Positions 1-64,000 of a DNA stretch of 64,000 nucleotides are shown piece by piece. Position numbers and translations under genes: made by a program. The notes under the pieces are model-generated. The model was not told the origin of the DNA, did no database searches, and saw only the letters and a list, made by a program, of their open reading frames with translations. The stretch lies in contig CAVYTA010000006.1 of the NCBI GenBank assembly GCA_963771355.1, forward strand, positions 2,112,001-2,176,000. The letters run 5' to 3'. Source of the DNA: an uncultured Candidatus Rokubacteria bacterium. GTDB taxonomy: Bacteria > Methylomirabilota > Methylomirabilia > Rokubacteriales > CSP1-6. How positions within the stretch are numbered: position 1 is the first letter of the stretch; the number at the start of each line of letters is the position of its first letter.

Positions 1-2
1 AG

Positions 3-347
3 CACGGAGAAAGCGTCGGCGTGAACTGGGACGACATGGTGCCCGCCCTGGAGGCGGTCTCGCGCGAGCTGTCTCTCGAGGTGCAGCGGACCTTCGACTA
101 CTTCGCCTCCACCACCGAGTCCGAGCGGATCGGCAAGATCGTGCTCTCCGGCGGTTGCGCGCAACTCGCCGGGCTCGACGAGTTTCTCTCCTCGTCGTGG
201 GGCATACCCGTCGAGCTCTCCCGGCCCTTCCAGGCGCTCCAGGTCGACTCCGGGCGGTTCCCCGCCACGGAGCTCGAGCGGATGGGGCCCACCCTGGCGG
301 TGGCGGTGGGGCTCGGGCTTCGTCGCCCGGGGGACAAACCGGCATGA
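3..347 (+). CDS. pilM: Type IV pilus assembly protein PilM, C-terminal part (5' truncated by the window)
   Basis: Actin-like C-terminal motifs (EVQRTFDYF, IVLSGGCAQLAGL, AVAVGLGLR). Stop overlaps the pilN start (ATGA). Confidence 0.92.
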   Translation, partial: HGESVGVNWDDMVPALEAVSRELSLEVQRTFDYFASTTESERIGKIVLSGGCAQLAGLDEFLSSSWGIPVELSRPFQALQVDSGRFPATELERMGPTLAVAVGLGLRRPGDKPA

Positions 348-892
348 TCAAGATCAACCTCGCCCCGCCCAGAGTGAAGAAGGGTATCTCGTTCCAGGTA
401 CCCTCCTTCAACCTCGGCATCCTCTTCGGCATCCTCTTCGCGGCCCTGATCGTGGTCATCGGCGGTGTCTGGTGGTATCTCGAGTCCGAGACCTCGCGCC
501 TCCAGAACGAGATCGTCGAGAACCAGAAGGAGATCGATCGGCTCCAGGTGGTCATCGCCGAGGGCCTCAAGTTCAAGCGAGACAAGGAAGAGCTGGAGAA
601 GCGCGTCAACGCCATCGAGGCGGTGGCGCGCATGCAGCCGCGGCCAGTCTATCTGATGGACTCGGTGGCGGACATGCTGCCCAAGGATCTCTGGCTGACC
701 CGGATGGAAGAGAAGACGGGGGTCATCCGCTTCGGGGGCACGACGTACTCCTCCACTGCGCTGGCCGACTTCATGGCCAACCTCAAGGCCTCGGGGAAAT
801 TCAAGGACGTGGATCTCGTGGAGCATCGACAGGATCTCACCAAGTCACCGCGGACGATCACCTTCGAGGTGTCGGCCCGCTTCGAGATCTGA
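344..892 (+). CDS. pilN: Type IV pilus alignment protein PilN
   Basis: Starts MIKINL (PilM-binding INLL-like motif), then one TM helix, a coiled coil and a ferredoxin-like C-terminus. ATG at 344 lies within ORF 155..892. Confidence 0.92.
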   Translation: MIKINLAPPRVKKGISFQVPSFNLGILFGILFAALIVVIGGVWWYLESETSRLQNEIVENQKEIDRLQVVIAEGLKFKRDKEELEKRVNAIEAVARMQPRPVYLMDSVADMLPKDLWLTRMEEKTGVIRFGGTTYSSTALADFMANLKASGKFKDVDLVEHRQDLTKSPRTITFEVSARFEI

Positions 893-895
893 GCC

Positions 896-1516
896 ATGGC
901 CATCATGGATCCGATTCTGGCCCTTCCCAAGCCCCAGAAGATCGCCATCGGGGTTGTCGGCCTCGTCGCCCTGGGCGCCCTGGCCTTCTTCTTCATCTTC
1001 CAGCCCAAGTGGGAGGAGCGGGACGCCCTCTGGAACCGCAATGAGGGCCTGCGGGCAAAGGTCGTCCAGGCGCGCGCCGACGAGGCCAACCTCCGGCCCT
1101 TCCGGGTGCAGGCCGCGGCGCTGCGCAAGCGCCTGGAAGCGGCACAGGAACGGCTCCCCCTCGAGCGGGAGGTACCAGCACTGTACCGGCAGGTGTCCAC
1201 CCTGGCGACCCAGTCCGGGCTCGGCGTTGCGCTCTTCCAGCCGCGCGCGGCCGAAGAGAAGGCGATCCTCACGGAGCTCCCGATTGCGGTGATCACGGAG
1301 TCGGGCTACCACCAGCTCGGCGCCTTCTTCGACAAGGTCGGCCGTCTCCCCCGCATCGTCAACCTGGGTGACTTTCGCATGTCCGGCATCGACCGCTCGA
1401 CCGGCACCGTGCGGGCCGAGCTGACCATGACCACCTATGTCTTCCGGCCGGAAGGCGCGCCGCCGCCGGACGCCAAGCCAGGAAGGCCCGGCGCTCCCGC
1501 GGGAGGGCAGCGATGA
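896..1516 (+). CDS. pilO: Type IV pilus alignment protein PilO
   Basis: N-terminal TM, coiled coil, RLPLEREVPAL and GYHQLGAFFDKVGRLPRIVN motifs; operon position. Confidence 0.92.
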   Translation: MAIMDPILALPKPQKIAIGVVGLVALGALAFFFIFQPKWEERDALWNRNEGLRAKVVQARADEANLRPFRVQAAALRKRLEAAQERLPLEREVPALYRQVSTLATQSGLGVALFQPRAAEEKAILTELPIAVITESGYHQLGAFFDKVGRLPRIVNLGDFRMSGIDRSTGTVRAELTMTTYVFRPEGAPPPDAKPGRPGAPAGGQR

Positions 1517-1959
1517 ATCGGCGTGCGCTCGTACTGGCTACCGCGACGTCCCTGGTACTCGTCGCCTTTGGCAGCGGCATCGCGCCGCCGGCCGCCCAGA
1601 CTCCGACCCCAGCGCCACCGCGGCCACTGGTGGCACCCAGGGAGCCCGACCCAGGCCCGGCGCTGCCCCCGATGACGTATGAGGCCAAGGCGCGGCGCGA
1701 TCCGTTCGCGCCGGTCGTGATCGCCACCGGGAGTAAGGGACTGACCATCGGCTCCGCCAAGCTGGTCGGCATCATCTCGGGCCCGCAGCCTCTGGCCCTC
1801 GTGGAGACTCCGGAAGGCATCGGTTACATCCTGAAGGCGGGCGATACGCTCGGGGACGGTCGCGTCACCGAGATTGGCGCGGATTCCGTGAGCTTCGCGG
1901 TGTCCCCGAAGCCTGGTGAAAAGGCGGGCATCGTGACGCTCAGACTGAGAACGGACTAA
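1513..1959 (+). CDS. pilP: PilP-like pilus assembly protein
   Basis: Signal peptide, Pro-rich linker, RRDPF motif and beta-domain (ALVETPEG.GY.LK.GD.LG.GRV). Lies between pilO and pilQ. No lipobox Cys is visible. Confidence 0.8.
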   Translation: MNRRALVLATATSLVLVAFGSGIAPPAAQTPTPAPPRPLVAPREPDPGPALPPMTYEAKARRDPFAPVVIATGSKGLTIGSAKLVGIISGPQPLALVETPEGIGYILKAGDTLGDGRVTEIGADSVSFAVSPKPGEKAGIVTLRLRTD

Positions 1960-1973
1960 AGGGGGGTGGGGCA

Positions 1974-4571
1974 ATGAAAGGCAAAGGGATGGCATTCGCG
2001 CTTGCCGTACTCATGCTCATAGGGTTGGCCCATCCGGCCGCCGGACAGAGCGCCGTACAGCTCAAGGACGTACAGGTAGAACAGCAGAACGACTCCGTCA
2101 CCGTGAAACTCTGGACCACGGCGATTCCGAGTTATTCGGCCTCGCTGATCGACACCCCCACCCGACTCGTGATCGACCTCACGGGCACCGCCTACGCCTG
2201 GGACAAGTCCCGCGTGAACCCGGACGTGGCCCCGATCCGGGAAATCCGGGGCAGCCAGTGGAAGGTGGGCACAGCCCGCATCGTCCTCGAGCTGACTCGC
2301 AAGGTCGGCTACCGTATCGAGCCGAGCGCGGAGGGTCTGTCGGTAGTCCTCGAGCCCTCCGCCTCCGCCGCCAGCGACGACGCGCCCAAGGCCACCGCGA
2401 GCAAGCCCGCGCCGAAGACCGTCGCCAAGCCCGAGATCGCCAAGGCCGAGACCCCCAAGTCTGACGCGGCGAAGCCGGAAATGGCCAAGGCTGAGGCTCC
2501 GAAGGCGGACGCGCGCAAGGATATCGCCCGTATCGACGCACCCAGGGCCGAGCCCGCCAAGAAGGACGTCGCCCGTGCCGAGACGCCCAAGGCCGAGCCT
2601 GTCAAGGCCGAGCCCGTCAAGGCCGAGCCCACCAAGAAGGACGTCGCCCGCGCCGAGACGCCCAAGGCCGAGCCCACCAAGGCCGAAGCGCCGAAGCCAG
2701 TGGTCAAGGCCGAGGTCCCGAAGGTCGAGGCCGCCAAGGCCGATGCCTCCAAGGCGGAAGCGCGCGTCGAGGCGGCTCCCGTGGTGATGCCGCCACCGCC
2801 CGCGATCGTGGCCCAGGCCACCGTCACGCCCGCCCCGCCGCCCGCCAATGGCGGCCGCCTCCTGTCCATGGACTTCAAGGACGCGGACGTGATCAACCTG
2901 CTCCGCATCCTCGCGGCCGAGAGCGGGAAGAACATCGTGGCGGGCGACGACGTCAAGGGCAAGGTCTCCGTCTCGCTGCGCAACGTGACCTGGGAGCAGG
3001 CGCTGGACACCATTCTCGAGGTCAAGGGACTCCAGAAGATCGAGAAGGGCAACGTGATCCGTATCGTCTCCACCGAGCAGCTCACCAAGGAGCGCGAGGC
3101 GGAAGCGCGGGTCAACGAGGCCAAGCTCAAGGCCGAGATCGATACACGGACCAAGCTCGCGGAGGCGCAGATCAGGGAGCAGGACCTCGCCGCCCGGAAG
3201 ATCGCCAACGAGGCGGCCGCGGAAGAGGCGCGCTCGCGCGGCCCCCTGCGTGAGGAGACGGTGCGCCTGTCCTACGCCGACCCGGAGGAGGTCGCCAAGA
3301 CCCTTCAGGGCATTCTGGGCATCCCGCCGGAAGGCACCCAGCCGGTATCCGGCACCATTCCGAGCGTGTCGCCCGTGATCAGCAGCACCGCTCCGAACCT
3401 CGCGCTGCCCAACCAGCCGCCGTTCTCGGCGCTCTACGGGCCGGGGCCGCCGCCCGCGGCGGTGGTGTCCATCAGCCAGGACGTGCTGGCCAAGGGCATC
3501 ACCATCCGGTCCCACAAGCCCACCAACACGATCTTCATCCGCCACTACCAGGCGGATCTCGAGCGGATCAAGAAGCTGATCCGCGAGCAGCTCGATATCC
3601 CGCTCCCGCAGGTCAAGATCGAGGCCCGCATGGAGATCCTGGACCGCACCGCGCTGGAAGCCATCGGCGTACAGTGGGGCGGGGCCGCCGCCGGCAACAC
3701 GAAAAACACCACTCTCGTGGGCCAGGGCTTCCAGTCCGCGCCCAGCGCGGTGCCGGGCATGACCCTGCCCGCGGTCGGCGGCGTGCTCCAGCCGGACGGC
3801 TCCACCGTGGTGACTGCCCCGACGGGAGTCCAGGGTGTACAGCCCCGAAACAGCGACCTGACCCTGTCTCGCCTCCTGCCCGTCGACCGGCTGACCGGTC
3901 TCCCGATCGGCGGGAACCTGGTGAATATCCCCTTCCAGAGTCTGCCCAACGCCTCGCAATTCACGCCCGCCGGCGGCATCGCCTTCGGCATCGTGGGCAC
4001 GAACTTCAACATCAATTTGGCGCTGCAGGCGCTGGAGAACCAGGGCAAGACGCGGACCCTGGCCCGGCCGGAGATCGTGACGGTCGAGAACAACAAGGCC
4101 GAGGTCTCCCTCGGTGAAGAGATTCCGTACGCCACCGTCAGCTCGGCGGGTACCCAGATCCAGTTCAAGGAAGCGGTGCTGAAGCTCACCGTGACGCCGA
4201 CGGTGACTCGTGAGAAGATCAACAGCGAGGACATCACCAAGATCAAGATGGTCGTGATCGTCGAGAACAATTCCCGCGGTGACACCATCACGCCGGCGGC
4301 GGGCGTCAGCGTGCCGATCATCAACCGCCGCAAGGCGGAGACGCAGGTGCTCATGCGGGAAGGCGAGCGCCTCGTGATCGGCGGCGTGACCCAGTCGGTG
4401 CAGCAGCAGACCGTCCGGAAGGTCCCGCTCTTCGGCGACATTCCGCTGCTGGGCTGGCTCTTCAAGGCCCGCGAAAACTTCGAGACGGGGCGCGAGCTGG
4501 TGGTCTTCCTCACGCCCTCGCTGGTGAAGTCCGAAGGCGCGCTGGCGGCGCGGCCCGCGGCCGGCAAGTAG
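1974..4571 (+). CDS. pilQ: Type IV pilus secretin PilQ with AMIN domain and long repeat linker
   Basis: Signal peptide, AMIN-like domain (PTRLVIDL), N0 domain ([10 protein letters not shown]...W.QALD), secretin C-domain ([31 protein letters not shown]). Confidence 0.95.
2386..2770 (+). repeat. Coding 15-bp degenerate tandem repeats (KAE[P/T/A]x) in the PilQ linker
   Basis: Repeated aaggccgagcc units, and a duplicated [14 protein letters not shown] block near 2559 and 2634. Confidence 0.85.
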
Positions 4572-4579
4572 CGGCGGCG

Positions 4580-5752
4580 GTGGGCGCGGCGTTCCGTTTC
4601 CTCACCGCGGGTGAATCCCACGGAGAGGCGCTGACCGCCGTCATCGAAGGGCTGCCCGCGGGCCTCCCGCTCACCGAGGCGGACATCAACGGGGACCTCG
4701 CGCGCCGCCAGCGCGGCTATGGCCGGGGCGGGCGGATGAAGATCGAGCGCGACGAGGTCCACATCTCCGCCGGCGTGCGCGCGGGGCTCACCCTCGGCAG
4801 CCCCGTCACGCTGACCATCCAGAATCGCGACTGGGAAAACTGGAAGCAGACCATGGCGGTGGATACCCTGCCGCCGGGCGCCTCCCCCAAGACGATCACC
4901 CGCCCCCGCCCCGGCCACGCCGACCTGGCGGGGGCCATGAAGTACAACCACCGCGACATCCGCAACGTGCTGGAGCGCTCCAGTGCCCGGGAGACGACCG
5001 CGCGCGTGGCGGTGGCAGGCGTGGCCAGGCGGCTCCTCCAGGAGTTCGGCATCACCATCATGAGCCACGTCACCGAGATCGGAGGCGTGCGGATCGGCCC
5101 CCTCGCGCTGCCCTGGGACGAGATCGCCCGTCGCGCGGAGGCCAGCGAGGTCCGCTGCGCCGATCCAGAGGCGGAGCGGCTCATGATCGAAGCCATCGAC
5201 GCCGCCAAGAGCAAGGGTGACACCCTGGGCGGGGTATTCGAGGTGGTGGCCATCGGCTGCCCGGTGGGCCTCGGCTCCTACGTGCACTGGGACCGCAAGC
5301 TCGACGGCCGGCTGGCACGGGCCTTCTGCTCCATCCATGCCATCAAGGGCGCCGAGATCGGCATGGGCTTCGAAGCGGCGCGCCGGCCGGGTTCCGAGGT
5401 GCACGATGAGATCCTCCTCGATTCCGCGGGCGGCTTCACCCGGAGCACCAATAGCGCGGGCGGCCTCGAGGGCGGGGTCACCAATGGCCAGCCGGTCGTG
5501 GTGCGCGCCGCCATGAAGCCCATCTCGACCCTGCGCCGTCCGCTCCGCTCGGTGGACATCCAGAACAAGGAGCCGGTGGAGGCGGTGGTGGAGCGCAGCG
5601 ATGTGGTGGCGGTGCCGGCGGCGGGCGTGGTCGGCGAGGCGATGATGGCCATCGTGCTGGCCGAGGCCTTCCTCGAGAAGTTCGGCGGCGACAGCCTCGA
5701 CGAGATCCGTCGTAACTATCAGACGTACCGGGACTATCTCAAGAGCTGGTAA
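4580..5752 (+). CDS. aroC: Chorismate synthase
   Basis: [30 protein letters not shown] and RSD motifs. Confidence 0.97.
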
Positions 5753-5775
5753 CGCCGCGCGTCCGTGCGGCCGGG

Positions 5776-5781
5776 TACACT
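5776..5781 (+). promoter_or_regulatory. Putative -10 element (TACACT) 7 nt before the aroB ATG, suggesting a leaderless mRNA
   Basis: Sequence ggTACACTaccctccATG, with no SD motif. Confidence 0.4.
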
Positions 5782-5788
5782 ACCCTCC

Positions 5789-6871
5789 ATGCATGACATC
5801 TCGGTGAAGCTCGGTCCGCGATCCTACCGGATCGTCGTGGACGCGGGAGTACTCGGCCGGGTCGGCCCCGAGCTCAAGGCGCTGGGGGTCGGCGCCAAGG
5901 TCGCGCTCTTCTCCGACGCCGGGATCCTCGCCCGCCTGGGCGGCCCCGTCCGTGGCAGCCTCGCCGCCGCGGGCTTCGATGTCACCGTGGTCGAGCTGCC
6001 TGCGGGCGAGGCGGCGAAGAGCGTGGAGGTGGCGAGCCGGGGCTGGGACGCGCTGCTGGCGGCGGGACTGGACCGCGGATCGACCGTGGTGGCGCTGGGG
6101 GGTGGCGCGGTAGGCGATCTCGCGGGCTTCGTCGCCGCGACGTACATGCGCGGCGTCAACTTCGTCCAGCTCCCCACCACCTTGCTAGCCCAGGTGGACG
6201 CGTCGATCGGCGGGAAAACCGCCATCGACCATCCCCGGGCCAAGAATCTCGTCGGGGCCTTTCACCAGCCCCGTCTCGTCCTCGTGGATCCGGTCACCCT
6301 CACCACCCTGCCCGAGCGCGAGTTCCGCTCCGGGCTGGCCGAAGTCGTCAAGCATGGCGTCGTGCTGGACGCCGACTACTTCGCCGACCTGGAGACGTGT
6401 CGGGGGGCCCTGCTCGCGCGGGACATCGAAACGTTGACACGGGTGGTGGCCGGCTCCTGCCGGCTGAAGGCAAACGTGGTGGAGCGAGACGAGCAGGAGG
6501 CCGAGCTGCGGGCGGTACTCAACTACGGGCACACCATCGGCCATGCGGTCGAGGCGGTGACCGGGTACGCGCGCTGGACCCATGGGGAGGCGGTGTCCCT
6601 GGGGATGGCCGCCGAGGCCCGGCTGGCCGAGCGCCTCGGGGTGGCCAGCCGTGAAACGGCCGACCGCCAGATCGAGCTGCTCCGGGCCGTGGGCCTGCCC
6701 GTCCGTGACTCGGGCGCGGCCCCGTCGGCGGTGCTCGAGGCGCTCGGGCGCGACAAGAAAGCCCGCGAAGGCCGGGTGCCCTTCGTGCTCGCTCCGGAAA
6801 TCGGCCGCTTCACCGTCGTCTTCGACGTGCCTCGCGAGGCTGTGCTCGAGACCCTGCAGGAGCTGGGGTGA
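5789..6871 (+). CDS. aroB: 3-dehydroquinate synthase
   Basis: GGGAVGDLAGF, PTTLLAQVDASIGGKT, LNYGHTIGHA, HGEAV and DKK motifs. ATG 5789 preferred over GTG 5765. Confidence 0.97.
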   Translation: MHDISVKLGPRSYRIVVDAGVLGRVGPELKALGVGAKVALFSDAGILARLGGPVRGSLAAAGFDVTVVELPAGEAAKSVEVASRGWDALLAAGLDRGSTVVALGGGAVGDLAGFVAATYMRGVNFVQLPTTLLAQVDASIGGKTAIDHPRAKNLVGAFHQPRLVLVDPVTLTTLPEREFRSGLAEVVKHGVVLDADYFADLETCRGALLARDIETLTRVVAGSCRLKANVVERDEQEAELRAVLNYGHTIGHAVEAVTGYARWTHGEAVSLGMAAEARLAERLGVASRETADRQIELLRAVGLPVRDSGAAPSAVLEALGRDKKAREGRVPFVLAPEIGRFTVVFDVPREAVLETLQELG

Positions 6872-8877
6872 TCCATCGGGGGTCCGAGAACCCCCACCGC
6901 GCGGACCCCGCGCCAGCGGCCACTCCGCGGCTCATCGATCTGGGGGTGGCGCTCGCTCTCGTCTTCGTCACCGTGCTCACCTTCCTGCCCGGGCTCGACG
7001 GCGCGTTCCTGGACTGGGACGATCGCGAGAACTTCCTCCACAATCCGCACTTTCGCGGCCTCGGTCCTGCCCATCTCCGCTGGATGCTCACGACGGGTCT
7101 CCTCGGCCACTGGATGCCTCTCACGTGGCTGTCGCTCGCCGTGGACTGGACCATCTGGGGCCTGAACCCATTCGGCTATCACCTGACCAGCCTCGGTCTC
7201 CACGCGATCAGCGCGGTGCTGGTCTTTGTCCTGGCCCGACGCCTCTTCGCCATGACGGCCCCGCACCTCGGCCCGACCCCGCCCGCGGTCGGCGCCGCGG
7301 TGGCCGCGCTCCTCTTCGCGGTTCATCCCCTCCGCGTCGAGTCCGTGGCGTGGATCACGGAGCGGAGGGACGTGCTCGCCGGAGTCTTCTTCCTGGGCGC
7401 CGTCCTCGCATATCTGAGCCGCTGGACTCCCGATGGGACCCCGCGCCCGCGGCCGCGGCTCCGGTACCTCGCCGTGCTGGCCCTCTTCGCCGCCGCGCTG
7501 CTCTCGAAGGCCATGTCGGTGAGCCTGCCGGTGGTGCTCCTGATCCTGGACGTCTACCCACTGCGTCGGCTCAGTCCGAATCCGCGGGACTGGCTTCGCC
7601 CCGACGCCCGGCGGGTCTGGTTGGAGAAGGCGCCGCTCGTGCTGCTGAGCGCGGGCGCCACGGTGACCGCCATCGTCATCAACTCGGGCAGCGGCAACCT
7701 CACGTCGATGGAGCGTGTGGGCGTGCTCGACCGTCTCGCCATCTCCCTCTATTCCCTGGCCTTCTATCCGTGGAAGACCCTGGTGCCGGTCGGCCTGTCG
7801 CCGATGTACGAGCTCCCGCACCCCCTCGAGCCCTGGCGCTGGCCCTTCGTGGTGGCCACGCTGGCGGTGGCCGGACTCACTGCGGTATCGATCGCCCTGG
7901 CCCGCCGCTGGCCCGCGCTGGCTGCTGCCTGGGCCGCCTATGTGGTGATGACCCTGCCGGTGGCGGGCCTGATTCAGAACGGCTTCCAGATCGCGGCAGA
8001 TCGGTACACCTATCTGCCCTGTGTGCCCTGGGCGCTGCTCGCCGGGGGCGGGCTTCTCGCACTGGCTCGCGGGCGCCGGTCCCTGCTCGTTCCCGCGGTC
8101 GCTCTATCCGCGCTCCTCCTCGCCGGCCTGGCCACGCTGAGCTGGCGGCAGACGCAGATCTGGCGCGACACCGAGACCCTGTGGCGCCATGCGCTGTCCG
8201 TCGAGCCCTCGGCGGTGGCCCATGCCAATCTGGGCCTCACCCTGACGCAGCGAGATCAGGCGGGGGCGGCCATCCCGCACTATCACGCGGCGCTGGCCAT
8301 TCAGCCCCGCTATCCCGAGGCCTGGAACAATCTCGGCCTGGCCCTGGTCGAGAGAAGAGACCTCGTGGGCGCCGAGCGCAGCCTCCGTGAGGCCATCCGG
8401 CTGAAGCCGCGATTTTCCGAGGCATGGAGCAACCTGGGTCTGGTCCTGGCCCGCGGCGGCGAGACCGCGCCCGCGGTCGCGGCCTATCGCGAGGCGCTCC
8501 GGCTCCGCCCGGACAATCCGGACGCCCACGGCAATCTCGGCGCCACGCTCGACGCGCAGGGCAAGGGCGAGGAAGCCCTCGTTCATCTGCGCGAGGCCGT
8601 GCGGCTCCGGCCCGAGTCGGCTCAGGCCCACGGCAATCTGGGCACGTATTTCGCGCGGCGCGGCGACTTGCCGACGGCGGCCGGGCATTTCGGGGAAGCG
8701 CTGCGGCTCCGCCCCGCCTCCGCCGAGGCGCACAACAATCTCGGCCTGGCGCTCGCCCAGCAGGGGCGGCTCGACGTGGCGGCCTCGCATTTCCGCGAGG
8801 CCGTGCGACTGCGGCCCGACTTCCGGGACGCGCACTCCAACCTCGCCCGGGCCCAGGCCGAGCTGGCCCGGCGCTGA
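6868..8877 (+). CDS. TMTC-like multi-pass membrane protein (GT-C fold) with C-terminal TPR repeats
   Basis: WDD loop after TM1, PFGYHLTSL.LH, LFAVHPLRVESVAWITERRD, LLSK, ADRYTYLP and WRD...LW motifs, followed by about 7 TPRs (A..NLG..L). Confidence 0.85.
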   Translation: MIHRGSENPHRADPAPAATPRLIDLGVALALVFVTVLTFLPGLDGAFLDWDDRENFLHNPHFRGLGPAHLRWMLTTGLLGHWMPLTWLSLAVDWTIWGLNPFGYHLTSLGLHAISAVLVFVLARRLFAMTAPHLGPTPPAVGAAVAALLFAVHPLRVESVAWITERRDVLAGVFFLGAVLAYLSRWTPDGTPRPRPRLRYLAVLALFAAALLSKAMSVSLPVVLLILDVYPLRRLSPNPRDWLRPDARRVWLEKAPLVLLSAGATVTAIVINSGSGNLTSMERVGVLDRLAISLYSLAFYPWKTLVPVGLSPMYELPHPLEPWRWPFVVATLAVAGLTAVSIALARRWPALAAAWAAYVVMTLPVAGLIQNGFQIAADRYTYLPCVPWALLAGGGLLALARGRRSLLVPAVALSALLLAGLATLSWRQTQIWRDTETLWRHALSVEPSAVAHANLGLTLTQRDQAGAAIPHYHAALAIQPRYPEAWNNLGLALVERRDLVGAERSLREAIRLKPRFSEAWSNLGLVLARGGETAPAVAAYREALRLRPDNPDAHGNLGATLDAQGKGEEALVHLREAVRLRPESAQAHGNLGTYFARRGDLPTAAGHFGEALRLRPASAEAHNNLGLALAQQGRLDVAASHFREAVRLRPDFRDAHSNLARAQAELARR

Positions 8878-8896
8878 ACCCCCGCGACCATGCCGT

Positions 8897-8926
8897 TTGA
8901 CTCGGCCCCCCGGGCGTGCGTATAAC
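8897..8926 (+). promoter_or_regulatory. Putative sigma70 promoter (TTGACT-18-TATAAC)
   Basis: Near-consensus hexamers ending 9 nt before ATG 8936. Confidence 0.55.
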
Positions 8927-8935
8927 AGGACCGCC

Positions 8936-9601
8936 ATGGTTCAGCCGGTTCCGCGGGCCGGCTCCGGTGTGGCAGCCGACGAGGCCGCCCAGGCCGCGGC
9001 CATACGTCGTCATGAAGAGCGCTTGGCCAGAGATCCGTCCTCGCTCGCCTTCGCCCCCCTGGCCGATGCCTATCGTAAACTCGGCCGGACACAGGAGGCC
9101 ATCCGGCTCTGTCGCGAGGGTATCGAACGCTTCCCGCACTATACGACCGCCCGGCTGATCCTCGCCAAGGCCCTGCTCGACGAGGGGCAAGTGGACGAGG
9201 CCAGCGCGGCGCTGGAGGCCATCGTGGCGACGGGAGGCCGCGATGCGGAGGCGCACCGCATGCTGGGGGAGCTCCATCGTAAGGCGGGACGCCTGGAGCC
9301 GGCGCTGGGCCATCTGGAGCAGGCGGCCCGGCTGGATCCCGGGGACCGCGAGTCGCGGCTGGCCGCGGAGATGCTGCGGGGACGCGGTCAGACGCCGGAG
9401 GGCTCACCGCTGGCGGGGCTGCTCGGGGACGACACGTTCGCCACGGAGACGTTCGGCACGCTGTGCCTCGAGCAAGGGCTGGTGGACGAGGCGGCTCAGA
9501 TCTTCCTGCGCCGTCTCAACAAGGATACGGGCGACCCCGTTGCCCGGGAGCGGCTGGAGCAGGCGCTCCGGATCAAGACGCAACGACGGAAAGGGCCATA
9601 G
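8936..9601 (+). CDS. Tetratricopeptide repeat protein
   Basis: DPSSLAFAPLADAYRK.G...EAI..CREG...P.Y..AR..LAKA TPR array, plus a C-terminal TETFG.L..EQG TPR. Confidence 0.8.
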   Translation: MVQPVPRAGSGVAADEAAQAAAIRRHEERLARDPSSLAFAPLADAYRKLGRTQEAIRLCREGIERFPHYTTARLILAKALLDEGQVDEASAALEAIVATGGRDAEAHRMLGELHRKAGRLEPALGHLEQAARLDPGDRESRLAAEMLRGRGQTPEGSPLAGLLGDDTFATETFGTLCLEQGLVDEAAQIFLRRLNKDTGDPVARERLEQALRIKTQRRKGP

Positions 9602-9605
9602 AACC

Positions 9606-10175
9606 ATGGTGGTGTCGACAGCGGAGTTCAAGAAGGGCCTGAAGATCCAGTTCGACGGGCAGCCGTACAGCATCGTCGATTTCCAGCACGTCAAGCCGGG
9701 CAAGGGCGGCGCCTTCGTCCGGACCAAGCTCAAGCACATGAAGCAGGGCCGGGTCATCGACAACACGTTCCGCGCGGGCGAAAAAGTGGAGCTGGTGGAC
9801 TTCGAGGACAAGCACATGCAGTTCATGTACCGGGACGAACGCTACCACTTCATGGATACGGAGACCTACGAGCAGATCTCGCTCTCGGAAGACGAGGTGG
9901 GCGACGCGCGTGACTACCTCAAGGAGAACACCGAGGTGGAAATGCTCTTCATCGACGGCAGCCCCGTCACCGTCGAGCTGCCCAACTTCCTGGAGCTGCA
10001 GATCGCCAAGACCGATCCCGGCATCCGCGGTGACACCGCCTCCGGCGGCTCCAAGCCGGCCACGCTCGAGACCGGCGCGGTGGTGCAGGTCCCGCTCTTC
10101 CTCAACGAGGGGGATGTGATCAAGGTCGACACCCGGAGCGGCGACTACCTGGGTCGCGTCGCGGCGGCGGGGTAG
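9606..10175 (+). CDS. efp: Elongation factor P
   Basis: HVKPGKGGAFVRTK, GDTA.GG.KPA.LETG and KVDTR.G.Y..R motifs. Confidence 0.98.
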   Translation: MVVSTAEFKKGLKIQFDGQPYSIVDFQHVKPGKGGAFVRTKLKHMKQGRVIDNTFRAGEKVELVDFEDKHMQFMYRDERYHFMDTETYEQISLSEDEVGDARDYLKENTEVEMLFIDGSPVTVELPNFLELQIAKTDPGIRGDTASGGSKPATLETGAVVQVPLFLNEGDVIKVDTRSGDYLGRVAAAG

Positions 10176-10181
10176 GCGGCG

Positions 10182-10676
10182 GTGCCCGGGCGGAAGAGCG
10201 CGTCGAAGGGAACGGGAGCGGGCGCGGCCCCGACGGCGGGCGCGGCCCCCACGGTAAGCGAGCTGGTCGAGCTGGCGGTGAAACACGACCTCGCCGAGCT
10301 GGAGGTGGAGCAGGGCGGGGCGCGCATCCGCGTCGTGCGCGAGCGCGCGGGCGGCATGGTGGCCATGCCGCGCGCGGAGGGGGCTCCGGCGATGATCGCC
10401 GCCCCCGCCTCGGAGCCGGCGGTGGGCGCCCACCTGGTGCGCGTCGACGCGCCCATGGTGGGGACCTTCTACCGCGCACCGGGGCCGGACGCGGGCCCCT
10501 TCGTCCAGGAAGGTGACACCGTGAAGGAAGGCCAGGTGCTCTGCATCATCGAGGCGATGAAGCTCATGAACGAGATCGAGTCCAAGGCCTCCGGCCGCAT
10601 CGTCAAGATCCTGGTCGAGAACGCCCAGCCGGTCGAGTTCGGCCAGGGCCTCTTCCTCGTCGAGCCGAGGACGTAG
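10182..10676 (+). CDS. accB: Acetyl-CoA carboxylase biotin carboxyl carrier protein
   Basis: [20 protein letters not shown] biotinylation site, VEFGQ.LF. Confidence 0.96.
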
Positions 10677-10684
10677 TCACCCGC

Positions 10685-12019
10685 GTGTTCCACAAGATCC
10701 TCATCGCGAACCGGGGCGAGATCGCGCTCCGGGTCCTCCGGACCTGCCGCGAGATGGGTATCCGCACGGTGGTGGCTCACTCCACCGCGGATGCCGACTC
10801 CCTGCCCGTCCGGCTCGCCGACGAGTCCATCTGCATCGGACCTCCGGAGTCGCGCGCGAGCTATCTCAACATTCCCAGTATCATCTCCGCTGCCTCCATC
10901 ACCGACAGCGAGGCCATCCATCCCGGCTACGGCCTCCTCTCGGAGAACGCGGCCTTCGCGGAGATCTGCCGCGCCTGCGGCATCACGTTCATCGGCCCCT
11001 CGCCGGAGGCCATTCGCCTCATGGGCGACAAGGCGCAGGCGCGCGAGATGGCCAAGGCGGCAGGGGCGCCGGTGGTGCCGGGCAGCGAGGGGCCGCTCCA
11101 CGGGGTGGACGAAGCGCAGGAGCTGGGCGATCGCCTCGGCTACCCGGTGATGCTCAAGGCCGCCGCCGGCGGCGGCGGGCGCGGCATGCGGATCGTGCGC
11201 GCGCGGGACGAGCTCCCCCGTGCCTTCGCCACCTGTCAGGCAGAGGCCCAGAAGGCGTTCTCCTCCTCCGAGCTCTACCTCGAGAAGTTCGTGGACGAGG
11301 CGCGGCACGTGGAGGTGCAGGTGCTGGGCGACCGGAACGGCATCCGGATACACCTGGGCGAGCGCGACTGCTCCGTGCAGCGGCGGCACCAGAAGCTCGT
11401 CGAGGAATCCCCCGCGTCCTCCATCTCCGCCGAGACGCGCGCGGGCCTCTACCGGGCCGCCCTCGCGGTAGCCAATGCCGTCAACTACGTCTCCGCCGGC
11501 ACCGTGGAATTCCTCGTCGCGCGCGACGGCAGCTTCTACTTCATCGAGATGAACACGCGCATCCAGGTCGAGCATCCGGTGACCGAGCTGCTCACCGGGC
11601 TGGACATCGTGCGGGAGCAGATCCGCATCGCCGCCGGGGAGCCGCTGGGCTACAAGCAGGACGCCGTCCGCTTCGTCGGGCACGCGCTCGAGTGCCGGAT
11701 CAACGCCGAGGATCCGGAGACCTTCGTCCCGTCGCCGGGACGCGTGACCGTCTGGGTGCCGCCGGGGGGCCGCAACGTCCGCGTGGACAGCCACCTTCTG
11801 ACGGGCTACACGGTGCCCCCGCACTACGATTCCCTCGTGGCCAAGATCATCGTCCACGGGACGGATCGCGCGGACGCCATCGCGCGCATGCAGCGCGCGC
11901 TCGCCGAGACGCTGATCGAGGGGGTCAAGACCACCATCCCCTATCACCAGAAGCTCCTCTCCGACCCCGCCTTCGTCTCGGGGGAGTTCACCCTGCCCCG
12001 CCTCGAGCAGTCGCTGTAG
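10685..12019 (+). CDS. accC: Acetyl-CoA carboxylase biotin carboxylase
   Basis: KILIANRGEIA, HPGYG, GGGGRGMR, RDCSVQRRHQK and EMNTRIQVEH motifs. Confidence 0.97.
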   Translation: MFHKILIANRGEIALRVLRTCREMGIRTVVAHSTADADSLPVRLADESICIGPPESRASYLNIPSIISAASITDSEAIHPGYGLLSENAAFAEICRACGITFIGPSPEAIRLMGDKAQAREMAKAAGAPVVPGSEGPLHGVDEAQELGDRLGYPVMLKAAAGGGGRGMRIVRARDELPRAFATCQAEAQKAFSSSELYLEKFVDEARHVEVQVLGDRNGIRIHLGERDCSVQRRHQKLVEESPASSISAETRAGLYRAALAVANAVNYVSAGTVEFLVARDGSFYFIEMNTRIQVEHPVTELLTGLDIVREQIRIAAGEPLGYKQDAVRFVGHALECRINAEDPETFVPSPGRVTVWVPPGGRNVRVDSHLLTGYTVPPHYDSLVAKIIVHGTDRADAIARMQRALAETLIEGVKTTIPYHQKLLSDPAFVSGEFTLPRLEQSL

Positions 12020-12028
12020 CCCGCGTCC

Positions 12029-12673
12029 GTGCCGCTGCCGTCGCCGCTGTACGTGATCCTCGACCGCGAGGTCGCGCGCGGACGCCCCCTGCCGGAGCTC
12101 CTGGACGCGGTGCTGGAGGGCGGTGGCCGCCTGGTGCAGCTCCGGGACAAGACCCTGCCCATGGCGGAGCTCCTGCCGCTGGCCCGAGCCCTCCGGGCCC
12201 GCTGTCGGGCGGTGGGGGCCCACTTCATCGTGAACGACCGCGCCGACCTCGCCCTCGCCGCGGAGGCGGACGGCCTCCATGTGGGGCAGGAGGATCTCCC
12301 CGCCTCCGCCGCGCGGCGCCTCCTGCGCCCCGGCATGACCCTCGGGGTCTCCACCCACGACGAGCCCCAGGCCCGCCAGGCCGTCGCGGACGGGGCCGAC
12401 TACGTCGCCGTCGGCAGCATGTTCCCCACCGGGAGCAAGACGGGCTTCCAGCTGGTCGGCCCCGCCCTGCTCCGGCAGGTGCGCCCCCTGATCTCCGTCC
12501 CCCTGGTCGCCATCGGGGGGATCACGGAGGCCAATGTCGGCGAGGTGATCCGGGCGGGGGCGGACGCGGTGGCGGTCATCTCGGCGGTGTGCGCGGCCCC
12601 GGATCCCGCGGCCGCAACCGCGCGTTTCATTGAGGCCATCGCCCGGGCCCGCGCCCGAGGGCCCGAACATTGA
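12029..12673 (+). CDS. thiE: Thiamine-phosphate synthase
   Basis: VQLRDK, IVNDR.DLA, GLHVGQED, GVSTH, FPTGSK and VAIGGI motifs. Confidence 0.93.
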   Translation: MPLPSPLYVILDREVARGRPLPELLDAVLEGGGRLVQLRDKTLPMAELLPLARALRARCRAVGAHFIVNDRADLALAAEADGLHVGQEDLPASAARRLLRPGMTLGVSTHDEPQARQAVADGADYVAVGSMFPTGSKTGFQLVGPALLRQVRPLISVPLVAIGGITEANVGEVIRAGADAVAVISAVCAAPDPAAATARFIEAIARARARGPEH

Positions 12674-12697
12674 CGGAGGGGCAAAAACCGTTATAAT
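12670..12697 (+). promoter_or_regulatory. Sigma70 promoter of the liv operon (TTGACG-16-TATAAT)
   Basis: Near-perfect -35 and perfect -10 in an AT-rich intergenic stretch. SD GGAGG precedes ATG 12745. Confidence 0.7.
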
Positions 12698-12744
12698 GCC
12701 CTCGCCTTTAACCTAACTCGCGGTTGTCTTGGAGGAGTGAAGCA

Positions 12745-13947
12745 ATGAGAAACGCACGATTCCGGTTCGTCCTTGTCGCGCTGGCGGCCCTCGCGCTGGT
12801 ACTACCGTGGAGCGACGAGGTACCCGCCCAGTCCAAGGGCACGATCAAGATCGCGACCCAGAGCCCGCTGTCCGGCGGGCAGGCGGCGCTCGGGGAAGGA
12901 ATCAAGCTCGGCACCCAGCTCGCGGTGGACAAGATGAAGGGCCCGCTGGAGAAGATGGGCTTCAAGGTCGAGCTGGTGCCGTTCGACGACCAGGCCAAGC
13001 CCGACGTCGGCGTCGCCAACGCGGCCAACATCATCGCCGACAAGGACATCCTCCTCGTCGTCGGGCACCTGAACTCGGGCGTCGCCATCCCGTCCTCCGA
13101 GAAATACAAGGAGTCGCAGCTGGCGATGATCTCCCCCGCCAACACCAACCCCACCATCACCGACCGCAACTACCTCAACGTGAGCCGCGTGTGCGGGCGT
13201 GACGACGTGCAGGGCGTGGTGGGCGCCGAGTTCGCCCAGTCCAAGGGCTGGAAGACGGCGTACGTGATCCACGACAAGACCACCTACGGTCAGGGCGTGG
13301 CGGAGTTTTTCAAGGCCGACGCGGAGAAAAAGGGCATCAAGGTGCTGGGCTTCGAGGGCACCGAGGAGAAGTCGAACTTCGACCCCATCCTCACCCCGGT
13401 CAAGGCCAAGAACCCGGACCTGATCTACTTCGGCGGCATCTACGACCAGGCGGCGCCGTTCTTCAAGCAGGCGCGCGAGAAGGGCATCAAGGCGACCTTC
13501 ATGGGGCCGGACGGCATGGACTCGTCTGACCTCACCAAGATCGCGGGCCCGGCGGTGAAGGGTATGTTCTACACGTCGGTGGCCGGTCCGGTGACGGTGT
13601 ACAAGGACGCGGCGGCCTTCGCCAAGGAATACAAGGACAAGTTCAAGAAAGACCCCGAGCCGTTCGCCGCGCAGGCCTATGACGCCGCCGTCATCGGCAT
13701 GAAGGGGATCGAGGCCGCGGCCAAGGGCGCGGGCGGCAAGGTGCCCAGCCGCGAGCAGGTCTCGGTGGCCGTCCGCAAGACCAAGCACACCGGCCTCACC
13801 GGTGCCGTGGAGTTCGACGACAAGGGTGATCCCAAGAAGGCCCTCTACTTCGTGCTCCAGGTGGCCTCCGAGGATCCGGCCAAGTGGGGCGAGAACAAGG
13901 CGATCAAGACGCTGTCCATCGCGGCTCCGCCGCTGAAGAAGCCCTAA
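12745..13947 (+). CDS. Branched-chain amino acid-type ABC transporter substrate-binding protein (LivK/LivJ family)
   Basis: Signal peptide; PLSG..A..G, DD..KP, VVGHLNSG and YGQG motifs; heads a livHMGF set. Confidence 0.9.
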   Translation: MRNARFRFVLVALAALALVLPWSDEVPAQSKGTIKIATQSPLSGGQAALGEGIKLGTQLAVDKMKGPLEKMGFKVELVPFDDQAKPDVGVANAANIIADKDILLVVGHLNSGVAIPSSEKYKESQLAMISPANTNPTITDRNYLNVSRVCGRDDVQGVVGAEFAQSKGWKTAYVIHDKTTYGQGVAEFFKADAEKKGIKVLGFEGTEEKSNFDPILTPVKAKNPDLIYFGGIYDQAAPFFKQAREKGIKATFMGPDGMDSSDLTKIAGPAVKGMFYTSVAGPVTVYKDAAAFAKEYKDKFKKDPEPFAAQAYDAAVIGMKGIEAAAKGAGGKVPSREQVSVAVRKTKHTGLTGAVEFDDKGDPKKALYFVLQVASEDPAKWGENKAIKTLSIAAPPLKKP

Positions 13948-13966
13948 GCATCCGAATGCACCCTCG

Positions 13967-14003
13967 AAGGGGAGGGGCCGGCTAGCGGCCCCTCCCCTTT
14001 TTT
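13967..14003 (+). terminator. Intrinsic terminator-like hairpin between the SBP and permease genes
   Basis: Perfect 14-bp stem aaggggaggggccg / cggcccctcccctt with a 5-nt loop and a T-run. Probably sets the SBP:permease expression ratio. Confidence 0.8.
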
Positions 14004-14018
14004 GGTTTTCGGCGTTTC

Positions 14019-14990
14019 ATGGACTTCGATCTCCTCATCGGGATCTTCCCGCAGGTTCTCCTCGACGGCCTGATCCTGGGCTTCATGTACGCCCTGATCG
14101 CGCTGGGGTACACCATGGTCTACGGTGTGCTCGAGTTCATCAACTTCGCCCACTCCGAGATCTTCGTGGTGGGCGCCTTCGTGGGCGTCGAGGTGCTCCT
14201 CACCTTCAAGGCCCTGGGGCTGCTCGAAGTCCTCTCGCCGTTCCTCGTCCTGATCGTGGTACTGCTGGTGGGCATGCTCGCGAGCGGGCTGCTCGCGGTG
14301 ACGGTGGAGCGCGTCGCCTACCGCCCGCTCCGCGGCGCGCCTCGTTTGATCCCGTTGATCTCCGCCATTGGCGTTTCGTTCTTCCTGCAGGACGCGGTCC
14401 GCCTCTTCGAGAGCATCTGGCGGAACGCCTTCAACCTCGTGTACCCGACGATGGATACCTTGAACCTCCGGTTCAACTTGACCGAGACCATCGACGTGTC
14501 GGTGAAGTCGCTGGTGGTGATCGTGGCCTCGCTGCTCATGCTCTGGGGGCTCCACGCCCTCGTGAACCGGACCAAGATCGGCAAGGCCATCCGCGCGGTG
14601 GCGGAGGACCAGTCCACCGCGAGCCTCATGGGCATCAACGTGAATCGCATGATCTCGCTGACGTTCCTCATCGGCGGCGCCATGGGCGGGGCGGCGGGCG
14701 TGCTCTTCGGCGTGCAGTACAGCCTGGTGAATCCCTACACGGGATTCATTCCCGGGCTCAAGGCCTTCACCGCCGCCGTGCTGGGCGGCATCGGCAACAT
14801 CCCGGGCGCCATGCTGGGCGGGCTCGTGCTGGGCCTGCTGGAGGCCTTCGCGGCGTCCTACCTGTCGCTGCTCACCGGCGGGGCCTTCGGGGCCGAGTAC
14901 AAGGATATCTTCGCCTTCTCCATCCTCATCCTCATCCTGATCTTCCGGCCCAAGGGTCTCCTCGGCGAAGTGGTCCGGGAGCGCGCCTGA
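14019..14990 (+). CDS. livH: BCAA-type ABC transporter permease LivH
   Basis: YALIALGYTMVYG..INFAH, GKAIRAVAED and KAFTAAVLGGIG motifs. Confidence 0.93.
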   Translation: MDFDLLIGIFPQVLLDGLILGFMYALIALGYTMVYGVLEFINFAHSEIFVVGAFVGVEVLLTFKALGLLEVLSPFLVLIVVLLVGMLASGLLAVTVERVAYRPLRGAPRLIPLISAIGVSFFLQDAVRLFESIWRNAFNLVYPTMDTLNLRFNLTETIDVSVKSLVVIVASLLMLWGLHALVNRTKIGKAIRAVAEDQSTASLMGINVNRMISLTFLIGGAMGGAAGVLFGVQYSLVNPYTGFIPGLKAFTAAVLGGIGNIPGAMLGGLVLGLLEAFAASYLSLLTGGAFGAEYKDIFAFSILILILIFRPKGLLGEVVRERA

Positions 14991-15066
14991 AGGGCGAGGC
15001 GCAGCCGAAGGCGAGACGAGCGAAAATGGAAATGGGTTCCCGAGCGGAGCGAGGGCGGGTCAGGAC

Positions 15067-16344
15067 GTGATCAAACATCTCCTCGACCGTCCACCCACCG
15101 CCATCGCCATCTCGATAGGGCTGCTGGCCGTCACCGCCTACTCGGTCTCGCACTTCCCGCGCTCGATCGTCGCCTTCATGCTTTTCCAGGCCTCGATCCT
15201 GGTGCTCTACTTCGCGCGGATGCCCGGGCCGCTGAAGGCGCTCCTGACCGCGGGCACGCTGGGCGTGCTCATGCCCGTGCTCGGCAGCATCAACGGCTAT
15301 TACCTGGAAATCGTCATCCAGGTGGGCATCTTCGTGGCGCTCGCGCTCGGGCTCAATATCGTGGTCGGGCTGGCCGGTCTGCTCGACCTCGGCTACGTAG
15401 CCTTCTTCGCGGTGGGCGCCTACACCTGGGCCGTCTTCGGCTCGCCCCAGGCCAACCAGTTCATCGCCGGCGGATTCTTCCCCCTCCCCCAAGCCTGGTT
15501 CTTCCTCTTCCTCCTGCTCGGGGTGGGGGTGGCGGCGGGCGCGGGCATCCTCCTCGGGCTGCCCGTCCTTCGGCTGCACGGCGACTACCTCGCCATCGTG
15601 ACGCTGGGGTTCGGCGAGGTGATCCGCGTCCTCGCCAACAACCTCGACAAGCCCATCAACTTCACCAACGGGCCCAAGGGCATCACGCCCATCTCACGGC
15701 CGCCCATTTTCTTCGAGCCGGCGCTGCGCGCGATCGGCATCGACCCCAATCCCAACCTGATCTATCCGCTCTACCTCTATTTCATCGTGCTCGCCATCGT
15801 GGGCGTGACCGTGCTGGTGAATCGCCGACTCGAGGACTCGCACATCGGCCGGGCCTGGGAGGCCATCCGTGAGGACCAGACGGCGGCCCAGGCCATGGGG
15901 GTGCCGCTGGTGCGGATGAAGCTCCTCGCCTTCGCGTGCGGCGCGTCCTTCGCGGGCGCGGTGGGCGTGCTCTTCTCCGCCAAGCAGGTATTCATCAACC
16001 CCGAGTCCTTCACCTTCATGGAGTCCATCGGGGTGCTGGCCATGGTGATCCTGGGCGGGATGGGCTCCATTCCGGGCGCCATCCTCGGCGCCACCGTGGT
16101 CACGGTGCTCAACCTGCAGGTGCTCAAGGGCTTGTCCCTCTGGCTCAACGAGCTGCGCAACGCCGGGACCACCATCTTCGGCTGGAGCCTCACCAACTGG
16201 CCCACCCAGCTCGAGCCCGCCAAGTACGAGCGGATGGTGTTCGGCCTGATCCTCGTGCTCATGATGATCTTCCGGCCCCAGGGCATCCTCCCTGCGCGCC
16301 GGCGCCAGCGGGAGCTCACGGACGGCTCGAGCGAGCCCCGGTAG
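15067..16344 (+). CDS. livM: BCAA-type ABC transporter permease LivM
   Basis: GLNIVVGLAGLLDLGY, LRLHGDYLAIVTLGFGE, GRAWEAIRED and RPQG motifs. Confidence 0.93.
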   Translation: MIKHLLDRPPTAIAISIGLLAVTAYSVSHFPRSIVAFMLFQASILVLYFARMPGPLKALLTAGTLGVLMPVLGSINGYYLEIVIQVGIFVALALGLNIVVGLAGLLDLGYVAFFAVGAYTWAVFGSPQANQFIAGGFFPLPQAWFFLFLLLGVGVAAGAGILLGLPVLRLHGDYLAIVTLGFGEVIRVLANNLDKPINFTNGPKGITPISRPPIFFEPALRAIGIDPNPNLIYPLYLYFIVLAIVGVTVLVNRRLEDSHIGRAWEAIREDQTAAQAMGVPLVRMKLLAFACGASFAGAVGVLFSAKQVFINPESFTFMESIGVLAMVILGGMGSIPGAILGATVVTVLNLQVLKGLSLWLNELRNAGTTIFGWSLTNWPTQLEPAKYERMVFGLILVLMMIFRPQGILPARRRQRELTDGSSEPR

Positions 16345-16348
16345 CAGC

Positions 16349-17138
16349 ATGGGCATCATCCTCGAGGCCCGCGGCATCACCAAGCGCTTCGGCGGGCTCA
16401 CCGCCCTCGACTCCATCGACTTCACCCTGGAAGAAGGCCACATCGCCTCGATCATCGGTCCCAACGGGGCCGGCAAGACCACCTTCTTCAACGTCTTCAC
16501 CGGCATCTACGTGCCCGAGGAAGGCGTGGTCACCTTCAAGGGCACCCCCCTGCTCGGCAAGCGCCCCGACCAGATCACCGCGCTCGGCATCTGCCGGACC
16601 TTCCAGAACATCCGCTTGTTCTCGAACATGACCGCGGTGGAGAACGTGCTGGTCGGCATGCACAGCCGCGTGGCCCTGGGTCTCTGGGACGTGCTGGGGC
16701 GCGGACCGCGCTGGACGCGGACGGAGCAGGCGCTCTGGGAACGGGCCGCCGAGCTCCTGTCCCTGGTGGGCCTGCGGGCCAAGGCCAATGAGGTGGCGCG
16801 TAATCTCCCCTACGGCGATCAGCGCCGGCTCGAGATCGGGCGCGCGCTGGCCTCCCGCCCCTCGGTGCTGCTGCTCGACGAGCCGACCGCGGGCATGACG
16901 CAGGGCGAGGCGCGCGGGCTCATGGATCTCCTCCGCCGGCTCGTGCGCGAGCTGGCCCTCACCGTGCTGCTCATCGAGCACAACATGCGCGTGGTCATGG
17001 CGGTGTCCGACCACGTCACCGTGCTCGACTACGGGCAGAAGATCGCCGAGGGCATCCCCGCCGAGGTACAGCGGAATCCGCGGGTGATCGAGGCGTATCT
17101 CGGGCGGAGGAAGCCCGCGGTGACACCGGGAGCGGCCG

Positions 17139-17146
<8 letters not shown>
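16349..17146 (+). CDS. livG: BCAA-type ABC transporter ATPase LivG
   Basis: KRFGGL.A, GPNGAGKTT, RTFQNIRLF, LPYG.QRRLEI, LDEP and VIEAYLG motifs. Confidence 0.93.
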
Positions 17147-17869
<723 letters not shown>

Positions 17870-17873
<4 letters not shown>

Positions 17874-18331
17874 GAACCCAGGGACTGACGTACGAGGACC
17901 ATCAGGTCGGGGCCAGGTACGAGACCCTCGCCCGGACCGTCTCGGAGGCCGACATCTGCGCCTACGTGAACCTCTGCGGCTTCAACGAGCCGCTCTTCTA
18001 CGACATGGAGTACGTGGCGCGCGAGTCGGTCTTCAAGGGCAAGCCCTCGCCGGGGGCGTTCACCTTCTCGCTCTCCGAGGGGCTGATCATGCAGACGGGC
18101 CTGATCCACGGCACCGGCATGTCCTATCTCGGCGGGGAGATCCGCATCGTGTCGCCGGTACTGGCGGGCGACACCATCCGCGTCACCGTCACCATCTCGG
18201 ACAAGCGCGAGACCAAGAAGCCCGACCGCGGCATCGTGACGTACACGCATACGGTCACGAATCAACGTGGAGACGTGGTGCTGGAGGCGCAGGTCAAGCG
18301 CATGATCAAGCGGGCTCCCGCGAAGGCGTGA
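17870..18331 (+). CDS. MaoC-family (hot-dog fold) dehydratase
   Basis: RTVSEADI, PV..GDTI and V.NQRG..V motifs; translationally coupled to livF. Confidence 0.8.
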
Positions 18332-19305
18332 TGCGCGTCCTCGGCGGAGAGGACCTCGAGCGGCTCCTCGCCCCGGCCGACGTGATCCGCGCGGTGGAAG
18401 GGGCCTTCCGCGAGCACGCGGCCGGGCGCGCCCATACCCTGCCCCGCGCCGTCCTGCCCATGCGGGGCGCGGGACTCTTCCTCGCCATGGTGGGGAGCCT
18501 GCCCCGCCGGCGCGCGCTCGGCACCAAGCTCGTCACCGTGGTGGGGGCGAACCGCGGGCGCGGTCTTCCCACCCTCCACGCCACCTATCTCCTCACCGAC
18601 CCGGAGACGGGGGTGCCGCTGGCCCTCATGGAGGCGGGGTTCCTCACCGCCATCCGCACCGGAGCGGCCTCGGCCCTGGCCGCACGCTACCTGGCGCGGC
18701 GCGACAGCAAGGCCGTGGCCTGCTTCGGCGCGGGCGTGCAGGCCCGCTACCAGCTGCTCTGCCTCCAGGCGATATTCCCCGTCGAGCGGGTCAGCGTGGT
18801 GGGACGCTCGCCCGAGCGCGCCCGCGCCTTCGCCGCTCGCATGGCGCGCGAGCTCGGGATTCCCGTGGAGGCCACCCGCGACCGCCGCGCGGCGGTGGCG
18901 GGGGCCGACCTCGTCACCTGCGCCACCACCTCGCCCACCCCCGTCTTCGATGGCCGGGACGCCCGGCCCGGCACCCACGTGGACGCGGTAGGCGCGTTCC
19001 GGGCGACCACCAGGGAGGTGGACACCACGCTCGTGCGACGGGCCTACGTGGCGGTGGACACCTACGAGGGGGCGTGGGAGGAGGCGGGGGATCTCCTGAT
19101 CCCCATCAAGGCCGGCGCCATCACGCGCCGGCATGTCCGTGCCGACCTGGCCGAGCTGGTCTCCCGCCGGAAGCGGGGGCGGACCACGCGGGAGGAGATC
19201 ACCCTCTTCAAGTCCGTCGGCTTCGCCCTGGAAGATGCGGCCACCGCGCGCCTGGCTTATGATCGAGCCGTGGCGGCGAACGTCGGCACCGAGGTGGCGC
19301 TTTGA
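18328..19305 (+). CDS. Ornithine cyclodeaminase / mu-crystallin family imine reductase
   Basis: KLVTV..N, LTAIRTGAAS, FGAGVQA and FKSVG.ALED motifs. Confidence 0.9.
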   Translation: MMRVLGGEDLERLLAPADVIRAVEGAFREHAAGRAHTLPRAVLPMRGAGLFLAMVGSLPRRRALGTKLVTVVGANRGRGLPTLHATYLLTDPETGVPLALMEAGFLTAIRTGAASALAARYLARRDSKAVACFGAGVQARYQLLCLQAIFPVERVSVVGRSPERARAFAARMARELGIPVEATRDRRAAVAGADLVTCATTSPTPVFDGRDARPGTHVDAVGAFRATTREVDTTLVRRAYVAVDTYEGAWEEAGDLLIPIKAGAITRRHVRADLAELVSRRKRGRTTREEITLFKSVGFALEDAATARLAYDRAVAANVGTEVAL

Positions 19306-19772
19306 GCGAGTCCGGGCGCATCGTCCAGATCAGCGTCTCGCCGGGCGGTGTTCCCAAGCGCCCGGTCGAGTCGGCGGACGTCACGGCGGGCGGCGTGGCC
19401 GGCGATGCCCAGCGCGATCTCGAGCACCACGGTGGTCCCGACCGCGCGCTCTGCCTGTTCCCGATGGAGCTGATCCGCACGCTGCAGGCCGAGGGGCACC
19501 CCATCGCGCCCGGGCAGATCGGCGAGAACCTCACCGTGGAGGGGCTCGACTGGGACACGGTAGCGCCGGGAGTCCGCCTGCTCCTTGGCGAGGACGTCCT
19601 CGTGGAAGTCACCCGCTACACGAGCCCCTGCGGCAATATCCGCGCCGCGTTCACCGGGGGCAACTACGCGCGGGTCTCCCAGAAGCGGCACCCGGGCGCG
19701 AGCCGCGTCTACGCCCGCGTGCTCCGGACGGGAGCGATCCGTCGCGGCGACCCGGTCCGCCTCCTTCCGTGA
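19302..19772 (+). CDS. MOSC domain protein (YiiM-like)
   Basis: GGVPK, HGGPDRA, GENLT, PC and YARVL..G.I..GD motifs. Confidence 0.88.
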   Translation: MSESGRIVQISVSPGGVPKRPVESADVTAGGVAGDAQRDLEHHGGPDRALCLFPMELIRTLQAEGHPIAPGQIGENLTVEGLDWDTVAPGVRLLLGEDVLVEVTRYTSPCGNIRAAFTGGNYARVSQKRHPGASRVYARVLRTGAIRRGDPVRLLP

Positions 19773-20954
19773 CGACGCGCGCCGTCGACGCCATCATCAT
19801 CGGCGGAGGAATCACCGGCGTCTCCACCGCCTTCCAGCTCGCGGGGATGGGCCTCCGCCGGGTGCTCGTCCTCGAGAAAGCGTTCATCGGGGCGGGAGGC
19901 ACCGGCCGATCCGTCGGGATCATTCGCCAGCTGTATCCCACGCGGGAGACCAGCGAGATGGTGCTCCGCTCGCTCGCCGTCTTCGAGCGGTTCGGGGAGG
20001 CGGTGGGTGGATCCTCCGGCTTCGTCCGCTCCGGCGTCCTCATCGGCGTCTCCCCCGCGATGCGCCCGACCCTCGAAAGGACCCTCGCCCTCCAGCGCGC
20101 CGTGGGCATCCGCGCCGAGATCGTCGAGCCCGCCGATCTCTCCCGCATCGAGCCCCGCATCGACCCCACCGGCCTCGGCGCCCTCCTCTGGGAGCCGGGC
20201 TCCGGCTACGGCGATCCGTCCGCGGTGACGGCGGGCTATGCCGAGGCGGCGCGGAAGCGCGGTGCCGTCATCGAGCAGGGCGTGGAGGTGATCGCCATCC
20301 GCGAGGCGAGCGGGCGGGTGACCGGCGTCGACACGGCGGCGGGCGACCGCATCGACGCGCCCGTCGTGATCAATGCCGCCGGCCTGTGGTCGCCGCGCGT
20401 GGCGCGCCTGGCCGGGCACGAGCTCCCGATCATCATCGGTCGCCACCCCGTGTTCATCGTCGAGCGTGACGCGGCTTTCGGCCCCGCGCACACGGTGTAT
20501 CTCGACCTCGCCGGCGGCTCCTACGCGCGGCCCGAGACGGGCGGGCTCACCCTGACGGGCTCGCTCACCGACGACGAGACCGAGCATCCGATGGACGCCG
20601 ACCTCCTGGGCAGCGAGGCGGGCTTCGACGAGGCCAGCGCCGTGCTCGCCCGGACCGCGCGTGCCATCCCCGCGCTGGCGGACTCGCGCTTCAGCCGCGG
20701 CTATGCCGGGGCCTTCGACATCACCCCGGACTGGATGCCGATCCTCGACGAGTCGCCCCTGTCCGGCTTCTACGTCGCGGCGGGGATGTCGGGGCACGGC
20801 TTCAAGCTGGCGCCCGCGGTGGGGGAGATGATGGCGGCGCTGGTCACGGGCGCGCGCCCGCCGGTTTCCCTGGCGCCCTTCCGGCGGGGACGATTCGACG
20901 GTGCGCGGCGGCTCGGCCACCTTCGTGTCCTCCTACCTCGGCGTCGGAGGCTGA
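19769..20954 (+). CDS. FAD-dependent oxidoreductase (DAO / sarcosine oxidase beta family); frameshift near the 3' end
   Basis: IIGGGITG, GTGRSVG, NAAGLW, DITPDW.PI and GMSGHGFK motifs. The likely native end (TFVSSYLGVGG*) is in another frame after ~20905. Confidence 0.85.
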
Positions 20955-20959
20955 GCGCT

Positions 20960-22684
20960 CTGACCCCACGCGTGCGGGCCTGGCTTCTCGCCACCGCGGC
21001 CTGTCTCTGCCTCGCGGAGATCTGGATCGAGGGGCTCTACTACTCGGGCTATCTGATTCCCACCGGGCGTCTCATCTGGCTCCTCAACGAGCTGGCTTTC
21101 CTCCTCTACTACATGCTCTTCGGCCTTCCCGCCGTCGCCCTCCTCACCGCGGCTCTCGCTGGCTCTGCCGGCAAGCGGCTCCTGGACTGGTTCGACCGCG
21201 CCGCCGAGCTGTCGCCCCGGGAGGTCGGCGGCCGCCGTCGGCTGCACTTCCGCGCTGACCTTCCTCCTGATCACCGTGGTCCGATACGGCCTCCTCAAGG
21301 ACGCCGTCATCAGCGACGACGAGCATGCCTATGCCTTCATGGGGCAGATGTTTGCCTCCGGCCGGATCTACGTGCCCTCCCTGCCGCCGGCCCTCCGGCC
21401 CTTCCTCGATAACCAATTCATCGTGAACAACGGGAAGATGTACGGGATCTACTTCCCCGGGCATCCCGCCGCCCTCGCGATCGGCGAGCGCCTGCACGCC
21501 ATGGCCTGGGTGCCGACGGTGTCGGCGACGCTCACCGTGCCCCTCGCGTTCGGCGTCGCGCGCCGTATCTTCGGCCTTCGCGCTGCCCTGCTGACCCTGC
21601 CGCTGCTCCTCGTCTCCCCGTACTTCCTCTTCCCCTCCGCCACCCTGCTCGCTCATTCGACGGCCGCCGTCCTGCTGATGACCTTCGTCTATGCGGTCCT
21701 CCGTCTCCGCGAGCGCCCGGACGCTCTCCGCTGGTGGATCGTCGGCGGCGTCGCGCTGAGCTGGGCGACCCTGACGCGCCCCTTCTCGGCGCCGATCTTC
21801 GCCGTGCCCTGGCTGGTGTGGCTCGGGCGCGGACCTCTGGCGGCGACGCACCGGCCGCGCGATGGCCGGCGTGGCCGTCTTCTGCCTCATCGGCGCCGGC
21901 GCGCTCGGGCTCCTCCTCGCCTACCAGAACGCGCTGTCGGGCTCCCCGTTCATCAGCGGCTACCAGACCTTCAGCCGCACGCACAACGTGAGCCTCATCG
22001 GCAACACACTGGAGGCAGCTCCCCCGCTCCCTCGATTCACGAGTTCATGTTCACCCTGGCCCGGATGAACTTCTGGCTGTTCGGCTGGCCCACGTCGCTC
22101 CTCCTCGTCCTCTTCTTCCGGCGGAATGCCGGCGGCCGCCGGTTGCTCACCAGCGTCGTCTATGTCCTCCTCCTCTACGGCGCGATCTCGGCCGGCAGCA
22201 TCCATCCGGTGGGGCCCGTCCACTACGCGGAGCTCGCGGTGCCGCTCGTCATCCTCTCGGCGAGCGGCCTGGAGCGTCTGGTCGAGCTGGGCCGGGGCGG
22301 CGATCGCCTGGGCCGGGGCGGCGCGCGCTGCGGTGACGGTCCCCCTCGCCGCCACCCTCTGCGCCCTCGTGACCTTCTACCCCGTGTACGGCGCGCTCCC
22401 TGCGCGCCAGCGCGGACCTGACCCGTGCCCCTACGAGCTGCTCGCGGAGAGGGGCATCGACCGAGCCCTCGTCTTCGTCCACAGCTCTGCCCGCGCTCTA
22501 CGTCTCGCCGTATTCCTGGGCCTACTACCGGCGGAACAACTCCCCCGACCTCACCGATCCGATCCTCTTCGTGAACTACCTCGGCCCGGAGAAGAACACG
22601 GAGCTGATGCGGCTCTTCCCGGATCGTCCCGCCTTCTCGATGGGAATGCAGGAGGGCAAGTTCGTCCTCCTGCCGGCACCCTAG
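20960..22684 (+). CDS. Multi-pass membrane protein, probable GT-C glycosyltransferase (PMT/GT39-like); several frameshifts, start uncertain
   Basis: Hydrophobic segments, DDEHAY loop, Y.PG.P and LTRP motifs spread over frames of ORFs 19133, 21276, 21862 and 22126. Ends ...FVLLPAP* at 22684. Confidence 0.6.
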
Positions 22685-23364
22685 GCGCGGACGCCGCCCT
22701 CGAGACGCAGACGAGGTTCGAAGGCAGGAGCGGCAGGCCGGAGGAGAGCAGTCGATTGTCTCCGATCGGCGGGGAATAGCGAGAGGAAGGTCGGTGCGTC
22801 CAGCAGGTTGAGGTTGTCCACGTCCGCGAAGTAGTCCTGCCCGAGGCGGCGGAGCATGGCGCGATAGCTCGCGTCGGGTAGCCAGTGCAACAGGGGCAGG
22901 AAGGTGTGCAACTCCACGGGGAAGCGCTTGTTCGGGGTGGTGAAGAGCACGCAGCGGGATACGCGGCAGACCTCGGCCACCAGGGCCCGCTGCTGGTCGC
23001 GCGGACCTCCGTGCTCAACTACCGCATTGCAGATGCCGTAGTCGAAGTAGCCAGTTGGCAGCGGGATGGAGCGGAGGTCCGCCTCCAGGAAGGTCAGGCC
23101 GGGAAACTCCTCGGCGAACCAGCTCGCCTCCTCGGCCTCGCGACCGATCACGGTGAGCCGGTCACGGTGCGGATAGAGCGTCTCGAAGAAGGTGTGCACA
23201 GGATGGTCGCGATGGCCGGACACGCCGAAGTCCGCCACGCGCGAATCCGGTCCGGGCGCACACTCCCGCATGAAGGTCTCGAAGATCCGGCGCCGCACAC
23301 GGAAGGCGAGGTCGTTCTTCATCCGGTCCAGCGTTCCGAGCTCGGTGGAGTATTTGAGCGCCAT
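22681..23364 (-). CDS. Class I SAM-dependent methyltransferase-like protein (probable 3' frameshift)
   Basis: VADFGVS, ADLRSIP...FD...CNAVVEH and TTPN.RFPVE.HT motifs. ATG MALKY at 23364. Confidence 0.75.
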   Translation of the reverse strand: MALKYSTELGTLDRMKNDLAFRVRRRIFETFMRECAPGPDSRVADFGVSGHRDHPVHTFFETLYPHRDRLTVIGREAEEASWFAEEFPGLTFLEADLRSIPLPTGYFDYGICNAVVEHGGPRDQQRALVAEVCRVSRCVLFTTPNKRFPVELHTFLPLLHWLPDASYRAMLRRLGQDYFADVDNLNLLDAPTFLSLFPADRRQSTALLRPAAPAFEPRLRLEGGVRA

Positions 23365-23379
23365 CGGGGCGTCTAGAGC

Positions 23380-23653
23380 TGGGGCTTGGGGCGCCCGGGC
23401 GCAGCCGACATCGACATGTCCTCGGCCAGCCCATAGCACAATCCGTACGACCGGTACTTTTTTCGTACTGGCCCGCGTCAAACGTCTCACCGTACTCCGC
23501 TTCACAGGGGAAAAGCCACGGCCGCTCTCCTTCGATCCATACCACTAGCAGCGCCACGGCGATAACTGCCCCCGAGACCAGGGTCCACGGGAACCGTCGG
23601 CCGCGACCCTGTTCGGCGAGTGCCGGGCCCTCGGCCCACCCAGCCCCGCCCAT
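23380..23653 (-). pseudogene. Truncated membrane-protein gene remnant
   Basis: ATG overlaps the upstream stop. Encodes a TM helix (WTLVSGAVIAVALLVVW) and a short loop, then loses coherence. Lower GC than the flanks. Confidence 0.4.
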
Positions 23654-24543
23654 CAGACCGTCCAGTGATACAGGTGGACGTCGAAGGGGAACAAGAACCG
23701 GGGTATCTTCAAGGCAGGACAGGCAAACACGGGGGGGATGGGCGTCAGGGTCGGCGCATGAAAACGGACGCGACGGAGCGTCGTGGAGCGTCCAAGGTGT
23801 GCCGCGGCAACGTTCACGAGCTGGCGCTCGCGCCAGAAGAAGATGTCCATGCTCGGCATGATCTTCCGGACAAAGTTCCATGTGGCGCACTGCGCCTGCC
23901 AGAGGGGCCACCAGGGAGACAGCTCGAAGATGAAGAGGCTCCCGCCCGGCTTGAGAACGCGCCCAAACTCGGCAAAGCCCCGAGCGACACGGCTCTCATT
24001 CTCCCGGCGGGTCTGGCCGCCAAAGTGATGGATGGCGTAGAGACTCACGATGGCGTCGACCGAACGGTCGGCCAGTGGCAGGTCAGCTGCCGACCCGTAG
24101 ACCTTGATATCCACTTCCGTGTTTGCGCGCAGCGACTCGTAGGAGAGGTCGACGCCGATCAAGACCCATGGCTGCGCGCGTCGGTACGGAAGCGCCGGCC
24201 CACATCCGACGTCAACGACCACGGCTCCGGACGGGATTGCCGATTCGATGACTGTCGCTTGCTCGGTGTAGCAGCAGCGCCGGACTCCCGGCTCTGCCGA
24301 ACCGTGCTCCATCACCTCATGCTTGTCGTCAAAGAACGACCCGCCGCGCTGTTCACGCATGACCGCGATCCCGTCGGCGATCGCGCCCGTGAATCCGCAG
24401 CCACCTCGCAAGCAGCGAATCTCCTCCGCAGTACCCACGGTGACTGCGCCGTGACAGCGCGGACAGGCCAGATGGCCTTCGATAGCGCGCGCCAGCGTCC
24501 CGGAGTCCTGGGCCGAAGTGAGCGGGTCCAAGCGGAAGCTCAC
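23653..24543 (-). CDS. SAM-dependent methyltransferase with N-terminal CxxC (Trm112-like) segment
   Basis: LACPRC...C...C, VDVGCG, LPLAD.SVD and RVLKPGG motifs. The GTG start overlaps the transaldolase stop. Confidence 0.8.
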   Translation of the reverse strand: MSFRLDPLTSAQDSGTLARAIEGHLACPRCHGAVTVGTAEEIRCLRGGCGFTGAIADGIAVMREQRGGSFFDDKHEVMEHGSAEPGVRRCCYTEQATVIESAIPSGAVVVDVGCGPALPYRRAQPWVLIGVDLSYESLRANTEVDIKVYGSAADLPLADRSVDAIVSLYAIHHFGGQTRRENESRVARGFAEFGRVLKPGGSLFIFELSPWWPLWQAQCATWNFVRKIMPSMDIFFWRERQLVNVAAAHLGRSTTLRRVRFHAPTLTPIPPVFACPALKIPRFLFPFDVHLYHWTV

Positions 24544-25214
24544 GCCAACCACTTTGCGAAGTCGGTGATGAACTGATGCACCGCCTCGTCGGTCTTGGGA
24601 TGGCTCACCATCTGGCGGAAGAACTTGGGCGGCACCGTGACGATGTCCGCGCCCGCCTGGAGGGCCTCGTTGATGTCGGCGATGTGGCGGATGCTGCCCA
24701 CGATGATCTCGCAGGGAGACGTCGCGCTCCCGGAAGGTCGCCCGGACCTGCCGGACCACGGAGGCGGCGTCGTAGCCGATGTCGCGGATGCGGCCGTAGA
24801 AGAGGCTCACGTAGTTGGCGCCCGCCGCCGCCGCCATGACCGCCTGGTTGTAGGACATGCAGCAGGTGCAGTTGACCCGGATGCCGCGGCGCCGCAGCTC
24901 GCGGATCACCGCCAGCTCGTCCCAGCCCACCGGGATCTTCACGTTGATGTTCGCGGTAGTGGCCGAAGTGGCGCACGAAGTCCTCGGCCTGGCGTGATCA
25001 TCTCCTCGCGCTTGGTGGAGAACACCTCCACGCTGAGCGGGATGTCGTAGCCGTAGCGCTGGACGAGCTCGATGATCTTCTTGATGTGCTCGCGGAAGTC
25101 GCCCTTCTCTTCCTTGGCCAGGATGGACGGATTGGTGGTGATCCCGGCCGGGAAGCCCCGGTCGAGCGCCTCCTCGATCTCGAGCAGGTTCGCCGAATCC
25201 ACGAAGATCTTCAT
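24540..25214 (-). CDS. Transaldolase (short type), frameshifted
   Basis: IFVDSAN, GITTNPS, SVEV, Schiff-base KIP, VNCT, YVSLFYGR, GSIR, GADIVTVP and HPKTD motifs across three frames. The Glu/Phe pair indicates a transaldolase rather than FSA. Confidence 0.85.
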
Positions 25215-25239
25215 CGCATGTCCTCCCCGGACGGAGGGC

Positions 25240-25894
25240 CTACTCCGTCACCGTCCAGTAGTAGTCGCCGCTGTAGCCCGCTTCCGCGAACAGCCGGCGC
25301 CAGCCCTCCGGATCCGAGTAGGTGGCGGCGGTGAGCTGCCACCGCTCGAACTTCTCCCGCTGCTCCTCGGTGAGCCAGGAGTCGACCTGCACGTAGCGGT
25401 GCCGCCGGCCCACCCGCTCGATCTCGCGCAGGGCCCGGACACACGCCTCGCGCCCGAGATTGTGGATGGCATTGATCGAGAGCACGAGGTCGAAGGCGCC
25501 GTCGCGAAACGGCAGCCGCTCCGCCGAGCCCCGGACCAGGAACGCTCCGCACGTCCTCCATGGCATGCTCGAGGGCATAGGCCGAGACGTCGAGCCCCAT
25601 CACGCAGATGCCCGGCACCACGCGGCGGAGATCGTGGAGGAGAAAGCCCTTGGCGCAGCCCACGTCGAGCACGCGCTGGCCGCCGGCCAGCCCGTAGTGG
25701 TCGCGGAGCCGCTCGGCGATGGGCACCCAGCGCCCGTCGTAGCGATAGCCCCCATAGCCCTGGCCGCGATCTCCATCGAAGTACTCCCGCCCGAATCGCT
25801 TCGCGACCTCGCGCTGGGCGGGCACCGCCGCCTCGCGGGAGGCGATGTCCCGGCTCGTCCGCGGATAGCGGTCGAGGAGATTGATCTCACGCAT
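25240..25894 (-). CDS. Class I SAM-dependent methyltransferase, one frameshift
   Basis: EYFDG.R..GYGGYRYDGRW, VLDVGCAKGFL, LPF.D..FDLVLSIN..HNL and GYSGDYYW motifs; two frames joined near 25545. Confidence 0.85.
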
Positions 25895-26766
25895 GCCCGA
25901 GCGCTCCGAAGGCGGACAGCGTGGCGCGCAGCCCCTCGTCGAAGGGCGTGAAGGCGAAGCCGGGCAGCGCGCGGGACAGCGCCGTCGGTGTCGAATCGGC
26001 GATGCGTGATCGCGCCGGCGCGGGGCGCATTGGCCACCGTCACCTCGTAGGGCACCAGCCGCCGGATCACCTTCACCACGTCGGCGAAGGATCGGCTCTC
26101 GCCGGTGGCGACATTGAGGAGCCCGGTGGCGCGCGCCCGGATGAGGCCGGCCATGAGCCCGGCCACGTCGTCGACGTAGACGTGGTCGCGCTCTTCCTCC
26201 CCTTGGCCGAAGATGCGCAGGCCGCGGTCGCGGGCGAGCGTGCGGGCGAAGGCATTGGGACCGTAGCCCCCATGGGGATCGCCCGGCCCATACACGCCGG
26301 TCACCCGCAGCGTGAGGAGGGGAAAGCCGGCCGCCCGGGCCGCGAGGTCCATCACCCGCTCGGCCGAGTACTTCCCCAGCGCGTAGTAGCCCCCCGGGCT
26401 CACCGGAGTGGATTCCGTGACCGGATTGACGTCGAAGCCGTAGACGGCGTCCGAGCTGACGTACACGCAGAGCCCCGGCGCCCGGCCCGAGAGATACTTC
26501 GCCAGATTGGTCGCCATGGCCACATTGGCCATGAAGGTCTCCGGCGTCTGCCCGCGATCCGGAGTCAACGCGGAAGCGAAGACGAGGGCACTGTCGGGGC
26601 CGAGCGCGCCGTCGAGCGCGACCAGCGCCTCGGGGCGCGTGAGGTCGAGGGTCTTCGACGTGTGAGGGACCACGGTGACGCGATCGCGCTCGAGCCGCGC
26701 GGTAAGGGCGCGGCCGATATGCCCGCTGGCGCCCAGCAGCACCACGCGCGCCGGCCAGGCGCTCAT
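25887..26766 (-). CDS. NAD-dependent epimerase/dehydratase (SDR), frameshift near the 3' end
   Basis: LGASGHIG, SSDAVYG, YxxxK (YALGK), VYGPGD and RDHVYVDD motifs. Confidence 0.85.
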
Positions 26767-27362
26767 CGCCCGAGGCTCTCCCACTTCATCGCGGCCGCCT
26801 TGAGCCGGGGGTGCGACACGAGGCAATGCCACACCACCGCCTGGAAGGCCTCGGCATGGGCGGTGACCAGGTCCGGGCTCACCGTGGGGATGATGACGCA
26901 GGCATCGGCCACCTTCGCGGTGAAGCCGCCGTCACGGCCGACGATGCCCGCCACGCGCGCGCCCACCGCCTTGGCGTGCTCGAGCGCCCGCACCAGGTTG
27001 GTGCTGACCCCGCGCTCCGCGTCCCCGCCCCCCACCGAGAAGACGAGGATCGCGTCCCGGCCGGAGAGGCGGCTGCCCTTGAGCCAGTTGGCGAACGAGG
27101 TATCCCAGCCGTCGTCGTTGATGCGGGCGGTCAGCTCGGACACGTTGTCGGTGGGCGCGTATGCCTCGAAGCCCGCGATCTTGCGGAAGTCGTTGACCGC
27201 ATGCGACGCGTTCCCCGCGCTCCCGCCTACTCCCAAGATGAAGAGGCGGCCGCCCCCGTCGCGCACCCGGACCAGGAGGTCGACCACGCGAGCCACCGCG
27301 GCCTGGTCGATGGCGGCGGCGACGCGCCCGGCTTCAGCGAGATAGCGGGCGATGAAGTCCAT
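26763..27362 (-). CDS. SIS-domain phosphosugar isomerase (GmhA-like)
   Basis: LFILGVGGSAGNASHAVNDF, LTARIND, SVGG, S.NLV.A and E..Q...H motifs. Confidence 0.88.
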   Translation of the reverse strand: MDFIARYLAEAGRVAAAIDQAAVARVVDLLVRVRDGGGRLFILGVGGSAGNASHAVNDFRKIAGFEAYAPTDNVSELTARINDDGWDTSFANWLKGSRLSGRDAILVFSVGGGDAERGVSTNLVRALEHAKAVGARVAGIVGRDGGFTAKVADACVIIPTVSPDLVTAHAEAFQAVVWHCLVSHPRLKAAAMKWESLGR

Positions 27363-27879
27363 GGGTGCTCTCGGCGCGCGCCAGCACGGCGTCGACGGCC
27401 TCGGTGAGGCTCGACACGCGCGCATCAGCGACGGTGCAGTCGCTGTAGGGACGGTCGAGCAGGACGGAGTAGCAGCCCACCGCGCGGCCGGCGTCGATGT
27501 CGCGCCAGCGGTCGCCCACCACGAAGGAGGCGAGGAGGTCGATTCCCCACTTGGCCGCCGCCGCGTGGAGCATGCCGGGGCGCGGCTTCCGGCACGCGCA
27601 ATCCGCCCCGTCGTCGTGGGGGCACACGAAGATGTCGGTCACGTCGACCGCGGCCCGCAGCCGCTCGTGCATGCGGCCGAGCGTGGTCGCGCTCAGCGCC
27701 CCGCGCGCCATCTCGGGCTGGTTGGTGAAGACGATGGGCAGGAAGCCCGCCGACCGCAGCCGCGCCACCTGGGGGCCGGCGTCCGCGCAGAGGTGGAACT
27801 CGTCGAGGGTGAGCGCGGCGAAGGCCCGGCCCTCGCGCACGAGGGTCTCCACCAGCACCCCGTCGCGATCGAGGAACAC
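27334..27879 (-). CDS. HAD sugar-bisphosphate phosphatase (GmhB-like)
   Basis: FLDRDG, TNQP, CPH....C.CRKP.PGM and GDRWRDI.AG motifs. The true start may be a few codons upstream across a frameshift. Confidence 0.88.
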   Translation of the reverse strand: MFLDRDGVLVETLVREGRAFAALTLDEFHLCADAGPQVARLRSAGFLPIVFTNQPEMARGALSATTLGRMHERLRAAVDVTDIFVCPHDDGADCACRKPRPGMLHAAAAKWGIDLLASFVVGDRWRDIDAGRAVGCYSVLLDRPYSDCTVADARVSSLTEAVDAVLARAESTHGLHRPLSR

Positions 27880-27891
27880 GGCCCGGCGGCC

Positions 27892-29208
27892 TCACGGCGT
27901 CACCGCGCCCCTCCCCGGCGCGCGTCCCATGCTCAGGTACTCGACGCCGTCGAGATCGGTACGGCGCGGGTCCACCACGCCGACGCAGTCGATCACCAGG
28001 GGCCGGCGCATGGCCTTGAACGCGTCGCGCGGGGTCGCGGCGAACTCGTCCCAGTCGGTGAGGATGAGGAGGCAGTCCGCGCCGGCCAGGGTCGCCTCGC
28101 GATTTGGCAGCACCGTCGCCGCCCCGCTCGATCTCCGGCGCCCCCACGAGGGGATCGTAGGCGCGGATCTCGGCGCGGCCCCGCAGGTCGCCGATCACCC
28201 GCAGCGCCATGGAGTTCTTGGTCGAGCGCGTGTCCTTCTTGTAGGCGAGCCCCCACACCGCGATCACCGGCGGCCGGGGCTCGGCGAGCACGCGCCGCTC
28301 GAGCTGCCGCTGCACCCAGCGATAGCGGCGGGCATTGTACTGGATCAGGGTCTCGATGTAGGCGGCGTCCACTCCGTGCGCCGCGCAGAGCTCGCGCAGC
28401 GTGACCAGGTCGCGCTCCAGGTTGCCGCCGGCGACGCCGAGACTGGGCCGGATATAGGCGGCGGGGCCGATCCGCCGGTCCAGGCGCAGGGCGGGCACCA
28501 TCTCGGACCAGTCCGCGCCCACCTCCTCGCAGAGGTCGGCGAGCGTGTTCGCGTAGGTCACCGCCCCGAAGAGGTAGAGGTTGATCGCGGTCTTGGTCGA
28601 GCTCGGCGCTCTCGTAGCGCATGGGCAGGATCGGGCAGCCGAAGCGCGCGAGGCCCTCGGCCAGCTCGGTGGGGAGCGGCCGCGCGGGGTCCGCCGCGCC
28701 CACGATGATGCGCTCCGGCTCGAGAAAGCGCTGGACGCGCGCTCCCGAAGATGAGCGTCTCCACCCAGTAGTAGAGCGCGGATCCCGAGGCCGGGCCGCC
28801 GGGCCTCGATGCGGGCTCCCAGATGCGCGGGTGAACCCCGGCGGCACCTGGCTCATCAGCGCCAGCACCGCTCCCGGGCGGAGATGCGGGATGGCCGCGT
28901 CGATCAGCCGGAGCACCGCGGAGGTGTCGCTGCCGTTGGCCTCATCTGTGGGCACGTCGCGAGAGACGATGACCAGCGGGCATTCCGCGAGCGCGGCGGG
29001 ATCGGTGGTGAACCGCATCCGGTCGCGGGCGCCCGCGAACGCCTCCGCGAGACCGGGCTCGTGCACCGGCATCTCTCCGCGCCCGAGCCGCTCCACCGGC
29101 TCCTTGTCCAGGTCCACGCCGATGACGCGGGAGCCGAGCGAGGCCCAGCCGATGCCGGAGACGATGCCCAGATGCGACAGGCCCAGGAAGCCGGTGAGCC
29201 GCCGTCAC
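27892..29208 (-). CDS. UDP-glucose/GDP-mannose dehydrogenase-family protein lacking the catalytic Cys; several frameshifts
   Basis: GLSHLG, P.HEPGL, SQVPPG, ESAEL.K.AIN, D.RIG, GVAGGNLERD, GLAYK..T and YDP motifs across frames. Confidence 0.8.
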
Positions 29209-30122
29209 GGCTCGCCCTCCAGCCGGGCGGCCGCGGCGGCGTGGATGGTGCGCGAGAGCCAGAGGTCGTTGTCGCGCGACGTCTTCCGCGCGGCGACGAG
29301 CTCCTCGAAGTGGAGGATATCGCCGGCCCACGTCTGGTCCGGGCCGGGGATGACCTCGCGCGTCTCGTCGGGCACGCCGCTGGGGAGCTTGCGGCGCCGC
29401 ACAATGAGCTCGCTGCCGCCCCACTTGGTGAGCCCGTCCATCTCGAGTGCCCCGCGGTCGCCGATCACCTCGATGCGCCATCGGTTCTTCCACGCCAGGA
29501 AGCTGCACTCGATGACCACCGCGCGATCGGCGGTGGCGAGAATGCAGTGGTCGAGGCCTTTGAGCTCGTGGCCGCGGCGTTCCCAGACCCGGAACTCGTC
29601 GCCGAACCGCCCGAAGACGAAGCCGGCGAGGTCGATGAGGTGGCTCGCCATGTCCTCCAGGATGCCCAGGCGGCTGTCGCGCCAGGTTCCCGCGATGCTG
29701 CCCGCGGTGCCGTTGCCGTAGAACATGCGCACCCGGTACACCCGCCCCACCGCGCCCGCGTCGAGCGTGCCGCTTGAGCGCGATCACGTGCGGCTCGAAG
29801 CGGAAGTTGTACGAAGTGTACCAGATGGCCTTCCCCGCCTCCGCGTGCCGGGCCGAGCGCGTCCGCCGACTCCGCGTCGAGGACGAGCGGCTTCTCCACC
29901 AGCGCGTGCTTGCCGCGGGAGAGGAAGTATTCCAGGAGAGGGAGCTTCACGTCGTTGGGCACCGCGAGGACGGCGGCATCGTAGCGGTCCGAGCGGGCAG
30001 TCCTCGGGGCGGCGGAAGTCGGCGGCGGCGTTGAAGGGGTCGATGGTGGCCACGCAGCGGTCGCCGAGCACGGCCCGCCGCTTGCCCCCGATATTCCCGA
30101 GGCCGACCACCACGTACCTCAT
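29205..30122 (-). CDS. Gfo/Idh/MocA-family oxidoreductase, frameshifted
   Basis: VVGLGNIG, GKHALVEKP, YNFRFEP and G.L.D..SH.ID motifs over ORFs 29784, 29465 and 29205. Confidence 0.8.
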
Positions 30123-30132
30123 TCCCCGTCCC

Positions 30133-31670
30133 TCATCCGAAGTGCGCGCGCTTCTCGAGCCGCGCGATCCTCTCCTCCACCTCGGCGGGCGCCACCGGGC
30201 GATTGCCCTGGTACTCGCAGGCCAGCGCCGCCGCCACCGAGCCCAGGATGGAGGCGACGCACGATGTCGCCGGTGGCGGCCAGCCCCAGCGACGAGTACG
30301 CGAGGAGGGCGTCGCCCGCGCCCACCGGATCCACGAGGGTGTCCACCACGCTGTCCACGGTGAAGAACTCGCGGGGCATGTGGCCGGGCGTCCGGTAGCC
30401 GAGGATGCCCCGCTCGCCCAGCTTGAGGATCAGATGCTTGCAGTGCGCGAGCCGGAACAGCTGCAGCGCCAGCGGCCGCACCACCGAGTCCTGGTCGCCC
30501 AGCGCGAAGCGCGCCTCCCGCTCGTTGGGCGTGATGAGGTCGAAGTCGGTGAACTCGAGGATATTACCCCACCGGTTCGAGACCTGGCTGTCCGCGACCT
30601 TCAGCGTCCCGCCGGGGATGCCGCTCGCGCAGGAGCCGGATGCTCTTCCGGTTGAAGATGCCGTGGCGGAAGTCGCTGAAGATCACCACGTCCGCCGGGC
30701 TCGCGGCGAGCGACTCCGCCAGCGCCCGGAGCGCCCGGTCCGAGATCGCGCGGTTGTCCACCCGGTCGACCTGGAGCATCTTGTAGCCGTCGGCGATGAA
30801 GCGCTCCTTCTGGGTGGTGGGGCGCGTGCGGTCCACGTAGGCGTGCACGGTGATGCCCGCCTTGCGCAGGTCCTCCAGCACGAAGTCCTTCACCGAGTCG
30901 TTCCCCAGCACGGTGGAGAAGGACACGTCGCCGCCGGCCGCCTTGACGTGCTTGGCCACCACCGCCGCGCCGCCCGCGAAGACCTCGGTCCGCTCGTGCT
31001 TGACGCTGAAGGTGGGCGACTTCGCGGTGGCGCCCAGCAGCGAGCAGTGGCTGTAGCTGTCCACGATGGTGTCGCCCACGACGTGGACCCGCACCCCCCG
31101 CATGGTGGCGAGCGCCTCGCGCAGCCGGTCGAAGCCGAAGCCCTCCGACTCCATGAGGGCGAGCAGCTTCTCCACGCCGAGCTTCGGCGGCGAGGACTCG
31201 ATCAGCCGCGACGAGGAGTAGACGACGTCGCCCGGGGTGAACACGATCTCGCCGCCGTAGCTCTCGAGGGTGTCGATCTCCTCCTGGGTCCGCGGGGGAA
31301 CGCCCTCGGAGAAGTACTCGTAGCCCTTGGCGAAGAAGTCGGGCTGCAGGTACTTGATGTGCTCGATGGGGGTGGCGTTGGGGTCGATGATGACGAAGTC
31401 GACCATCTCGAGCGCGGCGAGGTTGGCCGCCCGCAGATCCTCGGGCACGTAGGGGCGGAAGTCCGCCTTGGTGGCGTGCACGTCGGCGGTGAGGCTGGCG
31501 ATGAGGAGATCGGCCTTGTCCTTGGCGTACATGAGGTGGCGGAGATGGCCGGGATGGACGATGTCGAACATCCCGTGGCACATGATCACCGTCTTCGCGC
31601 GCGGACGCGGGCCGATGGCCACCCCCAGCTCTTCCAGCGTCTTGATCTTGGCGCGGTAGTCGGGCTTCAT
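30133..31670 (-). CDS. Bifunctional nucleotidyltransferase / PfkB sugar kinase (HldE/RfaE-like, reversed domain order), frameshifted
   Basis: N-terminal HG.FDIVHPGH (HxGH) and KG.EY. C-terminal VVGD.IVD, GGA.VVA, SDF.HG, PNEREA and DPVGAGD motifs. Confidence 0.85.
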
Positions 31671-32662
31671 CGCGCCAGGTGCTGGAACCAGACGCGCGTG
31701 GCCGCCTCGATCTTCTCGGGCGTCCACAGCGGCGCGGTGCGCCAGTCCTCGATGTGCCGGAGCATGGAGGCCACCCCCTGCGGGAAGGACACCGTGGGGG
31801 TCCACCCCAGGTGCCGCTGGATCTTGGTCACGTCCGCCCACGTGCAGTCGGGCTCGCCCGGACGCTTGGGGAGACGCACGACCTCGCCCTCCATCAGCTC
31901 GACCAGGCGGTTGACCGTGGGGGGCGTGCCGCCGCCGCCGAGGTTGTAGATCTCGCCCTTGCGGTCCGACTCCGCCGCCTGCAGATAGGCGCGGGCCACG
32001 TCGGTGACGTAGACGAAGTCGCGCTGCTGAGTTCCGTCGCCCACCACGGTGAACGGCTTGCCGTGGAGCTTCTGGGCGAGGAAGACTCCGAACACCGCGC
32101 CGTAGGCGCCGGTGGTCTTCACGCGGGGCCCATACACGTTGAACATCCGGATCGAGATCACCGGCAGCCCGTAGACCTGGCCCCAGTGGAGTGCCGCGCA
32201 CTCGCCGAGATACTTGCTCAGGGCATAGGGATACTCGGGCTTGATGGCGGCCGCCTCGGTGGTGGGCAGCTCGGCGGCGAGGCCATAGCACGAGGACGAA
32301 GCGGCGTACACGAGCTTGCGCACGCGGGCGTGCCGAGCCGCTTCCAGCACCGCGAGCGTGCCGTTGACGTTGGCCCGCATGTAGTCCAGCGGGCGCTCGA
32401 TGGACGGTACGATGTCGCCGATGCCGCCGAAGTGGAAGACGTAGTCCACCCCCTTGAAGAGCGGGGAGTCGGGGGGGAGCGTGACCATGTCCACGGGGCC
32501 GTCGAACCGCACCCGGGGGTTGCCGCGGTGCTGCGCGAGGTTCTCCTCACGGCCGCCCACGAGGTTGTCGATCACGGCCACCTCGAAGCCCCGGTCCACC
32601 AGGAGGTCCACCACATGGCTCCCGATGAACCCGGCCCCTCCGGTGACGACGGCGCGCGGCAT
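31667..32662 (-). CDS. NAD-dependent nucleotide-sugar epimerase/dehydratase
   Basis: VTGGAGFIGSH, ASSSCYG, YALSK, FNVYGP and GDG.Q.RDFVYV.D motifs; intact ORF. Confidence 0.92.
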   Translation of the reverse strand: MPRAVVTGGAGFIGSHVVDLLVDRGFEVAVIDNLVGGREENLAQHRGNPRVRFDGPVDMVTLPPDSPLFKGVDYVFHFGGIGDIVPSIERPLDYMRANVNGTLAVLEAARHARVRKLVYAASSSCYGLAAELPTTEAAAIKPEYPYALSKYLGECAALHWGQVYGLPVISIRMFNVYGPRVKTTGAYGAVFGVFLAQKLHGKPFTVVGDGTQQRDFVYVTDVARAYLQAAESDRKGEIYNLGGGGTPPTVNRLVELMEGEVVRLPKRPGEPDCTWADVTKIQRHLGWTPTVSFPQGVASMLRHIEDWRTAPLWTPEKIEAATRVWFQHLAR

Positions 32663-32665
32663 CGC

Positions 32666-33677
32666 TCAGGCCAGGCCCGAAGCCTGGATGGTCTTGACGT
32701 TGTAGTAGCGGATGTCGTCCTTCGGATTGGGGACCTTGCCCGCGCGGAAGGCCGCACACAGGTCTCGGACAGCGTCCTCGATCGTCCGCTGGGGCGTCCA
32801 GCCGAGCTCGCGCTTGATCTTGTCCGACGACACGTGGTACGAGCGCAGGTCGTTGCTCGGCGAGGTCTCCACCGTGATGGGGGCCAGCTCCGGCATCTCC
32901 TGCTCCACGATCGTGCGCACGATCTCGCCCAGCTGCGCCACGGTGTGGTTCTGGTACGCCGCGTTGAAGGTCTTCCCCGCGATCATGTCCGCCGGCGTGG
33001 ACAGGAGCTCCACGTAGAGATCGGTGATGTCCTCGATGTGGATGTTCGGCCGCTTCTGGGTGCCGCCGAAGATGGTGATCCGCCGCTGGGTCACCGCCAG
33101 ACTGGTGAGGATGTTCACGGTGAGGTCCAGCCGCAGCCGCGGCGAGTATCCGCACACGGTGGCCGGCCGGATGATGACGGTGGTGAAGGTGGGGACCTGG
33201 TAGCGGAGCAGGATGGGCTCGCACATGCCCTTGTACTTGTTGTAGTCGGTCAGCGGGACGAGCGGGTGGTCCTCGGTGACGTCGGGCGCGTCGCTCACCC
33301 CGTACACGCTCGAGGTAGACGCGTAGATGAACCGCCGCACACCCACCTGCCGCGACTCCGCCACCAGCGGCTCGAAGCAGTCGTAGTTGATGGAGCGGCT
33401 CAGCGTCGGGATTCAGCTCGAAGCTCGGGTCGTTCGAGATGCAGGCGAGGTGGATGACCGCGTCCACGTCCCGGAGGCTCTTCTTGACCGCCGCCGCATT
33501 GCGCAAGTCGCCCTTGACCAGCTCCAGCTTCGGATGCGGTGGCAGCACGTCCTCGCCGAAGAGGAAGAGATCGATCACGCGGACCCGGAACCCCCGGGCC
33601 AGGAGCTTCGGCACCAGGACGGCGCCGACGTACCCGCCGCCTCCGGTGACCAGCACTGTCTTCCCGTCGCTTGCCAT
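32666..33677 (-). CDS. NAD-dependent nucleotide-sugar epimerase/dehydratase, one frameshift (~33400)
   Basis: VTGGGGYVG, HLACISNDPS, ASTSSVYG, YNKYK and RPATVCGYSPR.RLDL motifs. Confidence 0.88.
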
Positions 33678-33678
33678 C

Positions 33679-34404
33679 TCAGGCTCCCCGCGCCACGGAC
33701 TCTCGCTTGACGTAGATCGCCCACCATACCCGGGCGATGGTCCGCAGCGCCTTCAGGATGTTCGTGATCGACACGGCCTTCGATCGGCCATGGGCCCGCT
33801 CCACGTGGGTGAGGCCCACCTCCACGCTGCTATGGCCGGCATGGAGCGCATGGATCAGCATCTGGGTCAGGAAGTAGAACCCGCCCTCCGTCTTGGGGAG
33901 CGCACGGGCCAGCGCGATCGGATAGATGCACGGTCCCTGGTAGTAGCGCATCTGGAGGCCGAAGAGCACGTTCACCAGCCCGGTGGAGGCCCAGGTCAGG
34001 AAGCGGCGGTGGAGCTGGCGGGCCCGCGGATTCTGGTGATAGGGCGCCACGATGTCCGCGCGCCCGACCGCGGCGAGGATGTCCCGCACCGACCCGCGGT
34101 CGATCTCGCCGTCGCCGGCAAGAAAGCTGAAGTGGTCCAGCTTCGCCTCGTCCAGCGCACGCTCGTAGGCGGCGGCGATGCCCAGGTTGCGCGGCTGGTG
34201 CAAGGCGCGCACCCGCGGATTCTCCTGAGCCAGCCGATCGGCCAGCTCGCGCGTCCCGTCCGTGCTGCCATCGTTCACGACGAGGATCTCGTACTCCGCC
34301 AGCACGCCGTCCGCGGCCCATACGATGTCGGCCACCGCCCGCTCGAGATTGTCCACCTCGTTGAAGGCGGGCAGGAACACCGAGACGCGTCGCAGGGGCT
34401 CCAT
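33679..34404 (-). CDS. Glycosyltransferase family 2 (DPM1-like polyprenol-phosphate glycosyltransferase)
   Basis: VSVFLPAFNE, VVNDGSTDGT, H..N.G, GDG and R..G.SK motifs; about 240 aa. Confidence 0.85.
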   Translation of the reverse strand: MEPLRRVSVFLPAFNEVDNLERAVADIVWAADGVLAEYEILVVNDGSTDGTRELADRLAQENPRVRALHQPRNLGIAAAYERALDEAKLDHFSFLAGDGEIDRGSVRDILAAVGRADIVAPYHQNPRARQLHRRFLTWASTGLVNVLFGLQMRYYQGPCIYPIALARALPKTEGGFYFLTQMLIHALHAGHSSVEVGLTHVERAHGRSKAVSITNILKALRTIARVWWAIYVKRESVARGA

Positions 34405-34405
34405 G

Positions 34406-35440
34406 TCAGTAGGGCCCCGCGAACGTGGCCTGCACGTCGGCCACGCCCTTCCCCGCCGACGTGCCCGCCTTGAGCACCTCGAGACAGGCCCGGGCGATGG
34501 TGAGCGGGTTCGGATGGAAGGCGTCCTCCAGCGGCCGGGAGACCGGCGCGGGGGAGTCCGGCGGCGTCACCCGGCGCACCGGCGCCTTCAGGTACGGGAA
34601 GGCCTTCTCCGCCGCCACCGCCGCCACCTCGGCGGACACGCCGCAGAGCGCCCAGCTCGTGTCGGCGACGACAAGCCGCCCGGTTTTTCTCAAGGACCGG
34701 ACGATGATCTCGTCGTCGAGGGGCCGGATGCTGCGGAGGTCGATGACCTCCGCGTCCACGCCCTGCTCGGCGAGGAGCTTGGCCGCGCGGAGGGCCTCAT
34801 AGGCCATGAGCGAGACGCCGACGATGGTGATGTCCTTGCCCGCCCGCGTCACCGCGCCCTTGCCGAAGGGGATGGGCTCGAGCCCCTCGGGCACCTCACC
34901 CTCGAGCTCGTACAGCGCGCGGTTCTCCAGCAGCACCACCGGCCCCGTGCCCTGCAGCGCGCTCACCAGGAGCCCCTTGGCGTCGGCGGGCGTCGCCGGC
35001 GTCGCCACGTAGAGGCCGGGGAAATGGGCGAAGGTCGCCTGGAGGCTCTGGGAGTGCGTGGCCCCCTGGCCCCAGCCGCGGCCCACGATGCCGCGCAGCA
35101 CGATCGGCACGCCGGACCCGTTCGCGAACATGTAGCGCCACTTGGCGGCGAGGTTCGCGAGCTGATCCATGCAGAGGAACATGAAGTCGTTCCGCGGGTG
35201 CACGACGAGGGGCCGCTTGCCCATGGCGGCCGCGCCGATGGCGATGCCGGTCATGGCGTTCTCGCCGTTGGGGATGTCGAAGACGCGGGCGTCGCCGAAG
35301 CGGCGGTGCGCCTCGAACGTGGTCCCGAAGATGCCCTTGAAGTCGTCGACCCCGATGCCGGCCACGAAGATGCTGGGATCGGCCTCCATGCACTGGACCG
35401 TGGCCTCGCTGATCGCCGCCCCGTAGCTGAGTCGTCGCAT
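34406..35440 (-). CDS. ThDP-dependent 2-oxoacid dehydrogenase E1 beta-like / transketolase C-terminal subunit
   Basis: RVFDIPNGE, G.A.GAA.G.RP, DQL.N.AAK, G.THSQ and EVIDLRSIRPLD motifs. Confidence 0.9.
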   Translation of the reverse strand: MRRLSYGAAISEATVQCMEADPSIFVAGIGVDDFKGIFGTTFEAHRRFGDARVFDIPNGENAMTGIAIGAAAMGKRPLVVHPRNDFMFLCMDQLANLAAKWRYMFANGSGVPIVLRGIVGRGWGQGATHSQSLQATFAHFPGLYVATPATPADAKGLLVSALQGTGPVVLLENRALYELEGEVPEGLEPIPFGKGAVTRAGKDITIVGVSLMAYEALRAAKLLAEQGVDAEVIDLRSIRPLDDEIIVRSLRKTGRLVVADTSWALCGVSAEVAAVAAEKAFPYLKAPVRRVTPPDSPAPVSRPLEDAFHPNPLTIARACLEVLKAGTSAGKGVADVQATFAGPY

Positions 35441-35449
35441 GCGGCGCTC

Positions 35450-36412
35450 CTAGTACGTGCCCAGCGTGAGGTCTTCGACCGCCGGGAAGGGCGCCGCCTT
35501 GGCGGCAACCACCGCGCGATCCACCTCGGCCTGGCTGGCGCGCGTCATGGCCTCGACCTCCGCGGGGGTGCAGGCCCCGGTGCGGACCAGCCGCGTGGTG
35601 GCCCGCTCGATCGGGCAGCGCGCGATCCACGAATCCACTTCCGCCTTGCTGCGGTAGCCCTTGTCGTAGTCCCAGAGCGGCCCCACGTGCTCGCGCCAGC
35701 GATACGTCGTGCACTCGAGAAAGGCCGGACCCGCGCCGGTCCGACAGGCCGCCACCGCCTCGCGGGCGGCCTCGTACACCGCGAAGACATCGTTGCCGTC
35801 GACCAAGCACGAGGACAGGCCGTAGGAGGCGGCGCGCGCGTGGATGGAGACGCCGGCCGGCTGGCGCACGTCCAGGCGCGTATGGGTCGAGTAGCCGTTG
35901 TTCTCGCACACGAAGAGCACGGGGAGCTTCTTCACCACTGCGAAGTTGAGCGTCTCGTGGAAGATGCCCTCCTCCACGGTGCCGTCACCGAAGAAGGTCA
36001 CTGCCACGCGGTCCTGCCCGTCCATGGTGAAGGCCAGCGCCGAGCCCGCCGCCACCGCCATGGTCTGGCCCAGGATGGCCGACGACGCGATGACCCCGGC
36101 GTCGAGGTCCGACAGGTGCACCGAGCCGCCGCGGCCACGCGCGGAGCCCGTCTCCTTGCCGTAGAGCTCCGCCACCATCGCGTCGAGGTCGCCGCCCTTG
36201 GCGAGGTAGTGCGCGTGGCAGCGATGGCCGCTGTAGACGGCGTCGGTGCGACGAAGCGCAGCGCACACGCCCACCGCCACGGCCTCCTGGCCGATGGAGA
36301 AGTGCGTCGGCGTCCGCATTTCCTGGGCCGGGTACAGCTCGGCGAGCGTCTCTTCCGTCCGCCGGATACGGATCATCTCTCGGAGTAGGTGCCGCTCGAC
36401 TTCCATGGTCAT
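35450..36412 (-). CDS. ThDP-dependent 2-oxoacid dehydrogenase E1 alpha-like subunit
   Basis: HFSIGQEA, HR.H.H, GRGGS.H, ThDP motif GDG...ENN and TYRW..H. Confidence 0.9.
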   Translation of the reverse strand: MTMEVERHLLREMIRIRRTEETLAELYPAQEMRTPTHFSIGQEAVAVGVCAALRRTDAVYSGHRCHAHYLAKGGDLDAMVAELYGKETGSARGRGGSVHLSDLDAGVIASSAILGQTMAVAAGSALAFTMDGQDRVAVTFFGDGTVEEGIFHETLNFAVVKKLPVLFVCENNGYSTHTRLDVRQPAGVSIHARAASYGLSSCLVDGNDVFAVYEAAREAVAACRTGAGPAFLECTTYRWREHVGPLWDYDKGYRSKAEVDSWIARCPIERATTRLVRTGACTPAEVEAMTRASQAEVDRAVVAAKAAPFPAVEDLTLGTY

Positions 36413-36636
36413 CGTCCTCGTCCTGACTTCCTGGCTTTGAGCGGCATGCCGATGGCCAGCCGTCCGGCGTCAGCCGGATGGCATTCTTGGTCACAACGAG
36501 CCCGTCCGGGGCCTCCGGAGAGGGCCACCCAGCTCCGGGTCAACCATCAAGAAGCCCGCCACGTCGCTAGTTTAGCACCCGCCCCGGACCGGAGACGGCA
36601 AACCCCGCGTCCGGCCCGGGGCACACGAGGAGAGGC

Positions 36637-36653
36637 TGCAGGAGCTATGCCAG
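36637..36653 (-). promoter_or_regulatory. Putative sigma54 (-24/-12) promoter for the sugar island
   Basis: Minus strand cTGGCATagctcCTGCA gives GG-N10-GC, about 225 bp upstream of the E1 alpha start. Confidence 0.45.
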
Positions 36654-36743
36654 GGCCCTCGACAGGAGAGCGAAGTTGGGGCACAGTCTCCCCACACCGG
36701 AGCTGAGCCAGAGCTGACCCAGAGCCCCGAAGGAGCCGGCCCC

Positions 36744-38069
36744 ATGAGCGATTCCTCCGTCTTTTCCCGCCGCACGCCGGGCACCCGGCATCCCGAGATC
36801 GTCCGGGGCGAGGGGTCCTATCTCTACGATCGTGACGGCAAGAAGTATCTCGACGCGGCCGGCGGCGCGCTGGTCGTCTCGGTGGGGCATGGGGTGCCGG
36901 AGATCGCGGACGCCGCGCGCGAGCAGCTGGGGCGCCTCGCCTACGTGCACGGCTCCGAGTTCACCTCACCTGCCGTCGAGACCCTGGCGCGTGAGATGGC
37001 CCGGCGCGTGCCGATGGACGACGCGCGGCTGTACCTGGTGTCGGGGGGCAGCGAAGCCACCGAGACCGCCATCAAGCTGGCGCGAACCGTCCAGCTCGCC
37101 CGCGGCGCCGCCGGGCGCTACAAGGTGATCTATCGCTGGCCGTCCTATCACGGCGCCTCGCTGGGCGCGCTGGCCGTCTCCGGCCGGCCCCGACTGCGCG
37201 GCCAGTTCGCGCCCATGCTGACCGCCTATCCCCATGTGCCCGCGCCGTATCCGTACCGGTGCACCCTGCGCGGCTGCGGGGAGGTCTGCTCCCTCGCCTG
37301 CGCGGAGGCGCTCGACGCCCTCATCCGCGCCGAGGGGCCGGACTCGGTGTCCGCCTTCATCGCGGAGCCGGTGGTGGGCGCCTCCGCGGGCGCCGTCGTG
37401 CCTCCACCCGGCTACTACGAGACGGTGCGCGAGATCTGTGACCGTCACGGCGTGCTCTTCATCGCCGACGAGGTGATGAGCGGGATGGGCCGCACCGGCC
37501 GGTGGTTCGGCATCGAGCACTGGCCCGGCGTCCGGCCCGACATCGTCACCTGCGGCAAGGGCGTGACCAGCGGCTATGTCCCGGGCGGCGCGGTGCTCGT
37601 GCGCGGCGAGCTGGCGGACGCGGTGAACCGGGCCGGCGGCTTCCCGCACGGCTTCACCTACAGCCATCATCCGGTGGTGGCGGCGGTGGGACTCGCGGTG
37701 CTCAACTACGTGGAGAAGCACGATCTCGTCGCGCGCGCGGCGGCGGCCGGGGCCAAGCTCCTCAAGCGGCTGGATGGGCTGCTCGACCTCCCCGCGGTGG
37801 GCGAGGTGCGGGGACGGGGCCTGCTCACCGCGGTGGAGATCGTCGCCGACCGCGAACGCCGGGAGTCGTATCCGGGCGGGGAGAAGATGGCCGAGCGCAT
37901 CCAGCACGAGGCGATGCGCCGGGGCGTCGTGGTGTATGCCTCCGGCGGCCAGGACCGCGGCCAGGGTGACCTCCTTCTGCTGGGGCCGCCCTTCACCATC
38001 AGCGACGCGGAGATCGAGGAGGCCGTCGGCACGCTCGGCGATGCCATCTCCGCGGTCACTCGCGCCTGA
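36744..38069 (+). CDS. Class III PLP-dependent aminotransferase
   Basis: G.G.YL.D.DG..YLD, SGGSEA.E.A.K, SYHG, FIADEVMSG.GRTG and PLP-Lys in CGKG. Confidence 0.92.
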   Translation: MSDSSVFSRRTPGTRHPEIVRGEGSYLYDRDGKKYLDAAGGALVVSVGHGVPEIADAAREQLGRLAYVHGSEFTSPAVETLAREMARRVPMDDARLYLVSGGSEATETAIKLARTVQLARGAAGRYKVIYRWPSYHGASLGALAVSGRPRLRGQFAPMLTAYPHVPAPYPYRCTLRGCGEVCSLACAEALDALIRAEGPDSVSAFIAEPVVGASAGAVVPPPGYYETVREICDRHGVLFIADEVMSGMGRTGRWFGIEHWPGVRPDIVTCGKGVTSGYVPGGAVLVRGELADAVNRAGGFPHGFTYSHHPVVAAVGLAVLNYVEKHDLVARAAAAGAKLLKRLDGLLDLPAVGEVRGRGLLTAVEIVADRERRESYPGGEKMAERIQHEAMRRGVVVYASGGQDRGQGDLLLLGPPFTISDAEIEEAVGTLGDAISAVTRA

Positions 38070-38077
38070 GGAGCGCC

Positions 38078-38446
38078 ATGGACGATTCCGCCGCTCCCGA
38101 GACCATCGGCGTCGCGCAGGTCTTCGATCTCCACGCCCTCAAGGCCTTCGCGCCCGACCGGCGCGTGCGCAGGATGCTCTTCAAGACCGATCAGCTCTGG
38201 TCGGAGATCGCCTGCTATGAGCCGGGCCAGTCCACCGTCATGCACCAGCATCCCCGCGAGGAGGAGGCGATCTACGTCCTCGAGGGGCGCGCGAACATGA
38301 GCATCGACGGACACGAAGTGGTCGTCCCCGCCGGCGCCATCGTCAAGTTCCCCGCCGCGGTGCCCCACGATGTCCGCAACCTGGGGACCGAGCGCTGCGT
38401 GATCATGTTCCTCAAGGTCAACCCCAAGGTGCTCAAGCACCCTTGA
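38078..38446 (+). CDS. Cupin-domain protein
   Basis: HQHP.EEE..YVLEG and P...PH...N metal-binding motifs. Confidence 0.85.
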   Translation: MDDSAAPETIGVAQVFDLHALKAFAPDRRVRRMLFKTDQLWSEIACYEPGQSTVMHQHPREEEAIYVLEGRANMSIDGHEVVVPAGAIVKFPAAVPHDVRNLGTERCVIMFLKVNPKVLKHP

Positions 38447-38472
38447 CTTGGGCGCGGCCGGATCCGTATCGT
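38443..38472 (+). promoter_or_regulatory. Possible sigma70 promoter (TTGACT-18-TATCGT) for the diiron oxidase unit
   Basis: Hexamers overlap the cupin stop. SD (gaggag) precedes ATG 38518. Confidence 0.4.
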
Positions 38473-38517
38473 CGGACCAGCCGTGACCGCCACCGAGTGA
38501 GCGAGAGGAGAGCCTCC

Positions 38518-39201
38518 ATGAGCAGCGCGACCCCGTTTCGCACCCAGCTCGAGGACGCCGTGAATGCCCGCCATAGTCGCATCAATCCCTTCACCGAGAA
38601 GTGGGTCAATGGCGAGCTGACTCGTGCCCAGCTCGGCGCCTGGGTCTGCCAGCATTACCAGTACGTGTCGCAGTTCGCGCGCTGGTGCGCCACCATCTAC
38701 GGCAACTGCCCGGATTCGGACGCGCGCGACTTCCTGCTCGAGAACATCATCGAGGAGGAATCCGGCACCAAGCACGTGGACCTCCTCATCCGCTTCGGCG
38801 AGGCCTGCGGGGTGAGCCGCGCCGAGGTCGAGCGTACGCGCCAGCTTCCCAGCACCCGCGGGCTCACCGCCTGGTGCTACGAGACGTCCCGGAAGCCCTT
38901 CCATCTGGCGGCGGCCGGACTCCTGGTGGGGCTCGAGTCCCAGGTCCCCGGCATCTACAAGCGCAATCTCCCTCCGCTCCGCACGCATTACGGCTTCACC
39001 GATCACGAGGTGGAATTCTTCGCCATCCACATCGACGCGGACGAGGTGCATGGCGAGCGCGGCTATCAGATCGTGGAGCGCCACTGCCCCACCCCCGAGC
39101 GGCAGGCCGACGCCACCGATACCGTCCGCCAGGCCACCGAGATGCGCTGGCAGTACATGAGCGGCCTTCACCGCGCGTTTGTCCTGAAGGACGACCTCTA
39201 G
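38518..39201 (+). CDS. Heme-oxygenase-like diiron oxidase (CADD/PqqC/TenA superfamily)
   Basis: ENIIEEE....H, ESQ and FF.IH...DE.H motifs, matching the CADD-type E/H/E/H/D/H diiron ligand pattern. Confidence 0.85.
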   Translation: MSSATPFRTQLEDAVNARHSRINPFTEKWVNGELTRAQLGAWVCQHYQYVSQFARWCATIYGNCPDSDARDFLLENIIEEESGTKHVDLLIRFGEACGVSRAEVERTRQLPSTRGLTAWCYETSRKPFHLAAAGLLVGLESQVPGIYKRNLPPLRTHYGFTDHEVEFFAIHIDADEVHGERGYQIVERHCPTPERQADATDTVRQATEMRWQYMSGLHRAFVLKDDL

Positions 39202-39203
39202 GC

Positions 39204-39527
39204 GTGACCGGGGCCCGGGAAGTCCGGGTCGCCGCCCTCGCGGACCTCGCCGCCGGAGCCCTCCGGCCGGTGGAAGTCGACGGCACCCGCATCGTGCTGG
39301 TCCGCGTGGGGGACGCCGTGCACGCCTGTGGTGGCGTGTGTCCCCACCGCGGGGGATGGCTCAGCGAGGGCAAGCTCTCCGGCATGCGGCTGGCCTGCCC
39401 GCTGCACGGCTGGATCTTCGACATCCGCAGCGGCCAGTGCCTCTTCCCGGGACGCGGCGCCCGCGTGTCGTCCTATCGTGTCCGCATCGATGGCGACAGT
39501 GTCTTCGTGGAGGTACCCGCGCCATGA
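39204..39527 (+). CDS. Rieske [2Fe-2S] ferredoxin
   Basis: CPHRG...CPLHG..FD..SG motifs; about 107 aa from GTG 39204. Confidence 0.9.
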   Translation: MTGAREVRVAALADLAAGALRPVEVDGTRIVLVRVGDAVHACGGVCPHRGGWLSEGKLSGMRLACPLHGWIFDIRSGQCLFPGRGARVSSYRVRIDGDSVFVEVPAP

Positions 39528-39970
39528 TCACCGTGAAGCGGCTCACCCTCGAGGACGCCAAGGTGCTGCTCGCGGCGGCCGAGGCCAAGGCCCGCGAGAT
39601 CAACGTGACCGAGACCATCTGCGTCTGCGACGACGGTGGGCACCCCATCGCGCTGCACCGGATGACGGGAGCCCGGCTCACCGGAGTCGAGATCGCCATC
39701 GCCAAGGCCTTCACCGCGGCCGGCCACCGGCGCCCCACCCACCGCTTCAACGAGCCGCCGGCGGGCCCCGCGCTCCCCGGCAATGAAGCCTTCGGCATCC
39801 ATGCCATGCACCCGGGCAAGTTCGCCATCTTCGTGGGCGGCTTCCCCATCGAGGTGGACGGCGAGGTGGTCGGCGGCATCGGGGTGAGCGGGGGCAACGG
39901 CGAGCAGGACATCGCGGTCGCCACCGCCGCGCTGGGGGCCTTTCAGGCCTCGCTCAAGCCCCGGCCATGA
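39524..39970 (+). CDS. GlcG/HbpS-family heme-binding protein
   Basis: V.D.GG......RM.GA, IA..KA.TA and GG.PI...G.VVGGIGVSG...EQD motifs. Confidence 0.88.
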   Translation: MITVKRLTLEDAKVLLAAAEAKAREINVTETICVCDDGGHPIALHRMTGARLTGVEIAIAKAFTAAGHRRPTHRFNEPPAGPALPGNEAFGIHAMHPGKFAIFVGGFPIEVDGEVVGGIGVSGGNGEQDIAVATAALGAFQASLKPRP

Positions 39971-40057
39971 CGGGAAAGGCCCAGTGCCTCCCCCGCGCCG
40001 CTACGAAGCAGTCCGGCAAAGATTGGTGGCGGCCCGCCCGCCCCGTATGATGGCGGC

Positions 40058-40843
40058 GTGAGCGTCCTGACCCGAGTTTGGAACGCGATACGCCGTCCCC
40101 GGCGGACGGTCTCGAGCGTGGAGCTGCTCCAGCGCGCGGAGCGCTGCCGGCGCGAGGGCCGCTTCGAGGAGGGGGCCGCGCTGGTTCGCGAGGCGCTCGG
40201 CCGGGAGCCGCGCAGCACCCTGGCCCATCTCCTCGCCGGGTATCTCCATGCCGCTCTCCGCGATCCCCAGGCCGCCGGCGCCGCCTTCCGCGCCGCCCTG
40301 GCGCTGGACCCCGAGCACCCGCGCGCCATGCTGGGGCTGGCCCGGATCGCCCTCGAGGGGGGCGATGCCGGGGCCTGCCGGCAGCTCCTGGAACGCTCGC
40401 TCCGGGTCTACCCGGACTTCCCCGAGGCCCATGCGCTGCTCGACGCGGTGGGCGCGGTGCCCAGTGTCTCGGCGCCGGAGACGCCCACCGCCGCCCCCGC
40501 CATGGCGCGGCTCAGCCTGGTGCCCCGGCCCGAGGGCAGCCGGGAGTGCTTCCTGATGCACCCCGACGGAAGCCTGGTCTTCGCGCATCCCGCCACCGCG
40601 ACGCGTGAGGCCCTCGGCGCCCACCTCGCGCGCGTGGTGAGTCTGGCCGGCGCCACGCTCGCCCGCGCCGGGCTCGGACCGCTGCGGCACGGCGCGGTGG
40701 CCGCCAATCCCGGCACCACCTTTGTCGAGGCCGACGCGCGCCTCATCCTCGCGCTCACCCTCCCCCCGGAGGTGCCGGTGGCCGAGGGCCAGCGGCAGGC
40801 CACCGAGCTGTGGAAGCGCTTTGTTGCGGCGGGGGCCGCTTGA
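40058..40843 (+). CDS. TPR protein with C-terminal Roadblock/LC7-like domain
   Basis: About 3-4 N-terminal TPRs. The C-terminal region (CFLMHPDGSLV...LARAGLGPL) follows the Roadblock pattern. TATGAT -10 lies 6 nt before the GTG. Confidence 0.6.
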   Translation: MSVLTRVWNAIRRPRRTVSSVELLQRAERCRREGRFEEGAALVREALGREPRSTLAHLLAGYLHAALRDPQAAGAAFRAALALDPEHPRAMLGLARIALEGGDAGACRQLLERSLRVYPDFPEAHALLDAVGAVPSVSAPETPTAAPAMARLSLVPRPEGSRECFLMHPDGSLVFAHPATATREALGAHLARVVSLAGATLARAGLGPLRHGAVAANPGTTFVEADARLILALTLPPEVPVAEGQRQATELWKRFVAAGAA

Positions 40844-41277
40844 CCTCGGAGGCCCGGGCCCCCGCCGGGGTCCCGCCGGGAGGGGTGCCCTCACGCGCGG
40901 CCGCCGTCCGCAGCATCCTGGGCGAGGTGGCCAAGATTGCCGGGGTCCGGGGCGGACTCCTCATCGCCTCCGACGGCTTCGTGATCGCGTCGACGCTGCC
41001 CGCCGAGGTCGCGGTGGATCCCCTGGCCGCGCTCGCCACCACCCTGGGCCGTGAGCTGGAGCTCGGCACCGGTCGGTTGAATCGGGGCAGCTTCTCGAGC
41101 GCCTTCTTCTCGGCGGACGAGGGCAGCGTCTTTCTCGGGCCGAGCCCGCTCGGATTCGTGCTCGTGCTGATGGAGCGCGGTGGCGAGCTGGGGACGGTAC
41201 GCGGAGAGTTCCGGAAGGCGCTGGATACCCTGCATGCCGCCTGGCGCGCGGGCGATCACACCGGCAGCAAGCTCTAG
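40840..41277 (+). CDS. Roadblock/LC7 (MglB-like) domain protein
   Basis: L......GVRGGLLIASDGFVIAS, LAAL, G.F and G.VR motifs; TTG start overlaps the upstream stop. Confidence 0.85.
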   Translation: MTSEARAPAGVPPGGVPSRAAAVRSILGEVAKIAGVRGGLLIASDGFVIASTLPAEVAVDPLAALATTLGRELELGTGRLNRGSFSSAFFSADEGSVFLGPSPLGFVLVLMERGGELGTVRGEFRKALDTLHAAWRAGDHTGSKL

Positions 41278-41283
41278 CGCGAG

Positions 41284-43527
41284 CTAGCTGACGGTCACCC
41301 GGAGGACTTCCTCGACGGTGGTGACCCCCTCGAGGACCTTCTGTAGTGCGTTCTGGCGGAGGGTCTTCATGCCCTGGCTGAGCGCCATCTCCCGGATGTC
41401 GGCGGTGGGCGCATTGTGCAGCATCAAGTCCCGCAGCTCTTCCGTGATCGGCATGACTTCGTAGATGGCCACGCGACCTTTCATGCCCGTGAAGCTGCAG
41501 GCCGGGCACCCCTTGCCCTTGTAGAGCTGGACTTTGCCCAGGCCCTGGAGGACATGGCCGTAGGGGACCAGAGTCTCCTCGTCGGCGTCGTAGGGCTGCT
41601 TGCAGTCCTTGCAGATCTTCCGGCCCAGCCGCTGGGCCAGGATGAGGGTCAGCGCGGAGGAGACCAGGAAGGGCGGGATGCCCATGTCGAGCAGCCGCGC
41701 CACCGTGGACGGGCAGTCGTTGGTATGGAGCGTGGTGAGCACGAGGTGGCCGGTGAGGGCGGCGCGGATGCCGATCTGCGCCGTCTCGAGGTCGCGCGTC
41801 TCGCCGACCAGGATGATGTCGGGGTCCTGGCGGAGGAATGAGCGCAAGGCGGCGGCGAACGTCCGCCCGATCCCCTCGTTGACCTGCACCTGATTGACGC
41901 CCTTGAGGTTGTACTCGACCGGATCCTCGGCGGTCATGATGTTCACGTCGGGGGAGTTGATGGTGTGGATGGCCGAGTAGAGCGTGGTGGTCTTGCCCGA
42001 TCCGGTCGGCCCCGTGATGAGGATCATGCCGTAGGGCTGATGGATGGCCCGCGTGAACTGCTCCAGGCTCCAGGGATCGAAGCCGAGCAACGCGAGGTCG
42101 AGCTGGAGCGCGTCCTTGTCCAGGATGCGCATGACGGTCTTCTCGCCGAAGATGGTCGGCAGGGTCGACACGCGGAAGTCGATCTCGCGCTGGTTGTAGC
42201 GCAGCTTGATGCGGCCGTCCTGAGGCAGCCGCCGCTCGGCGATGTCGAGATTCGACATGATCTTCACGCGGGACGTGAGCGCCGCCTCCAGCCGCTTGGG
42301 CGGGGTCATGATCTCGTGCAGCACGCCGTCGACGCGGAAGCGCACCCGGAAGACCTTCTCGTAGGGCTCGAGGTGGATGTCGGAGGCGCCGCGGCGGATG
42401 GCGTCCACCAGGATCATGTTGATGAGCCGGACCACCGGGGCCTCGTCCGCCGACTCCTTCAGCTCGAAGATGTCGGCCTTGGCCCACTGTTCCTCCTCGC
42501 CTTCGACGACCTCGACGTCGCCCCCGGCCGCGGCCATCTCCGAGAGCACCTCGGCGAGGCCGCCGGTCTGGGCCTCGTACAGCCGCTCGATGGCCTGGCG
42601 AATGGCCCCCTGGGAGGCCACCACCGGCACCACGGTGAGGCCGGTCATGAACGCGACATCGTCAAGCGCGAAGACATTGGTGGGATCGGCCATGGCCAGG
42701 ATGAGCGAGTTCTCCGTCCGCTTGATCGGCAGCACCTCGTACTTGCGCGCGATCTGGGAGGAGATGAGCTCCACGACCTCGGGATCCACATCGAGCTGGG
42801 ACAGCGTGATGGCCTGGAGCCCGTACTGCCTGGAGAGGAAGTCGGTGAGCTGCTCCTCCCGGAGAAGGTCGAGCCGGACGAGGACGGTTCCGATCTTCTC
42901 GTTCGTGCCGCGCTGGCTCGCGAGGGCCTGGGTGAGCTGCTCCTGGGTGATGAGGCCGGCGGCCACGAGCAGATCGCCCAGCTTGCCCATCCGGTGCACC
43001 ACGCGCTCGTCGCCCTTCCCTGCCCCGGGAGCGGGCGCGGGAGCCGGAGGCTCACCGTGCCCCGTGGGCGGGGTGTCGGGCGCCGGCCGGCCGGCCGTGG
43101 TGGGGGGCTCGGGGGCCGGCGGGGGCACCACCGGCGGGGTCGCCACCTCTGCCGCAGACGCGGATACGGGCACGGCGGGCGGGGCCGCGTCGGCGGGAAT
43201 GCGCCGACCGCCGCGGCGCGGCGCGGGGCGCTCGGGCTCGGCGCGCGCGGGCGGGGGGGTGGCCGCGGTCGAGGACGGCGCCTCCGGCGTCCCCTCGGCG
43301 CGCGGCGGCTCGACGGGTCCACCGTGAGCGGCCTCGATGCGTCGGACCACGTCGGCGTGCTTGTCGGCATCGCCGAGCTTGACGTAGATCTCCCGCAGGG
43401 CCTCGAGCGCGCCGACCTCGAGGGGATTGGCCTCGACGATCATCTCGAAGACCTGGGCGGTCTCCGTGAGCTCGCGCCGCTCCTGCGCGGAGAGAGCGCC
43501 CGACCCGGTCTGGTGGAGGACAGCCAT
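41284..43527 (-). CDS. pilB: Type IV pilus extension ATPase PilB with N-terminal helical extension, Pro-rich linker and MshEN domain
   Basis: ASDIH.EP, LDIAERRLPQDG, GPTGSGKTTT, LRQDPDII.VGE.RD, TGHLV..TLHTND and Zn-binding CxxC...CxxC motifs. Confidence 0.92.
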   Translation of the reverse strand: MAVLHQTGSGALSAQERRELTETAQVFEMIVEANPLEVGALEALREIYVKLGDADKHADVVRRIEAAHGGPVEPPRAEGTPEAPSSTAATPPPARAEPERPAPRRGGRRIPADAAPPAVPVSASAAEVATPPVVPPPAPEPPTTAGRPAPDTPPTGHGEPPAPAPAPGAGKGDERVVHRMGKLGDLLVAAGLITQEQLTQALASQRGTNEKIGTVLVRLDLLREEQLTDFLSRQYGLQAITLSQLDVDPEVVELISSQIARKYEVLPIKRTENSLILAMADPTNVFALDDVAFMTGLTVVPVVASQGAIRQAIERLYEAQTGGLAEVLSEMAAAGGDVEVVEGEEEQWAKADIFELKESADEAPVVRLINMILVDAIRRGASDIHLEPYEKVFRVRFRVDGVLHEIMTPPKRLEAALTSRVKIMSNLDIAERRLPQDGRIKLRYNQREIDFRVSTLPTIFGEKTVMRILDKDALQLDLALLGFDPWSLEQFTRAIHQPYGMILITGPTGSGKTTTLYSAIHTINSPDVNIMTAEDPVEYNLKGVNQVQVNEGIGRTFAAALRSFLRQDPDIILVGETRDLETAQIGIRAALTGHLVLTTLHTNDCPSTVARLLDMGIPPFLVSSALTLILAQRLGRKICKDCKQPYDADEETLVPYGHVLQGLGKVQLYKGKGCPACSFTGMKGRVAIYEVMPITEELRDLMLHNAPTADIREMALSQGMKTLRQNALQKVLEGVTTVEEVLRVTVS

Positions 43528-43545
43528 GGCCCCGCTCGATCGCGC

Positions 43546-44028
43546 CTAGCGCTTCTTGGGTCCGATGTCGGTCCGGGCCTCGTCCGCGGTCAGCGGGGCC
43601 GCCAGCGCCCCCACCCGGCGCGGCTGGGTACGGGCCTCGGCGAGGACGGTCCCGATGGCGCGGCACGCCTCCTTCGCGAAGAGCCGCACCATGCCCACCG
43701 TGGTCCGATCGTCGAAGATCGCGAGCAGGATCGTCTCCTTGTCCACCGTGGAGACGTGGATACTCTCCCGCACGCCCTGGTGGAAGAGCACGGAGAATTC
43801 CGTCTCCCCCAGGAGCTCCGCGATGGCCGCGGTGGAGGAAAAGGCTCCCGCGGCCAGAGCACCGATGGACACCGTGTCGAAGGTCGGGCTCTTGCCGGTG
43901 GAGGCCAGGAGCTGTCCGCTCCGATCGATGAGCAGGGCCTCCGAGGCACTCGATTCCTCGAGGAAGCTCGAGAGCACCTGCCCGATGCGCGTCGCCTCGT
44001 TCTCGTGGATGACCAGGTCATGAAGCAT
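43546..44028 (-). CDS. mglB: MglB-type Roadblock protein (GAP of MglA)
   Basis: LLIDRSGQ, ALAAG.F..T..IA.LLGE.EF..LFHQG and GMVRL motifs match Myxococcus/Thermus MglB. Confidence 0.9.
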   Translation of the reverse strand: MLHDLVIHENEATRIGQVLSSFLEESSASEALLIDRSGQLLASTGKSPTFDTVSIGALAAGAFSSTAAIAELLGETEFSVLFHQGVRESIHVSTVDKETILLAIFDDRTTVGMVRLFAKEACRAIGTVLAEARTQPRRVGALAAPLTADEARTDIGPKKR

Positions 44029-44635
44029 TGCGCTGGACCTCCTGTTCCTGTCCGAACTCACTGAGGAGCACCATGCGGGATACCGTGTTGAGCGCGTCGA
44101 ACACGCCGGTCCCCTGGCTGGCCACCGTCTCGAAGGACGGCACGCGCCGGGCGCGGCGATTGAGGAGATACTCCATGTACGCGACGGGCGCGGCGTTGGG
44201 GAGGTCGCGCTTGTTGTACTGGATGACGCACGGGGTGCGGTCCAGCTCGTAGCTGTACTCGCGGAGGTTCTCCTCGAGGTTGCGAAAGCTCTCCACGTTC
44301 TCCTTCATGCGCTCGAACTGCGAGTCGGCCACGAACACGACGCCGTCGATGCCCCGCAGCACCAGCTTCCGCGTCATGTTGTAGTAGACCTGCCCCGGCA
44401 CGGTGTAGAGCTGGAACTTGGTCACGAACCCGCGCACGCTGAGCGAGGATACCGGCAGGAAGTCGAAGAAGATGGTCCGGTCGTCGCCGGTGGCGAGCGA
44501 GATCATCTTCCCCTTGTTGCCGTCGGGCAGCGAGCGGTGCACGTGCTGCAGGCTGGCCGTCTTGCCCGCCACCCCGGGGCCGTAGTAGACGACCTTGAAG
44601 TTGATCTCTTTCGCCGCGTAGTTGATGATCGACAT
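44018..44635 (-). CDS. mglA: MglA small Ras-like GTPase
   Basis: IN.K.VYYGPG.AGKT, DRT.FFDF (intrinsic Arg finger), TVPGQV.Y, G.DG.VFVADS and QYNKRD motifs. ATG at 44635. Confidence 0.95.
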   Translation of the reverse strand: MSIINYAAKEINFKVVYYGPGVAGKTASLQHVHRSLPDGNKGKMISLATGDDRTIFFDFLPVSSLSVRGFVTKFQLYTVPGQVYYNMTRKLVLRGIDGVVFVADSQFERMKENVESFRNLEENLREYSYELDRTPCVIQYNKRDLPNAAPVAYMEYLLNRRARRVPSFETVASQGTGVFDALNTVSRMVLLSEFGQEQEVQRNAS

Positions 44636-44646
44636 GGCTCCCGTTC

Positions 44647-46935
44647 TCAGACGGCGCGGAGCAGCCCCGCGGCCCGCTCGAGTTGCCGGTGCGCGAGGCC
44701 GGGCCGGTCCACCGACTGCCCGGCGGCCACGAGCACGCTGAATCGCCCGGGAACGCCCTTCACTGGCCGTACCACCAGCCGGCGCTCGTTCAGGCGGAAC
44801 ACCACGGACTGCAGCGCCCCCAGCGCGGGCTCGTCGCCCTCGAGGGTGAGCGCGCGGCAGACATCCACCGCGAAGCCGGCCACCGCCCGGCTGTCCTCGC
44901 CCGGCGCGAGGAACACGCACACCTCGGCACTCCCGGTGGAATCACGGAGCACGGTCGGGGCCACCCGCCCGAAGGCGTTCAGGTCTCCGGCCAGGAAGCC
45001 GAGGGACAGGGCCCCCGAGTCCCGTGTCTCGTAGTGCGAGCCGTTCCCCATCCGGTCGGACGCCTCCCGGCGCGCGGGGGACGCGGGATAGGCGAGGCGA
45101 TGCTCACGAGCGGCCTTGAGGCACACCAGCTCCAGCATGGCCAGCGAGCCCACACGGGCCACCGAGGCCACCATGACCGGTCCGCCCGAATCGACGGTGC
45201 CCAGCGGGGTGAGGATGATGGCCCCCTCCTCGCGACGGACCGTCAGCTGGTCCACCGGCCACGGAGCCTGCCCGCTCATGAGGAACGGCAGCGTGGAGGC
45301 CGCCGTCCGCAGCACGGAGGTGGTGGGCAAGGCGGAGGAGTTGAAGGTGAAGAGCGTCACGCCCTCGATGCTGGTGGAGCCCACCTCGAGCGCGCCGAAG
45401 GGCGTGAGCACGGCGGCGAGGCGACGCGACTGCCGTAGCCGATCCTCGGTGAGGGGGAGGGTGGGACGCGGTGTCTCGACGGGCGGCGGCGGCACGCGGG
45501 GCGCGGCGGCCAGGACGGGCTCGAGGCGAGACGGCGCCGCCACCGCCGGTTCCTCGAGCACGGGCGGCTCGATCGGAGCGGGCACCGCCGTCAGCTCCAC
45601 CTCCACGAAGAGAGGCTCCAGGGGAGGCGGTGGCACGTGGGGCACCTCGACGGGCGCCGGCTCGACGCGCGCGGACTCGAGGGCGTCGAGCTGCTCTTCG
45701 AACGCCAGCTGGGGAGCGAGGCCGTACTCGATCTCGCTCTCCACGAAGAGGAAGGGGGGGACGAAGTCGGTGGCGTCGGCCCGCGGCGGCTCGGCCTCGA
45801 GCTCGGCGTGGGGCGCCGCGGGCTCGGCAATCTCGACCGGAAGGATCGGCGATTCGGACTCGACCACGGGGTCCGGCATGACCGCGGCTTCCGTGCTGAG
45901 AGGCGCGGAGGCGGCGGCCGGAGCGGGCGGGGCCGGGGGAAGCTCCACCGGGAGCGGCTCCAGCGCCTCCACGGTCTCGGCTTCGAAGGGCTGGAAGGGC
46001 AGCGGGAAGCGCTCGATGCCCTGCACGTCCACCGCCGGCGTCGAGGCCGCGAACATCTCGGGGGGCAGCCGCCGCACGATCTCGTCGAGCGGGAGGACGA
46101 TGCGGCCCTCGGGAAGCCGGTCGCGCACGGTGGCCTCGTTCACCGCCAGGGCATGACGTGGAAACTGGTCCGCCACCTCGTCCCAGCTCACCGAGACGGC
46201 GCCATCCGCGAGCTGGGGCACCACCAGGCGGGTGGGCACCAGCAGATGTCCAGGCTCGAGCAGGTTCGCACCGAGCCGGTCAGGCGGAATGGTGAAGGTG
46301 CCGGCGGGGAGCTGGTCGGCGATGCGGGAGAACGGGATGGAGAGGACCTCCTCCACCCGCTCGGCGCCGCGCGGCGCGCCGCCGGAGATGGGCGACGGGG
46401 AGGACGACTCGGCCGACGCCACCGCAGGAACGCTCGGTTCCGGCGGCGGGGGCGGGACCATCTCCGGCATCTCCACGGGGAAACGGTCGAGGCGGGGATT
46501 GGCGTCGGCCGCCGCCGCCAGGGAAACGGATAGGGAGCCCCGCCGCCGAGCGCGCGGCGGCGCGTACATGGCGCGGAACGGGAGCACGAGCAGGGACACG
46601 CAGAAGAGCTGGAGGAGCGGCGCGGGCAGGTATTCCCAGGCCGCCACCGCGAAGGCGGCGGGAAAGGGCAGCGCCATCACCGCCGCGTACACCATGCCGG
46701 TGGCGGAGGCCAGCGCGGCATGGGCCACGAAGAGCAGCGCCACGATCCCGATGGCCTGGAGCGTGCTTGCCCGGGGGCAGCAGATCACGACCAGCAGCGT
46801 GTATACCACCGCCGGCGCCACGAGGGCCCCCCACCACGGCAGCGAGACGTCGGCGGTGGGCAGGAACGCGGACACCACCACCACCGCCACCGTGTACAGC
46901 ACCAGGTCCGCCACCGTCAGGATGAAGTTCTTCAT
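44647..46935 (-). CDS. Hypothetical membrane-anchored protein: ~4 N-terminal TMs, Pro/Glu-rich linker, C-terminal alpha/beta repeats (possibly degenerate Roadblock)
   Basis: Hydrophobic first ~120 aa, low-complexity middle, and two similar C-terminal modules (L.PFG/L.AFG...LT/VV.R....V.P....G.L). Confidence 0.7.
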   Translation of the reverse strand: MKNFILTVADLVLYTVAVVVVSAFLPTADVSLPWWGALVAPAVVYTLLVVICCPRASTLQAIGIVALLFVAHAALASATGMVYAAVMALPFPAAFAVAAWEYLPAPLLQLFCVSLLVLPFRAMYAPPRARRRGSLSVSLAAAADANPRLDRFPVEMPEMVPPPPPEPSVPAVASAESSSPSPISGGAPRGAERVEEVLSIPFSRIADQLPAGTFTIPPDRLGANLLEPGHLLVPTRLVVPQLADGAVSVSWDEVADQFPRHALAVNEATVRDRLPEGRIVLPLDEIVRRLPPEMFAASTPAVDVQGIERFPLPFQPFEAETVEALEPLPVELPPAPPAPAAASAPLSTEAAVMPDPVVESESPILPVEIAEPAAPHAELEAEPPRADATDFVPPFLFVESEIEYGLAPQLAFEEQLDALESARVEPAPVEVPHVPPPPLEPLFVEVELTAVPAPIEPPVLEEPAVAAPSRLEPVLAAAPRVPPPPVETPRPTLPLTEDRLRQSRRLAAVLTPFGALEVGSTSIEGVTLFTFNSSALPTTSVLRTAASTLPFLMSGQAPWPVDQLTVRREEGAIILTPLGTVDSGGPVMVASVARVGSLAMLELVCLKAAREHRLAYPASPARREASDRMGNGSHYETRDSGALSLGFLAGDLNAFGRVAPTVLRDSTGSAEVCVFLAPGEDSRAVAGFAVDVCRALTLEGDEPALGALQSVVFRLNERRLVVRPVKGVPGRFSVLVAAGQSVDRPGLAHRQLERAAGLLRAV

Positions 46936-46950
46936 TTTGTGTGCGCCCCC

Positions 46951-47907
46951 TCAGATCACGCGGGCCAGGTCGGGAAGCAGCTTCTTGACGTAGTAGCGGA
47001 CCTTCCCCAGCGCCGCCGCGTCCTTGCACATCACGGCGAGCACCGCTGCCGGTCCCACGCGGTGCAGCAACACCGTGCCCTTCTCGTACTCGATGAGCAT
47101 GCCGCCGAGCGCGCCGCGGCCCAGCTCCCGGCCGATCCCATCCGAAGACTCCGCGAGACAGGCGGCCATGGCGGCGGCGACCTCCGCCTCCACGCCGATG
47201 TCCCCCGCGGACTCGATGAGGAAGCCTTCACGATCGCTGAGCGACGCCCAGTCGGCGCCCGAGACGGCCATGAACTGGGCCAGCATCGAGCCCAGGTCGA
47301 GGCCGGCCCACGATGCTGGCGTGGGAACCACAGCGGGCCGGCCGCCGGACCAGGCGGCCACCGCGGCCGCGACCTGCGGCTCAGGAGCACGCCGGATGGC
47401 GGGGATGGGCGGTGTCCAGGCCGGCGCGGCGGGGGGGGCGGAGGGAAGGACCGCCGCGGGCGTGACCCGGGCGGGCGCCACCGGCGCGCCGTTGGTGCGC
47501 GGCTCCTCGGCCCACGCCGCGGGGGCCCGTCGTGGCGCCGCGCCCGGGTTGAGCAGCTCCGACACCTTGCGCACCAGCTCCGCCGCCTCGAAGGGCTTGC
47601 GCAGCACGTCGTCCGATCGCGCCTCGGCCGCCTGCTCGAGGACGCTGGCATTGACGATCCCGGAGATCAGGAGCACGGGGGTCCGTCCGAGCCGCGGGTG
47701 GCTCTTCACGAAGCGGCAGATCTCGTAGCCGTCACGGTCCGGCATGACGACGTCGCACACCACCAGATCGGGCTGCTCGCGCTCGATCTGCGCGATGGCC
47801 TCGGTGCCCGAGGCCGCCGACACCACGTCGAGCTGCTTGGCGACCAGCGCGCGCTCCACCACCTTGCGCACGCTCAGGCTATCGTCGACGACTAGTACCT
47901 TTGCCAT
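46951..47907 (-). CDS. Response regulator: receiver + Pro/Ala linker + Roadblock/LC7 output domain
   Basis: Canonical REC (VDDS, CDVVMP, LIS, KPF). C-terminal ASLSDREGFLIES...IGRELGRG.L....IEY..G...LG.VR Roadblock motif. Confidence 0.85.
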   Translation of the reverse strand: MAKVLVVDDSLSVRKVVERALVAKQLDVVSAASGTEAIAQIEREQPDLVVCDVVMPDRDGYEICRFVKSHPRLGRTPVLLISGIVNASVLEQAAEARSDDVLRKPFEAAELVRKVSELLNPGAAPRRAPAAWAEEPRTNGAPVAPARVTPAAVLPSAPPAAPAWTPPIPAIRRAPEPQVAAAVAAWSGGRPAVVPTPASWAGLDLGSMLAQFMAVSGADWASLSDREGFLIESAGDIGVEAEVAAAMAACLAESSDGIGRELGRGALGGMLIEYEKGTVLLHRVGPAAVLAVMCKDAAALGKVRYYVKKLLPDLARVI

Positions 47908-47910
47908 GAC

Positions 47911-48717
47911 CTAGGCCTGCCCTTTCGCGGCGCGCTCGGGCGCCGTCTGTGTGGTCTCGAATGCCGCGCGGCCCTCGTCGATCCCCGCCGCGATGCGGAG
48001 CAGGAGCCGGTCGACGCTTCGATGGATGGTGCGCGGGAGCTTGACCGCTTGCTCGCGGGGCAGCGGGGTGAAGCAGAAATCCCCCCCGCCCTCCGCCTGT
48101 GAGGAGCACACGAGATCGGTGAACGCTGGCTCCCCGCTCTCGCCGCCGAACTCCGCGTGGACGAGCTGCCCACCCTCGAACTCCAGCGTGCCCGGCCCCG
48201 CCGTGAGCTCGAGAGCCAGCCGGCCCGTCTTGCCGCCCATGGCGATGGCCTGGGTCAGCGCGGGCAGGTCCATCACGTCCAGCGAGCCGCGCATCACCTG
48301 GAGGGCGGGCCCGGCGGGCGGGGCCGCCGGGGGCGGCGGCGGCGCGGAAGCCGACTCGCCGGCCAGCAGGGCGCGGACACTCTCGAGGAAGCCGACCACG
48401 CTCAGGTGGCCGGTGCAGAGCCGGTCCACCCCGGCCTCCGCCGCCTGCCCGGCGATGTGCCGCTCGAGCCCAGCCAGGAGGAGGAACGGGATGTCCCCCG
48501 TCTTGGGATCGCTCCGGACTATGCCGAACAGCTCGCAGCCGTCCATGTCGTCCACCCGGGCCTGGGTGACGATGATGTGCGGGCGATCCCACTCGAGCTG
48601 CGTCAGGGCGAACGAGCCGCTCGCCGCGACCGACACCTCGTAACCGGCTCCCTTCAGCGCGCGCTCGAACGCGCCGCGGCTGTCCGGCTCGGGATCAACC
48701 AGCAAGACCTTAGACAT
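47911..48717 (-). CDS. Atypical receiver + DUF4388/PATAN-like domain protein
   Basis: REC fold with degenerate active site. C-terminal GSL....LP.L.Q.....GKTG.L....G.L.F..G.L.HA...G..F.F pattern. Confidence 0.75.
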   Translation of the reverse strand: MSKVLLVDPEPDSRGAFERALKGAGYEVSVAASGSFALTQLEWDRPHIIVTQARVDDMDGCELFGIVRSDPKTGDIPFLLLAGLERHIAGQAAEAGVDRLCTGHLSVVGFLESVRALLAGESASAPPPPPAAPPAGPALQVMRGSLDVMDLPALTQAIAMGGKTGRLALELTAGPGTLEFEGGQLVHAEFGGESGEPAFTDLVCSSQAEGGGDFCFTPLPREQAVKLPRTIHRSVDRLLLRIAAGIDEGRAAFETTQTAPERAAKGQA

Positions 48718-49186
48718 GTCTCCTCTCCAGGTGGGACGCGAGGAGCGCGTCCACGTCGAACAGCGGGACGTCCTGGTTCTCGAGGCGCGCGAGACCGCGC
48801 AGCCAGCGCCGCTCCGGGGCGCTGTATGCCTCGGGCAGCGCGCTGATCGCGCTCGACGGAAGGGCGGTCAAGGTCACGACCACGTCGGTGAGGAGCGCCC
48901 CCGAGAGACTGACGCCCGCCACCAGCAGGAGTACGCGGCCGCGCGGGCCGCCCACGGGGCCGTCCCATGCCGGAAAGCCCAGGAGCGCGCGCAGGTCGAG
49001 CACGGGATACGGCACGCCCAGGAAGACAACCGGCGCGCCCGCGCCCCCCTCGTCGCGCAGCAGGTGCTTCACGCGCGCCGCCTCCACCGCGTACCGGCGG
49101 CCGTGCACGCTGAAGAGCACGCCCCGGCCGTGGAGCGTGGGCGCCGTGCGGCGCCGGGGGGCGAGATGGCTCGGGCTAAGAGGCAT
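48710..49186 (-). CDS. CheW-like adaptor (divergent)
   Basis: F......YAV....V, PVLDLR.LLG and L.DV..LL motifs; adjacent to cheB and cheA. Confidence 0.7.
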   Translation of the reverse strand: MPLSPSHLAPRRRTAPTLHGRGVLFSVHGRRYAVEAARVKHLLRDEGGAGAPVVFLGVPYPVLDLRALLGFPAWDGPVGGPRGRVLLLVAGVSLSGALLTDVVVTLTALPSSAISALPEAYSAPERRWLRGLARLENQDVPLFDVDALLASHLERRHV

Positions 49187-50288
49187 GGCCCACCTTCAGC
49201 TGGTGGCTCAGGAGGTCACCCACGCAGGCCAGCACGGTCTCGGGCAGGCCCGAGAGCGGCACCATGGCGTCCACGCAGCCCATGTCCGCCGCCGCCCGTG
49301 GCATCCCGTACACCACGGAGGAGGCCTCGTCCTGTGCGATCACGATGCCGCCGCTCTTGCGGATGGCGGCGGCTCCCAGCGCGGCGTCGCGGCCCATGCC
49401 GGTGAGCACCACCCCGATGGCGAGCGGTCCCGCGTGCTCCGCCACCGAGGTCATGGCGAGGTCGGCCGAGGGCGAGTCCTCCGAGGGGAGCTGGGCGGGC
49501 CGAAGCATCACCTCACCGCGCGGCCCCACCGTGAGATGCTGCGAGCCCGGGCACACGCTCACCACGCCGCGGGCGAGATGATCGCCGGCGGCCGCCTCCC
49601 GCACCGTGATGCTGGAGCGCTCGCCGAGCAGGCGCGCGAGGGCCTGGGTGTACGGCGCCGGCATGTGCTGCACCACCAGCACCGCCGCGGGCAACTCCCG
49701 CGGCATCTCGGGGATGAGCCCGAGGAGGGCGGCGGGCCCGCCGGTAGACGCGGCGATCACCACGCAGGGGGTCCAGCCGTCGGAGCCGGCCGACATCGCG
49801 AAGGCGGCGAGTCCCGGATGCGAAGCGCCCGCCGGCCTCTCGCCCGGGCGCACGGCGGTGATCCGGGCCGGGCGCACGCGGGCCGCGGCCAGGATCTTCC
49901 GGACGATCTCGCTGGCGAGCGCGGCCAGCCCCGGGTCCACGCCCCAGGATGGCTTGGCCACCACGTCCACCGCGCCCGCCTCCATCGCGCGAATGGCCGC
50001 CTCGCCGCCCTCGGGCGTGGTCGCGCTCATGACCACCACGGGAATCGGATGCACGGCCATCACCCGGCCAATGGTGTCGATGGCGTCGCTGGCGTCCATG
50101 CCGACGTCGATCACGATCACGTCCGGCAGGCGCCGCGTCAGTGCGCGCAGCACCTGGTCGGCGTCCGCGGCCATCCCCACCACCTCGAGCCGAGAATCCG
50201 CCGTCAGCGTGCGGCGCAGCGCGCCCCGCATGGCGCGGGAATCGCCCGCCACCAGCACCCGCACCGGCGCCGCCGCGGGCGCGGTCAC
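49176..50288 (-). CDS. cheB: Chemotaxis methylesterase CheB (REC + esterase)
   Basis: Catalytic ASTGGP, VQHMP and LTGMGRD motifs, QDE.SSVVYGMP, and an N-terminal receiver. Confidence 0.92.
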   Translation of the reverse strand: MTAPAAAPVRVLVAGDSRAMRGALRRTLTADSRLEVVGMAADADQVLRALTRRLPDVIVIDVGMDASDAIDTIGRVMAVHPIPVVVMSATTPEGGEAAIRAMEAGAVDVVAKPSWGVDPGLAALASEIVRKILAAARVRPARITAVRPGERPAGASHPGLAAFAMSAGSDGWTPCVVIAASTGGPAALLGLIPEMPRELPAAVLVVQHMPAPYTQALARLLGERSSITVREAAAGDHLARGVVSVCPGSQHLTVGPRGEVMLRPAQLPSEDSPSADLAMTSVAEHAGPLAIGVVLTGMGRDAALGAAAIRKSGGIVIAQDEASSVVYGMPRAAADMGCVDAMVPLSGLPETVLACVGDLLSHQLKVGHAS

Positions 50289-53062
50289 CGCGCGCCTCCC
50301 CCCGGAGTACGCGCGGAGGCCAGCCCCGCGACGAGCGCCACGAACGCGCGCTCGTCCACCGGTTTCGTGACGTAGTGCTCCACCCCCAGCCGGCGCGCGA
50401 GCTCCAGATGCTTCTCCCCCGCCCGCGTGGTGAGAATGACCACCGGGATCGCCCGCGTCTCGGGGCGGCGGCGGAGATCCTGGACGAGCTCGAAACCGTT
50501 GACCCGCGGCATCTCGAGATCGGTGACCACGACGTCCACCATGGTGTCGGCGAGGAGGTTCAGCGCCTCGCCGCCGTCCGCCGCCATCCGCACCTCGAAG
50601 CCCGCGCGCTCGAGCATGAGCCCCACGAACTTCCGCACGCTCAGCGAGTCGTCCACCAGGAGCACGCGCGGCGCCTCGCGCGGCGGGGCGCCCGGCCGGA
50701 TCGGCACCGGACGCGGCGCGCCGACCCTCGGCGCATCCCCGCGCCGCGTCTCGGCGAGCCGCGTGGGGTCGAGCAGCAGGATGACCCGGCCCTCGCCGGA
50801 GACCGTCGCGCCCGACCAGGGACCGGCGCCGTCGAGGAAGGCGCCCAGGCCCTTGATGACGATCTCGGACTTGCCGAGCAGCTCGTCCACCACCGCCGCC
50901 ACCAGCCGGCGGCCCGCCCGGAGCGCCACCACCGAGAGCCGCCGGCCCGGCGGGTCACCCGCCACCTCGAGGACCCGGTCGAGCCGGAGCAGGGGGAGAT
51001 CCTGTCCCTCGATCGCCACCGTCTCGCCGTCCGGACCCGTCCGGATCTCGTCCGGACGCGCGGAGTACAGCCCGCGGATCGCGGTCACCGGGATGGCGAG
51101 CTCCACCGCTCCCACGCGCACCCCCAGCGCCTCGCCGATCAACACGGTGAGGGGCAGCTTGAGCGTGAAGCGCGTGCCGACCCCCACCTCGGTCTCGATG
51201 TCGATCTCGCCGCCGAGCCGGCGGACATTGGTCCGCACCACGTCCATGCCCACGCCGCGGCCCGCCGCGGACGTGGCCACCTCCGCGGTGCTGAAGCCCG
51301 GCAGGAACACGAGGTCGAGCGCCTCGCGCTCGCTCAGGTAGGCGGCCGCCACCGCGTCCAGAAAGCCGCCGCGGACGGCGCTGGCCCGGAGCCGATCCGT
51401 GTCGAGGCCCCGCCCATCGTCCTCCACCTCCACGTACACCACGCCGCCCACGTGATAGGCGCGGAGGGACACGGTGCCATGCTCGGCCTTGCCTCGCCCG
51501 CTACGCTCGGCCGCGGGCTCCAGCCCGTGGAACACCGCGTTCTGCACGAGGTGCAGCAGCGGGTCGGCGATCTGCTCGATGATGGTGTTGTCGAGCTCGA
51601 CGCCCTCGCCCGCCACCTCGAGGTCCACCATCTTGCCGGAGGCCCGCGCGAGCTCCCGAACCTGGCGGGCGTGTCGGGCGAATAGCCGGCCGATGGGGAC
51701 CATGCGCGAGCGCGTGATGTCGCTTCGGAGTCGCCCGGTGAGGCGCTGCACCTGGGCGGTGTCCTCACGGATGGTGCGAACCAGGCCGGCGAGCTGGGTC
51801 TGCACCTCGGCCACGTCGGCGGACACCTCCGCCACGCGACGGGAGAGGATGTTGAAATCGTCGTAGCGGTCGAACTCCAGCTCCTCGAAGTTGTGGAGGA
51901 AGGCGCCCGGGTGCGGCTCCGCGGGCGGCGCCCCCGCCCCGCCGCTCGACCCGTGGGCGGCCGGCACGGCGGCCAGCTGCGTGTAGCCGTGCTTGCCCTC
52001 GAAGGTCTGCACGGCCTGCGCCATGCGCGAGCGGCTCCAGAGGAGGAGCTCGCCCACCCGGTCGAGCTGGGTGAGGTGGTCGTCCATGCGTGAGCGCGCG
52101 ATGACCAGCTCACCCACCAGATTCATCAGCGAGTCGAGCCGCTCCACGCTCACGCGGATGCTGGCGCGCGCGGACGGCGCCGCGCTCCACGCCGCCACCG
52201 CGGGCTCCATGGCCTCCGCGGTCGACGCGGTGTCGGCGGGGTCCGCCCCGGCCAGGGCCGGCTCCGCCGTAGTCGCCGCGGGAGCGCCCAGCGCGGCCTC
52301 GACGAGGGCGCGGGCGCGCGTCACCGAGGACTCGAGCCCGGCCGGACGCTCGGTGGCGGCGGCGAGCATGAGGCGCACGGCGTCGGCGCTGGCGAACACG
52401 GCCTCCACCGTGGCGGGCGTGAAGCGCCGCCGGCCCTCGCGCACCGCCACGAGGAGATCCTCCACGCGGTGGGCGAAGTCCCCGATGGTGGGACAGCCTA
52501 CCGTGTAGGCGGCGCCCTTGAGGGTGTGGAAGGCGCGGAACAGCGTCGCCACCTCGGCGTCGGGGTGGGCGCCGCGCTCGAGCGCCAGCAGCGCGTGGGT
52601 GATGGTCTCGAGATGCTCGATCGCCTCCGGGCCGAAATACTCGAGGACATCCCCGTTCTCGGCATAGAACCGGGCCAGCTCGTCGAGCACCCGCCCGCCC
52701 GCGCCCGGAGGGGGCGCGGCTTCCGGCTCGGCGGGCGGCACCGTCTCCGGCCCCACCCGCTCCAGCAACTCGCGCAGCCGCACCACCGCGTGGTCGAGCC
52801 CGTCGGCGAACGGGCTGCGCTCCTCCGGGGCCAGGCTCTGCACGTGCTCCAGCATCGCCTCCAGCTCGGCCGCTTCCGCGGCCAGCTCCGGGAAGCCGTG
52901 CAGCGCGGCGGCGCCGCGGAGCCGGTGGGTCACCACCAGCAGGGGCTCGACGTCACCGCCTTCACGCAGACTGCCGGCGCCTTCCTCGAGGGTGGACACG
53001 GTGTCCCACGCCTCCATGAGGAAGATGCTCAGCAAGAACTCGCGATCCGGGTGCTCCGTCAT
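50285..53062 (-). CDS. cheA: CheA/ChpA-like hybrid histidine kinase (2 Hpt, dimerisation, HATPase, CheW, REC)
   Basis: HRLRGAA and HTLKGAA Hpt motifs, IRV..ERLD.LMNLVGEL, DPLLHL..NA..HG, DDGRG, FLPGFST, GRGVGMDVV, and C-terminal DLEMP receiver. Confidence 0.93.
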   Translation of the reverse strand: MTEHPDREFLLSIFLMEAWDTVSTLEEGAGSLREGGDVEPLLVVTHRLRGAAALHGFPELAAEAAELEAMLEHVQSLAPEERSPFADGLDHAVVRLRELLERVGPETVPPAEPEAAPPPGAGGRVLDELARFYAENGDVLEYFGPEAIEHLETITHALLALERGAHPDAEVATLFRAFHTLKGAAYTVGCPTIGDFAHRVEDLLVAVREGRRRFTPATVEAVFASADAVRLMLAAATERPAGLESSVTRARALVEAALGAPAATTAEPALAGADPADTASTAEAMEPAVAAWSAAPSARASIRVSVERLDSLMNLVGELVIARSRMDDHLTQLDRVGELLLWSRSRMAQAVQTFEGKHGYTQLAAVPAAHGSSGGAGAPPAEPHPGAFLHNFEELEFDRYDDFNILSRRVAEVSADVAEVQTQLAGLVRTIREDTAQVQRLTGRLRSDITRSRMVPIGRLFARHARQVRELARASGKMVDLEVAGEGVELDNTIIEQIADPLLHLVQNAVFHGLEPAAERSGRGKAEHGTVSLRAYHVGGVVYVEVEDDGRGLDTDRLRASAVRGGFLDAVAAAYLSEREALDLVFLPGFSTAEVATSAAGRGVGMDVVRTNVRRLGGEIDIETEVGVGTRFTLKLPLTVLIGEALGVRVGAVELAIPVTAIRGLYSARPDEIRTGPDGETVAIEGQDLPLLRLDRVLEVAGDPPGRRLSVVALRAGRRLVAAVVDELLGKSEIVIKGLGAFLDGAGPWSGATVSGEGRVILLLDPTRLAETRRGDAPRVGAPRPVPIRPGAPPREAPRVLLVDDSLSVRKFVGLMLERAGFEVRMAADGGEALNLLADTMVDVVVTDLEMPRVNGFELVQDLRRRPETRAIPVVILTTRAGEKHLELARRLGVEHYVTKPVDERAFVALVAGLASARTPGGGAR

Positions 53063-53084
53063 CGTCGCCCTGGGATTCGCCCGC

Positions 53085-54983
53085 TCAGGCCGCCAGCTTG
53101 AATCGGGACAGGGTCTGGGTGAGCTCCTCGGCCAGCCGCACCAGGTCCTCCACCGTCTTCCGGGTCTGGAGGACCCCCTGCTCGGTCTGGAGCGCCACCC
53201 CCGCGATGGCCTGCACGGCGACGCCGACGTGCTCGGCGCCCTTGACCTGCTCCTGCGCGGTCACCGAGATGTCCTGGGCCAGCCCGGCCGAGCGCTTCGA
53301 CACGTTGGCGATCTCGCGCAAGCTCTCGCCGGCCTGGGTGGTGACTCGATACCCGGTCTCGACCTCCCGGGTCCCCTCCTCCATGGCGATCACCGCCTGC
53401 TGGGTCTCGGACTGGAAGTTCTTGATGAGAACGGCGATGTCGCGGGTGGCCTTGGCCGACCGCTCCGCCAGCTTCCGCACCTCGTCGGCGACGACGGCGA
53501 ACCGGAGACCGGCCTCACCCGCGCCGGCCGCCTCGATGGCGGCGTTGAGCGCGAGCAAGTTGGTCTGCGCCGCGATGTCGTCGATGGTGTTGACGATCTC
53601 GGAGATCTCGAGCGAGCGGTCGCCGAGATTCTTGATCTTCTTGGAGATGCCCTGCACCTCGTTCCGGATCCGCTGCATGCTGTCGAGGCTTCGCTGCACC
53701 GCCTGCTCACCCTGCTGGGCGGCGTCGAGGCCCTGCCGGGCGGCGCGGGCGGAGTCCTCCGCGGTACCGGCCACGCGCCGGACCGAGGTGCCGAGCTGGT
53801 CCACGTTACCGGTGGCCTGCATGGCGTCGCGCGCCTGCGCCCGCGCGCCCGTCTCGATTTGCCCCATGGACACGATCATCTCGCTGGCGCTCGCCGACAC
53901 GTGATGCGCGGCCTGGCGCACGTCCAGCAGGAGGTGGCCGATCTCGCCCACCATGACGTTGATGGCGTCCACCACGCTGCCGAGCACATCGGAGGTCACG
54001 TCGCCCCGCTTGGTGAGGTCCCCATGGGAGACCTCCATGGCCACGTCGAGGAAGCGCGTGATGTTGGCCTGCAGGTCCTGGCGCTGCCGACGCTCGGCGT
54101 CGCGCTCGGCCACCGTCTGCACCAGCGAGCGGAGGCGGACGATGGAGTCGTTGAAGGTGGAGGCGAGCTGACCGAGCTCGTCGCGCGACTGGACCGGGGC
54201 GAGCTTGGAAAGGTCGCCCTTACCAACCTGCTCCGCCACCCGCACCAGCTGCCGGATGGGCCGCGTGATGCGCCGGGCGAAGACCACCGCCGCCAGCACC
54301 GCCGCCACCGCGAAGCCGCCGAAGGTCAGGAGGAGGGTGGAGCCGGCCTGCGCGGCGGCGGCGGTGATGATGGTCTTGTCCATGCCCACGCGCACGGTGC
54401 CGAGCTGGCCCGCGAGCACCGGTACCGCGATGTCGATGACCTCCCGCTCCCCGCGTCCGGCGGGATCCTGGTAGCGAACCTCCTGCACCTTCTGCGCCCA
54501 ATCACCCGGCACGAGGTTCTGATCCACCAGCCCGGGCGGCACCAGGGGCGCGAAGGTGTGGGCGATGAGGGTCCGCTGCTGGTCGTACACCATGACGTAG
54601 GCCACGCCGCTGATGCCGGCCACCTGGTCCACCTGCGCCTGCACGGTGGAGGCGTCGCGGGTGAGGACGAGGTCCACCGCGGTGTTGGCGAGGCCTCTGG
54701 CGATCGCCGAGCCCTTGGACGTGAATTCCTCGGTGAGGTTGGTCCGGAGCGACTGCACCGAGATCGTCCAGGTGAGCGCCGCGAGGGGAACCAGGATGAG
54801 AAGCAGGAACGCCATGATCTTGGCGAGGAGGCCGAATCGGCCCGACCATCGGAACCCGCCCTCGGAACGACTCGTCCGCGGGGGCGACGGCTCCACCGGC
54901 GGATCACTTGTGACTGGGACGGCGGCCGCCGCCGCGCGCCCCTGCTCCCTCTTGATCCGCTCCCACTCCGTCATCGCTGCCAT
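53085..54983 (-). CDS. Methyl-accepting chemotaxis protein (PilJ-like)
   Basis: Two TMs flanking a ~130 aa periplasmic domain, HAMP (P...L.......GDL...DELG.L...FN), and signalling tip [36 protein letters not shown]. Confidence 0.93.
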
Positions 54984-54998
54984 TGCCGGTCCTCCTCG

Positions 54999-56324
54999 CT
55001 ATGCCTTGGCGGCGGCGTTCCAGTCCTGGACCGGAACCCAGCGGCCGTTCTCGACGCGGGTGAAGTAGACGCTGTCCAGCCCCTGATGACGCTCGGGCCC
55101 GAAGTTGAGCGGGGCGGCGATGCCCAGGTCCACGTTCCGCATCCCCTCGAGCGCCTGCCGGAGGGCGACGCGCGTGGGAGCCGGGCCCGCACGGCGCAGC
55201 GCTTCCACGATCACCTTGGCGTTCACGTAGCCCTCGAGGCTGATGAAGCTGAACTTCTGCGGGGCGTACTTGGGATCGCGGAGGCTCTCCGGCACGGTGG
55301 GCTTGTGACGCTCCATGAGGGCGCGGTACTCCACCACCGCGGGCAGCGTGAGGTCGTCGTAGCTCGGCACCACCTGCGAGTTGACGAGGCCGGTGGTGTA
55401 CTCGCGGCCGGATGTCTTGCCGTGCTGGACGAGCAGGGCGAGCATGGCGTCCGAGCCGACGAAGGAGACGTTGGCGATCGGCACACTCCAGCCGAGATCG
55501 CGCGCGGTGCGCACGAAGGCCCCGCAGCCCTGGTAGGCTCCGGTGCAGAGGACCACGTCCACCCCCGCGCGGCGCAGCTCGCCCACCGCGGGGCTCATGT
55601 CCTCCTCGAACTTCGCGCCGCGCGTGTAGGTCGCCTCCGCCACGATCCGCGCGTTGCGCAGGGCGAGCCCCCGGGCCACGCCGTCGGTGCCGCTGCGGCC
55701 GTACGCGTCCACCTGGTAGTAGACGCCGAACTTGCGGGCCCCCTGCTCCCAGAAGCGGTCGACGAGCGCCATCATCTCCTGGCGATAGGAGGCGCGGATG
55801 TTGAAGACGTGCTCGCCGTACGGCGCCTCGCGCTGCGGCTGCGCCCCGGTGAAGTTCCCCACCAGGATCACCTGCTGGGCGGCATAGCGCTTGATGAGGG
55901 GCAGCGCGCGGGTGAGGGTGGGCGTGCCCACGTAGTTCGACAGGAAGAAGACGTTCTCCTTCTCGATGAGCTGGAGCGTGTTGCGGATGCACGGGATGGG
56001 CTCGTAGCCGTCGTCGATGGCCATCACGCCGATCGAGCGGCCGTGCACTCCGCCCCGGGAGTTGATCTCGTCGTAGTAGGCCTGCGCCCCCCGGTAGAAC
56101 TCGGTACCCAGACCCGCGGCGGTGCCCTTGAAGGCGGCGCTCATCCCGATGCGGATGTCCTTGGCAGAAACGCCGGGAACACTGGCGGCGGGGATCTCGG
56201 GCGCCCCCGGGCGCGCCGGCGGGGCCGGCTTGATCGCCTGCGCCCAGCCGGACGTGGCTCCACTGCTCACCATCCCGCCGGTGAGCCCTGCCGAGAGAAG
56301 TCGAAGCACCGTGCGCCGCTTCAT
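54999..56324 (-). CDS. Periplasmic solute-binding protein (type I, Liv-like) with twin-arginine signal
   Basis: MKRRTVL signal; IRIGMSA...G, N..GGV.GR, DDGYEP, VGTP, RASY..E and EGY..A motifs. No permease or ATPase nearby. Confidence 0.88.
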   Translation of the reverse strand: MKRRTVLRLLSAGLTGGMVSSGATSGWAQAIKPAPPARPGAPEIPAASVPGVSAKDIRIGMSAAFKGTAAGLGTEFYRGAQAYYDEINSRGGVHGRSIGVMAIDDGYEPIPCIRNTLQLIEKENVFFLSNYVGTPTLTRALPLIKRYAAQQVILVGNFTGAQPQREAPYGEHVFNIRASYRQEMMALVDRFWEQGARKFGVYYQVDAYGRSGTDGVARGLALRNARIVAEATYTRGAKFEEDMSPAVGELRRAGVDVVLCTGAYQGCGAFVRTARDLGWSVPIANVSFVGSDAMLALLVQHGKTSGREYTTGLVNSQVVPSYDDLTLPAVVEYRALMERHKPTVPESLRDPKYAPQKFSFISLEGYVNAKVIVEALRRAGPAPTRVALRQALEGMRNVDLGIAAPLNFGPERHQGLDSVYFTRVENGRWVPVQDWNAAAKA

Positions 56325-56342
56325 CCGTCGCCTCCTTGGCTC

Positions 56343-56828
56343 CTAGTGGTTCCCGGCCGTCCGGGGCGCGCCGGTGAGCGCGGCCCGAAGGGCCTCGAGC
56401 ACCGCGCCCGCGTCGAGCACCGTCACTTCACCCGCCGTCCCCGCCGCCACTCCGGCCGCGAGTCGACCCCAGCGCCGCCGGGCCGGCTCTCCCAGCGGAG
56501 ACGGCGTCCCGAGGGGCTCGAGGCCGAGCACGGCGTCGATCGCCGCCGCCGCCGCCCACGGACCGTGGGCGAGGACGATGCCGAGCGTCTGCCGCGCCGG
56601 CTCGCGGGCCGGCAGGCCCAGCAGCGGCCCCAGGTCCACGATCGGCATCACCGCCCCGCGGAGATTGGCCAGTCCCATCAGAAAGGGCGGGGCCAGCGGC
56701 ACCGGGGTGAGGCCGTCGAAGACGACCACCTCCCGAGCCTGGCCCACCTCCACCGCGAAGCGCGATCCCGCGAGCATGAACACGCACGCCCGGGCGCCGG
56801 TGGGCCGTTCGACGACGGCCTCGCTCAT
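56343..56828 (-). CDS. cheW: CheW adaptor protein
   Basis: F.L....FAV.....REV, TPVP.AP....GL.NLRG...PIVDL motifs. Confidence 0.9.
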   Translation of the reverse strand: MSEAVVERPTGARACVFMLAGSRFAVEVGQAREVVVFDGLTPVPLAPPFLMGLANLRGAVMPIVDLGPLLGLPAREPARQTLGIVLAHGPWAAAAAIDAVLGLEPLGTPSPLGEPARRRWGRLAAGVAAGTAGEVTVLDAGAVLEALRAALTGAPRTAGNH

Positions 56829-56835
56829 CGCGCCG

Positions 56836-57198
56836 CTACCGCGCGAAGCGGCGCACGGCCTCGAGAAGCTGCTCCGCCGTGAAGGGCTTGCCGAGATACT
56901 CGTCCGCCCCCTGCCGCTTGCCCCACACCCGGTCGCTTTCCTGGTTCTTCGAGCTGACCACCACCACCGGGGTGTCCTTGGTCCGCCCGTCGCGCTTGAT
57001 GCTGCGGAGGATCTCGTAGCCGTTGCGCTTGGGCATGACGATGTCGAGCAGCAGCACGTCGGGCTGCTCCTCGGCGACTTTGTCCTCCAGACGATCGCCG
57101 TCGATCAACGTGACCACCTTGTGGCCGGCGCTCCGGAGAATGCCTTCCATCATCGTCAGCTCGGAATACGCGTCATCGACGACCATCACCTTGCCCAT
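56836..57198 (-). CDS. Single-domain response regulator (CheY/PilH-like)
   Basis: VVDD, LLDIVMP..NGY, SSKNQESDR.WG.RQGA..Y..KPF motifs (PilH-like). SD GGAGG upstream. Confidence 0.9.
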   Translation of the reverse strand: MGKVMVVDDAYSELTMMEGILRSAGHKVVTLIDGDRLEDKVAEEQPDVLLLDIVMPKRNGYEILRSIKRDGRTKDTPVVVVSSKNQESDRVWGKRQGADEYLGKPFTAEQLLEAVRRFAR

Positions 57199-57290
57199 CG
57201 CGGTTCGATTCCTCCCTCTCTTTCGGGTGCGCGCGGCCTGCTGGCGGAGCCCGGACGGGGCTGGACAGAGACCCAACCGCCCGGAAAGTC

Positions 57291-57307
57291 TGCAAGGCCG
57301 GGGCCAG
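57291..57307 (-). promoter_or_regulatory. Putative sigma54 promoter for the chemosensory-mgl-pilB operon
   Basis: Minus strand cTGGCcccggccTTGCA gives GG-N10-GC with TTGCA, about 90 bp upstream of the first ATG. Confidence 0.55.
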
Positions 57308-57552
57308 TGGTGTACGCGGACGCCGGCGCGGCGCCGCCGGCGCTCCCGGCGGAAGCGGTGATGCCCGTTTGGCCAATGACGGCGGGGGCTTTTCGAAGCG
57401 GCGGGGGGACGGCGGGTGGGCGTCCCGCGCCGGGCCCGCTGACACTCAGGGGCAAGGAACCTTACAATCGCGGAATGCGCGTCGCGGCGCCGACACTGTC
57501 AGTGGCGCTGACGTCAGCATCACGACAGCGAAAGGGCGGCGCGCCTACAAAC

Positions 57553-59049
57553 CTAAAAGTTCTCTACCCTCCGCCCCCTCGAGTACTCGAATCCGAGCCA
57601 CAGGAGGAAGAAGAGCGCCAGCTGCATGGAGGCCGCGTGGAAGAGGGGGAGGAGCTCGTCGGACACCAGCTCGAAGCCGTAGCCGACCGCCATGATCGCG
57701 GTGAGGAGCGCCATCTCCACCAGCCGGAGAGGATCCGCGCGGCCGTGCTGCCAGGGCAGGAGCACCAGCAGCACCAGGAAGGAGTAGTAGTAGCCGGTGA
57801 GCGAGAGGGCGCAGAAGACGAGCGGCACCGCGTACATCACGCTCTCGAGGTGCCCGGCGCGGAGGATCAACGGCAGGGCGGCGAGGAAGTAGAGCCCCGA
57901 GGCGAGGGCGATGGTGCGCCCGGACGGGCGCGCGGCCAGCAGCGCGTCGTGGGCCACGTACACGCGCCCATCCGGCCCCTGGCTCCAGGGCGCGGTGTGC
58001 GCGGCGATGAGCGGGCCCAGACCCACCGTGTTGACGAAGCCGGCCTCGCGGTGTCGCTGGATCTTGACGCCGTACTCGCGAAGATGCGATCGCTCGTCTC
58101 CCGCCGCCGCCACTCCGATCACGGCGAGCCCGAGCACCACCGCCGCCGCCGCGAGACCGCGTGACAGCACGGGGTCTCGAGCCCCGCCGAGCCGCCCCTG
58201 CAGCCACTTCACCGCGAGCGGCAAGAGGAACAGCACGGGGAAGATGCGCGCCAGCACCGCATAGCCGAGCAGCGCCCCCGCCGCGATCCCCCGGCCGCGC
58301 GCGTAGAGGGAGAGACCGGCGAGCAGGGCGGCGATCCAGTCCCAGCGCAGGATCGAGCCTCCGATGAAGTCGAAGCGGGCGAGCGAGCTCAGGAAGAAGA
58401 AGGCCCCCGCGAGGGCGGCGGGGAGCTCGCCGAAGCCCCAGCGGACGGCCACGAACGCCGCCGCGAGGAGAAGATAGTCTACCGAGCTGAGCGCGGTGAC
58501 GACGACGGCATTCGCGGGGACCTCGCGCAGGAGAAGATGGAGGAGCAGCGCCCGCGGCGGAGGGTCGTTGTAGCCATGGTCTTGCAACAGTCCCCGCCAC
58601 TCGTTGATGTGCGGCCCCCAGTAGGTGAGGTCCCGCTTGAACGCCTCCCAGCGCTCGGGGCGGAAGCGGCTCCGCACCGCCGACCGGTCGATGGAAATCG
58701 CGTCGCGAAGGGTGTACGTCTCGAGGTCACGGAGGTGGGTGACGTAGTCGAAGGCCCCCAGCTCGCGCCCGGCGACATAGGTGGCCTCGTAGAGCCGCGT
58801 ATAGCCGAGCTCGGGCAGGTACTTCGCCCCCATGAAGTAGTGGAAGGCGTCCCAGTAGTGCACGTGGCCCCGGCCGGGATGGAAGAAGCCGAAGTTCACG
58901 AAGCCCAGCGCGGCGACCGCGAGCAGGGCGAGGACGAGCAGCCGCAGCCGGCGTGACACGGGCCGGCCCCGGGCGAGCAAGAGGAACACCGTGGCGAGCA
59001 GCACGAGCAGGAGCAGCCGCGCGAGACGGAAGAACTGATACGAGCTCAT
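57553..59049 (-). CDS. Multi-pass membrane protein, probable GT-C (GT87-like) glycosyltransferase
   Basis: About 10 TM segments, with a large first loop carrying WDAFHYF.GAKY..ELGY..LY and GYN.PP, plus R.FP. Confidence 0.6.
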   Translation of the reverse strand: MSSYQFFRLARLLLLVLLATVFLLLARGRPVSRRLRLLVLALLAVAALGFVNFGFFHPGRGHVHYWDAFHYFMGAKYLPELGYTRLYEATYVAGRELGAFDYVTHLRDLETYTLRDAISIDRSAVRSRFRPERWEAFKRDLTYWGPHINEWRGLLQDHGYNDPPPRALLLHLLLREVPANAVVVTALSSVDYLLLAAAFVAVRWGFGELPAALAGAFFFLSSLARFDFIGGSILRWDWIAALLAGLSLYARGRGIAAGALLGYAVLARIFPVLFLLPLAVKWLQGRLGGARDPVLSRGLAAAAVVLGLAVIGVAAAGDERSHLREYGVKIQRHREAGFVNTVGLGPLIAAHTAPWSQGPDGRVYVAHDALLAARPSGRTIALASGLYFLAALPLILRAGHLESVMYAVPLVFCALSLTGYYYSFLVLLVLLPWQHGRADPLRLVEMALLTAIMAVGYGFELVSDELLPLFHAASMQLALFFLLWLGFEYSRGRRVENF

Positions 59050-59121
59050 GGGGCTGGGGCGAGTCTAGCAAGGCCCGCGCGAAGCCGAGAGGAATCGCGA
59101 CCGCCGGCGCGTTTCACCACC

Positions 59122-59175
59122 GCCAGACGCCTCACGACGGCCAGACGCCTCACGACGGCCAGACGCCTCACGACA
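59122..59175. repeat. Three tandem 18-bp repeats (gccagacgcctcacgacg)
   Basis: Two perfect copies plus a third with one mismatch, in a divergent intergenic region. Confidence 0.92.
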
Positions 59176-59177
59176 GG

Positions 59178-59206
59178 TTGACGGCTCCGCGAGGGCCCCC
59201 TACACT
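59178..59206 (+). promoter_or_regulatory. Sigma70 promoter (TTGACG-17-TACACT), likely leaderless
   Basis: Ideal spacing. ATG 59214 follows 7 nt after the -10 with no SD. Confidence 0.7.
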
Positions 59207-59213
59207 CCTGGCC

Positions 59214-61325
59214 ATGCCCGGCCCTTCTCCCGCGACCGGCCGACTGGGCGTGGACATCGGCGGTACCTTCACCGATCTCGTGTGGGTGGACGATCTCACC
59301 GGGCAGGTGCGCGTGGGCAAGCTCCTCACCACGCCCAAGGATCCCGCCCAGGCGGTGGAGCAGGGCGTGCTCGGCCTCCTGCAGGAGGCGGGCGCGGCGG
59401 CGGGGGACGTCCGCGGCCTCATCCACGGCACCACCCTGGCGACGAACGCCCTGATCGAGAGAAAAGGTGCGCGCACCGGGCTCCTCACCACCGCCGGCTT
59501 CCGGGACGCGCTCGAGATCGGCCGCGAAGGCCGCTACGACATGTACGACCTCTTCATCGACCCGCCCGCGCCGCTGGCGCCGCGCCACCTGCGGCACGAG
59601 GTGTCGGAGCGCGTGGGCGCCGGCGGCGGGATCGCGCGCCCCCTCGACGAGGCCGGCGCGCGGGCGGCCATTGCCGCGCTCCTCGCCGAGGGCGTGGAGG
59701 CGATCGCCATCTCGCTCCTTCACGCGTACCGCAATCCCGTCCACGAGGAGGCTTTGGCCCGCCTCGTCGCTGAGCAGGCGCCCGGTCTCCCCGTCTCCCG
59801 TTCCTCGGAGGTCGTGCCGGAGATCCGCGAGTACGAGCGCACCTCCACCACGGTGGCCAATGTCTACGTGATGCCGCTCATGGCGCGTTACCTCGACGAC
59901 CTCGAGCGCAAGCTCACCGACCTCGGGATCGCGGGCCGGTTCTACATCATGCTGTCCTCCGGCGGCATCGCCACCCCCGCCACCGCCAAGCGCGTGCCCA
60001 TTCGCCTGGTGGAGTCGGGCCCGGCGGCGGGCGCGCTCGCCGCCGCGCGCGCGGCGCGGCGCTCCGGCGAGGCGCGGCTCCTGTCCTTCGACATGGGCGG
60101 CACCACCGCGAAGGCCTGCGTGATCGACGGGGGCGAACCGCTGCTCGCACGCGAGTTCGAGGTGGCGCGCGCGGACCGGTTCAAGAAGGGCTCGGGGCTG
60201 CCCATTCGCGTGCCCGTGATCGAGATGATCGAGATCGGTGCCGGCGGCGGTTCCATCGCCCGCATCGACCGCATGGGGCTGCTCAAGGTGGGCCCGGACA
60301 GCGCGGGCGCCGATCCAGGGCCGGCCTGCTACGCGCTCGGCGGTCACGAGCCCACCGTGACCGACGCGGACGTCCTGCTCGGCTATCTCGACCCGGCCTA
60401 CTTCCTCGGCGGCCGGATGCGGCTCGACGTGGAGGCGGCCCGCCACGCCATCGAGGAGAAGGTCGCGCGGCCCCTGCGCTTTGACGTGACGCAGGCGGCC
60501 TGGGCCATCCATCGAGTGGTCAACGAGAACATGGCGGCGGCCGCCCGCATCCATGGCATCGAGCGGGGGAAAGACCTCCGCGCCTATCCGCTCTTCGCCT
60601 TCGGCGGCGCGGGGCCGGTCCACGCCTGGCATGTGGGCCGCATCCTCAGGGTCCCCCGCGTGCTCGTGCCCTTCGGAGCGGGCGCCGCCTCCGCCCTGGG
60701 GCTGCTGGCCGCGCCGCTGGCCTTCGACTTCGTGCGCACCGCACCCCAGCGCCTCGACACCGCGGACTGGACGGGCGTGAGCCGGCTCTTCGCCGAGATG
60801 GAGGCGGAAGGCCGTGCAGTGCTATGCCAGGCGGGCGTGGCCGAGGAGGAGATCCGCTTCCGCCGGAGCGCCGAGATGCGCTACGCCGGCCAGGGCCACG
60901 AGGTCGAGGCCCCAGTGCCGGGGGGGCCGCTCGGGCCCGCGAGCCCGGCGCCCATCACCGCGGGCTTCGAGGCCGTCTACCGCACGCTCTACGGACGCAA
61001 CCCGCTCGGCGTCGCCATCGAGGCCCTGAACTGGCGGCTGGTGGCGAGCGGGCCGGACCCGGAGGCGGCGACAACCGGCGGGGTGAAACGGGACGGAGCT
61101 CGACCGGCCGTCATCGAAGCCCGGGCAAGCAAGACGCGCACGGCGTACTTCCCGGAGGCGGGGGGATTCGTCGCCACGCCGGTGTACGACCGCTACGCGC
61201 TCGCGCCGGGCGCGACGTTCGAGGGACCGGCCATCGTGGAGGAGCGTGAATCCACCACCATCATCGGTCCGGGAGCGCGGGTGCAGGTGGACGCGGCCCG
61301 CACGCTGGTGGCGGAGCCCGCCTGA
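59214..61325 (+). CDS. Hydantoinase/oxoprolinase subunit A (ATP-dependent)
   Basis: GVDIGGTFTD, HGTTLATNA, REYERTSTT, ESGPAAG, FDMGGTT, IGAGGGS and AFGGAG motifs. Confidence 0.93.
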   Translation: MPGPSPATGRLGVDIGGTFTDLVWVDDLTGQVRVGKLLTTPKDPAQAVEQGVLGLLQEAGAAAGDVRGLIHGTTLATNALIERKGARTGLLTTAGFRDALEIGREGRYDMYDLFIDPPAPLAPRHLRHEVSERVGAGGGIARPLDEAGARAAIAALLAEGVEAIAISLLHAYRNPVHEEALARLVAEQAPGLPVSRSSEVVPEIREYERTSTTVANVYVMPLMARYLDDLERKLTDLGIAGRFYIMLSSGGIATPATAKRVPIRLVESGPAAGALAAARAARRSGEARLLSFDMGGTTAKACVIDGGEPLLAREFEVARADRFKKGSGLPIRVPVIEMIEIGAGGGSIARIDRMGLLKVGPDSAGADPGPACYALGGHEPTVTDADVLLGYLDPAYFLGGRMRLDVEAARHAIEEKVARPLRFDVTQAAWAIHRVVNENMAAAARIHGIERGKDLRAYPLFAFGGAGPVHAWHVGRILRVPRVLVPFGAGAASALGLLAAPLAFDFVRTAPQRLDTADWTGVSRLFAEMEAEGRAVLCQAGVAEEEIRFRRSAEMRYAGQGHEVEAPVPGGPLGPASPAPITAGFEAVYRTLYGRNPLGVAIEALNWRLVASGPDPEAATTGGVKRDGARPAVIEARASKTRTAYFPEAGGFVATPVYDRYALAPGATFEGPAIVEERESTTIIGPGARVQVDAARTLVAEPA

Positions 61326-62125
61326 TGCTGGCGCGCCGGGATCGCGCCCAGGTGCCCCCCGGCACGCCGGGCATCATGGCCACGCGCACGCTCGCCAACA
61401 GCCATCCCGGCCTGCTCGCGCTGCTCCGCCCGGGCCTCGACGTGCTCGACGTGGGCTGCGGACCGGGCACCCTCACCATCGAGACGGCCCGTCGGGTGCT
61501 GCCCGGTCGCGTGGTCGGGCTCGACGTCAACGAGGAGATGCTCGCGGCGGCCCGGCAGGCCAGCCCGCCCGGCGCGCTGCCCAACCTGACCTTCCTCCAC
61601 GGAGATATCCGCGACGGCGGGTGGGACACCGAGTTCGATCTCGTGGGCGCGGCGCGCGTGCTGCAGTGGATCCGTGACGTCGAGCGGGCGGTCACCGCCA
61701 TGGTCGCCGCCCTGCGACCCGGGGGCCTGATGATCGTGCTGGACTACGATCACACCCGCGCCCGCTGGGCGAATCCTCCCGCGGCCTGGATCCGCTTCCA
61801 CCGCGCCTTCCTCGACTGGCGGGCGAATGGCGGCCTCGACAATGCCCTCACCCGGCGGCTGCCCGATCTCCTCGAGGCCGCGGGCCTCGTCGAGCTCCGC
61901 GTGACGCCCCTCGCCGTCACGGTTTCCGCGGGCCAGCCCGATTTCTTCCGCGTGGCGGGCGCGTGGCGGCTGGTGGCCGAGAGCCGCGGGCGCCAGATGG
62001 TGTCGGCCGGCGCCCTCACCGAGGCCGAGCGCGAGGCGGCCGTCGCCGACTATGCGGAGTGGATGCGCCGGGAGGACGCGGTCCAGACCCTCCACGAGGC
62101 CTGCGTGACGGGCCGGCGGCCATGA
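61325..62125 (+). CDS. Class I SAM-dependent methyltransferase
   Basis: VLDVGCGPG, VVGLD, FD.V and LRPGG motifs; translationally coupled on both sides. Confidence 0.88.
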   Translation: MLARRDRAQVPPGTPGIMATRTLANSHPGLLALLRPGLDVLDVGCGPGTLTIETARRVLPGRVVGLDVNEEMLAAARQASPPGALPNLTFLHGDIRDGGWDTEFDLVGAARVLQWIRDVERAVTAMVAALRPGGLMIVLDYDHTRARWANPPAAWIRFHRAFLDWRANGGLDNALTRRLPDLLEAAGLVELRVTPLAVTVSAGQPDFFRVAGAWRLVAESRGRQMVSAGALTEAEREAAVADYAEWMRREDAVQTLHEACVTGRRP

Positions 62126-63744
62126 CCCCTTCGCCCGGCGCCGGCACGCTGGATCCGGTCACGCTCGACATCTGCTGGAACCGCCTCGTCGGCGTGGTGA
62201 ACGAGCAGGCCGCCGCGCTGCAGCGGACGTCCTTCACCTCCATCGTGCGCGAGGCGGGCGACCTCTCCGCGGGCGTCTTCGACCGGCGCGGCTGGATGCT
62301 CGCCCAGGCGGTGACCGGCACGCCGGGCCACATCAACTCCATGGCGCTCTGCCTGCGTCATATCCTGGCCGCGCACCCGGTGGACAGTCTGCGGCCCGGT
62401 GACGTGCTCATCACCAACGACCCCTGGAAAGGCTCGGGCCACCTGAACGACGTGACCATCGCCACGCCGGTATTCCGCGGCCGCGACTGCGTGGCGCTGT
62501 TCGCCTCCACGTGCCACACCGCCGACATCGGCGGGCACATCCTCTCCGCGGAGGCGCGCGAGGTGTACGAGGAGGGGCTCTTCATCCCCATCATGAAGCT
62601 CTACGAGGCGGGGGAGCCCAACCCCGCCCTCACCGGCCTCATCCGCGCCAACGTGCGGCTCCCGGAGCTGGTGATGGGCGACTTCCACGCCCAGATCGCC
62701 GGCGGGACCGTGGGCGGCGAGCGCCTGCTCGAGTTCATGGAGGAGTTCGGGCTCACCCGGCTGGAGCCGCTCGGCGACGAGATCGTGGGGCGGACCGAGC
62801 GGGCCATGCGCGAGTCCATCGCGCGGCTCCGGCCCGGCGCCTACACCTATGCCGTCACCTCGGACGGCTTCGACGAGCCCATCACCATCCAGGTTCGCTG
62901 CGAGGCGCATGGCGGCGAGCTCGCCATCGACTATACCGGCTCGTCGCCGGAGAGCCGGCGCGGCATCAACGTGGTCATGAACTACACCGAGGCCTACTCG
63001 ACCTACGGCGCCAAGGTCATCGTGAGCCCGGACGTGCCGAACAACGAGGGCGCCTTCCGGCCCGTCCGCATCACCGCGCCGGAGGGCTCGATCCTCAACG
63101 CGCGCCACCCCGCCCCGGTGGCGGCGCGTCACGTGGTCGGCCACTTCCTCCCCCATGCCATCGCGGGAGCGCTCCGCGAGGCCCTGCCAGACCGCGTGAT
63201 GGCGGAGGGCTCGGCCAATATCTGGGGCGTGCAGGTGTCGGGCCGTGACGAGGACGGGCGCGCCTTCAGCTTCGTGGTGTTCACCTCGGGGGGCACGGGG
63301 GCCCGCGCCACCAAGGATGGGCTCTCCGCCACCGCGTTCCCGTCCGGCGTGCTCGGCACCCCCGCGGAAGTGATCGAGTCGCTCTCCCCGCTGGTCATCG
63401 AGCGCAAGGCGCTGCGCCCCGACTCCGGCGGCGACGGCCGCTTCCGGGGCGGGCTCGGCCAGGAGATCGCCTTCCGGGTGCGCACCCGCGGGAGCTACCG
63501 CTGCTCCGTGCTCTGCGACCGCACGCGCATCCCCGCCCAGGGCTTCTTCGGTGGCGGGCCCGGGGGGCGCGGCGAGGTGCTCATCAACGGGCGCGCGCCC
63601 GACAACCCCAAGGCGGAGCAGGTGCTCCAGCCCGGCGACCTCGTAGAGCTGCGGCTCCCCGGCGGCGGCGGATACGGCCCGCCCGCCGCGCGCGACCCCG
63701 AGGCCCGCGCGCGCGACCTCCGCGAAGGCTACGTCACCCGCTGA
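62122..63744 (+). CDS. Hydantoinase B / oxoprolinase subunit
   Basis: RTSF...VRE..D, PGDV.ITNDP..G.GHLND, H..DIGG, EEG, DSGG.G..RGG and GGGGYG motifs. ATG at 62122. Confidence 0.93.
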   Translation: MTPSPGAGTLDPVTLDICWNRLVGVVNEQAAALQRTSFTSIVREAGDLSAGVFDRRGWMLAQAVTGTPGHINSMALCLRHILAAHPVDSLRPGDVLITNDPWKGSGHLNDVTIATPVFRGRDCVALFASTCHTADIGGHILSAEAREVYEEGLFIPIMKLYEAGEPNPALTGLIRANVRLPELVMGDFHAQIAGGTVGGERLLEFMEEFGLTRLEPLGDEIVGRTERAMRESIARLRPGAYTYAVTSDGFDEPITIQVRCEAHGGELAIDYTGSSPESRRGINVVMNYTEAYSTYGAKVIVSPDVPNNEGAFRPVRITAPEGSILNARHPAPVAARHVVGHFLPHAIAGALREALPDRVMAEGSANIWGVQVSGRDEDGRAFSFVVFTSGGTGARATKDGLSATAFPSGVLGTPAEVIESLSPLVIERKALRPDSGGDGRFRGGLGQEIAFRVRTRGSYRCSVLCDRTRIPAQGFFGGGPGGRGEVLINGRAPDNPKAEQVLQPGDLVELRLPGGGGYGPPAARDPEARARDLREGYVTR

Positions 63745-63905
63745 CCGATCCTCGCGGGAACGATCCGGCCGGGCCCCCGCGGCGGCGCGGACGGCGGCCC
63801 GCCGGTGGCGCACCCAGGCGCGCGATGCTAGAATCCGGCACCAGTCAGCCGGTCATCGCCGACCTCCCGAATCCCCACAATCCGTCGTGAGGAGGATGTG
63901 TCCCC

Positions 63906-64000
63906 ATGTTGAAGCGCACGTCTGCACTGCTCGCTCTGGCCCTCGCCGCGCTGCTGCCGGCCTCGCCGGTCCACGCGCAGGCTCCCAAGGAGGTCGTCAT
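63906..64000 (+). CDS. Secreted protein start, probably an ABC substrate-binding protein (3' truncated)
   Basis: SD gaggagg; signal peptide MLKRTSALLALALAALLPASPVHAQ followed by APKEVV. Upstream TGcTAGAAT is an extended -10-like element. Confidence 0.6.
   Translation, partial: MLKRTSALLALALAALLPASPVHAQAPKEVV

Follow-up and report, generated by a model that had tools for sequence, protein, structure and literature searches.

A receiver-Roadblock fusion in a Rokubacterial chemosensory operon, probably CheA-coupled and probably not a direct activator of MglA

It is still an open question how chemosensory phosphorylation is relayed to the polarity switch formed by MglA and MglB, and the locus described here, part of a window of 64,000 nucleotides from an uncultured Candidatus Rokubacteria bacterium, raises it directly, as its operon unites all candidate parts and allows a small in-vitro test. 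One gene of this operon encodes a receiver domain joined by a linker to a Roadblock domain (Table 1), and the original prediction saw in its product the direct molecular link from CheA to the GTPase. Proteins of the same domain architecture, Response_reg plus Robl_LC7, are mentioned in one sentence, with neither context nor function, by Wuichet and Sogaard-Andersen (2014, PMC4316618; five BLAST matches), the only paper found with both Pfam names. Our literature search returned no study of the fusion; the architecture has been named automatically by JGI and also occurs in ESM Atlas clusters from Methylomirabilota, Acidobacteriota and Chloroflexota. In this work we propose that the fusion serves a chemosensory operon of the type IV pilus type as its output regulator, and that its Roadblock would dock on a scaffold and reach MglA indirectly, a reading to which we give a probability of about 0.55, slightly better than even.

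Table 1. Genes and domains of the receiver-Roadblock locus, with positions in the window.
Feature	Position	Strand	Remark
Single-domain CheY-type receiver	56836..57201	(-)	opens the run
CheW	56343..56828	(-)	
Periplasmic binding protein (Peripla_BP_6)	54999..56324	(-)	likely ligand input
Chemoreceptor (sCache-HAMP-MCP)	53085..54983	(-)	sole MCP found in genome
Hybrid CheA (two Hpt, kinase, CheW, C-terminal receiver)	50285..53062	(-)	sole CheA found in genome
CheB methylesterase	49176..50288	(-)	
Second CheW	48710..49186	(-)	
Pseudo-receiver fused to DUF4388/PATAN	47911..48717	(-)	without acceptor Asp
Receiver-linker-Roadblock fusion gene	46951..47907	(-)	318 aa, ATG start; the feature under study
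Receiver domain of the fusion	47548..47907	(-)	aa 1-120; D8, D9, D52 (acceptor, 47752-47754), S82, K104 intact
Pro/Ala-rich linker of the fusion	47299..47547	(-)	aa 121-203; neither sequence nor length conserved
Roadblock/LC7 domain of the fusion	46954..47298	(-)	aa 204-318
762-aa membrane protein, candidate scaffold	44647..46935	(-)	
MglA, group-1 type	44018..44635	(-)	single copy in genome
MglB	43546..44028	(-)	probable ATG at 44028, open frame from 44061; small residues at 61/64/65/68
PilB/GspE-type ATPase, extra N-terminal region	41284..43527	(-)	
Stand-alone Roadblock	40810..41277	(+)	opposite strand; stays with mglB in relatives
TPR protein	40058..40843	(+)	conserved beside stand-alone Roadblock

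The reading frame of the fusion gene is real and intact (GC3 0.91 against GC2 0.52). Pfam places Response_reg at aa 4-115 of the encoded protein (E 1.6e-23) and Robl_LC7 (PF03259) at aa 209-292 (E 1e-8; 35.2 bits, with a cut-off of 23), and since both domains are present in 119 of the 120 best homologues listed, the fusion is not due to chance. The phospho-acceptor receiver had been predicted to be intact, and it is: D8, D9, D52 and K104 are invariant in 121/121 aligned close homologues, S82 is kept in 99% of them, and D52 is unchanged across 52 distant members; the aromatic switch residue that normally precedes the lysine is replaced by a valine (V101), as in 95% of the close homologues. The Pro/Ala-rich composition of the linker was borne out as well (25 Ala and 19 Pro, 53% Ala+Pro), its length of about 83 aa being slightly greater than the ~70 aa first given. 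The Roadblock domain proved to be full, both by its Pfam score and by a structural model (pLDDT 85, pTM 0.81) that matches solved Roadblocks, those of Asgard and MglB equally well, with TM-scores of 0.81-0.85 (0.81 to MglB). The homologues carry the name Methylomirabilota, and loci of a scan, described below, the name Rokubacteria. Three proteins (P0137, P0143 and P0151) are variants with two receivers ahead of a diverged Roadblock.

The gene belongs to a run of 13 same-strand genes, from cheY to pilB, in which all 12 gaps measure -11 to +22 bp, in the order cheY, cheW, a binding protein gene, an MCP gene, hybrid cheA, cheB, a second cheW, a pseudo-receiver-DUF4388 gene, the fusion gene, the gene of a 762-aa membrane protein, mglA, mglB and pilB. 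The predicted placement between the che genes and mglAB holds overall, the direct neighbours being the pseudo-receiver-DUF4388 gene upstream and the membrane protein gene downstream. The mglA product belongs to the Myxococcus/Thermus type (E 9e-70), and the MglB adjoining it, whose gene mglA precedes, is a true MglB (E 4e-25). The host genome (99.8% complete) holds one CheA, one MCP and one MglA; no flagellin was found in it, and a CheR domain occurs only within one 1400-aa frame. Genes of the pilB/pilT/pilM type lie ~40-55 kb from the operon, and the fusion is hence encoded with hybrid CheA, CheW, MCP and CheY in a genome with pili genes and no flagellum. We take this CheA system to be of the pilus type, from its architecture and the general classification of such systems. 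A pilT gene is present in 18/18 tested genomes, including genomes without the operon, and thus gives no indication that pili in particular are the target. All 30 bins of the locus are covered by RNA-library contigs from a single study, which, with no silent stretch as comparison, does not prove transcription; promoter and terminator scans of the locus stayed at shuffle level.

Several neighbours of the fusion show features of their own. The DUF4388 protein has a receiver devoid of both the acceptor Asp and the Lys, which groups with the fusion receivers in a tree, and its DUF4388 part was undetected in several MglA-less loci. CheB is present though the genome is without a chemotaxis CheR, and many related operons lack cheB and the second cheW. 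The PilB-type ATPase carries an N-terminal helical extension, and a second, closely similar copy is located next to pilT (C6:2100055); its gene is absent from several related operons. The MglB of relatives that bear RomR (L115-L118) has an acidic C-terminal helix, which the window MglB lacks. Further along the window, at 35450-39970, dehydrogenase E1-like, aminotransferase, cupin, PqqC/TenA-like, Rieske and heme-binding-like genes were assigned by eye, and are unrelated to the fusion.

Input from the kinase is suggested by two observations. The first receiver helix is the kinase-docking surface, and helix 1 of the fusion receiver agrees with that of CheA's own receiver at 8/12 positions, the best value among the 62 other receivers of the genome (the next best reaches 6/12, and 60 are at 5 or fewer), identity over the whole receiver being ordinary (37 positions vs 42-44 for several others). 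This common helix-1 motif recurs in loci of four phyla. Secondly, 49 of 121 phylum genomes have the Roadblock domain of the fusion, and all 49 also have a CheA of this type, which is found in 50 genomes in all. Because of the helix-1 match and this co-occurrence, CheA likely phosphorylates the fusion at D52, and a CheA-coupled, phosphorylatable regulator, whose gene shares an operon-like run with those of a group-1 MglA and a true MglB, is supported by the sequence comparisons.

The distribution of the receiver beyond Rokubacteria bears on what its tail contributes. A locus scan, which used a 24-row alignment subset (the broad alignment had no sufficiently conserved stretch), kept 80 of 574 loci, which is no census: 27 encode the fusion, 27/27 with cheA upstream and 18/27 with mglA downstream, and all 18 of the latter show the Rokubacterial gene set. 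The remaining 53 of the 80 listed loci are from Nitrospirota, with a same-clade receiver and no Roadblock. Nitrospira receivers nest in the fusion-receiver clade and, in the few proteins examined, bear a long charged helical tail that looks like a coiled coil by eye; MglA was found in 0/7 Nitrospira genomes. Because Nitrospirota carry this same-clade receiver on a different tail, the receiver is, to judge from these loci, the fixed part of the che system and the tail is exchangeable. After the receiver-tail gene, two Nitrospira loci (L064:9965-11284 and L043:9965-11200) have, in turn, an Hpt-like gene, an AAA ATPase gene and one that is HD-GYP-like, all assigned by eye. Four loci (L032, L034, L044 and L066) are titled as other taxa and hold the Rokubacterial operon at Rokubacterial similarity, so their titles may be mislabelled. 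Fusions do occur in other phyla: in a search of Deinococcota with one query, which is insensitive (12/151), 12/12 matches were fusions, with mglA elsewhere in the genome. In Trueperaceae, Thermoanaerobaculia and one further bacterium mglA is present and unlinked to the fusion locus (5/5), as it is in 11/11 further Deinococcota genomes, and in the fusion genomes of Deinococcota and Acidobacteriota alike mglA is unlinked.

An exchangeable tail on a receiver that tracks CheA in 49/49 genomes would also suit a modest role, in which the fusion acts as a tethered phosphate sink or localisation factor, its Roadblock only placing the receiver by CheA, with no downstream output. The valine in place of the aromatic switch residue would agree with such a role, as would the 83-aa flexible linker, which makes allosteric coupling doubtful. 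However, a C-terminal receiver within CheA itself and a separate CheY are already available, and the basic face of the Roadblock is conserved across phyla, with a constraint that varies with mglAB; we consider a mere sink quite improbable.

If the Roadblock does have an output, the most immediate candidate is MglA itself. According to the original prediction, the Roadblock dimer binds MglA directly, as GAP or competitor, switched by receiver phosphorylation, which would suit a protein with the MglB fold, encoded in one operon-like run with the sole MglA and the sole CheA of the genome, and with a profile match of its Roadblock to MglB of 96.7%. In the Roadblock tree, from which a short fragment and a duplicate row with masked letters had been left out, fusions and MglB lie on one side of a branch at 73/84, being neither shown nor rejected as a group. 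Membership of MglB by descent was rejected, as nine MglB rows form a 99/98 branch that includes none of the 22 fusion rows; furthermore, the NCBIfam MglB model matches the window MglB and is absent among the 25 best listed for the fusion, which is not a single-domain protein, and a true MglB is already encoded beside mglA.

The putative contact surface also differs. MglB has been reported to contact MglA via small helix-2 residues, and the A68/72R exchange (M. xanthus A64/G68R) to lower affinity tenfold (PMC3199381). In a profile alignment, position 64 (MglB numbering) is Ser/Ala in 22/22 MglB and Glu/Asp in 29/34 fusions, and on this MglA-contact face the window fusion has E253 at MglB A64, C250 at 61 and E261 at 72, with position 61 mostly Cys and position 72 mostly Glu among the 34 fusions; bulky residues occupy the same face in fusions of other phyla. 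In favour of direct binding, positions 57 and 68 stay small (A246 and G257 here; 68 is Gly in 29/34). Across the 52 distant members the MglA-facing surface is variable, and R304 and E273 are each kept in 49/52; together with K302 and K308 these conserved residues lie on or near the last helix. In addition, the C-terminal helix of MglB is described as underlying its exchange activity (PMC6785124), and because the fusion protein ends with the last Roadblock helix, it is without this element.

Distribution provides the third line of evidence. Among the 121 phylum genomes searched, MglA was found in 38 of the 49 fusion genomes and not found at E <= 1e-30 in the other 11. A sister family yielded no MglA in 5/5 genomes (94-98% complete), with only 17-20-bit partial matches, and in these five no Roadblock other than the fusion exceeds the Pfam cut-off; the Arf-family matches in MglA-less genomes sit in 822-987-aa frames. 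In one genome (G092) a 4-Mb contig encloses the operon, and the next 17 kb contain none of mglA, mglB and pilB; in two others (G108 and G060) mglB is the very next gene after that of the membrane protein, mglA being absent from this place. Two of the 13 MglA-less genomes yielded an MglB, and the fusion is intact in the 11 without it. The MglA-less genomes form at least three separate groups, yet are kin, and their assemblies are 86-98% complete. Their Roadblock is under purifying selection (dN/dS 0.15-0.26 in 7 overlapping pairs) and under tighter constraint in the mglAB-linked loci (0.02-0.07 in 4 pairs), locus L010 being outside this set. Two loci (L008:15211-15941 and L009:3477-4285) keep mglB and the free Roadblock, with mglA, pilB and the TPR gene missing from the locus, and MglB may have an MglA-independent role there.

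Descent, surface and distribution all speak against the fusion Roadblock as a GAP for MglA, and it is probably not one; we likewise hold direct binding of MglA, as GAP or competitor, to be improbable. The proposed direct link from CheA to the GTPase is thus supported in its first half, a CheA-coupled phosphorylatable regulator, and not supported in its second, direct action on MglA (clade, Glu253, no C-terminal helix, 11/49 genomes in which MglA was not found); of the name first given to the protein, a possible phosphorylation-gated MglB-like regulator, the MglB-like part is not supported for a Roadblock that lies outside the MglB clade, has Glu253 at A64 and is kept where MglA was not found. 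The fusion survives in those genomes and therefore likely docks on a membrane scaffold, instead of being a direct GTPase switch. Two results weigh against this docking reading: MglA is present in most fusion genomes (38/49; 11/11 and 5/5 elsewhere), and the lower dN/dS in mglAB-linked loci fits a closer tie to MglA/MglB. The latter is the main result in favour of some such tie, and, with RomR not found in the order, an indirect link of the fusion to MglA in the host genome is possible.

One form of this tie would be a phosphorylation-gated binder of MglB, which recruits or sequesters the MglB dimer, or lowers GAP activity in a mixed dimer, so that CheA would control MglA one step removed. The K104/R106/R110 surface of MglC, another Roadblock protein, is reported to bind RomR (PMC10329633), and the fusion residues K302 (34/34), R304 (34/34) and K/R308 (33/34) are in register with it, the register being taken from the profile-match ends. 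At the positions of MglC's MglB-binding FDI patch the fusions have acidic or aromatic residues, E227 in 29/34 and F229 in 20/34 (FDI-like residues vary in other phyla), and R115 is present in 22/22 MglB rows. A RomR-like C-terminus has strong matches in 24/121 genomes and in just 1/49 fusion genomes, with none in the order Rokubacteriales and none in the host genome; its query (L098) we presume to be RomR from its architecture and motifs. The lower dN/dS in linked loci would agree as well. Against this, MglB has Glu at 120 in 22/22 rows, the fusion is intact in 11/13 MglA-less genomes that are without MglB, and the stand-alone Roadblock kept with mglB is another candidate for the role. The fusion Roadblock as MglC itself was rejected, with a p-AU of 0.031 for a fusion plus MglC-like clade, in a test where three MglC-like orphans were labelled by inference and the simpler tree model rejects some true clades; the MglC score is 21 bits vs 46 for MglB. 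The balance leaves an MglB-binding role possible and rather doubtful. As to RomR, fusion and RomR receivers form separate branches (SH-aLRT 95 and 97) in a quick tree of 127 rows, which gives their relation no support either way, and the fusion C-terminus holds a Roadblock and no RomR-C helix.

We therefore return to the preferred reading, in which the Roadblock is likely a docking module and not a GTPase activator. A candidate scaffold is encoded directly downstream: the 762-aa protein has five N-terminal hydrophobic segments, an acidic Pro-rich middle (37 Asp/Glu vs 7 Lys/Arg at aa 301-500) and a predicted C-terminal tandem Roadblock-like domain (aa 497-762), modelled as two repeats with a Roadblock-like order of elements (pTM 0.87). 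No Pfam or NCBIfam match was obtained for this protein, and its Roadblock-like domain gave an hhalign probability of 1.3% and no Foldseek match at E <= 0.001, with one Ragulator chain at E 0.052, so that the fold call is based on the model's secondary structure and weak matches. Relatives of the protein have a repeated conserved middle block. Its gene follows the fusion in 10/10 MglA-less loci with room and is kept in every Rokubacteriales locus with room. In one clade its C-terminal domain and E227/F229/E253 of the fusion diverged together, as a single event. The membrane protein was not detected in 5/5 loci of other phyla and thus cannot be the partner everywhere.

The mechanism that we propose would start from an intact acceptor site, a Roadblock fold and the strict co-occurrence with one CheA type. 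D52 would be phosphorylated by CheA; the Roadblock would dimerise and its basic last-helix face would bind a partner, as MglC does with RomR. In Rokubacteriales this partner might be the 762-aa membrane protein, which would keep the regulator close to the pilus motor at the pole; this is the weakest step. Where mglA and mglB are in the same operon, the scaffold would position the MglA/MglB switch in place of RomR, and the docked Roadblock dimer on the polar scaffold would steer the pilus motor. A bolder and only tentative extension is that Rokubacteria replaced RomR by an operon-encoded, Ragulator-like Roadblock assembly (the fusion, the membrane-anchored tandem Roadblock, MglB and the free Roadblock), in which the phosphorylated fusion directly re-positions or gates the MglB GAP. 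If true, a single operon would wire a chemosensory kinase to a Ras-like switch of polarity and so contain the step that is still missing between Frz and MglA in Myxococcus. The comparative data indicate that the fusion belongs to the sensory system, that its tail is exchangeable and that several lineages can dispense with MglA.

As an architecture, the fusion has been catalogued before; what is new here is its occurrence in MglA-less lineages, the Nitrospira tail swap, its almost complete failure to co-occur with RomR and the helix that matches CheA. Like MglB (M. xanthus 6IZW/6H5B, T. thermophilus 3T12), the fusion has a Roadblock fold, an arginine (R304) corresponding to MglB R115 and, in this genome, a locus shared with mglA; unlike MglB, it falls outside the MglB clade, has Glu on the MglA-binding helix and no C-terminal helix, bears a receiver, and is kept without MglA. 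MglC is described as a non-GAP Roadblock adaptor between RomR and MglB (PMC4719450, PMC10329633), and the fusion resembles it in an altered MglA face, a basic last-helix triad in register and, in Rokubacteria, an acidic residue at the MglC D26 position; nevertheless, it does not form one clade with the MglC-like orphans, it has a receiver attached and is a che-operon gene, and RomR was not found in these genomes.

RomR consists of a receiver, a Pro linker and an acidic C-terminal helix (PMC3441718, bioRxiv 2024.02.20.581209), and its phosphorylation is said to occur "by an unknown mechanism" (PMC3441718). The fusion shares with it the receiver and Pro-rich linker, its receiver being 42% identical to that of a RomR-like protein from the same phylum, and the two have a nearly exclusive distribution; in contrast to RomR, its output is a Roadblock and not RomR-C, and it is encoded beside its kinase, whereas the kinase of RomR is unknown. 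Finally, in PatA-type (PATAN-receiver) cyanobacterial pilus outputs the PATAN domain has been reported to bind PilB or PilC (bioRxiv 2021.06.11.447907). The output folds differ, Roadblock against PATAN; in both cases, however, a receiver joined to a putative docking domain is the output of a pilus-type che operon, and a DUF4388 gene lies upstream of the fusion here and in 11/12 Deinococcota loci.
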